Below, one piece after another: positions 1 through 39,244 of a stretch of 39,244 bases of DNA. A program made the position numbers and the translations under genes. The notes under the pieces were generated by a model, which searched no databases, was not told where the DNA came from, and was given only the letters and a program-made list of their open reading frames with translations. This DNA is from Pseudomonadota bacterium (GTDB lineage: Bacteria; Bdellovibrionota_B; Oligoflexia; Oligoflexales; RGVZ01): contig JBEGVZ010000074.1 of NCBI GenBank assembly GCA_041178085.1, forward strand, positions 1 to 39,244, read 5' to 3'. Every line of letters starts with the position of its first letter. Position 1 is the first letter of the stretch.

Positions 1-837
1 GCGGTGCTTTTCCAGGCTGGCGATTTCCTCAGAAATTTCCTTGATGATCTTCTCAAGAGCCGGCTTGCGGTCCGCAAGTTCTTTTTTGGCGCTGTTCAAT
101 GCAGCAACAAGGGTCGGGTCGGTGGCAGGTTTTCTTTTTGAAAGTGGCTTTTGTCCCCGCTGAAGTTCCTTTTGCTCGGCGCGCTTGGCAGCAAGATCAG
201 CAATTGATTTTTTGACGGTGGCAACTGCGTCATCGTACTTCTTCCGGGCGGCTTCGCTGCCATCCAGGGCGTTCAAAGCCGCTTCTTCTGCTGTTTTCGC
301 TGCCGTCAAGGCAACCTGAAGCTTATCGATTTCAGCGTTGACTGCGGCCAGTTTTGTTTTGAATTCCTCTTTTGGAATTGGTGGTTTTCCGTATATCGCG
401 GTTTGTGCGGCAGTGAGCTTTGCAACAAGTTGAGCCAATTGAGCCTGGGTCGCATCAAGGTCTTGTTTCTTTTCCTTGATCAGCTGATCGACTGCAGCCA
501 AGTGCGCGGCTGCGGTGGCCTGGCCGTCGATGGAAGGTAGACCTTCCGTCAGGTCTTCTCGTGAGTCGAGTGCGGCCTGGCAGAACTTCTTGGCCTCTTC
601 GATTGCCTTGTTAGCGCGCCCAATCAGGAGCTTCAATCGGACGTTAGATTTCTCAGCGTCTTTCAGGTCCGCTGAAGTGAGATCCAAGGGTTGGAATGTG
701 TCGTCGGTTTCAGAGGTCGCATTTGCCGATTCGACCTCAGAGGCTTTTTTTTCGTTGTCTTTGCGGTCACCACACCCCGCGGTGAACAAGGGGACCAGTG
801 CGACGGTTGCGAAAAAGTGAAGATGCATGGTTTTCAT
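1..837 (-). CDS. Coiled-coil-rich lipoprotein, partial (3' end runs off the window); not in the ORF track
   Basis: Manual translation from ATG at 837: MKTMHLHFFATVALVPLFTAGCGDRKDNEKK...KYDDAVATVKKSIADLAAKR...ALEKIIKEISEEIASLEKHR, open to base 1. GGAGG RBS just upstream; lipobox TAGC (Cys22); A/K/E/L-rich heptad pattern. Confidence 0.85.
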   Translation of the reverse strand, partial: MKTMHLHFFATVALVPLFTAGCGDRKDNEKKASEVESANATSETDDTFQPLDLTSADLKDAEKSNVRLKLLIGRANKAIEEAKKFCQAALDSREDLTEGLPSIDGQATAAAHLAAVDQLIKEKKQDLDATQAQLAQLVAKLTAAQTAIYGKPPIPKEEFKTKLAAVNAEIDKLQVALTAAKTAEEAALNALDGSEAARKKYDDAVATVKKSIADLAAKRAEQKELQRGQKPLSKRKPATDPTLVAALNSAKKELADRKPALEKIIKEISEEIASLEKHR

Positions 838-859
838 ATTCAACCTCCGATGAGTCGAC

Positions 860-886
860 TTATCGGCGATCGAGTCGGAAACCTGA
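860..886 (-). promoter_or_regulatory. Sigma-28 (FliA)-type promoter
   Basis: Minus strand reads TCAGGTTT-N11-GCCGATAA versus consensus TAAAGTTT-N11-GCCGATAA. Perfect -10 and spacing, 22 nt upstream of the ATG at 837. Confidence 0.75.
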
Positions 887-925
887 GTAGATCTTTTTAG
901 TTCAGTTATTTCAATTACTTGCAGA

Positions 926-3900
926 TCAGGTGGCGAAGTATCTTGCTTGTGGGTGCCACGAGATTACGGCGCAAGTGGATTGCTCCGGTACCATCTGGAA
1001 GTTTTCCGTAAGGTGCACGGCCGTCAACTCAGTTGCATTCAGGCATTTGAACAGGCGCGCGTTGTCTTCAAGGTCTGGGCAGGCCGGATAACCAAAGCTG
1101 TAGCGTGAACCCTGGTATCCTTGGCTGAAAAGTTGCCTGATGTTCCTTGAGTCACGTCCGTGAACCTTCAATTCCTTGCGGATTCGTGCGTGGAGCCACT
1201 CCGCATATGCTTCTGCCATTTCGGTGGCAAGGCCATGAAAGTAGAAGTAGTCCGAATATTGGTTTTGCGAATAAAGCTTGTTTGCAAAATGGCTGGCTGA
1301 TGGTCCCATCGTCACCAGTTGCATGGCGATCACATCGCGTTGTCCAGATGATCGTGGTGAGTAGAAGTCAGAAATGCACAGCCGCCTGCCGGAGCGCTGG
1401 CGCGGGAAATCAAAAGTGGTAATGACCTTTTCGCTGTCTGGTCCGGCAAAGACATGCAGCAGGTTGCCCTCAGAGGCGCACGGGAAATAACCGTAAACAG
1501 CCTTTGGTTGCAGCAGCTTTTCACGCTCCGCACGGGCACGCCAGGTGTTGAGAAGAGGCCGTGCCTTTGACTCCAGAATGTCCTTGAACTGATCGTCAGA
1601 CATCTCCCCCTTGGCAAATTGCCAGCGGGTGCGCACCAGTGCGAATTCGTCCAGGAACGGGAACAGGGTGGACAGGGGCGTTTCAAGAACTTTCGTGCCC
1701 CAAAAAGGCGGTGCAGGGATTTGCTTGAACCGCCGCACCCATGATGACTGGCCATCGCTGGTCAACTCTGTCGCGGTTGAACCGCGCCGCACCGCGCGCA
1801 CCCGGGGGCGGACCGGTTGCTTTGAGGTTTCTTCCGTCGCGTCGCTTGTGGTCTTGCTGATGGCAATGGCTTTGCCTGCGAGGACGTTATCCGGGCTCGC
1901 GTGGGCCTCGTTGCCCGTGATCTGCCCCATGATACGCAATCCTTCGAAGGCATCAGATGCGTAATAGACCTTACCCTTGTATGCAGCCTGGCAGTCTTCT
2001 TCGACAAATTGACGGGTCAGCGCAGCGCCACCAAGAATCACTGGCACCGTTACGTTGCGCGCGGTCATTTCCAGCAGGTCGGTGCGCATGATGGCGGTTG
2101 ATTTCACCAGCAGTCCAGACAGCCCGATCGCATCCGGTTTTACCTCGTGGTACTTCTGCAGGATCGCCTCCACCGGCTGCTTGATGCCGATGTTGACCAC
2201 TTCAAATCCGTTGTTGGTCAGGATGATGTCAACCAGGTTTTTACCAATGTCGTGAACGTCGCCCTTGACGGTAGCCAGCAGGATCTTGCCTTTCTTCTGG
2301 CCCGTTTCTGACCGGTCCATGAACGGCTCCAGATGGGCCACCGCAGTTTTCATGGCCTCTGCGGATTCCAGGACAAACGGCAGCTGCATTTCACCGGCGC
2401 CGAACTTCTCGCCAACCACACGCATCCCCTCAAGGAGGAAGTTGTTGATGATTTCGAGCGGCTTGTATTCCTTGAGGGCCAGCGTCAGCGACGGGATGAT
2501 GCCAAGCTTGTCACCATCGATGATGTGGTTTGCGAGTCGCTGTGGCAGCGGCAGGTCCATGCCGCCGCCGGCATCCATTCTCTTGCCTGCCTTCTTGTCG
2601 GTGTACCGGGCGAGGACTTCCTTGAGCGGGTCATAATCCTGGCGGGTGCGGTCAAACACCAGGTCTTCGAAAATTTGCCGTTCGTCCTGGGGGATCTTGA
2701 AAACCGGAATGATTTTTGATGCGTTCAGGATTGCAAGGTCGAGTCCGTATTCGACGGCATGATAAAGCATGACGCTATTGAGCAGGCGGCGCGGCCATGG
2801 GTTCAGGCCGAAGCTGACGTTGGACAGGCCAAGGATCGTCTTCACCCCGGGCATCGCCTCCTTGATCAGGCGGATTGCCTCGAGCGTCTCAATCGCGCTT
2901 TTGCGGAACTCGGCATCGCCGGAGCCCAGCGTAAAGGTGAGCGGGTCAAAGATGATGTCGCCAGGCTTGAGTCCGAATTCCTCATGGGCGATGCGATAGA
3001 TGCGGCGAGCGATCTCCAGCTTCTTTTCACGTGTTTTTGCCATGCCATCTTCGTCGATGGTCAGGGCCACGACAGCCGCGCCGTAAGTGCGGCACAGGTC
3101 GAGCACCTGGCGGGCACGGTCTTCGCCGTCTTCGAGGTTGATCGAGTTGACGATTGCCTTGCCCGGGACAATCTTGAGCGATTCTTCGATGACCGGTACT
3201 TCCGTCGAATCGACCATGATCGGAATGTTGACCTGCGTCACGGTCCGCTGCAGGAATTCCCGCATGTCACGCACTTCATTGCGTGAAACATAAGCCGTGC
3301 AACAGTCAAGGATGTGCGCACCTTCCTTCAACTGGCCCTTGGCGATCTGCACAAGTCCGTCAAAGTCATCTTCTTTGAGCTTGTCCCTGAACAGCTTTGA
3401 TCCGTTTGCGTTGGTGCGTTCCCCAACGTAGAGCGGACGGACATCGACGTCCATCGGCTGGGCGTTGTAAAGGGACGATACTGCGTTTTCAAAGCGCGGT
3501 TCGCGCTGGGTCAGTTGACGGTCCGAAAGGGCCTTCGTCAAGGCGCGGATATGATCTGGTGTTGTCCCGCAACAGCCTCCGACGATGTTGACGCCATAAG
3601 TTCTGGCCAGTCCAGCGACTTTGTCGGCAAAGACCTCGGGGCCGAGCGGATAGACCGTCTGTCCCTTGACGTTTTCCGGCAGCCCGGCATTGGGCAGGCA
3701 GCTGAGCATGAACGGGGCTGTCTGGCTGAGGTACTGCAAGTGCGTGCGCATCTCGTCTGGGCCAGTGGCACAGTTGAGCCCGATGCTTGAGATCGGGAAC
3801 ATTTCCAGGGTCGCCAGGGAAGACTGGATGTCGCTGCCGACCAGGAGTGTCCCGGTCAGCTCCACGGTTACCTGGGCCATGACTGGCAGTTTTACCTTGC

Positions 3901-4456
3901 GTTCCTTCATTGCTTCAATGCATGCGCGGATCGCGATCTTGATCTGCTGGATATCCTGAGCCGTCTCAATGAGCAGGACGTCACTGCCGCCATCGATCAA
4001 GCCGAGTACCTGGGCGCGGTAGCTCTTGAGCATCGTGTCGTAGTCAACATGCCCGAGGGTGATCAGTTTCGTGCCAGGTCCGATGGAGCCGATCACGTAA
4101 GTTGGGCGTGCCGTGTAGCTGTCACATACTTCGCGGGCGAGCCTTGCTGCAACCACGTTGAGTTCATACGTGCGCGCCGGTATGCCGTATTCCGCAAGGA
4201 CGATCTCATTTGAGCCAAAAGTGTTGGTCTCGATGCCGTCGGCGCCAGCGTCCAGATAGGCGGCATGAATTTCGCGGATCCAGTCGGGACGGGTGATGCA
4301 AAGCAGTTCGTTGCAGCCTTCAAACGCGGCCCCGCCGAAGTCGTCGGCCGTTGGCTCCCGGATCTGAAGTTGCGTGCCCATGCCCCCGTCAAGGAACATG
4401 ATCTGACGGCGCGCCAGCTCGAAGAAATCAGGATGTTGTACGCGACGGGAGTTCAT
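926..4456 (-). CDS. metH: Cobalamin-dependent methionine synthase
   Basis: Hcy domain (DGGMGT, GLNCATGP, GGCCGT Zn ligands), pterin domain (GERTNANGS), B12 motif GDVHDIGKNLV, SGLL, activation domain RYSFGYPACPDLE. ATG at 4456 overlaps the ferredoxin stop (TGATG); the track starts at TTG 4459. Confidence 0.97.
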   Translation of the reverse strand: MNSRRVQHPDFFELARRQIMFLDGGMGTQLQIREPTADDFGGAAFEGCNELLCITRPDWIREIHAAYLDAGADGIETNTFGSNEIVLAEYGIPARTYELNVVAARLAREVCDSYTARPTYVIGSIGPGTKLITLGHVDYDTMLKSYRAQVLGLIDGGSDVLLIETAQDIQQIKIAIRACIEAMKERKVKLPVMAQVTVELTGTLLVGSDIQSSLATLEMFPISSIGLNCATGPDEMRTHLQYLSQTAPFMLSCLPNAGLPENVKGQTVYPLGPEVFADKVAGLARTYGVNIVGGCCGTTPDHIRALTKALSDRQLTQREPRFENAVSSLYNAQPMDVDVRPLYVGERTNANGSKLFRDKLKEDDFDGLVQIAKGQLKEGAHILDCCTAYVSRNEVRDMREFLQRTVTQVNIPIMVDSTEVPVIEESLKIVPGKAIVNSINLEDGEDRARQVLDLCRTYGAAVVALTIDEDGMAKTREKKLEIARRIYRIAHEEFGLKPGDIIFDPLTFTLGSGDAEFRKSAIETLEAIRLIKEAMPGVKTILGLSNVSFGLNPWPRRLLNSVMLYHAVEYGLDLAILNASKIIPVFKIPQDERQIFEDLVFDRTRQDYDPLKEVLARYTDKKAGKRMDAGGGMDLPLPQRLANHIIDGDKLGIIPSLTLALKEYKPLEIINNFLLEGMRVVGEKFGAGEMQLPFVLESAEAMKTAVAHLEPFMDRSETGQKKGKILLATVKGDVHDIGKNLVDIILTNNGFEVVNIGIKQPVEAILQKYHEVKPDAIGLSGLLVKSTAIMRTDLLEMTARNVTVPVILGGAALTRQFVEEDCQAAYKGKVYYASDAFEGLRIMGQITGNEAHASPDNVLAGKAIAISKTTSDATEETSKQPVRPRVRAVRRGSTATELTSDGQSSWVRRFKQIPAPPFWGTKVLETPLSTLFPFLDEFALVRTRWQFAKGEMSDDQFKDILESKARPLLNTWRARAEREKLLQPKAVYGYFPCASEGNLLHVFAGPDSEKVITTFDFPRQRSGRRLCISDFYSPRSSGQRDVIAMQLVTMGPSASHFANKLYSQNQYSDYFYFHGLATEMAEAYAEWLHARIRKELKVHGRDSRNIRQLFSQGYQGSRYSFGYPACPDLEDNARLFKCLNATELTAVHLTENFQMVPEQSTCAVISWHPQARYFAT

Positions 4457-4767
4457 CAAAGCTGGTCTTGATCCTCAATGTCGTCAAGACCGACGTAGCG
4501 GATCTTGCAGTCGCCATTAATCTTCAACTGGCAGCCAAGGCGTTCGTCCGGGTGAGCGCCAAAATCGCTCAGGAAGTCGCTCTCTTCCTTGCTGGCAGGG
4601 GACAGGTTTTCTTTGCCGGCAACGACCCGGATCCGGCAAGTGCCGCAGCTTCCGGACTTGCAGCCAAAAGTGATGTCACAATCGACCTCGGCGGCAACAT
4701 CAACCAGCGCGATGCCTTCGTCGGCATCGACCTCAAGGTCTTCTGATGTGAAGTAAATGAGCGCCAT
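4456..4767 (-). CDS. [2Fe-2S] ferredoxin
   Basis: FGCKSGSCGTC...RLGCQ (C-x4-C-x2-C...C), acidic, 103 aa from ATG 4767 (MALIYF) with TAAGG RBS. Confidence 0.92.
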   Translation of the reverse strand: MALIYFTSEDLEVDADEGIALVDVAAEVDCDITFGCKSGSCGTCRIRVVAGKENLSPASKEESDFLSDFGAHPDERLGCQLKINGDCKIRYVGLDDIEDQDQL

Positions 4768-4789
4768 GGGTCGAACCTTATTGCAAAAC

Positions 4790-5479
4790 TCACCAAAGTG
4801 AAACGCTGAAGTCGATGGTGATTGCCCGCACAAGTTCAGTCAAAGGCAGGCCGACGACGTTGCTGTAGGAGCCATCGATACGTTCGATCATGTAGGCGCC
4901 GATCCCCTGGGCGGCATAGCTTCCAGCCTTGTCCATGGGCTCTCCGGTGGCAACATAAGCGTCGATTTCGGCCGGCGTCAGAGGTTTAATCGAGACCTTG
5001 GTTTTCACCGTAAATGTCTTGGTGTTCAATGGTTTCAGGCTTGCGTCCCTGGCCGTGCCACCGGCTGCGATCGCTTGCAACAGCGTCAAGGAAACTCCCG
5101 AAACCACGGTGTGTGTCTGGCCAGAAAGTTCCGCCAGCATCCGGCTTGCGTCAGCCTGGTCCGCGGGCTTCTCCAGGATCTGGTCCCCGAGGACCACAAT
5201 CGTGTCGCAGGTGATGATCAGAAATTGCTGGCCATCGACCACGGGGCGCCTGGCCAGGGACTGGATCACCGCAGCATTCTTTTCCCGTGCGTTACGTTCC
5301 GCGTAACCTTCCGGAAGCTCGGATTTTTTTGGCTTTTCTTCGATGTCAGGGGAAATCACCTCGTGGGCAACAATGTGCCCCAGAAGCTCTCGTCGTCTGG
5401 GGGATGAACTGCCGAGGATGATCAAAGGCAAGGCAGATCCCCGTACTCCGCTGGCAAGTGGCTGCGTCATTTTCACCAT
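4790..5479 (-). CDS. maf: Maf family nucleoside triphosphate pyrophosphatase (YhdE-like)
   Basis: LGSSSPRRRELL, CDTIVV, ILEKP, LSGQTH, DKAGSYAAQG, SNVVGLP motifs; GGGAGG RBS. Confidence 0.93.
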   Translation of the reverse strand: MVKMTQPLASGVRGSALPLIILGSSSPRRRELLGHIVAHEVISPDIEEKPKKSELPEGYAERNAREKNAAVIQSLARRPVVDGQQFLIITCDTIVVLGDQILEKPADQADASRMLAELSGQTHTVVSGVSLTLLQAIAAGGTARDASLKPLNTKTFTVKTKVSIKPLTPAEIDAYVATGEPMDKAGSYAAQGIGAYMIERIDGSYSNVVGLPLTELVRAITIDFSVSLW

Positions 5480-5575
5480 GAAATCCTCCCGGAACGGGTC
5501 TCATTATGCTAAAATTTTAATAAATTCCAGTATTTCTGACTCTTATACGAACCTCTTTCCGGTTGGGTTTTACGC

Positions 5576-6523
5576 ATGGCTGAAACTCGCCTGCTTGCCT
5601 ATGTCAGTCAAGGCGACAATCACCTTCGTCACGTGGCCCAGATCATTTCGTCAGGGGATTGGCGTCTTGAGGGCAAGCCCACTACCTTGCGGGAAGCTTT
5701 AAACGGATGCCTTGACGGAACCTTCAGCGGGTTGATCATTGAGGACACGCAGCAGTTGCCGTTGGCCACCATTCTGCTGCAGGAAATGCGCAACCCTCTG
5801 CTCTATCTCGTGCCGATCATGGTGCTCCTGGACAAGGAACGCGAAGAGGATGCGGAGGTCCTCAGCGCACACTTCGGTTTCGACGTAGTCACCAAGCCGA
5901 TCTCCCGGTTGCTCGTTGCGCAATCCTTCGCCTCCTTCAATCGCAAAACCTTGACGGATACCGGGAAGCGCCTTGCCTTGGTCCTTCGTGAGTACCGTGC
6001 GTCTGACCTTGCCCGCCGCCACGCTTTTTTTGATTCCCTGGCGAACGATCCTGCCGTCGTCCACCGGGCGCGGTGCGCGAAGGCGGCTTTGACCCTTTCA
6101 GAAGGGATGCCGGGGGTGACCACACATGCAGCGCAGATGAAGGCTGCGGAGGCTGAACTTCTCCGCCATGCGAAGCTGTTCCCGCGTAACGCGATGGCGT
6201 TTCTTTTGCTTGGTGGGCTTTACGCAGAGTGGAGCATGCCCGTCCTGGCCAAGAGAGTCTTTCAGGGTGCAGCTGTCGCTGCACCGCGGTTCTCCATCTG
6301 CAACGCTTCGCTCGCCCAGATGCACTTGCTGCTGGGTGAAGTTGAGGAGGCGATCGGCAGCTTGAGCCGTCTCCTGCAGGCCGGATTTTTTCCCGATGAA
6401 ACAAGCTTTGCACTCGCCAAGTTGTATTTTTCGATTGGGCGCGTGCCGGAGGCTAACAAGGTTTTGCAGGGTCAGGCGGGACGTTTCAACATTCTTCAGG
6501 CCGCATGGATGGACTCGAAATGA
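5576..6523 (+). CDS. Degenerate receiver-like domain plus TPR repeats
   Basis: N-terminus has a REC-like layout (GLIIED, RNP..VPIMVL, VVTKP). C-terminus has TPR-like helices (AFLLLGGLY, NASLAQMHLLLGEVEEAI, SFALAKLYFSIGRVPEA). Confidence 0.65.
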   Translation: MAETRLLAYVSQGDNHLRHVAQIISSGDWRLEGKPTTLREALNGCLDGTFSGLIIEDTQQLPLATILLQEMRNPLLYLVPIMVLLDKEREEDAEVLSAHFGFDVVTKPISRLLVAQSFASFNRKTLTDTGKRLALVLREYRASDLARRHAFFDSLANDPAVVHRARCAKAALTLSEGMPGVTTHAAQMKAAEAELLRHAKLFPRNAMAFLLLGGLYAEWSMPVLAKRVFQGAAVAAPRFSICNASLAQMHLLLGEVEEAIGSLSRLLQAGFFPDETSFALAKLYFSIGRVPEANKVLQGQAGRFNILQAAWMDSK

Positions 6524-7575
6524 ATCCAGTGGAGCCAGCCAAAAATATTTCGACGCCCGGAGATTTTTCCTCTTACTGGGGGTTTCGTCATTCGCCTTTC
6601 CTTACCCGGGTGGTCGTGCCTGCGTCGGCCTTGCTGGATAACCAGAAGGCTCTGGCTGGACGCTTGCTTGTCGCAGCCCAGGAAGGTGCACCGCTTGCTG
6701 TCGTGAGGGGCGAAGACGGCGCCGGGACCACGACCCTCGCGCGTTGGCTTTATGACGCTCTTCCAGTTTCTACCCACATGGCGTTGTTGCTTGCCCCCGG
6801 AGCTCCAGGAGTTGAGCCCGCCGCTTTGTCCCAGCGGATGGTTGAGCTGATGCAGGCCGCTCCTGGAAACTCAGCCGGGGAAATCGCTGCCGGCTCTTCC
6901 TTGCGGGACCAGATGCTCGGGTTGGCGCCAGTTTTTGACTGGATCCGTCAACGGGGTAAGCGCCTCGCTGTCGTACTCGACAATGCCGGTTTCCTTGCCG
7001 GGGAATCCTGGGCGGCCTTTTTTCTGTCGCTGCTGCGCCAGGGGGAACTCGTGGACAACGTGGTTCAGTTTTTCCTGTTTGGCGGAACAAGTGAAATGGA
7101 AGCCATGTCAGCTGGCTGGCCGCGTGCGCTTGCGTCACGTACGAGTTCGTTCAGGCTGCAGTCACCGGCAGACGAGTGCCTTCACGGGTGGTTGCGGACT
7201 CGCTTGGTGATGGCAGGAATGTCTGAAGCGCGGGCAAAGACAGTATTCTCTCCCGCAGCTGCAGCCGGGGCGGTGCATGCGGCCAGGGGCAGCTTGACCC
7301 GGCTTGGCCGGATTGCTGGTGGAGCCTTGACCGAGGCTTTTCTTGCCGGTCGCAAAACGGTCGAAGTCCAGGATGTTGAGGCCGTGTTGAACGACACGAC
7401 CGACCGTGTGCAGCCAGCGAGTGGCGCAGTGCGTGGTCAGCGCCAGCACGTAAGTTCAAGGGGGCAGCCCGACGCCCAGGTCCGGGGCGATTCGGGGGGT
7501 TCTGAAGGTACGGGTGGTGACAGGGATTCGGGGGCACATTTGCCCCGGCTGATCGATCTGGTGAAACTCGATTGA
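6520..7575 (+). CDS. ExeA/GspA-like AAA ATPase homolog with degenerate Walker A and B
   Basis: YWGFRHSPF N-terminal signature, VRGEDGAGTTT (Walker A lacking Lys), AVVLDNA (Walker B), QFFLFG, RLVMAG..VFS, C-terminal helical lid ALTEAFLAGRKTVEVQDV. ATGA overlap with the upstream stop. Confidence 0.75.
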   Translation: MNPVEPAKNISTPGDFSSYWGFRHSPFLTRVVVPASALLDNQKALAGRLLVAAQEGAPLAVVRGEDGAGTTTLARWLYDALPVSTHMALLLAPGAPGVEPAALSQRMVELMQAAPGNSAGEIAAGSSLRDQMLGLAPVFDWIRQRGKRLAVVLDNAGFLAGESWAAFFLSLLRQGELVDNVVQFFLFGGTSEMEAMSAGWPRALASRTSSFRLQSPADECLHGWLRTRLVMAGMSEARAKTVFSPAAAAGAVHAARGSLTRLGRIAGGALTEAFLAGRKTVEVQDVEAVLNDTTDRVQPASGAVRGQRQHVSSRGQPDAQVRGDSGGSEGTGGDRDSGAHLPRLIDLVKLD

Positions 7576-7590
7576 CCGCTGGATCCGGGG

Positions 7591-10500
7591 TTGAAGGTGC
7601 GGATAAGCATCAAACATCAAAAGCTGCTCGTCATGGTGGTGCTGGTCCTTGCGGCCATGTACCTGGCGAATCTTTTGGTGGACAATCCCTACACGCACCG
7701 CTTCGTGCGGCGGACGGTCGACGGGCTACTCAAAGACTCAACTCACCTCAGCGTTGATTACCGGGTCATGCGCGTGCAGTTATTTCCCCCGGCCCTGGAC
7801 TTGTACGGGCTGGAGGTGAATCGTACGGACGGCGCGCATTCGGGCGGTGAAGCATCCACCAAGGTCAATCCCAGGCTGCTCAGTGCTGCTCACATCCGTG
7901 CCACCCTGTCCCTGTGGTCCTTGCTGATCGGTTCGCCGCAACTTGCATCGATCGAGGCCAACAACGCCCGCCTGGAGATTGACGAGTATTCGACGATTGG
8001 CAAGGTCATCAACACAGATGCCACAAAAAATTCCGACCCATCGATGTCGGGATTTTCCTGGCCCCCGCAATTTCCCGTGCCGGTTCGTAAGGTGATCCTG
8101 CGTAACGCACATGTCTCCGTGTTTGACAGTGGGGAGTCCCGGCGCGTTCCCCTGCTCCCGGCCTCGACCTTGTTCCGCGGTGAAAACATTGACCTGAGCA
8201 TCACCACCCAGGCCTGGGACAACGCCGACATCTCCTTGTCAGCTGCCAACGTCGAGCTGCGGATTGGTGGCACTGGTTACCTCAGCGGGGCAAAGATGGT
8301 CGCGGATGCTACCTACAACACCAACACGGTAGACTTGCGGATTTCCAACATGGAAAGCGCTGCGACCACCAAGGGACTGAGTGGCGACGGGCACGTCCGC
8401 GTGACCTTTGACGAGATACTTCCCAAACCTGACTTGCGGAATATTTCGGGCGAAGCGTCGATGCGCGTGGCAGGCGATATTTCCTTGCTGGGAACCATTC
8501 TCGATATTTCAGAGACGAGTGGACCGGCGAAAGCCTCTGTGAAAGCAAAATTTTCTATTCCGCTGGCCAGGAAGGGTGGCGGAGCGCAGCCACAGCTGTC
8601 CGTTGTCGCCGACACCGAATCTGCCGGAGCGCTATTTGGTGGATTCAAGTTGCATAATTTCAAGTCCCGCCTGGACATCGACATGGAACGGATTGCGTTT
8701 GAGGATGTGCAACTTATCATTGGCGCAAGGAATTACGGAACCGGAAGGGGTTTCTTGAGGCTTGACAGTCCCGGCCGCTATTCGTTCCAGCTTCGCCCGG
8801 ATCACCTGCCCTTGAGCAAGCTCCTGGATGTTTTCGACGTCGGGTTTGATGTTCTCGATCTGGACATGACTGGAAATGACCTGGAGCTTTCCGGAACTTC
8901 AAAGCCGTTCAAGATGCTCGCGACGGCACAAGTGATTGCAGACAAGATTTCATTGCCATCAACGCCATACGACCACTCCCGGTTCCCTGAAAGCCCTGAG
9001 TGTGATCTTGGCCTGCGCCTCGACATCGATTCCGCACGAATTGTCTTTGACGGTACGGGTGGCATCTGTCGCAGTGGTGGCGGAGAGTCCACCATCCAGT
9101 TCACGGGTCCAGTCTGGTTCGACGACAAGCGCGGGATTGACCTGAAGGTCAACCTGCCGCAATTGGATGCGCGCATTGGTGAGTATTTCGCGCAGATACC
9201 CCTGCGTGGTGCGGGCGCCGCCAGCACGCGAGTGCATGGACCTTACAGCCATGTGCTCATCGACGGGGATTTCAACTTCCGCAGCCTTCTGGTCGACAAG
9301 ATGCTTCTAGGCCAGGCGACCGGCAACTGGTCCGTTGACGGCAACAAGGTGCGATGGACCGGCCTGAGGCTTGTCCCGGAGGAAGGTGCAGAAATCATTT
9401 CTGCCGATGGCACGCTGGACACCTCAGGTGAAATGTCGATTGACTCGTCTGTGTCTGCAACCAATGTGCCGCCCTCATTTATCACCGGGCTGTTGGAGAC
9501 CGCTGGTGCCGGCATTCCGCTCGCTTTTGGGCTGGAAGCCGTGCAGGGAAAATTTCGTGGCCCGTTGAAGGAGCCTCTCTGGTGGGACATTGATGCATCT
9601 GCCGCAGTTTTCGACGTGGACTATCAAGGGAAACGGCTGGCCGACCACGCCGGCGCAAAGCTTGCCGCGACCAAGGATGCCTGGCGTGTAACCCAGTTAA
9701 ACAGCGTTCTTGGTGACCTTGGCGTTGATGGCAAGTTTGCCATCATCCGCCCCCAGTCGGATGGCAAGCTCCGCCGACGTCGAGGTGCAGGATTTTCGGG
9801 GTCCGACAAAGCTGAGATCGAGGCGCGCGTTTACTCCATATCGAATCTCAAGTCCGAGGCAGATCATATCTCGCGGATGCCCTTTCTGCAGGAGTCGCTT
9901 GCGTCGACTGAGATCAAGGGCTTTCTCGCTGGCGACGTCAAACTCGGTGGTCGCCTTGATTCCCTGGAGGGTGCTTTTGATGCGACCGTGTTGCGGCCGC
10001 GACTCCTTGGTAGCGCAATTGCTCCAGTGAGGGTGAAGGGTGTTGTCACAGGACAGAAATACGAACTCATCGTGAACCAGGGGGGCAACTCACTGGAAGG
10101 GCGTCTGTCGATTGACCTATCCCGGCCGTCGATGCCGTTCGACTGGTTCTTGACTGCGAATCGCATGGACATCCGTTTTGTCGCAACACCTTGGTTCGCG
10201 AGCGATCCACGAAACTACATCTATGCAAGCGGTTCCTGGGTGATGCGAGGTGAGTTTGCCAACTTCTGGCAATCCGAGGGCAAGCTTGTCATCAACAACA
10301 TCAACGGCAGGCTCTTGAGGGAAGTGCTCGGTGAGCAGCGTGTGGTCAATATCCAGTCCGGAGGTCCCGCGGAATTTGTGTTCTCGGGAGGTGCCCTGAA
10401 GGCTCCCGGTGGCAAGGACCTGGTGTTGAATGCCCAGCAGGCCAGTGTCCGGGTGTCTCTTGGCGAGGGCAATAACCTGCCGAAAAGGGTCAATATCGCA

Positions 10501-11874
10501 ATCGACAGCACGCTTGATCTTTCCTTGCTGCGTGACTTGGTGCCTCAGATCGAAAGCGCCACGGGCAAGGTTCAAGTGAAAGGCAGTATCAAGGGCAGCG
10601 TCAGCAACCCGGAACTTGCACTTGAGGTGTTCGACGTCAGGGCCAATCCCTTCACGGCTGGCACATGGGAACCGCTTTCACTTGGCCTGGCTGACTTCCG
10701 GCCACCGTTGCGCAATATCCGGTTCAAGGCCCACGTCCAGGAAGGGATATTGTTTGTTGACTCTTTCTCGGCGGCCAAAGGTTCGGGGCGTGTCGAAATT
10801 GCCGGGGCCATTCCGATTTTTGCGGAAGAAGATGTTCAGGATTCCACGATGGACATCCGGTTTGACGATGCCACCATTGTTTACCCGGTGGCATTCCTGA
10901 AAAGCTTTGAATCGAGCGTGAGCGGCAATCTTGCCTTGTCTGGAAGGGGGAAGCCCTATCGACTGTCTGGCGACTTGCAGATCACGCGGGCTCGTTCCAC
11001 GCGCGAAGTGGATTTGCGCGAGGAGATTCTTAACACAATCCGCCGCCAGGCCGTCGTTCTTCCCCAGGTGGCGCGCGACCCACTACTTCAATTTGACATT
11101 GCGATCCGCGCCGACCAGACCATCAACGTCAACAACCGCGTGATCCAGGCGCTCTTGAGCAGCAACTTGCAGCTGACGGGATCCGACCAGCAGCCATCGG
11201 TCCTGGGTCAGATCGATATCGCCAGGGGCAAGTTCGTTTACAAACGGGATTTCTCCATCACGCGCGGAATCATTTCGTTTGATGATCCGCTCCGTGTTGA
11301 TCCAACGCTGGAGATCAGCGCCGTCAGTGAAGTGCAGAATTACCGCGTTTACATCAACATGAGCGGTCGGGCATCGAATCCCCGTGTGGATTTCTCGGTC
11401 GACCCGCCGACCAGGCAAAATGGTACACCGATCAACAAGGTCGATATCCTTGTGCTGCTGGGGCGTGGATCCCTGCCGGAGGAACAACAAGCCCTGGGTG
11501 AGTCGCAGAACGTGGCTGCTGCCGAAGGGTACGGGATTATCGCCGGGCTACTCGAGGAACCAGTGGAAAAGCTATTCGACCTCTCGGGTCAGAAGGTCGT
11601 GCGTGAAGTTTATATCGATACTTATGCGTCTCCGGAAGGCAAGCCAGTTCCGCGAGTGAACCTACCCCTGAACCTTGGTGATGAGCTGGACGTCGTATTG
11701 CGTGTCGATCCATCTTCGCTAAAGGTTTCGAGTGAGTATTCGGTCTCTGAAAACATCAGTGTCAGCGGTGGTTTTGAGCGACAGAACGCAGATACGACGA
11801 CGTCGACCGAAACCCAGGGTTCGTCGCCTGCGGATACCGGGGTGGACTTGAAATTTCGTTTCGCATTTCCATGA
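7591..11874 (+). CDS. tamB: Translocation and assembly module TamB / AsmA-like protein
   Basis: 1427 aa, N-terminal signal anchor, long beta-rich body, TamB C-terminal signatures (LQLTGS..PSVLGQIDI..G, FSITRGIISF, DPTLEISA, INMSGRASNP, DILVLL), ends GVDLKFRFAFP. Start is TTG 7591 or GTG 7597. Confidence 0.88.
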   Translation: MKVRISIKHQKLLVMVVLVLAAMYLANLLVDNPYTHRFVRRTVDGLLKDSTHLSVDYRVMRVQLFPPALDLYGLEVNRTDGAHSGGEASTKVNPRLLSAAHIRATLSLWSLLIGSPQLASIEANNARLEIDEYSTIGKVINTDATKNSDPSMSGFSWPPQFPVPVRKVILRNAHVSVFDSGESRRVPLLPASTLFRGENIDLSITTQAWDNADISLSAANVELRIGGTGYLSGAKMVADATYNTNTVDLRISNMESAATTKGLSGDGHVRVTFDEILPKPDLRNISGEASMRVAGDISLLGTILDISETSGPAKASVKAKFSIPLARKGGGAQPQLSVVADTESAGALFGGFKLHNFKSRLDIDMERIAFEDVQLIIGARNYGTGRGFLRLDSPGRYSFQLRPDHLPLSKLLDVFDVGFDVLDLDMTGNDLELSGTSKPFKMLATAQVIADKISLPSTPYDHSRFPESPECDLGLRLDIDSARIVFDGTGGICRSGGGESTIQFTGPVWFDDKRGIDLKVNLPQLDARIGEYFAQIPLRGAGAASTRVHGPYSHVLIDGDFNFRSLLVDKMLLGQATGNWSVDGNKVRWTGLRLVPEEGAEIISADGTLDTSGEMSIDSSVSATNVPPSFITGLLETAGAGIPLAFGLEAVQGKFRGPLKEPLWWDIDASAAVFDVDYQGKRLADHAGAKLAATKDAWRVTQLNSVLGDLGVDGKFAIIRPQSDGKLRRRRGAGFSGSDKAEIEARVYSISNLKSEADHISRMPFLQESLASTEIKGFLAGDVKLGGRLDSLEGAFDATVLRPRLLGSAIAPVRVKGVVTGQKYELIVNQGGNSLEGRLSIDLSRPSMPFDWFLTANRMDIRFVATPWFASDPRNYIYASGSWVMRGEFANFWQSEGKLVINNINGRLLREVLGEQRVVNIQSGGPAEFVFSGGALKAPGGKDLVLNAQQASVRVSLGEGNNLPKRVNIAIDSTLDLSLLRDLVPQIESATGKVQVKGSIKGSVSNPELALEVFDVRANPFTAGTWEPLSLGLADFRPPLRNIRFKAHVQEGILFVDSFSAAKGSGRVEIAGAIPIFAEEDVQDSTMDIRFDDATIVYPVAFLKSFESSVSGNLALSGRGKPYRLSGDLQITRARSTREVDLREEILNTIRRQAVVLPQVARDPLLQFDIAIRADQTINVNNRVIQALLSSNLQLTGSDQQPSVLGQIDIARGKFVYKRDFSITRGIISFDDPLRVDPTLEISAVSEVQNYRVYINMSGRASNPRVDFSVDPPTRQNGTPINKVDILVLLGRGSLPEEQQALGESQNVAAAEGYGIIAGLLEEPVEKLFDLSGQKVVREVYIDTYASPEGKPVPRVNLPLNLGDELDVVLRVDPSSLKVSSEYSVSENISVSGGFERQNADTTTSTETQGSSPADTGVDLKFRFAFP

Positions 11875-14800
11875 TGGTGGTTTTCCTGGCAATGGTTGCT
11901 TACCGGTTGAACATGAGCAAATGGTCGCGGCTGCTCCAATGCGCGGGCACGGCAATGGCTTGCGCGATGGCGACCCTTGCTTCTGAAGTCGCAGCCGCGG
12001 CAACCTGGGAAGTGGCTCCAGGCATCATCAGCGAGACCGCTGCACGCAATTTGCGCGAGCGTCATCCGCGGATTGAAAATCCAGGCGACTTGATGCGATT
12101 GCTGCAAGACATGGCCCGCAAGGCGGAGCTACTCGACCTCAATGCTTCGTTCGTGCCGGATGGTGATGGTGGGAAGTTCCTTATCACCGGACGTGGTGCG
12201 ATGACGGTCGCCGAAATTGACATCCATAGTTCCCTGAGGGACTTGCGTTCCCAGTTGAGGGCGATGGCCCAGAACGTAGAGGGTCAGGTTGATACGCCGG
12301 CTCTTCGGGAGAGAGTCCGTTCCGATTTCACTGCGTACTTGCACCGCCGCGGGTTTTTCGGGGCCAAGGTTTCAGTCAAACCCGAGGTCGATCAGGACTA
12401 TCTCGTCTACAAGGTCAAAGTGTCAGAGGGCGAGCCTTGCGTGATCGAGAAGATTGATATCGGTATCAAACTGCCCTTCGGTGCAAGCACTGGCATTGTG
12501 ACGGGAGATATCTGTGATGAGGAGGCTGTCCGCCAGAGCGTCGAGCGCCTTCTCGATGCCATGCGTGACCGCGGCTACAATCAGGCAAGGATTGAGCTTG
12601 CCGGGATGACCAGGCATCCAGAGCGAAACACGGCCACAGTCCATGTCGGCGGGGTTCTTGGCAAACGCATTCGTTACCAGGTGAATGACAAGTCGCGGGC
12701 GTACCGGATTGGTGACCTGTTCGGAGCCAATGAGCTGAGCGGCATCGACCCAACGATTGTCGGGCCGGACGCAATGGCTGCTGAATTGGTCCGTCGATAC
12801 AAGTCCAAGGGATTTAACGATGTCGCCGTGACTGGACCCAAGCAGGATCGCCGCGCGGATGACGAAATTGTTTATGTGTTCGATGTCGATCCGGGTCCTC
12901 AATACAGCTTGCGCAGTGTCAATTTCGAGGGCAGCCAGCGTTTCCCCAATTCCGAATTGCTTTCGCTGATGAATTTGCAGGGTTTCTGGCAGAACACGTC
13001 AGTTCCCCTTGATCCTGAAGTGATCCGCGCCGGTGTTGACGCGATCAAAGTGAAATACCAGTCGAGCGGTTTCTGGGATGTGGCGGTGCGTGATCGTCCC
13101 CCAGCCAAGGACAAGGATGCGGGCATCGCTCAAGTGACCATTGCGATCAACGAGGGCCAGCAAAGGATGCTGGGCTCGGTTTCGGTTCGTGGCAACAAGT
13201 TTTTCCCAGCTGACATCCTGCTGCAATTGCCGGAGGGCGAAGGCAAGCTGGAAATCGGTGCCCCGTTGGATCGCTCTGTGCTCTATAAGTTGCAGCAGGC
13301 CATCCGCACCCGCTATTTCGAGGCCGGGTACCTCTATACAGACGTCAAAGTTGACCTTGCGTACCGGCAGGAGAAGAAGCTGATCCAGGTCGATGTCGTG
13401 GTCGAGGTGTTTGAGGGCAGCCGTGTGAAGATCGGGAACATCTCCGTGACCGGTCTGGCTCGCACGAAGCCCAAGGTCGTCTTGCGCGAACTTCGCTTCG
13501 AGCCGGGCCAGTGGTACGACCCGGAAAAGATCACCGAGTCCCGGCGGGCCCTTGTCGCCCTCGGTCTTTTCCGGGCTGTCCAGATCCTGCCGATGGATCG
13601 TAACGCCCTTTCCGACGAGGAACCCGAACTGGATATCCTGGTCGATGTCCGTGAAGGGAAGGCGGGCAGTGTTTCCTTCGGGCCTGGGTGGAGTCTTGCC
13701 GACGGATACCGGTTCAACACCGAGGCCACCTACAACAACATTGGCGGGCTTGCCCGGCAGGTTTCACTGCGCGCGGGTTTCTCGCAGGAAGTAAGGCAAG
13801 TTGCGATCGGTAACAAGACCCTGGTTGGCAGGAATATCGGTGGGGGTTACGTGGAACCCTATGTGCTTGATCTTCCTTTCGACCTTACTGTGTCTGCAAC
13901 CAACCAGGCGCGTGCGACCGAGACCGCCTGGGAACTCAGTCGCGCCGGCGAAGTGGCCCTGAGCAAGAAGCTCAGATGGTTGGGGCCGACTTCAGTGGCT
14001 TCGTTGTATTACGGGCAAAAAGTCACGCGGCAGGAGTCTGATTACGCCAGGCGTTCTGCTTTGCTTTCCGATGATGTGCGTGTTGGCGTTGTCGGTTTGC
14101 GGGCAAACATCGACCGCCGAAACGATACGACTTGGCCCACACGTGGATGGACCATGAGTCCGGAAATCAGCATGGCCCGGTTTGCGATGGGCGGTGACCT
14201 GCGCTTCTTGCGCACCCAACTGGACTATGCCAGGTATTTTGGCCTGCGCCCCCGTTTCGTGCTTGCGGTTGGCGCAAGTGTATCCGCTTACCAGGATGTT
14301 GAACGCAAGGGAGAAGATCGTTCGCTGGACTTGTTGCCCCCTTCAGAGAGGCTGTACGTCGGTGGTGCTGACTCGATACGGGGTTATCGCGAACGGTCTC
14401 TTGGCCCCCTGGTACGCAGCCCTGTGATCGATGATGACGGGATCTGGAATTGCGGTTGGCAAACAAGTCGTTCAGGGGGTTCCCGGCGACTTGTGTTCAA
14501 ACTGGAGGGACGTTATCGCCTTACTGACAGCCTTGCTGCAACGGCCTTCGTCGACAATGGCAATGTGTTTTTCAGCAAGGAAGAAATGGACAGGTTCGGC
14601 AAGGCTTTTTCTGATCCAGTCGAAGTATCCGGTGTGGGTGACGAATGTGCCCCCGGGCAAGCGATCCGCAGCGTCGAAGACAATAATGGATACAGCCTGG
14701 ATGACTTGAAGAAGGAGCCCGGGCTGCTCTGGACCAGGCACTATTCAAGCTATGGCACCGCCATAAACTTTCTGACGGCGATTGGCTCCGTGAATCTTGC

Positions 14801-14936
14801 CTACGGACTGCCCATGCGGGAGCCAACGTCTTCTGCATGTAGCAGTGGTGAGGGAGATTGTTATCCGAGGGGCAAGCAGGAAGGTTACTGGCTCACTCGC
14901 GGTGAGTTTCATTTGAATGTCGGGGCGCGATTTTAA
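11871..14936 (+). CDS. Omp85 family outer membrane protein (BamA/TamA-like) with POTRA domains
   Basis: Repeated POTRA motifs (YLHRRGFF, RDRGYN, YFEAGY, ISVTGLARTKPKVVLREL, LGLFRAV), barrel motif RLYVGGADSIRGY, AFVDNGNVF, C-terminal FHLNVGARF. ATGA overlap with tamB; alternative start ATG near 11913. Confidence 0.9.
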   Translation: MMVVFLAMVAYRLNMSKWSRLLQCAGTAMACAMATLASEVAAAATWEVAPGIISETAARNLRERHPRIENPGDLMRLLQDMARKAELLDLNASFVPDGDGGKFLITGRGAMTVAEIDIHSSLRDLRSQLRAMAQNVEGQVDTPALRERVRSDFTAYLHRRGFFGAKVSVKPEVDQDYLVYKVKVSEGEPCVIEKIDIGIKLPFGASTGIVTGDICDEEAVRQSVERLLDAMRDRGYNQARIELAGMTRHPERNTATVHVGGVLGKRIRYQVNDKSRAYRIGDLFGANELSGIDPTIVGPDAMAAELVRRYKSKGFNDVAVTGPKQDRRADDEIVYVFDVDPGPQYSLRSVNFEGSQRFPNSELLSLMNLQGFWQNTSVPLDPEVIRAGVDAIKVKYQSSGFWDVAVRDRPPAKDKDAGIAQVTIAINEGQQRMLGSVSVRGNKFFPADILLQLPEGEGKLEIGAPLDRSVLYKLQQAIRTRYFEAGYLYTDVKVDLAYRQEKKLIQVDVVVEVFEGSRVKIGNISVTGLARTKPKVVLRELRFEPGQWYDPEKITESRRALVALGLFRAVQILPMDRNALSDEEPELDILVDVREGKAGSVSFGPGWSLADGYRFNTEATYNNIGGLARQVSLRAGFSQEVRQVAIGNKTLVGRNIGGGYVEPYVLDLPFDLTVSATNQARATETAWELSRAGEVALSKKLRWLGPTSVASLYYGQKVTRQESDYARRSALLSDDVRVGVVGLRANIDRRNDTTWPTRGWTMSPEISMARFAMGGDLRFLRTQLDYARYFGLRPRFVLAVGASVSAYQDVERKGEDRSLDLLPPSERLYVGGADSIRGYRERSLGPLVRSPVIDDDGIWNCGWQTSRSGGSRRLVFKLEGRYRLTDSLAATAFVDNGNVFFSKEEMDRFGKAFSDPVEVSGVGDECAPGQAIRSVEDNNGYSLDDLKKEPGLLWTRHYSSYGTAINFLTAIGSVNLAYGLPMREPTSSACSSGEGDCYPRGKQEGYWLTRGEFHLNVGARF

Positions 14937-14955
14937 AAAGGGGATCGAAACTGTG

Positions 14956-17112
14956 ATGCACGATGATCAGCATCAGCAAGAGCTGGCAACCCATGACATG
15001 GAAATCAGCAACTATTTGGCAGGGGCTTCCCCCGATGAACGCATTGCGGCGCTGCGCGAACTTGGCGCCCGCGGCATGGTAATGCCACCGGCGCTGGTTT
15101 CCGCACTGTTTTCGCTGGATATTCCGGTGGCAGAAAAGCTTGCGTTACTTGAGGTGGCGTCTCTTGCGGGTGACGAGGGGCTGGAGTCCTTCATTTTTGA
15201 CAACCTGGTCCATTGGACCCAGGAGCTTGCCGCTCGCGCATTGCGCTTGTGGGCGCAGAATCCCGTTCGCGGGAATCGTTGGCAGGATTTGTCGAGGCTT
15301 GCCCAATTGCCTGGAATTCCGCAGCGTGTCCTCTACACCATTCTTGACATTGCGCCGGCTTGCGACGGGCGGCGTGAACCAGTTATCTCTCTGGTCAAGG
15401 CATGTGTTGAGCCAGCCGTGCGCGAACCGCAAGGGTACTTGTCCCCGGCATTCAACGCTTTGATGCTGGTCCGGATGTACGAATTCAAGATATTTGACGA
15501 GCGTGTTGTCGCGCTGGCGGCATCCATCTGCAAGCGTGCTGCAGCCGAACTGGTACCTGAAGACAAGTCGGCCATGGCGGCATGGCTTTACCTCTGGCGA
15601 TTTTCACCGGACACGTTTGCCTCGCTGGCATCAACAATCCCTGGCGATTCTCCGCAGCGGATGGTCGGGAGCCTTTCCGCGGACTTCAGCTTGACTTCTC
15701 AAGTGCAGGCGGCCTTGCCGGCTCGCAAAAAGCGTTCGCCTGCACGCGTCCATGTCGCAGACGGTGGCGCAGCGGCTTGCCTTTCCAAGCTTTGCAGGCA
15801 GGCGTCTGGCGCCCCTGCGGATGGTGGTGTCACGACAGGGTCCGTTTGGCACCTGCTTCTGCGCGTGGCGGATCCATCAACGCCGGAGCGTGACCTGCGG
15901 GAACATGCAGCGGCGTTGCGTCCGATGGGTGGCATTTACCGGATGGCCTACCTGCGAGCGCTTGGTCACCGTCGCGGCAGTGACGAGGCCGTTTTGAAGT
16001 TGCTGGACTTCGTCCGATCGAACCATTCACCCGAACTGCGTGAAGTGGCGCGGTCCTTGTCGGCGATCGGAACGCCCCGCGCCGTGCAGGAGTTGATCGC
16101 GATGATCTCGCGTGCGAATGCGGATGTCGATTTGCAGCTCGACATCGCGTCGCTGCTGCGTCGTCATAACCTGCAGGCGCATCGAGCTGAGCTCATGGCG
16201 GCGGCAAACCACCTTGCCGCACGGGTGCGTGAAGGGCGCGGGACCGGGAGCGGTGCCGAGGCCACCTTTGAGGTGTGGGAAGCCCTGCTCGAATTGGTTG
16301 GTAATGAGGTCCCTGCCAAAATTGATTCAGCCTCGTCACCGGTTTCGACCAGCACGTCCAATACCGTATCCGGATTTGAGGTGGGCGAGATGGACGCCGG
16401 GTTGTCCAGGATCATTCCCAACTACTCAGAGTTGTCTGCCGAGGTCAAAAGGGCGTTACGCACGGCATGGTATTTTCACCGCCAGATTGAGGCGCATCCT
16501 GCGACTTCGGCGATCGACCTCAGCCCGGTGATTGACATGCAGTACAAGGCCCTGGAACTTCTGTTCCGGGAGTTTTTTGAGGACGCTTCCAGCCGGCTTA
16601 TCCAGACCGGTGTCATCCAGCGCAAACTCGACCTGATCGGGTATTCACGTCCCGTTCCTGCAAAGATGGATGAGTTTGAAAGCTTCGTGGCCGGTATGCC
16701 GGTGATTGACTCCATCCCGTTTTTCAGCAAGTTCAAGCTCAGGAAGATGCTGCTCGCCCTTTGCCAGTTTAAACCCGGTAAGCGTTTCACCCTGGATGGT
16801 CTCAAGGCATTTGGGTTGTTCTTCTTTGTCTTCGGGCGTAGCGAATGCCGGTTCGGACTGGCTGGAATCGTCCCGGTTGTGCCCGGGACGGTTGCAAACG
16901 ACCGCAAGTTGGCGGAATTTTGCCGTCTGCTCCACGTTTTCCAGGACTTCCGCAACCGGGCAGCCCACGAGGGGTTCCATCCGGAGGCTGCCGCCGACAT
17001 CCAGGGGATCTGGCGGAATTCCGCGGAAATCATTCAGACGGCATTCGCGATTCGCAAGGCTTTCGGCCGTTCGGGCCCCGAACCGGGCCTTGTCCGGGGC
17101 CGCGCCAGCTGA
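14956..17112 (+). CDS. HEAT-repeat protein with putative C-terminal HEPN-like domain
   Basis: HEAT/PBS-like helices (RMAYLRALG..EAVLKLLDFV; REVARSLSAIGTPRAVQELIAMI). C-terminal DLSP..QYKALE and FRNRAAHE. Start moved to ATG 14956 (or GTG 14953) after a G-rich RBS. Confidence 0.65.
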   Translation: MHDDQHQQELATHDMEISNYLAGASPDERIAALRELGARGMVMPPALVSALFSLDIPVAEKLALLEVASLAGDEGLESFIFDNLVHWTQELAARALRLWAQNPVRGNRWQDLSRLAQLPGIPQRVLYTILDIAPACDGRREPVISLVKACVEPAVREPQGYLSPAFNALMLVRMYEFKIFDERVVALAASICKRAAAELVPEDKSAMAAWLYLWRFSPDTFASLASTIPGDSPQRMVGSLSADFSLTSQVQAALPARKKRSPARVHVADGGAAACLSKLCRQASGAPADGGVTTGSVWHLLLRVADPSTPERDLREHAAALRPMGGIYRMAYLRALGHRRGSDEAVLKLLDFVRSNHSPELREVARSLSAIGTPRAVQELIAMISRANADVDLQLDIASLLRRHNLQAHRAELMAAANHLAARVREGRGTGSGAEATFEVWEALLELVGNEVPAKIDSASSPVSTSTSNTVSGFEVGEMDAGLSRIIPNYSELSAEVKRALRTAWYFHRQIEAHPATSAIDLSPVIDMQYKALELLFREFFEDASSRLIQTGVIQRKLDLIGYSRPVPAKMDEFESFVAGMPVIDSIPFFSKFKLRKMLLALCQFKPGKRFTLDGLKAFGLFFFVFGRSECRFGLAGIVPVVPGTVANDRKLAEFCRLLHVFQDFRNRAAHEGFHPEAAADIQGIWRNSAEIIQTAFAIRKAFGRSGPEPGLVRGRAS

Positions 17113-17113
17113 T

Positions 17114-17176
17114 AACCTCGCCCCTCTGGTTCCAGAAAAAACGAATTTCAGGAACTTTTTCAGAGGGTTGGGGGTT
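17114..17176 (+). promoter_or_regulatory. Long imperfect hairpin filling the intergenic region before fabG (terminator and/or RBS-sequestering stem)
   Basis: Nested pairs AACCTC/GGGGTT, CCCTCTG/CAGAGGG, GTTCC/GGAAC, GAAA/TTTC. The inner stem is followed by TTTTT (17156-17160). Confidence 0.45.
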
Positions 17177-17179
17177 TTT

Positions 17180-17959
17180 ATGGCTGCCATTTCGGCGTCT
17201 TCGAGTTCCACCGGTGGCAACACAGGCACAACCGGTCAAAAAGTTGCACTTGTAACAGGCGCTTCGCGCGGTATCGGTGCTGCTTGTGCCATCGCTCTCG
17301 GGCATGCAGGTTTCAAAGTCGCGGTGCATTACCGCGGCCAGGAAGACAAGGCGATGGCGGTCTGTGCTCAGATTCCAGGCGCCAAGGCATTTCGTGCGGA
17401 CCTTTCGGATCCTGCGGCTTGCCAGGAGTTGATCAAAACTGTGACCGCGGAAATGGGTGGTTTGCATGTGCTCGTGAACAACGCGGGTGTAGCCATCGAC
17501 CAGGTCCTGCCTCTTGCCAAACCTGATGACTTCGACACGCTCATCGCAACCAACCTGAAGCCGGTGTTCATGCTGTCCAAGTTTGCCGCGCGGCAGATGA
17601 TTCGACAAAAATGGGGGCGCATCATCAACTTGGCGTCCGTAGTCGGTTTCACCGGCAATCCGGGTCAAAGCATGTACGCTGCCACCAAGGCCGGCATCAC
17701 CGGATTCACCAAGTCGATCGCAGCGGAACTGGCTCCCTACGGGATCATGGCCAACTGTGTGGCCCCGGGTTTCATCCAGACCGACATGACGGCTGCTTTG
17801 CCTGAAGGCGTCAAGGAAGCGATGTTGTCCAGGATTCCCTTGAAACGTTTTGGGCAGGTTGAGGACATTGCCGGAGCGGTAGAATTCCTCGCCTCCGAAA
17901 AGTCTTCGTACATCACCGGGTCCACGATCCATGTGAATGGCGGAATGTTCACCAACTGA
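17180..17959 (+). CDS. fabG: 3-oxoacyl-ACP reductase
   Basis: TGASRGIG, VNNAG, GRIINLASVVG, YAATK, NCVAPGFIQTDMT, IHVNGGM. True start ATG 17180; the track's upstream extension overlaps the previous gene. Confidence 0.9.
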   Translation: MAAISASSSSTGGNTGTTGQKVALVTGASRGIGAACAIALGHAGFKVAVHYRGQEDKAMAVCAQIPGAKAFRADLSDPAACQELIKTVTAEMGGLHVLVNNAGVAIDQVLPLAKPDDFDTLIATNLKPVFMLSKFAARQMIRQKWGRIINLASVVGFTGNPGQSMYAATKAGITGFTKSIAAELAPYGIMANCVAPGFIQTDMTAALPEGVKEAMLSRIPLKRFGQVEDIAGAVEFLASEKSSYITGSTIHVNGGMFTN

Positions 17960-17969
17960 CGGGATTTTC

Positions 17970-19016
17970 ATGTCTCCCCAGAACGCGAAAACACCAGCGA
18001 ACCAGCGTATTTTCATCACAGCATTCGGGCACTTTGTTCCTGCGAATGTCATCGATAACGAATTTTTTGGCACTCTGGATATCGGCTCTGATGGGCAGTG
18101 GATTGTCGACCGGGTCGGAATCCGTGAGCGGCGTAGCATCCTGACCACCGCTGAATTGCGCGCGTTACGTCGTCGTGAGATCACGCGAGATGACTTGTGG
18201 GCAGCCGGCAGGATCATGACGTTCGGCAAGATGGCGGCGAGCGCCTGGGAACACGGCATGTCTCGTGCGGGCCGCCGCACTGCAGACCTCCACGCGGATG
18301 CGGTCATTGGTGGCACGTCTGTGCCAGACAGCGACATTCCATCCCACGCCTGTTACGCGGCGCGTGATTCAGGGCTGTCGACAGGGTTTGCTTACGACAC
18401 TAACTCTGCTTGCAGCACGTTTGTCGTACAGCTGCATACCATGCGTGGCCTGTTCGCTTCGGGTAGTGCGCGCACAGGAGCGATATTTGGGGCAGAGCGT
18501 TATACAACCCGCGTGGACTACGCCGACCGTAAAAGCTGCATCCTGTTCGGAGACAGTTCCTACGCGGCATTTATCGAGGCCTCGCCAAACGGCAAATGCC
18601 TGGAAGTCATCGATACTTTTGTTGAATCTTCTCCGGAAGGTGCGGACACGATCCGCATGCTTGATGGTAAACCGTTTGAGCAAGACGGGCAGGCTGTCCA
18701 GAAGTTTGCCATCCTGAAAACGGTTGCGGCGGCCCAGGCCATGCTGGAGCGCAACAAGTTGTCGGTCTCTGAAATCGACTGGTTTGTCGGGCATCAAGCA
18801 AACCTGCGAATGCTTTCGTCGGCGGCGCAGCGACTTGGTCTTGCTCCTGAACAACATCTATTCAACGTGGACACGCATGGAAATCAGGGTGGGGCGGGAG
18901 CGCCTGTATCGCTCAGCCAGAACTGGGATCGCCTGCGACCGGGGCAACATGTGGTCATGTCCGTGGTTGGTTCTGGCCTGACATGGGGCTCTGCCCTGTT
19001 CAAGGTCCATGGTTGA
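17970..19016 (+). CDS. fabH: 3-oxoacyl-ACP synthase III family
   Basis: WIVDRVGIRERR, Cys-His-Asn triad (NSACST, VGHQAN, HGN), ILFGD, GSGLTWG. Start ATG 17970. Confidence 0.88.
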   Translation: MSPQNAKTPANQRIFITAFGHFVPANVIDNEFFGTLDIGSDGQWIVDRVGIRERRSILTTAELRALRRREITRDDLWAAGRIMTFGKMAASAWEHGMSRAGRRTADLHADAVIGGTSVPDSDIPSHACYAARDSGLSTGFAYDTNSACSTFVVQLHTMRGLFASGSARTGAIFGAERYTTRVDYADRKSCILFGDSSYAAFIEASPNGKCLEVIDTFVESSPEGADTIRMLDGKPFEQDGQAVQKFAILKTVAAAQAMLERNKLSVSEIDWFVGHQANLRMLSSAAQRLGLAPEQHLFNVDTHGNQGGAGAPVSLSQNWDRLRPGQHVVMSVVGSGLTWGSALFKVHG

Positions 19017-19022
19017 TTGCCC

Positions 19023-20171
19023 ATGAACGGTGATGCCGCCAGCGGAAAGCCCTGGATCCTGATGACGGGTGCCAGTGGTCTTCTTGGTCGTTACCTGCGC
19101 TACGCCCTGAATTCCAAATACCGTTTCTGGTGTGTGGATCGCGCTCCCGTTCCTGACATGTACGTTGGTGATGTTGGAGATGTCGTGGACCTCGGCAGTC
19201 TGTCGACATTGACAGAGGCGTGGGAGCGTCGTCGCGAGATCACCAGCAATTTACACGCCGTTGTGCATCTGGCTGCTTATTACGATTTTTCAAACGTCCC
19301 GAATCCCGCTTATGTGCGTGTCAACCAGGGTCTTGAACGACTTCTCATGCTGATATCCAAAGATGCGCCTGGAAACTGTGTTTTCGTTCATGCGGGCAGC
19401 GTGATTTCTCTTGCACCGTCCATGCCCGGCCAGCGCCTGAACGAATCAAGTCCCCGTGCGGCAACCTGGGAATACCCGCGCAGCAAGCAGCAGGCGGAGC
19501 GTTTGCTTGACCAGAGTCCATTGAGGCAACCGATCATCCAACTGATCCTGGCAGGCATATACACTGACTGGTGCGAACTGGTTCCCTTATTTCAATGGAT
19601 CGAGTTGTGCGGGCGTCCGGGGATTGAGAGGAATTTTTACGCTGGGCCACCCACCCGCGGTCATTCCTACGTTCACATCGAAGATGTCGTGCGCGCCTTT
19701 GAGATTGTCCTGGACAGGTACGGAAATGGTGGAGATCTGATCAAACAGGCTGAGTTTGAGCTGCTCGAGAAGCGGCTCAAAAAAAGCGTCGAGGTCAGCA
19801 TGGAGGGCGGTGTCCGGGAAAAGTTTCTGATCGGTCAGCCGCAACCCGTGACCTACCGGGAAATTCATGCGCGGGCCTGTTCTGCCCTCTTCGGGCGCGC
19901 ACTCCCGCTGATTCAGCTGCCCCCCGAGTGGGCAAAGGTCGGAGTCGCGATCCTGGCAATGGTGGCTAAGGCCCGGAAAAAGCCTCAGTTTATTCGTAGC
20001 TGGATGGTGGACCGGGCAGGTGATCATTATGCGCTGGATTTAACCCGCGCGCGGACGCGCCTTGGCTGGGTACCCAAGAAGTCGCTGCAGACCGATCTGG
20101 ATGGTATGCTGGGTCGCGCAATGCGCGAACGCGACCGGTGGCTCAAGGCTAATCTGGCACGACCGGGATGA
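19023..20171 (+). CDS. NAD-dependent epimerase/dehydratase (extended SDR)
   Basis: TGASGLLG, VVHLAA, YPRSK (YxxxK), YVHIEDV, ARTRLGWVP. Confidence 0.85.
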   Translation: MNGDAASGKPWILMTGASGLLGRYLRYALNSKYRFWCVDRAPVPDMYVGDVGDVVDLGSLSTLTEAWERRREITSNLHAVVHLAAYYDFSNVPNPAYVRVNQGLERLLMLISKDAPGNCVFVHAGSVISLAPSMPGQRLNESSPRAATWEYPRSKQQAERLLDQSPLRQPIIQLILAGIYTDWCELVPLFQWIELCGRPGIERNFYAGPPTRGHSYVHIEDVVRAFEIVLDRYGNGGDLIKQAEFELLEKRLKKSVEVSMEGGVREKFLIGQPQPVTYREIHARACSALFGRALPLIQLPPEWAKVGVAILAMVAKARKKPQFIRSWMVDRAGDHYALDLTRARTRLGWVPKKSLQTDLDGMLGRAMRERDRWLKANLARPG

Positions 20172-20173
20172 TG

Positions 20174-22177
20174 TCAGATGGGCGGAACTAAGACGATTTC
20201 CCCGGCCACATTTTTCCAAACAGTGTAACCCAGATTTAAAAGCGCGCGCAGTTCATCAAGCAAGACCCGGGGACTGGCTACCAGCAGTCCAGTTGTCGGG
20301 TCAATGATACCCTCTCCCGTCGGACCACTGCCCAATGTTGATCCGGGTGCCACCTTCACTGGTATTTTGATTTCTCGAAGGATTCCTGCAAGCGGTCCGT
20401 TGACTAAGTCAATGAAGGCCGCTTGTTCGGCGGGCGTAAATGTATCCCATGGCTGAGTGGTGCGGAGGATGGCCTTGAGCAAACCCGTCGTTTTTGGATC
20501 CAGGTTCAGCAAGTTGACCCATTCTGAATTGCTCGATCCGATATAAAAGAAACCGCCGTTTTTCGCTGCAGAGATTTCCTGCAGCCGGTCCCACATTTCA
20601 CCGGCGAGCGTGGCAATTGTCTTCGGATCGTAGCGCAAGGTGCCATCTGGTTTGGTGGCATAGGCTGTCATCGCTTTGATGACGTCTTTCAGCGAACTGG
20701 ACTTTGCCAGGTCTTGGGCGTACGTCGCGTAATGTGACACGTCTGGAATCCTGTTTGTAAGGACTGGGAGTCCTCCCTCTGCTGCATTAGACATCCCTTG
20801 AATTACGCCCGGATTATCGAATGCTTTTCCGGCTGGCAATGCGTCTTTCAGGTTTATCTGGGTCATTTTTTCGCCGTTGATGGTAGTTGTCGGTGCCGTG
20901 GGATTCCGGATGGCGGCCCAATAAGTGAGCAAGTTTCCTGCGAGCGCGACAAGGTTTGATCCGTTCTGCTTTTCCATGGCGGCGATTTGTTCCGCGATCG
21001 ACTGATTTGGGTTCAGTGCGATATAAAGCGTCTTCCCGGCTTCAACGGCTGTTCCGATGGCCGCCATGCCAGTTCCGATAGCGGTTGCACCGGCAACAAT
21101 TGCGGCGGGGGGAGCCGCAGGCAACATCAAGATGGCGCCCACCGTCACACCGACCGCGACACCACCAGTGACTAGACAAGCGACTCCATAGTTGTACCAT
21201 GAGTCTGCTCCGCCCAAGGTGCATGTGCTGACACTCTGGCCGACGTTTGAAACCATCTCTCCAATCGACGCCAATGCGTTAGCGGGCAGTTTTATGAACC
21301 CGTCGGCGAAATGATAGACGCCCTGTCCAGCCGTGCTTATTAGGCCGTAGTTGAAGGCTTCTGGCTCTGCACTCAAACCTGTTGCCGAGGCAGGTCTTTC
21401 ACATTTCTTATAGGAGCCGGACAGAATCCCACTGGGTGCCCCGTCGCAGTAATAGTTGCAGCCGGTAGTGTATATCCAGCCAGTCCTCATGCAATTTGCC
21501 TGCGCCTCAAGGCACGCTGCCATTGACGGGAACTGGTTTTTGTATCCGCAGGCCTGGTTGGCTTCGCTAACTGGGTCCGGCGGCATGGATTGAACGGCCG
21601 TCGCCAAGCCCAATGCATCTTTGGGTGCGTTTCCTTTCTTTGACGATTTCGGATTACCTGCAAGGTCGGCTGGCAAATTTTCCCCGCGATCTGCGAAAAC
21701 CAATTCCCCGGATTCGCCGGTACGCAGAAAACCAAGAAAGGGTATGCATTGCGGATCCCTTTGGAAGCTTGGCGGGACGCTGGACAGTGCCTCAGCACGA
21801 CATGTTCCGGAGCCGGAGGAAACCACCCTGCTGTCCGGAATCTCCAGAACTTCACCAGCATTGGTAACGGCATAAAGGGTGCACATCACAGGATTCGTCG
21901 CTAGATCTGCCAACGGGCCGAAAACACAGCCCACGACCCGGGTACCTTTGACTTGGGATGCGAGCTTTGGAACGTTCACTTTTCGGAACTTGATGTCATC
22001 CGAATCGGTGACAATATTTTCTCCCGGTGGTCGGGGGGCATTCCCAGTCGATTCGAGCGGTTTGTTCGAACTCCCTGCAACGATCACTTTCCGAAAGCCA
22101 CAGGACGACGCGATGCTCGCGATCAAGAATGCCAACGTGATGTGAGTTAATGTCGCATTGCGAGTCTCGTAACGCAT
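20174..22177 (-). CDS. Lipoprotein with Cys-rich module, hydrophobic hairpin and toxin-like C-terminal domain
   Basis: Start ATG 22177 (MRYETRNATLTHITLAFLIASIASSC) with GGGAGA RBS; lipobox ASSC; six-Cys segment; Gly/Ala-rich hydrophobic stretch. 667 aa. Confidence 0.7.
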   Translation of the reverse strand: MRYETRNATLTHITLAFLIASIASSCGFRKVIVAGSSNKPLESTGNAPRPPGENIVTDSDDIKFRKVNVPKLASQVKGTRVVGCVFGPLADLATNPVMCTLYAVTNAGEVLEIPDSRVVSSGSGTCRAEALSSVPPSFQRDPQCIPFLGFLRTGESGELVFADRGENLPADLAGNPKSSKKGNAPKDALGLATAVQSMPPDPVSEANQACGYKNQFPSMAACLEAQANCMRTGWIYTTGCNYYCDGAPSGILSGSYKKCERPASATGLSAEPEAFNYGLISTAGQGVYHFADGFIKLPANALASIGEMVSNVGQSVSTCTLGGADSWYNYGVACLVTGGVAVGVTVGAILMLPAAPPAAIVAGATAIGTGMAAIGTAVEAGKTLYIALNPNQSIAEQIAAMEKQNGSNLVALAGNLLTYWAAIRNPTAPTTTINGEKMTQINLKDALPAGKAFDNPGVIQGMSNAAEGGLPVLTNRIPDVSHYATYAQDLAKSSSLKDVIKAMTAYATKPDGTLRYDPKTIATLAGEMWDRLQEISAAKNGGFFYIGSSNSEWVNLLNLDPKTTGLLKAILRTTQPWDTFTPAEQAAFIDLVNGPLAGILREIKIPVKVAPGSTLGSGPTGEGIIDPTTGLLVASPRVLLDELRALLNLGYTVWKNVAGEIVLVPPI

Positions 22178-22209
22178 GATCGAATCTCCCGGGTAAGCGT
22201 CCGAGGAGA

Positions 22210-22236
22210 AGTTCGGTCGAGGGGGCAGGAACTTTA
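22210..22236 (-). promoter_or_regulatory. Sigma-28 (FliA)-type promoter
   Basis: TAAAGTTC-N11-ACCGAACT, 32 nt upstream of ATG 22177. Near-perfect -35 and spacing, CCGA core in -10. Confidence 0.6.
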
Positions 22237-22398
22237 TCCATCTTGGAAGGGGTTGTTGTTTGTTTCGAAATTTCGAGGGGTTATGTCTCGATGATTTCTT
22301 CACCATAGCGTTGGTGTTTTTATGGTCAAAAACAACCCGGAGGCGCGCCGCCATGAACCTCGATGTTGTCGGTCCCTAAAGACAATCATCGAAGCTTA

Positions 22399-22426
22399 AA
22401 TCGGGATGAGCTTTGGCGTCCCGATT
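22399..22426 (-). terminator. Hairpin at the gcdH stop codon, probable terminator
   Basis: AATCGGGA (22399-22406) / TCCCGATT (22419-22426) perfect inverted repeat. A second bulged hairpin lies at 22360-22392. The U-tract is short. Confidence 0.45.
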
Positions 22427-23594
22427 AGCGGAACGCCGCAATTCCCGTGATGTTCTCGCCGATCACCAGACGGTGGATATCTTCCGTGCCCTCGTATGTA
22501 TTGACCGTCTCGAGGTTCATCATGTGCCGGATCACCGGGTACTCGTCGATGATGCCGTTGCCACCCAGCATGTCGCGTGCGTCGCGGGCGACGTCGAGCG
22601 CCATGCGGCAGTTGTTCATCTTGCCGAGCGACACTTGGTGAGGGTGGAGCGTGCCTTTTTCCTTGATGCGTCCCATTTGGAGGACGAGGAGCTGCGCTTT
22701 CGTGATCTCTTGAACCATCTTCACCAGCTTTGCCTGCGCCAATTGATTTCCGGCAAGAGGCTTGCCGTCAAAAATTGTGCGGCTTTTGGCGTAGTTGAGG
22801 GCTGTGTGGTAGCAGGCGTTGGCGGCGCCGATCACGCCCCAGGCAATGCCGTAACGGGCCTGGGTAAGGCAGCTGAGTGGTCCGCGCAGGCTTTCGACAC
22901 CTGGCAGAATGTTTTCTTCTGGAACGACACAGTCTTGGAAATGCAGTTCGGAAGTTGTGCTGACGCGCAGCGAGAACTTGCCCTTCATCGTGGTGGTTGT
23001 AAATCCAGGTGTGCCTTTTTCGACGATGAAGCCGCGCACTTTTCCGTCCAGCTTTGCCCACACGACCGCGATGTCAGCGATGCAGCCGTTGGTGATCCAC
23101 ATCTTGTTGCCGTTGAGCTTGTAGCCACCGGGCACTTTTTCTGCCTTGGTATTCATCGAGCCCGGGTTGGATCCCGCGTCTGGTTCGGTCAGGCCGAAGC
23201 AACCGATAAGATGGCCCGTCGCCAGTTTCGGCAGGTATTTATCTTTCTGCTTCTCTGAACCGTAGGTGTAGATCGGGTACATGACCAGCGATCCCTGGAC
23301 GGAGCAGAAGGAGCGGATTCCTGAATCGCCGCGCTCGAGTTCCTGCATGACGAGGCCGTAGGCAACCTGGCCAAGGCCTGGGCAGCCGTAACCTTTGATG
23401 GTTGAACCCAGCAGGCCGAGCTCGCCAAACATGGGAATGAGTTCCATGGGGAACTTTTCGTCCCGGTTAGCCTTCATCATGAGGGGTTCTACACGCTCGT
23501 CCACGAAGTTGCGGACCGATTGGCGGACGAGGAGTTCCTCTTCCGTGAGAAGGCTGTCGATGTTCATGTAGTTCAGGGATTCGTAGGCTGCCAT
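22425..23594 (-). CDS. gcdH: Glutaryl-CoA dehydrogenase-type acyl-CoA dehydrogenase
   Basis: ELERGDSGIRSFCSVQGSLVMYPIY, GCFGLTEPDAGSNP, KMWITN, ARYGIAWG, GGNGI..EYPVIRHMMNLETVNTYEGT..IH (GCDH-type signatures). Start ATG 23594 with AGGAG RBS. Confidence 0.85.
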   Translation of the reverse strand: MAAYESLNYMNIDSLLTEEELLVRQSVRNFVDERVEPLMMKANRDEKFPMELIPMFGELGLLGSTIKGYGCPGLGQVAYGLVMQELERGDSGIRSFCSVQGSLVMYPIYTYGSEKQKDKYLPKLATGHLIGCFGLTEPDAGSNPGSMNTKAEKVPGGYKLNGNKMWITNGCIADIAVVWAKLDGKVRGFIVEKGTPGFTTTTMKGKFSLRVSTTSELHFQDCVVPEENILPGVESLRGPLSCLTQARYGIAWGVIGAANACYHTALNYAKSRTIFDGKPLAGNQLAQAKLVKMVQEITKAQLLVLQMGRIKEKGTLHPHQVSLGKMNNCRMALDVARDARDMLGGNGIIDEYPVIRHMMNLETVNTYEGTEDIHRLVIGENITGIAAFR

Positions 23595-23691
23595 GAGCGG
23601 GCTCCTTTTCGGGCCATTTTTGCCCTCTTTTTGTTGCTCGTCTGGGACCGCCCGGAGTAGTGTGCAGGGCGCATCAGAGCGAGGATTCCGC

Positions 23692-25953
23692 ATGTTTAAT
23701 CGAGCCGAGGTCATTGATCAAAACTTTTCTCGCTTCGTCCGCGAGGGAAAACTGCCGGCTGAAAGGTCTTCAACCGGGCTTGCACAATCGGGCTTGCGCC
23801 CGGCGGATCTGATGGACCTGTTCGAAAGCCAGATGATCAGCCGGCACCTGGACCTGATTGCCCGGGTCCTGAAAAACGAGAACCTTTGCTACTACACCAT
23901 TGGCAGTTCCGGGCACGAAGGCAACGCTGCTCTGGGGAAGGTTTTCCGGCTGACGGACATGGCTTTCCTGCACTACCGGAGCGGCGGTTTCATGATCCAG
24001 CGGGCCAAGCAAGTGCCCGGAACCACTCCTGTTTATGACACGATGCTGTCGTTTTTTGCGTCCACCGAGGAACCCATTGCCGGCGGGCGCCACAAGGTGT
24101 TCGGCAGCCTGCCCCTTCTTGTTCCGCCCCAGACCAGTACGATTGCCTCACATTTGCCCAAGGCGGTGGGGGCTGCCCTTTCGATCCATCGCGCGCACGC
24201 GATGGGAATCGAATCTGTCATGCCGGCCGACGCCGTGGTGGATTGCACCTTTGGTGACGCTTCCGCCAACCACTCAACCGCCATAGGGGCAATCAACATG
24301 GCCTCGTGGGTGGGCTACCAGAACATCCCGCTTCCCCTTGTTTTTACCTGTGAAGACAATGGCATAGGTATTTCTGTTGCGACACCGGACCAATGGGTGG
24401 AACGCAACTTCTCGGGCCGTCCAGCAATCAAATACTACGCGGCCGATGGCCTTAGCCTGCTAGATACCTACAAAGTGGGAGAGGAAGCGGTCCGCTACGC
24501 CCGGGAACGGCGCAAGCCCGTATTCCTTCATGTCAAGACTGTACGCTTGATGGGTCACGCCGGATCCGACATGGAGAACTCCTACCGTTCCTTTCCGCAG
24601 ATCGAGGAAGTCGAGTTCCAGGATCCTCTGCTCCATTCGGCCAGGCTGGTGCTCGAGAATGGACTCGCCTCTCCGGAAGAGCTGGTCAACATGTACGAGC
24701 AAGTGCGGGAGCGGGTGCGCCACGTTGCAGCGGCAGCCATGGAGCGTCCACAGCTCTCCGACCCGGCGGAAGTCCGCTCGACCATCACGGCTTGCGTACA
24801 CAAGCGCAAGGCTCCGCCAATTCCATCCGAAGCTGACCGCCAAGCGGCATTCGGTGGGTCTGACTGGGCCAAGACGAAAATCCCACTGCACATGGCCAAG
24901 CTGATCAACCTCGGTCTGCATGACATCTTGTTGCGTTACAAAAACACAGTGATTTTTGGCGAGGATGTGGCGCAAAAGGGCGGCGTTTACAACGTCACGG
25001 ATGGCCTGTTTAAAAAATTCGGTGCGAAGCGTGTATTCAACTCCCTGCTCGATGAGCAGTCGATCCTGGGCACGGGGATTGGCATGGCCCACAACGGATT
25101 TGTCCCGATCCCGGAAATCCAATTTCTGGCCTACTTTCACAACGCCGAAGATCAGATCCGCGGCGAAGCCGCAACGTTGCCGTTTTTCTCGCAGGGCCAG
25201 TTCACCAATCCAATGGTGCTGCGCATCGCTGGACTTGCTTACCAGAAGGGCTTCGGCGGGCACTTCCACAACGATAACTCGCTGGCAGTGCTGCGCGACA
25301 TTCCGGGCATCATCATCGCCGTGCCTTCCACGGGCGCTGACGCCGTCAAAATGATGCGTAGTTGTGTGCGCGAAGCATACGAGAACGGGCGGGTTGTGGT
25401 GTTCATCGAGCCGATTGCTCTGTACATGACGCGCGACCTGAACGTAGAAGGCGATAAAGTGTGGTGTGCTGAATACCCCGCTCCGGAAGACGAAATTCCG
25501 GTGGGAGAGTTTGGCGTCCATCGCTCCGGCGCGGCCGGCGAGGTGGCCGATTTAACGATCTTGACCTACGGCAACGGCTACTATTACTCGCGCCAGGCGA
25601 GTGAGGTGCTGGTCAAAGAGCACGGCAAGAAGGTCAAGGTGATTGACTTGCGATGGATTGCGCCCATCGACATGGACAAGGTGGCGAAGGAAATCGGTTC
25701 TTCGCGGCGGGTCCTTGTCGTCGAAGAGTGTCGCAAGACAGGCTCACTGAGTGAGTATCTGGTCAGCGCTCTGGTCGAACGCATGGACCCATTGCCCCGG
25801 ATCAAGGTGGTCGCAGCTGACGATTGCTTCATTCCACTCGGGCGCGCGGCCGCGGCTGGCCTGCCTAAAAAAGAGGAAATCCTTGCCGGTGCCCTGGAGC
25901 TTCTGCGCGATCACTCGAAGGCTCCCGCACGCAAGCAAGTGGAGACAGTATGA
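23692..25953 (+). CDS. Fused E1 alpha/beta ThDP-dependent 2-oxoacid dehydrogenase
   Basis: YTIGSSGHEG, HYRSG, FGDAS...EDN ThDP motif, RLMGHAGSD, FGEDVA.KGGVY, EIQF, GGHFHN, VIDLRW. Start ATG 23692 (MFNRAE) with GAGGA RBS. No lipoyl domain. Confidence 0.9.
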   Translation: MFNRAEVIDQNFSRFVREGKLPAERSSTGLAQSGLRPADLMDLFESQMISRHLDLIARVLKNENLCYYTIGSSGHEGNAALGKVFRLTDMAFLHYRSGGFMIQRAKQVPGTTPVYDTMLSFFASTEEPIAGGRHKVFGSLPLLVPPQTSTIASHLPKAVGAALSIHRAHAMGIESVMPADAVVDCTFGDASANHSTAIGAINMASWVGYQNIPLPLVFTCEDNGIGISVATPDQWVERNFSGRPAIKYYAADGLSLLDTYKVGEEAVRYARERRKPVFLHVKTVRLMGHAGSDMENSYRSFPQIEEVEFQDPLLHSARLVLENGLASPEELVNMYEQVRERVRHVAAAAMERPQLSDPAEVRSTITACVHKRKAPPIPSEADRQAAFGGSDWAKTKIPLHMAKLINLGLHDILLRYKNTVIFGEDVAQKGGVYNVTDGLFKKFGAKRVFNSLLDEQSILGTGIGMAHNGFVPIPEIQFLAYFHNAEDQIRGEAATLPFFSQGQFTNPMVLRIAGLAYQKGFGGHFHNDNSLAVLRDIPGIIIAVPSTGADAVKMMRSCVREAYENGRVVVFIEPIALYMTRDLNVEGDKVWCAEYPAPEDEIPVGEFGVHRSGAAGEVADLTILTYGNGYYYSRQASEVLVKEHGKKVKVIDLRWIAPIDMDKVAKEIGSSRRVLVVEECRKTGSLSEYLVSALVERMDPLPRIKVVAADDCFIPLGRAAAAGLPKKEEILAGALELLRDHSKAPARKQVETV

Positions 25954-26987
25954 CCAAAAAGAACCGCATTGTTGTCATCTGTCCAGGGCGTGGTTCTTAC
26001 ACGAGTGAGACCCTTGGCTACTTGAAGCAGTGTCGCGATAATCCTGTCGTTGCTGATTTTCTTGCTGATATTGACCAGCGTCGCGCCCAACTTGGCGAGC
26101 CGACCATCTCTGAACTGGACAACGCAACGAACTTCAGTCCAAGCCGCCACACGCGTGGCGAAAACGCTTCGACTTTGATCTATGCGTGCTCGTTTGCGGA
26201 CTTTGCTTCGATAGACCTTGAGAAAAACGAGATCGTTGCCATCACCGGTAATTCGATGGGCTGGTATCTGGCCCTTGGATTTGCCGGGAGCCTTGACTGG
26301 GCTGGCGCATTTGAATTGATCAACACCATGGGATCGATGATGAAGGACAAGATCATCGGTGGTCAGTTGATTTATCCGGTGGTTGATGGAGATTGGCGTT
26401 TTTCACCTGAATTGCAACAGACTGTATCCCGCGCGATTGACGATGCACGTGCCGCAGGCGGCCAGGTCCATCCTTCAATTCATCTTGGCGGCTATGCGGT
26501 CATTGGTGGCGACAGTGTGGGTTTGAATTACTTGATGAAAAACCTGCCAAAGCTGGAGCATTACCCCCTTCAACTCATCAACCACGCAGCATTTCACACG
26601 CCGCTGTTGCGTGAAACTTCCGAACGTGCTTTTGCGTCGATTCCCGGATCGATCTTCCACCGGCCACGCGTCCCGATGATCGATGGTCGCGGTCAGATCT
26701 GGCAGCCGTGGAGCACGGATGTTAATGACTTGTATGATTACACGCTTGGTCACCAGGTTCACGAAATCTACGACTTCACACGCGCAGTCACGGTTGCCTT
26801 GAAAGAATTCGCCCCTGATCAGCTGTACCTTCTTGGTCCAGGCAATAGCCTTGGGGGTGCGATCGGTCAGGTGCTTGTGGCCAACCAGTGGCAAGGCATA
26901 AAGAGCAAAGCCGACTTCTCTGCGGTTCAGAAAAGCCGGCCTTTTTTGGTTTCGATGGGCCTTCGGAATTCTTCCAGGACGCCCTGA
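25950..26987 (+). CDS. FabD/acyltransferase-fold protein with atypical active site
   Basis: CPGRGSY, TGNSMG (Ser nucleophile elbow), AAFHTPLL, LLGPG. ATGA overlap with the E1 gene. Confidence 0.8.
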   Translation: MTKKNRIVVICPGRGSYTSETLGYLKQCRDNPVVADFLADIDQRRAQLGEPTISELDNATNFSPSRHTRGENASTLIYACSFADFASIDLEKNEIVAITGNSMGWYLALGFAGSLDWAGAFELINTMGSMMKDKIIGGQLIYPVVDGDWRFSPELQQTVSRAIDDARAAGGQVHPSIHLGGYAVIGGDSVGLNYLMKNLPKLEHYPLQLINHAAFHTPLLRETSERAFASIPGSIFHRPRVPMIDGRGQIWQPWSTDVNDLYDYTLGHQVHEIYDFTRAVTVALKEFAPDQLYLLGPGNSLGGAIGQVLVANQWQGIKSKADFSAVQKSRPFLVSMGLRNSSRTP

Positions 26988-26997
26988 TGCCGTGTTC

Positions 26998-28554
26998 TCA
27001 GTTCGTGCTTTTCAGCCTGAGGAAAATGCCCTTCACTTCGGCGTCATGTGGCCCGGACTCGTTGTTCCATCGCTTTTCCACAAAGTTGCTGCTTAGTGAG
27101 CGGGTATTGCTGTCGGCGTCACTCAAGAATTGATCGCGCGAAACCAGGGAAACGCCAGCCCTCATGCTGTTGGTAACAGCTTTTGTGGCCACTCGCATGA
27201 TATAGGTTGCAAAAGATCCAGCCGGGATCTCGATGTCTCGTACGTCCTGTCCGTCAAGGTTTGTGATCCTGACCCCTACGCTACCCATGGTAGATTTGCC
27301 AAGTCTGCCTGAAAAGACCTTGTCACCGTGATTGCGCACAGTGAAGTGAATCAGGTGTTCGACGTTTGCCTTGATTGTTTTGAGTGCCGCATTTTCAATC
27401 TCATGGAAGGCGATGGAAACGTTTTGCTGTGGCGGCACGTAACGGAACTTGATGTCGTCAACAAGCATCTTTACTTGCTCCGCCTGAATTTCCGGGTCAG
27501 CAAAGTACCTGTGACAGTCGATGTAAAACCGGGTCATGATCTCGAAGTAATTGCCAGCGTTGGCGGTCGGGTTGACGGCCGGAACACGGTTGCTGTGCCC
27601 ACGTTGATGCTGAGGGGTATCGTTCAGCAAGACGCGGATCCAGTCGTCCTCAGCCTTGTCGTGACGAAGGAAAATCTGGTGGTAGAAATGCCAGTTGTCT
27701 GATTCCTTGACCGGACTACCCTTGCCAATCATTGCCGGGTCGAAGTGGTAGGTCCCGAAGATGAAGTTGACGTGGTTTGGATAGTACATCGGTTTTGCAG
27801 ATGCATTGGCTTTGCGAAATCCTTTCGGGAATTTCACCCAGAATTCGATTTGGTTGGCACGTCGTCCCTCAGGCAACAAGTAACCATCCTTGCCATACGC
27901 CAGGAGGCCGGGGCGCTTGCGGGTGACCCAGAATCCTGGCAGACCGCTCCCCTCCGTTTTCGGGCCAGTCGGGGTTTTAACAATTTTTGTGGTGTATTCT
28001 ACCGCGAGGGCTGTTCCGCCATTGCGGCCCTGCCGAGGTGCGAGGGACAGTTTGTCGACGCCGCTATCTCCCTTGCCGCTTACCACTGTCTGCGTGATTC
28101 CGGCAGGCTGTTTTGCGAGCCAACCATCGTCGCGCAATTCAGCGTCTTCGAAGTCGAGCAACGTGAAGTCCTGACTTTCGCCAGGCTGCGCGGGCAAAGA
28201 TGATGTTAAAATTGGAGAAGCAGAGTTTAGAAACACCGGGCCCTTGATGGAAGCTATAATGCCATCGTCTGAAACTTGGCGTCCATTTTCATCCAACTCA
28301 TTAACGTCCGGATCGCCCTCAAATTCGCTGTCACCAGAAGAGTTAGTGTTACCACTTTGGTTTGAGGACCCATTTCTTTCCGCATTGTCATTCCCGCCCC
28401 CGGATTTTCTACTGCGAGCGGTATCCATTATTTGACGCTCCTGGATGGAGCAGTTGACCAAGATAAATGCAGTAAAGGATGCAGCAAGCAATGGAGCGCT
28501 TACCAAACCAGTGATTGCCAAGCCGCATATGGGGCGGTTGCGGAACTTTTGCAT
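26998..28554 (-). CDS. Probable lipoprotein with carbohydrate-binding-like beta-sandwich and C-terminal Ig-like domain
   Basis: Start ATG 28554 with GGAGG RBS; hydrophobic signal ending LVNC; S/G/N-rich linker; LLDFED..ALAVEY..IEFWVK..VDDIKF jelly-roll-like pattern; HFTVRNHG..IPAG Ig-like tail. Confidence 0.6.
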   Translation of the reverse strand: MQKFRNRPICGLAITGLVSAPLLAASFTAFILVNCSIQERQIMDTARSRKSGGGNDNAERNGSSNQSGNTNSSGDSEFEGDPDVNELDENGRQVSDDGIIASIKGPVFLNSASPILTSSLPAQPGESQDFTLLDFEDAELRDDGWLAKQPAGITQTVVSGKGDSGVDKLSLAPRQGRNGGTALAVEYTTKIVKTPTGPKTEGSGLPGFWVTRKRPGLLAYGKDGYLLPEGRRANQIEFWVKFPKGFRKANASAKPMYYPNHVNFIFGTYHFDPAMIGKGSPVKESDNWHFYHQIFLRHDKAEDDWIRVLLNDTPQHQRGHSNRVPAVNPTANAGNYFEIMTRFYIDCHRYFADPEIQAEQVKMLVDDIKFRYVPPQQNVSIAFHEIENAALKTIKANVEHLIHFTVRNHGDKVFSGRLGKSTMGSVGVRITNLDGQDVRDIEIPAGSFATYIMRVATKAVTNSMRAGVSLVSRDQFLSDADSNTRSLSSNFVEKRWNNESGPHDAEVKGIFLRLKSTN

Positions 28555-28574
28555 TTGAACCTCCAAGTTCTTAC

Positions 28575-28602
28575 GTTTCGGACTTCGATCGTGGTTATCT
28601 GA
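28575..28602 (-). promoter_or_regulatory. Possible sigma-28-type promoter (weak)
   Basis: TCAGATAA-N12-TCCGAAAC, 20 nt upstream of ATG 28554. Confidence 0.35.
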
Positions 28603-28673
28603 GGAAATGCTTTCTTCCATGATAACCAGCCGGATAGATTGGGAAAATTGGCTCTTGAATCCCGCGATTTGCA

Positions 28674-28708
28674 CCCATTCAGATCACATTTTTAATGATC
28701 TGAACGGG
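28674..28708 (-). terminator. Hairpin downstream of the 1384-aa gene
   Basis: Minus-strand stem CCCGUUCAGAUCA/UGAUCUGAAUGGG (13 bp, one G-U), 9-nt loop, no U-tract. Confidence 0.45.
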
Positions 28709-28726
28709 GCGTCATTCAAATTGGTT

Positions 28727-31700
28727 CTATTGGCAGTATGCGCCCACGGCGCTGTCCCATGTGCCGGGGCAGGCATTGACACAAGTTTCTGATTTTGCGG
28801 CAAGTCGCTGTAATTGGGGGCGGTCGATGATGGCTTCGTACCAGCTCAGGACCCCATCGCTGCTGGAGCTGAAAGAGGGATACCAGGTATTGAAACCTTC
28901 TGCCTGGTCCCAGTGGATCACACCATCTGCACCCCACTTGATCATCAATGCGGTTGCCGTCATGTACTGGTTGCCAGTGACATAGGGCAGGCAGTCCGGG
29001 GATGTCACACCATTGGTCTTGCTATCCCTGCAGGAAGTCAGGATTACCCTGCTTCGTTCATGGTATTGCGGCCAAAGGAACGGCAGGACTGGTTGTCCGT
29101 AGGACGCATTGCTCAGCCGCCGTGCTTCTTGCATCAGGGATTTTCGTTTTTGTTTCCAGGTGTACAAACCAGCGCCTTCAGCGGCATCAACGATATCAGC
29201 GCGGTTGTTGGCTGGATCGCCGGCAGGTGCCGGCCCAAGGATCATGTCGCGGTTGTGGTGGAGTGCAACGCGGCGATCGCACTGCGCGCCACTGTAAGCT
29301 CCCGATGCGCTGTATGCGACTTTTTCGGAGGTCGGATACATCAGGTATGCCGAAGGCATGATCATGTCGACGTATTTGCCAAAGGCAGCAAGGTTCTGCT
29401 CGTTCTGTTCTGTTTTTTGGGGATACCAGTATTCGACGTGCGGTGCGTATCCATAGAACCCGACCATCATGCCGGGGAAATATTTCCTGATGACTTGCAA
29501 CACGTAGACAGCTTTGTCAGTCCCAGCCAGATCCGGGCATGGCAGGTGATAGTCATCAATGTAGTGAATGTCCTCGGGCGAATAATACCGGGCGATGTTG
29601 GCGCCAATTTGCTCCGCAGGGAGAAATTCGCAGAGGTAGGGGAAACCACCGTCCGGTGCTGTCTTGGGTTTCAGCAGGTACCATGCTGAAATGCTGCGGA
29701 TTCCGGTATCTACACCGGAAGCTTTGAAATCCGGTGTGACCCCCGAACCGTACTTGGCGCTCAGGAAGGTGGGCTTGAAGCCGTCTTTAGATGCCAGCTT
29801 GAGGCGAAGCTGAACTTTGAAGTGACGCATGGAACGAAGGACTTGGTCTCTCGTTTCGTTGGCGCTTGACAGCTCTGATTTGAAGAAGGCGATGACATCA
29901 GTGCCGGCAAGATTTTTGAGCAAGCTTGACGCCGCGGCCCGCTCGGCTGGCGCCATCGACGGGAATCTCATCAAGCGCGCGCTGACAAGGGCAATCGACG
30001 GCAGTTTCATGCGCTCAATCCGCGCCAAGTCAGAGGTCTCAACGCTCCAGTCGCCCGAGGTTCTGTTGACGACCTGGGCGATGGTAGAGTTGAAGTCATC
30101 TGCGAGCCCATTCTGGAGGACTTTCTGGTATCCCTTCATCGCCACGAAATACTGGCGCAGCTTATGCAGCCGGGAGGCTTCTGCAACCGGCAGAGAATGT
30201 ATCGTTTGTGACCAGTTCTGCTCTCGCTGCGCCATCAACTCATCGACGCGAGAGACAGGTTCAAAAGCTGCATTGATCGCAGGCAAACAGGCGTTGAGTG
30301 CGTTGATAAATTGACCAAGGTAAGGGTCTGCAGGATCCGGCTCGAGTGCATTGGACGCGTTTGCTTTGCAATCATTCAGTCGATGCTTGTAAGAGGCCAG
30401 GAGGACGCAGCCAGAAAGGTTGCCAACGGTGTCCTTTCCCAGGGCAAAGATGCTGGTTGTGGCAAAGGAAAGGATCGAGGGAATTCGCACCACGCGAGTC
30501 GTTGCTGCCAACATCGTTTCCCGGGCCAGTGGCCTGGTGCAGGTCGGGTCGGCATACAATCCCATCTCAAACAAGGGTTCTGATGGCGTGATCTGGATTG
30601 AAATCGAGGTTTCCTCGCCTTCGGTGCCTGGCACCAGAGTCACTTCGTTGCCGAAAGACGGATTCAAGGCGTCAACCCGGATTGCATTTGCGTGATCTAG
30701 GCTTCCTGGAAGGCCAGGTGCCGGCAAAGCTAACTGTGCGGCATTCCCAGCCACATCGGTGATCATGGACTCAGGTTGGAGTTGCAGGGCCTGCGTTGAC
30801 AAGTACGCCAGTTTTGCAGAATTTTCCCCTTGAGCGACATCGTACTGGAATATGAGGGAACTGGAGCCACTTCCGGAAACATACGTTGCAGCTTTTCCTC
30901 CCGGTGCTGAGTTCAACATGAGGACAGGTACGCCAGAGACTTCTACTGGCTCACTGAATTGCACACCGATATTCAATCGTTGTCCGGCCAGGTAAGTGGG
31001 GCTTTGTGAAATGGCTGCGACCGAAGTGATCGTGGGTTGCGTGCTGTCGTAAAGATAGGCTCCGATGGGGATGCAGGGTGATGAGTTGCCAGCGCCGTCT
31101 ACCGCCTTGATGGCTGGCTTGTAAACTGTTCCGTCAATTAGCGGATTGACCGGTTTTAAGGCGAACGGACCTGAGGTTGCGGCGAGGGTCTGGTCGGCTT
31201 GTTCGCAGTTCATGTCACTGAATAAAGTCACGGTCGTCGAAGATAGGTCATGCAGTTGGCCATGGATGGACGGTTGCGAATCCCTGCCAAGGTAATTCCC
31301 ATCCGACGTGATTTTTCCGGACATCCTGAGTTGACTCATCAGTGGCGCGTTGGTGTCATAGATCACACCGTCGTCGCCATCGATTGAGGCAGCGTTCATA
31401 TAACCAGATCTGTCCGTCACAGCTGCTTCAGGGATCCTGGGCATGATCCTGCCATTGCCCGTGATGCCATATACCCGCAGGTTGAAAGTCCGGTTGTCGA
31501 CCTTTGTGATCACCCACGATCTAACGGTCGCGCCTGTGTCTGCAACCTGACTTATGTCCGACGAAGAGAATGTGTCGAGCTGTATCGGATGCGAGAACCG
31601 AACCTGGAAATTGATGGCGCGGTTGGTCGTTTCCTTTGATTGGCCAATCGCCCTCGTTATCACCACAGTAAGCGGGGCGGTACGCATTTCAACGGTCGCA

Positions 31701-32881
31701 GATGACTTGAATTCCGCGATGGGTCCCTTGTTTCCCGCTGGGTCACTGACTGCCGCGGCGGCCACCACTGGGCGGATGAAGCCATCAGTCGCATCAATCG
31801 CATGGATTTCAAAGTTCCTGTTGTCGCCTTTGCTGATGATCTGCCAGCGGACTTGCGCAGTTGATTCCGGACTGTTGGTGAGGTCGTCCGGGCCAAAAGT
31901 TGCGGGATCGATGGCCTCTGAAAACAAGATCCCGAATTTTACCGGCAAGGATCTGGTGTGTGGCAGTTGGTCGGTCGTACGTGAAATCTGAGACACCCTC
32001 GGGGGCAGGTTGTCGTGCTTGTAAGTGTACACATGCTTGCAGGTTGAAAAGTTTGAGGCCCGGTCGAATACCCGGACGGCATAGAAGGTAGTGTCGTTGG
32101 GTCTGACCGGTATGTTTTGCACTTCGATTGCACCGCTGGGTTGGCTGGTAGCAATCGCGGATGGCATTGGAGTGTTGCATACTGCCGTAGGGCCGGCGAA
32201 AACATGGACCGCCAATGGTCCGTTTTCTTCGATCAGGTTGAGGCCTAGCTTCAAGCGGGGTGCGATGCCATCAGATTGGAGGACGGCGGAACGGAATTCG
32301 ACTTGTGGGGCAATTCCGTCAATCCTGATTTTGTAGGGCGAAAGGTCTGCCCCCGGATTGTCCGCTGGAATTGTGGTATTGGCTTTTATGCCTCGAACCG
32401 ACTGGATTTCAAGCCCATTGGGCACCACAAGAGAATCCTGGGATTGGATGGTGAGCAGCTTTGTGTCGTGACCCTTCTTGACCGTGTAAGTAAAAGTCAA
32501 ACGGTTCGTATTGTTCCCATATTCGTGGACGGCGGCACCATCGAGTGTTCCTGTTTCCAGCATGAGGCGGGCTTTGAGCGTCGGATTTGACGGTGCCCGG
32601 AGGACAACCTGCACTGGAGTGTCGAAGACAACATAGATCTTTAGCTGCTGGTTCACGCCAAGGATCGCGTCTTTGATGTCTGCGTAAATACCAGTGATTC
32701 GCGGTGCTTTGAGGGGGTCTGAAGGTGCTTCAGCGGAAGCGCCGTTTCGTTCTATTGCGGACTTGTCCTGACTGGATTTGCCAAGTCCCAGTTGCACCGT
32801 GTTTTCGTCAGAGCAGGCAGTTGCCCCAAACACAGTGACGGTCAAGACACTGACCAAGGTCCTTTGCAGGTTGCCGAGCAT
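28727..32881 (-). CDS. Large surface lipoprotein: Ig-like repeats plus C-terminal GH56-like TIM barrel
   Basis: Lipobox ATAC. Repeated Ig-like units (VQFSEPVEVSGVPVLML..ATYVSGSGSSSLIFQY; FGILFSEAIDP..; AVDGAGNSSPC). C-terminal VGFYGY, IMPSAYL, EARRL, PVLPFLWPQY, GADGVIHW. Confidence 0.75.
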   Translation of the reverse strand: MLGNLQRTLVSVLTVTVFGATACSDENTVQLGLGKSSQDKSAIERNGASAEAPSDPLKAPRITGIYADIKDAILGVNQQLKIYVVFDTPVQVVLRAPSNPTLKARLMLETGTLDGAAVHEYGNNTNRLTFTYTVKKGHDTKLLTIQSQDSLVVPNGLEIQSVRGIKANTTIPADNPGADLSPYKIRIDGIAPQVEFRSAVLQSDGIAPRLKLGLNLIEENGPLAVHVFAGPTAVCNTPMPSAIATSQPSGAIEVQNIPVRPNDTTFYAVRVFDRASNFSTCKHVYTYKHDNLPPRVSQISRTTDQLPHTRSLPVKFGILFSEAIDPATFGPDDLTNSPESTAQVRWQIISKGDNRNFEIHAIDATDGFIRPVVAAAAVSDPAGNKGPIAEFKSSATVEMRTAPLTVVITRAIGQSKETTNRAINFQVRFSHPIQLDTFSSSDISQVADTGATVRSWVITKVDNRTFNLRVYGITGNGRIMPRIPEAAVTDRSGYMNAASIDGDDGVIYDTNAPLMSQLRMSGKITSDGNYLGRDSQPSIHGQLHDLSSTTVTLFSDMNCEQADQTLAATSGPFALKPVNPLIDGTVYKPAIKAVDGAGNSSPCIPIGAYLYDSTQPTITSVAAISQSPTYLAGQRLNIGVQFSEPVEVSGVPVLMLNSAPGGKAATYVSGSGSSSLIFQYDVAQGENSAKLAYLSTQALQLQPESMITDVAGNAAQLALPAPGLPGSLDHANAIRVDALNPSFGNEVTLVPGTEGEETSISIQITPSEPLFEMGLYADPTCTRPLARETMLAATTRVVRIPSILSFATTSIFALGKDTVGNLSGCVLLASYKHRLNDCKANASNALEPDPADPYLGQFINALNACLPAINAAFEPVSRVDELMAQREQNWSQTIHSLPVAEASRLHKLRQYFVAMKGYQKVLQNGLADDFNSTIAQVVNRTSGDWSVETSDLARIERMKLPSIALVSARLMRFPSMAPAERAAASSLLKNLAGTDVIAFFKSELSSANETRDQVLRSMRHFKVQLRLKLASKDGFKPTFLSAKYGSGVTPDFKASGVDTGIRSISAWYLLKPKTAPDGGFPYLCEFLPAEQIGANIARYYSPEDIHYIDDYHLPCPDLAGTDKAVYVLQVIRKYFPGMMVGFYGYAPHVEYWYPQKTEQNEQNLAAFGKYVDMIMPSAYLMYPTSEKVAYSASGAYSGAQCDRRVALHHNRDMILGPAPAGDPANNRADIVDAAEGAGLYTWKQKRKSLMQEARRLSNASYGQPVLPFLWPQYHERSRVILTSCRDSKTNGVTSPDCLPYVTGNQYMTATALMIKWGADGVIHWDQAEGFNTWYPSFSSSSDGVLSWYEAIIDRPQLQRLAAKSETCVNACPGTWDSAVGAYCQ

Positions 32882-32907
32882 GATTCATCTCCCGAAATGA
32901 TCCAGTC

Positions 32908-32934
32908 GTTTCGGAATGCGAATTTCTGGGGTGA
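32908..32934 (-). promoter_or_regulatory. Possible sigma-28-type promoter (weak)
   Basis: TCACCCCA-N11-TCCGAAAC, 26 nt upstream of ATG 32881. Same -10 octamer as at 28575. Confidence 0.35.
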
Positions 32935-32948
32935 AAGATTCTTGTAAT

Positions 32949-32989
32949 GCCCCGGAATCAGATGATGAAATACGGTCAGATTCCGAGGC
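32949..32989 (-). terminator. Hairpin just downstream of the ParB-like gene
   Basis: Minus-strand stem GCCUCGGAAUC/GAUUCCGGGGC (11 bp, one U-G), beginning 7 nt after the stop codon; no U-tract. Confidence 0.4.
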
Positions 32990-32996
32990 AAAAAAT

Positions 32997-33761
32997 TCAG
33001 GGTACGGGAGTGTTTTCCAGGGATGCCAGGCGCTTTTTCGTTTTTTTCGTCAGGCTGGAATGGTCTGCTTGCTTGTGGGTGGCCAAATATCCGGGTAGCC
33101 GTTCGGCGGATTTCTCGTGCGCAATGGCCTTGGCCTCAAGGACGGCGCGAGCAATGTCCGCGGGATGGTTGGTGTGCAGCTTGATGCGCTGACGTAGCCA
33201 GCTCGCCCAGGCAAAATCCGAGAATGGTGTCTGGCTTTTGTCGTAGCAGCCCTCTTCACGCAGGAGCCATGCGAGGGTGCGATGTGGTGCGTCCTTAAGC
33301 TGGGCGATTTGCGCTGGGAGTTGCCTGACCGTAATTGGCTGGTCGGTTTCATCAAACAACCAGACCCAATTCCTGCGGATCAACACCTTTTCGAACTGGG
33401 GCGCAGTCGATTGGGAATAATCGCCAAGCACCTTGGCCGGTGCCGCGGCATCCATGACGCCGCGTTTCTTCAACTCCAGCAGAGCCCACGCAAGGTGATG
33501 GCCATCGACCAGGTGAAGCTTTTGGCCGGGGCCAGTGACAACTTCCAGTTGATGTTCGCGCAGATATTCCTGTTGCTCGTCCGGGGTCATCGACTCAATT
33601 GCATTGGCGCGGATGATAGCCTCGGCCTTGCCGATGGAGCTTTGGCCAGGGGTCAGGTGTTCGACCTGGACGGTGGTTTTGCGATTTGCTGCATAGGCGG
33701 GCAAAGAAAGCGTTGCGATGCTGATGACCCAAACAATGCTCCATACGTTGTGCCTTGTCAC
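32997..33761 (-). CDS. ParB/Srx-like (ParBc_2-type) protein with signal peptide
   Basis: LTPGQ..IG, VVTGPG..LHLVDGHHL, WVWLFD, LP..I..LKDAPHRTLAW, TPFSDFAWA..LR. N-terminal Sec signal ending AYA. GTG start overlapping the upstream TGA; AGGAG RBS. Confidence 0.8.
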   Translation of the reverse strand: MTRHNVWSIVWVISIATLSLPAYAANRKTTVQVEHLTPGQSSIGKAEAIIRANAIESMTPDEQQEYLREHQLEVVTGPGQKLHLVDGHHLAWALLELKKRGVMDAAAPAKVLGDYSQSTAPQFEKVLIRRNWVWLFDETDQPITVRQLPAQIAQLKDAPHRTLAWLLREEGCYDKSQTPFSDFAWASWLRQRIKLHTNHPADIARAVLEAKAIAHEKSAERLPGYLATHKQADHSSLTKKTKKRLASLENTPVP

Positions 33762-34930
33762 TTTTGGCTCCTGAGGTTCTCCAGAATTGCTGCTGCCTTC
33801 GCCAACGTTTCCGGCGTCTTGCAGAACGCAAAACGGACCTGGCGAAGCTGCCTGCTTACTGGCTCATCTGGCAGGTAAAAAGGCGAAAGGGGAATGAGTG
33901 CCAGTTTTTTCTCCCGGACGAGCTGCAGGGTGAATTCAAGGTCGTTGGCTCCGGGCGCCAGTTTTTCATAGCCTGCAGAGATGAAATAGGTGCCTTCCGG
34001 CGCTGGTGCGTTGAAGCCTGCGGCACGGATTGCCGCCAGCAACGTGTCGCGCCGTATCAGGTAGTCGGCACGAAACTGGCGGTAATAATCATCCCCCAAC
34101 TCGAAAGCGCGGACCATCGCGTGCTGCAGCGGTGTCGCAGAACAGAATACCGTGAACTGGTGCACGCGGCGAATGCCCTCGCTCAGGGCAGCCGGGGCAC
34201 AAGCGTAACCAACCTTCCACCCCGTGAAGCTGAATGTCTTCGAAGTCGAAGAAATGGTGATCGTGCGTTCGTGCATCCCGGGCAATGAGGCCATGGGAAT
34301 GTGCTCCGCCGGGGCGAACACGATTTCCTCGTAGACTTCATCGGACATGACGATCAGGTTGTGTTTGCGGGCAATTGCCGCAATTCCTTCCATCTCATTC
34401 CGGGTCAGGACTCTTCCCGTCGGGTTGTGCGGGGTGTTTACCAGGATCATTTTTGTTCTGGGCGTGACCAGCTGTTCGATGGCGTCCGGGTTGATTCGCC
34501 AGTCGGGCGGGGTTAAAGCGACCGTTCTAAGGGTGGCGCCCCCTGCATGGCAGGCCGCGGGGTAGGAGTCATAAAAAGGGGCGATGCCAATGGCCTCGTC
34601 CCCGGGACCGCAGAAGGCCTGGACGGCGCACCAGATCGCCTCAGTGGCGCCGGACAATACGGTAACCTCCCGATCCGCGTCGTAGTCGAGGTCGTAGCGG
34701 GCTTCGTAACGGCGAGCGATCGCATCACGCAGGGTTTTGATTCCGATGGCGGGGGCGTACTGGTTAAGCCCCTTGCGCATGGCAGCGCCGGCGGCGTCGA
34801 TCACTTCCTCTGGACCGCTGAAGTCAGGAAACCCCTGGGCCAGGTTGACCGCGCCGACTGCGTTGGCTTCCGCAGACATGATACTGAAAATGGAGGTTGG
34901 ATAACTTTGCCAACGATGTATAGGAACCAT
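33758..34930 (-). CDS. PLP-dependent class I/II aminotransferase (YbdL/DapC-like)
   Basis: SIFSIMS..A...AVNLAQGFPDF, GATEAI, NTPHNPTG, SDEVY, STSKTFSFTGWKVG (PLP Lys), VRFAFCK. Start ATG 34930 with AAGGA RBS. Confidence 0.9.
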   Translation of the reverse strand: MVPIHRWQSYPTSIFSIMSAEANAVGAVNLAQGFPDFSGPEEVIDAAGAAMRKGLNQYAPAIGIKTLRDAIARRYEARYDLDYDADREVTVLSGATEAIWCAVQAFCGPGDEAIGIAPFYDSYPAACHAGGATLRTVALTPPDWRINPDAIEQLVTPRTKMILVNTPHNPTGRVLTRNEMEGIAAIARKHNLIVMSDEVYEEIVFAPAEHIPMASLPGMHERTITISSTSKTFSFTGWKVGYACAPAALSEGIRRVHQFTVFCSATPLQHAMVRAFELGDDYYRQFRADYLIRRDTLLAAIRAAGFNAPAPEGTYFISAGYEKLAPGANDLEFTLQLVREKKLALIPLSPFYLPDEPVSRQLRQVRFAFCKTPETLAKAAAILENLRSQK

Positions 34931-34990
34931 AGGGTCCTTTACTTTTTGACGGGGCTGTCCCTGGTTGCCACCCCTTGAGGAGTCGCCGCT

Positions 34991-36352
34991 GTGATGATCG
35001 TTCACTCGAAGCTTCCCGTGATTGTCCGGTGTTTCATTTCCCTCATTATGGCCGCAGGCCTTGTTTCTTGCACGAAGAATCCTGCTGGCGGGGCTGGCGG
35101 CGGTACCGACGGAACTTTCCTGGTTGACGATGCGACGAGCTGCGAACCGGTCCAGCTGAGTGGCGGAAATATCCCAAAAGGCCTTGAAAAAAAGGTGCTT
35201 GCAGGTGTCTTGACAGACTCCTCGTACTCCTCAAGCGCATTTTTGGCGGTCGACTTGGGGGCTGGTAAGGTTTGCCCGGTCGCCAGGGGTGAATCAGGGG
35301 ACGCCTGGCTGGTTGACGGTCCGGGGGGCCTGGTTGCATTTTCTCGCCGGGCGCCTGAGTTGAATTACACGGTCTTCACGTCTTACGGGCGGACGAGTCA
35401 GCAGGCCACGCCGCTTGCCGCAAATGGCGATCCCCACGACCTGGTGGTGTTCGATGACGGCTCCAGCTCACGCTGGCTCCTGGCGATGAACACGGCCGGA
35501 AAGCTGGTTGATTTTGATCCCTCCCGCCCGGCAGAGCGCACGTCTTTGGTGCCAAGGGAACTTGAACGGGGTGCGTCCGGTGTTGCGGTATTCAGGCCTG
35601 CAGACATCTTGGTGGTGCGTGGCGACGAGTTGGCGCCGGAAGTTTTGGAGTCGAGCGGTGGAAACCCGTCAGACGAATTCGTGCTGGCCCTTCACCAGGG
35701 TCTGGACCAGTACTACCGTGGCAACGGTTCGCAAGCGATCTACGCCTGGCGCCGGACCGGTGCGGGCACCTATGTCGAAGCCGACCTCAACCCGGCCAGA
35801 TCCGGGATCAATGGTTGGCCGTTGCGTTTGAGCAACCCATCCGGATTTTTCCGCTCCGGTGATTCAGTGGCTTTGGCAGGCCTCTGCTTCAGCGTCGATA
35901 CAGCCTGTAACAGGGGTGTGGAGCGATTCAAACTTTCGGATGTTGGTTCATCAAAAGAAACCACTCTGGTCACTGATTTTGGCGGTCAGGCAATTTATTC
36001 CAACGGGTCTGTTGTTCATGGTGTGATCGATAACGGCAAGGACGCTGTCAAGGAGTTTGCCTTTGCGGCGACCCAGCAGGCAGCAGGCAAGAAGATCACG
36101 GCCATCGATCTAGAGAACGGCAAAATCCATACGGTCCATTCGTTTACCGGAAGTTCCACGGGTTACTATGGTCTTTGGTTTGACCAGCAATCCGGCACGC
36201 TGGTGGTTGGTGATTCCGATGGCAGTCGCGGCATGGTTTGGTTGTACCCGCTCGGTGACGGGGGTAAACCCACTACAAGCCCGGCGCGCATGGTTATTGG
36301 CTCAAAAGGCCAGGCGTTTCCGATGCAGTTTCTTCTTCTCAACAGGAAGTGA
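34991..36352 (+). CDS. Lipoprotein, probable beta-propeller partner of the TonB-dependent receptor
   Basis: GAGGAG RBS, lipobox LVSC, beta-rich repeats with DPHDLVV, RPADILV, SNPSG blade-like motifs. Confidence 0.65.
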   Translation: MMIVHSKLPVIVRCFISLIMAAGLVSCTKNPAGGAGGGTDGTFLVDDATSCEPVQLSGGNIPKGLEKKVLAGVLTDSSYSSSAFLAVDLGAGKVCPVARGESGDAWLVDGPGGLVAFSRRAPELNYTVFTSYGRTSQQATPLAANGDPHDLVVFDDGSSSRWLLAMNTAGKLVDFDPSRPAERTSLVPRELERGASGVAVFRPADILVVRGDELAPEVLESSGGNPSDEFVLALHQGLDQYYRGNGSQAIYAWRRTGAGTYVEADLNPARSGINGWPLRLSNPSGFFRSGDSVALAGLCFSVDTACNRGVERFKLSDVGSSKETTLVTDFGGQAIYSNGSVVHGVIDNGKDAVKEFAFAATQQAAGKKITAIDLENGKIHTVHSFTGSSTGYYGLWFDQQSGTLVVGDSDGSRGMVWLYPLGDGGKPTTSPARMVIGSKGQAFPMQFLLLNRK

Positions 36353-36355
36353 CTT

Positions 36356-38515
36356 GTGCGGACGGCATTTGTGATGCCGCGGTCCATCTGGATTTTGGTA
36401 AGCGTCTTGTCTGCTTTGCCGGTTTTGCCGCACGAAGTGCAAGCCGTTTCAAGCCCCGATGAACCCAACCGCGTTATTGTGCCTGGCAGACGGCCTGACC
36501 AAATCCGCATTGAATATCCAGGTTCCGGATGGAGTTTTCTGCCGAGCGGGGGATCCCAGGACGAGTTGGATGCCCACGTCAAGCGGTCAGCAAGCTTTTC
36601 TGTGTTGCCTGCGGATCATCCTGCGCCTTTTGGTTTCCATGCGCCGCGCATACGCGCCCAGGAGGCCCGCTTCACGCGAATTTTTGTTGGCGACGTGCCT
36701 CTGTCCGACCCATGGGCGTCACTTCCCCTGGCTGAGGAACTTGACCTTCCCGCATTCAACTCCGTTGACGTAACTGCAGGCGCGGCTCCCTTTAATCTGC
36801 CTGCCGTTGCATCCCAGGGAGCTGTCAGCTTCCGTCTGTTTCCCGCTGATCATTCGGACGTTGAGGGAGATGTGCGGGTTCCCGCCACGTGGAGCCTGAG
36901 CTCAAGGGTTGGCGAGCCGCAGGGACATGCCTCGTCGGTCAAACGAGAGGATGCTTTCTCCCGGCTGTATTTTCGCCAGTCCAATTACCGCGGAAATTAT
37001 CGTTTTTACGACGACGGCGGAACCCCGCTCAATCGCGAGGATGACGGGGTCACGCGTCGGATAAACAATCACCGGGCATCGCGCTTTTTCATGCCCGCGG
37101 GTCGCTGGCGGCTGGGAAATTCAACGATAGAATCTTTTGCGATCTGGAATGAGTCCCGGCAGGGAATTGCGCCAATCATGCAGCGCAGCGCAGAACCGGA
37201 AGCCTTGCGTGCAGCGGCAAGCCAGCAAACACGCCTCGCCCTGGGCAGGGTCTCTGTTGCCATGCCTTTATCGGGTGTAGATGGTGAATCCCAGGCGGTA
37301 CGGGATGAACTGCGTGCGTCATTGACGGCATTGCGCGATGAGCGGGAAGTTGACGATCCGGATGGTCAGGTGTTGATCCTTCCAGGACACGACAAGCGCC
37401 AGATCTTTTCCCGTAATGCCAGCATCGAGTGGGTGGGCGGGAGTTGTCTTTTTCGGACTGCAGAATGCAGGGTTTCTTTTTTTGGTGAGCGCGCCGACGT
37501 CCTGGTCGATGGCTTTTGGCCAGAGCAGGAGTTTGATCAGCTATCGGCGGAAGTTTCGCAACGAAAGTTCGGGCGTGATGGTCTGAGAGGTTTATTCGCT
37601 GCGCGCTGGAAAAACTTGGGTTATCTGCCAGGTAACATCGAGGCCAAGGTCGAGGGAGGAGTGCTGCGTGATACCCACGGTGGAGTCCTGTCCAGCGACC
37701 CGGTGACACGACCTGCTGGCTGGTCCCTGGGGTGGCATCATGTGTATTTACAATGGATTCGGCCCTGGTTGCAGCATGCAAGGGAGTCGCGCCCGCCAGG
37801 GCTGATGATGACCCATGGTGATGGCGGACGCATCCACGCGTCCGCTGGGCTGGTGCCGGAACGGATCGATCATTCAGAAGCAGGGGTGGATTTTGGCAGT
37901 GATGCCCTCGGCTGGAACAGTCATTTCGCGGTTTTCCGTGATGTCCGCAAGGATGCCATCGTGATCGTCCCGTCCAGTGTCTCCAGTTACCGTGCGCGCA
38001 ACCTTGATCAAACCAGCCAAACTCAGGGCATTGAGTGTGAGATAGGTGGCGCTTTGCCGCTTGCAGCCGCTGGTGCGACAAGGGCGTCATTGTCGTGGGT
38101 TTTCTTTCAGTCGGATAGCGGGGCGGGCGGAAGTGAGCGATTGGCAATTCCCGGCGTGCCTGCAGACGAAGGCGCGATAGCGATCGCACAACCCCTTTGG
38201 CGCCGTCCCTGGCGCATGGTCACTGGCAGGTGGACGTCCCGACGGCGCGGTGTTGTTTACCGGGACGTAGCCAATGACATCGAATCACCAGCCTGGTGGG
38301 TTCATGATGCAGCCGTGGACTTTCGTTGGCAGCCAAGCCATTCATCACATGGATCATTCAATTTGGTGGGCGGCATTGCCGTGACCAATGTCCTGGACCG
38401 GATGTGGATCGAATCGTCGACTGCTGCGGGTACGAGAAGGACTGGTTATTCTGATGTCTGGGGTGTGCCGTTGCCCGGCAGATCGTGGCAATTTTCGCTC
38501 ACGATGGAGTTTTAG
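36356..38515 (+). CDS. TonB-dependent receptor (divergent plug)
   Basis: Signal peptide; plug-like RIRAQ..TRIFVGDVPL; barrel motifs LVPER..EAG, YRARN..GIE, TNVLD; C-terminal PLPGRSWQFSLTMEF. Start GTG 36356 or ATG 36374. Confidence 0.78.
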   Translation: MRTAFVMPRSIWILVSVLSALPVLPHEVQAVSSPDEPNRVIVPGRRPDQIRIEYPGSGWSFLPSGGSQDELDAHVKRSASFSVLPADHPAPFGFHAPRIRAQEARFTRIFVGDVPLSDPWASLPLAEELDLPAFNSVDVTAGAAPFNLPAVASQGAVSFRLFPADHSDVEGDVRVPATWSLSSRVGEPQGHASSVKREDAFSRLYFRQSNYRGNYRFYDDGGTPLNREDDGVTRRINNHRASRFFMPAGRWRLGNSTIESFAIWNESRQGIAPIMQRSAEPEALRAAASQQTRLALGRVSVAMPLSGVDGESQAVRDELRASLTALRDEREVDDPDGQVLILPGHDKRQIFSRNASIEWVGGSCLFRTAECRVSFFGERADVLVDGFWPEQEFDQLSAEVSQRKFGRDGLRGLFAARWKNLGYLPGNIEAKVEGGVLRDTHGGVLSSDPVTRPAGWSLGWHHVYLQWIRPWLQHARESRPPGLMMTHGDGGRIHASAGLVPERIDHSEAGVDFGSDALGWNSHFAVFRDVRKDAIVIVPSSVSSYRARNLDQTSQTQGIECEIGGALPLAAAGATRASLSWVFFQSDSGAGGSERLAIPGVPADEGAIAIAQPLWRRPWRMVTGRWTSRRRGVVYRDVANDIESPAWWVHDAAVDFRWQPSHSSHGSFNLVGGIAVTNVLDRMWIESSTAAGTRRTGYSDVWGVPLPGRSWQFSLTMEF

Positions 38516-38573
38516 ACGGGGATCACCATCCTCGTGTGCTAAGATTCCCTGAGATGCCACCTGGAATATTTTG

Positions 38574-39020
38574 ATGCTGCCTCTTTCAATTGTTAACCGC
38601 TGGTTTGCGCCGGGAACCTCATCGCCGCCGCCGGTGCTTTTCTTTGACGGTGTTTGCGGTTTGTGTAACGGCTTTGTGCAATTTCTTTTTCGGATCGATC
38701 GGGGCAATGTTTTCATGGTGGCAACCCTGCAAGGTGACACGGCCCGGCAACGGCTCGACGCCCGGCTGATCAGTGACCTTGACAGCCTGGTTGTCTTGAC
38801 TGGACGTGGCGAAACGCTGACCAAGTCCCGCGCTGTCCTGCACGTCATGAATTGTGTGGGCGGGCCTTGGCGAGTTTTTTATTGGGCTACGTGCTGGATT
38901 CCCGCCGTGATAGCTGACGGTGTCTATGACCTGGTTGCGAAAAACCGGTACCGCTGGTTTGGAAAATTCGACGTTTGTCGCATACCTGCGCCGCATGAAC
39001 GTGACAAGTTCCTGGACTGA
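38574..39020 (+). CDS. DCC1-like thiol-disulfide oxidoreductase (DUF393)
   Basis: VLFFDGVCGLCNG (DxxCxxC), KSRAVL, YDLVAKNRYRWFGK..C..P. Confidence 0.92.
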   Translation: MLPLSIVNRWFAPGTSSPPPVLFFDGVCGLCNGFVQFLFRIDRGNVFMVATLQGDTARQRLDARLISDLDSLVVLTGRGETLTKSRAVLHVMNCVGGPWRVFYWATCWIPAVIADGVYDLVAKNRYRWFGKFDVCRIPAPHERDKFLD

Positions 39021-39244
39021 CAGGTGGTCGAAAATGGATGCTTTTCAAAGCTAAAAAAAATAAAACTGCCCCCATTCGTTGGTGATGGAATCTCGCTAAA
39101 TTTGCGGGATTTCTCTTTTTTTTCAAAGATCCCCCACATTCTGTGCGCCAATTAGCAGATGTCACTTCATGACACGGGGGTTTGAGGCTTAGTTTTGGCG
39201 CCATGAGTTGGCGCATTCCTTGTCCGTTTTGTTTTACAAAAGCT

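Follow-up and report, generated by a model that had tools for sequence, protein, structure and literature searches.

Three adjacent genes in the 39,244-nucleotide stretch of DNA analysed here (the window), encoding a glutaryl-CoA dehydrogenase (GcdH), a fused alpha/beta-type thiamine-diphosphate E1 and a FabD-fold Ser-His acyltransferase, may form a catabolic module that converts 2-oxoadipate to glutaryl-CoA, using borrowed lipoyl arms from which the transferase off-loads the glutaryl group, and thence to crotonyl-CoA. We regard this reading as plausible and hold it with slightly less than even confidence; 2-oxoadipate is the putative E1 substrate, a choice guided solely by the linkage to GcdH. 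The more specific proposal is that a FabD-fold serine acyltransferase carries out acyl transfer in a bacterial 2-oxoadipate dehydrogenase, unloading glutaryl from lipoyl arms borrowed by an orphan alpha/beta-type E1, and that E1 residue 112 is a marker of this coupling; it would be the first instance of E2-core chemistry outside the CAT fold, and we advance it tentatively, as possible but on balance doubtful. New here are a clade of transferase-less E1s beside transsulfuration genes, two recent losses of the transferase, and the residue-112 pattern.

Gene arrangement and protein identities

The gcdH gene (22425–23594, minus strand, 389 aa) and the E1 gene (23692–25953, plus strand, 753 aa) diverge from a 97-bp intergenic region (23595–23691), and the E1 gene runs into that of the transferase (25950–26987, plus strand, 345 aa) through an ATGA overlap (25950–25953, plus strand) in which the transferase ATG occupies 25950–25952 and the E1 TGA 25951–25953. 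The size of the gap depends on the starts taken, namely the gcdH ATG at 23594, which has AGGAG 8 nt upstream, and the E1 ATG at 23692, from which the N-terminus (MFNRAEVIDQNF) matches the family consensus MxNRAExVxxNF; the longest gcdH ORF would begin at 23714, and the alignment with human GCDH begins at residue 12 of the 389-aa product. A promoter and terminator scan of 22200–27300 gave, for the 97-bp gap, no signal exceeding shuffled sequence and no sigma-70 consensus match, a result that says little. Pfam domains were sought in 22 window ORFs (those of at least 150 aa and judged likely genes), none of which contained an E2, lipoyl or E3 domain, and all genome matches to PF00198, PF00364 and PF02852 lie on contigs other than that of the window. 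The divergent layout and the ATGA coupling, read directly from the ORFs and sequence, and the lack of any E2, lipoyl domain or E3 in the window are as originally described.

The gcdH product carries the three acyl-CoA dehydrogenase (ACAD) domains of Pfam (Acyl-CoA_dh_N, _M and _1), and its ten best PDB chains are all GCDHs (E from 2.5e-137 for human 1sir to 2.9e-120), with ACX4 the next class at 3.6e-83. Its R94, S98 and E368 align with R94, S98 and E370 (the YEGT glutamate) of the human enzyme, which we take to be the carboxylate-binding Arg94/Ser98 and catalytic Glu370 (mature numbering), and with these equivalents retained the assignment as a true GcdH is upheld. The protein belongs to a clade of 16 E1-linked Bdellovibrionota GcdHs; a second GcdH is present in the window genome (C43, 56%), and the linked ACAD is the sole GcdH-family copy in four of five other genomes tested.

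The E1 combines the Pfam domains E1_dh (residues 47–355), Transket_pyr (400–572) and Transketolase_C (619–705) in one chain, which matches PDH/BCKDH E1 beta (1e-41 to 1e-31) and E1 alpha (1e-15) sequences in the PDB. Its GDAS...EDNG (ThDP/Mg) motif aligns to GEGA...RNNG of human BCKDH alpha, while GHAGSD aligns to HHSTSD of human BCKDH and FHNDN to LHSDS of 1w85_B; the aligned lipoyl-acylation histidines, presumably human BCKDH His291-alpha and Geobacillus stearothermophilus His128-beta, are both invariant in 31 family members. Judged by its sequence, the enzyme is of the alpha/beta (PDH/BCKDH) type and not of the E1o type, so that the original description of a fused alpha/beta gene holds, whereas the E1o type named there as normal for 2-oxoadipate does not describe this E1. 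Since its own genome has four E1s (C59, C65, C107, C74) and three full E2s, the E1 is an orphan, and no E2 gene lies beside it in the window, in the 80 loci considered below or in 21 related loci.

The 345-aa protein matched no Pfam family at E<=0.1, Acyl_transf_1 included, and its NCBIfam matches to mdcH (1.9e-7) and fabD (8.9e-6) both fall far below the cut-offs (25.4 bits against 260.9 for the fabD model); among PDB sequences it matches FabD at 1.1e-5. The top Foldseek PDB matches of its AlphaFold2 model (pLDDT 93.9, pTM 0.92) are all FabD/MCAT structures (3k89 at E=3.8e-18, TM 0.71/0.77; 15–21% identity), and the model predicts the FabD two-subdomain fold with a Ser102/His216 dyad. The motifs G100-N-S102-M-G-W, A214-F-H216 and P12-G-R14-G are invariant in 40 transferase sequences, as is Met127, which aligns with the malonyl-binding Arg117 of two FabDs. 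By this substitution the protein is not a FabD of malonyl type; in line with the original view, its gene occupies the usual position of an E2 gene. E2 features themselves (a lipoyl domain, an E1/E3-binding domain or a CAT-like catalytic domain) were found neither in the trio genes nor elsewhere in the window. Relatives of the transferase number several thousand proteins auto-named ACP S-malonyltransferase.

Conservation and genomic context

Gathering loci via transferase homologues yielded 80, and E1 is upstream of the transferase in all 79 that have upstream DNA: directly so in 78 of the 80, with match spacings of −33 to +135 nt, and at 747 nt in one more, the other locus being cut by its contig. 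Because it recurs in 78–79 of 80 loci, the arrangement is not due to chance. A GcdH gene is present in 61 of the 80 loci, or 61 of the 68 with enough flank (the other seven informative loci have none nearby), and is placed upstream on the same strand in 36, divergently in 13 and downstream in 12; in two Pseudomonadales loci an aldehyde dehydrogenase replaces it. The trio occurs in Bdellovibrionota, Fidelibacterota and Pseudomonadota in three gene orders, and the linkage of gcdH to the pair, on which the original prediction turned, is thus conserved. Culturable carriers of the trio include Shewanella aquimarina, Thalassotalea piscium and Oligoflexus tunisiensis, and it also occurs in Colwellia. 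Of 121 sampled genomes of the host's phylum, 99 have GcdH, 30 the E1 and 23 the transferase, so that in most relatives glutaryl-CoA is formed or consumed independently of the module. A check for expression turned up no RNA data set carrying it among the 20 runs listed.

Only one in-frame E1-linker-transferase fusion was found, in a fragment (P0236). Two other candidates were rejected: P0123 (1082 aa) results from read-through of a frameshift, with out-of-frame, Arg/Pro/Gly-rich sequence at residues 577–745, and P0195, in which E1 residue ~565 is joined to transferase residue ~127, resembles a deletion or misassembly. Genes for an HglS-like protein and an aldehyde dehydrogenase near the Alteromonadaceae trio were likewise discounted as a lysine link, since they belong to an operon for arginine succinyltransferase (AstA) that also encodes a class-III aminotransferase. 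The Fidelibacterota operons enclose a homocitrate-synthase-like gene.

The window genome encodes elsewhere three full E2s, three E3-like genes and GcvH. With this machinery available and the lipoyl-acylation histidines of the E1 retained, the term 'E2-less' is apt for the locus but not for the cell. At least one E2 predicted to be lipoylated is present in all six trio genomes tested, and one trio-bearing Fidelibacterota genome of 2.1 Mb has a single E3-LipB-E1-E2-LipA operon only. No clear route forming 2-oxoadipate was found in the window genome, which has two saccharopine-dehydrogenase-like ORFs, neither with a curated name, and whose AlaDh_PNT_N matches correspond to alanine dehydrogenase and to a protein of 587 aa.

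Proposed mechanism and alternatives

In the putative pathway, the E1 would decarboxylate 2-oxoadipate and reductively glutarylate a lipoyl arm borrowed from an ordinary E2 protein, the arm being re-oxidised by E3. The E2 cores on which alpha/beta-type E1s dock would be suited to acetyl or branched acyl substrates, for which reason a private transferase would move glutaryl from the dihydrolipoyl arm to its own serine and then to CoA, and GcdH would oxidise and decarboxylate the resulting glutaryl-CoA. The transferase would serve to boost flux or to free borrowed arms, and would not be indispensable.

E1s that lack the transferase bear on this proposal. Apart from two recent losses, they group in a clade of their own, encoded next to transsulfuration genes (CBS-like in 13 of 15 loci, cystathionine-gamma-lyase-like in 7 of 15), and 2-oxobutyrate, a transsulfuration product, gives propionyl, which ordinary E2 cores accept; as the transferase is carried only by the GcdH-linked E1 clade, the contrast fits the off-loading idea. 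Inside the paired clade the transferase was lost twice, in a sister group within a related genus (three genomes) and in one Alteromonadales genome where gcdH still adjoins E1. It is therefore dispensable, and an obligatory role for it is not borne out. At E1 residue 112, 34 of 35 paired sequences, the window E1 among them (Thr112), have Thr, and all 20 unpaired ones have Asp/Asn. This pattern runs in the same direction in 3/3 independent contrasts (sign test p 0.25), and the substrate rather than the transferase may underlie it. A search, meant to map an interface, for E1 positions kept across the family but lost in unpaired E1s gave a single universal site.

An unlikely though credible alternative is that the borrowed E2 core itself transfers to CoA, the FabD-fold protein being a repair hydrolase that frees stalled glutaryl as glutarate. 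The E1 persists in two lineages of the paired clade that have lost the transferase, which is compatible with such a role, and FabD-fold hydrolases are known in trans-AT polyketide synthases. In animals, precisely this part is attributed to the Ser-His hydrolase ABHD11 (PMC12643935). Nevertheless, tight translational coupling and 48–88% transferase identity across phyla better fit a stoichiometric pathway enzyme, and hydrolysis would waste the thioester and require a CoA-transferase ahead of GcdH, none of which is conserved in the 80 loci.

We consider it quite improbable that the pair serves another substrate or biosynthesis, for example with the transferase acylating an acyl carrier protein, or with the E1 using a different 2-oxoacid and the gcdH linkage reflecting shared regulation only. 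The nearest folds are indeed CoA-to-ACP and ACP-to-ACP transferases, including VinK, the sister E1 clade suggests 2-oxobutyrate, and both the homocitrate-synthase-like gene and the KAS III, SDR and reductase-like genes that sit 4–6 kb from the trio in the window could be read in this way. However, at E<=1e-10 the 80 loci contain no counterparts of the window KAS III, SDR and epimerase genes, ACP or fatty-acid genes never stand beside the pair in those loci and no ACP gene is conserved by it, and GcdH is the sole partner retained across phyla; a BioZ-like pimelate scheme based on the KAS III and SDR genes was abandoned because their link is not conserved.

Finally, a lipoate-independent pair, in which another acceptor oxidises the acyl-thiamine diphosphate on E1 and the acyl group passes directly to the transferase or CoA, as the original prediction had allowed, would accord with the lack of a lipoyl domain next to the pair in any of the 80 loci but is very improbable, given that both histidines for lipoamide reductive acylation are kept in a family without an extra redox domain, that the buried thiamine site of E1 structures is out of reach for a protein serine, and that E2s, E3s and GcvH are present in the window genome and lipoylated E2s predicted in the trio genomes tested.

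Comparison with known systems

A literature search found no bacterial description of the E1-transferase pair and no bacterial enzyme assigned to the step from 2-oxoadipate to glutaryl-CoA with such a gene set, although animals have one. To our knowledge, transfer to CoA falls to an E2 core of CAT fold in every described 2-oxoacid dehydrogenase; a FabD-fold stand-in, if confirmed, would broaden the range of architectures known for such complexes and would provide a role for the thousands of auto-named malonyltransferases. The paired and unpaired E1 clades also amount to a natural experiment for asking what could make a charged acyl group require its own off-loader, a question tied to the recent finding in animals that the 2-oxoglutarate complex is poisoned by glutaryl-lipoyl adducts.

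The transferase shares its fold (TM 0.66–0.72 by query), nucleophile elbow and catalytic His with FabD/malonyl-CoA:ACP transacylase, VinK, DisD and PksC, but differs from FabD in having GNSMGW in place of GHSxG, Met at Arg117 and, on motif reading, an Arg at the inferred Gln11 position, at the low identity noted above. In Pseudomonas, the LysR regulator gene gcdR diverges from gcdH, which is followed by gcdG, a glutarate CoA-transferase supplying glutaryl-CoA; in Alteromonadales a LysR gene likewise diverges from gcdH-E1-transferase, the E1 and transferase genes holding the place of that supply gene. Similar to the proposed E1, animal DHTKD1 (E1a) acts ahead of GCDH without its own E2, borrowing DLST (E2o) lipoyl arms with DLD as E3, but DHTKD1 is a homodimeric E1o-type enzyme that works without a private acyltransferase, whereas the E1 here is a fused alpha/beta PDH/BCKDH type.

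The actinobacterial two-in-one OdhA/KGD is likewise an E1 with its own acyltransferase and no lipoyl domain, OdhA depending on E2p lipoyl-lysine arms in trans (PMC10415282); there, however, a canonical E2o catalytic domain is fused to E1o and the substrate is 2-oxoglutarate, whereas here a separate FabD-fold Ser-His protein accompanies an alpha/beta-type E1. Comparable in chemistry is ABHD11, the glutaryl-lipoyl thioesterase of mitochondria, a Ser-His enzyme acting on S-glutaryl-lipoyl arms as proposed for the transferase, and needed because E2o with CoA clears glutaryl-lipoyl adducts slowly (PMC12643935); it differs in its alpha/beta-hydrolase fold, in releasing glutarate and in having no genetic tie to an E1, whereas the transferase has the FabD fold and is coupled to its E1.

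Layout and conservation of the trio

The trio comprises gcdH (23594 to 22425, minus strand; 389 aa, with three acyl-CoA dehydrogenase domains in Pfam), the gene for the fused E1 (23692 to 25953, plus strand; 753 aa, with E1_dh, Transket_pyr and Transketolase_C in a single chain) and the transferase gene (25950 to 26987, plus strand; 345 aa), the start ATG of which overlaps the E1 stop as ATGA. The predicted 97-bp divergent region between gcdH and the E1 gene is borne out when start codons that suit the homologues are used. The transferase has no Pfam match at E ≤ 0.1, and the flanking ORFs at 20174-22354 (minus strand, 726 aa; same strand as gcdH and 70 bp downstream of it) and 26998-28674 (minus strand, 558 aa) have none in Pfam or NCBIfam. 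Elsewhere in the window, a row of genes at 16706-20171 (plus strand) for an SDR (FabG-like), a divergent KAS III with an N-terminal extension and an NAD epimerase/reductase-like protein is not conserved beside the trio at other loci, and tandem genes at 7591-14936 for TamB-like (1427 aa) and Omp85/POTRA (1021 aa) proteins constitute a translocation-and-assembly-module pair.

Judged by its sequence, the window acyl-CoA dehydrogenase is a genuine glutaryl-CoA dehydrogenase (GCDH): each of the ten solved proteins closest to it is a GCDH (human at 2.5e-137), and Arg94, Ser98 and the catalytic glutamate all align. In Bdellovibrionota the trio-linked GcdHs group in a single clade (16 rows, SH-aLRT 98), separate from unlinked copies in that order; here the module therefore either came with a GcdH of its own or retained one. 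Linked and unlinked copies from Pseudomonadota are intermixed in the tree. Of five further genomes tested, four have no GcdH-family copy other than the trio-linked one. The window genome carries a second GcdH on contig C43 (97332-98549; 9332-10549 of fetched locus L092), 56% identical to the window protein, which groups with its order's native unlinked clade; its gene lies two genes downstream of that for lipoyl synthase, with a lipid A acyltransferase gene and a 172-aa ORF intervening.

Linkage to gcdH, on which the original prediction depended, is conserved. Among the best 80 of 579 confirmed transferase relatives, the E1 gene lies immediately upstream of the transferase gene on the same strand at 78 loci (one further E1 is at 747 nt and one locus is cut by a contig end), and GcdH, counted at ≥45% identity, is present at 61. 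Its gene is divergent upstream at 13 loci (Bdellovibrionota, as in the window). In Alteromonadales, Shewanella and other Pseudomonadota (36 loci) it lies upstream on the same strand and is accompanied by a divergent LysR gene, and in Fidelibacterota (12 loci) it lies downstream, often behind a homocitrate-synthase-like gene; the 19 loci without GcdH include 12 short of flank on the relevant side and seven with flank. The occurrence of three gene orders in three phyla argues for selection maintaining the trio. At seven Fidelibacterota loci (L015, L018, L021, L029, L039, L048 and L075) the homocitrate-synthase-like gene (HMGL-like plus HCS_D2) lies between the transferase gene and gcdH, and in two Pseudomonadales MAGs (L065 and L071) LysR is divergent from an aldehyde dehydrogenase-E1-transferase row, the aldehyde dehydrogenase occupying the position of gcdH in Alteromonadales.

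E1s that lack the transferase

Across a phylum sample of 121 genomes, GcdH was found in 99, the E1 in 30 and the transferase in 23; eight genomes have an E1 without the transferase, three of these E1s being cut by contig ends. Five such loci, together with a second copy in sampled genome G099, contain no transferase in the stretch fetched and have unrelated neighbours. Among 151 genomes of Shewanella's order the E1 occurs in 21 and the transferase in six, and none of the 15 unpaired loci has a transferase within about 5 kb of the E1. A separate clade (SH-aLRT 100) unites fourteen of the unpaired gammaproteobacterial E1s and falls outside a weakly supported group (85) holding all 35 paired E1s; the unpaired E1s of these 15 loci (L125-L139) share 50-56% identity with that of the window.

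Neighbours of the unpaired genes, assigned by Pfam on a subset and by BLAST for the remainder, include a divergent PALP (CBS-like) gene at 13 of the 15 gammaproteobacterial loci, a Cys/Met PLP lyase at seven and a LysE exporter at four, and none of these genes occurs at any of the 80 paired loci. This context points to 2-oxobutyrate rather than 2-oxoadipate as substrate, making the clade a candidate orphan 2-oxobutyrate E1 of transsulfuration or methionine breakdown. Within the paired group the transferase has been lost twice, i.e. in a sister lineage in a related genus and in an Alteromonadales genome that retains gcdH directly upstream of the E1 gene; the transferase is therefore dispensable, yet it is restricted to the GcdH-linked branch.

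Residue 112 (window E1 numbering) is the sole position that separates all paired from all unpaired E1s, being Thr in 34 of 35 paired sequences (His in one), whereas the 20 unpaired ones, both recent losses included, have Asp in 16 cases and Asn in 4. Three independent contrasts all run in the same direction, although three are too few for significance (sign test, p 0.25). Residue 112 precedes by some 20 positions the GGRHKV loop, which corresponds in the alignment to the substrate loop of BCKDH E1 alpha, and may mark a transferase contact or a substrate difference.

The transferase and the proposed supply of lipoyl arms

The transferase structure, predicted at high confidence (pLDDT 93.9, pTM 0.92), has a FabD fold (Foldseek 3.8e-18, TM about 0.7, identity 15-21%; Atlas TM 0.77), and Ser102 (GNSMGW) and His216 (AFHTP) are invariant in 40 sequences. 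Because the malonate-binding Arg of FabD aligns with Met127, the protein is predicted not to transfer malonyl groups. It belongs to a compact family that is clearly separated from others: of 1.84 billion representatives, 579 clusters match at E ≤ 0.001 and 133 still do so at E ≤ 1e-30. The family contains more than 6,600 proteins (90% clusters), mostly unnamed or auto-named ACP S-malonyltransferase. One metagenomic database protein, P0236 (595 aa), is an in-frame E1-transferase fusion fragment comprising the C-terminal half of a divergent E1 (29% to residues 508-718 of the E1), a Ser/Pro/Ala-rich linker and the transferase (37%), with a tail resembling unspliced eukaryote-type sequence; although a single record of unknown origin, it supports a putative joint function of E1 and transferase.

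The description of the module as E2-less holds for the window, in which no E2, lipoyl or E3 domain was found, but not for the genome, which encodes three full E2s with lipoyl domains (on C59 with a split PDH-type E1, on C65 with an E1o, and on C37), three E3-like genes and GcvH. With four E1s against three E2s, the window E1 is therefore an orphan. A further 338-aa protein (C96:16765-17781; L094:4765-5781) has an E2 catalytic domain that is split in two (PF00198, 86.5 bits) and lacks lipoyl and E3-binding domains. At least one E2 is present in each of the six trio genomes examined, and a trio-bearing 2.1-Mb Fidelibacterota genome has one single E3-LipB-E1-E2-LipA operon. The window E1 retains the ThDP motif and both histidines of lipoamide reductive acylation, the two histidines being invariant across 31 family members; since they are intact, a borrowed lipoyl arm is strongly favoured over lipoate-free chemistry.

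Proposed reaction and known systems

From gene content, conserved residues and linkage, which are what is directly observed, we infer every catalytic step of the following scheme. The E1 would decarboxylate 2-oxoadipate and glutarylate a borrowed lipoyl arm, the transferase would pass the glutaryl group from this arm via Ser102 to CoA, E3 would re-oxidise the arm, and GcdH would yield crotonyl-CoA. No clear route to 2-oxoadipate was found in the window genome. The contrast between the GcdH-linked paired and transsulfuration-linked unpaired clades is consistent with an off-loading role, in which a dedicated off-loader would be required for a charged five-carbon acyl group but not for propionyl.

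The closest solved relatives of the window E1 place it with the alpha/beta PDH/BCKDH-type enzymes, in contrast to animal DHTKD1, which is of the E1o type. Actinobacterial OdhA has its own transferase domain and uses the lipoyl arms of E2p in trans (PMC10415282). In human cells, CoA and NAD+ fail to clear glutaryl-lipoyl adducts on E2o within 30 min, and their removal requires the serine hydrolase ABHD11 (PMC12643935). By analogy, these precedents make the proposed design plausible.
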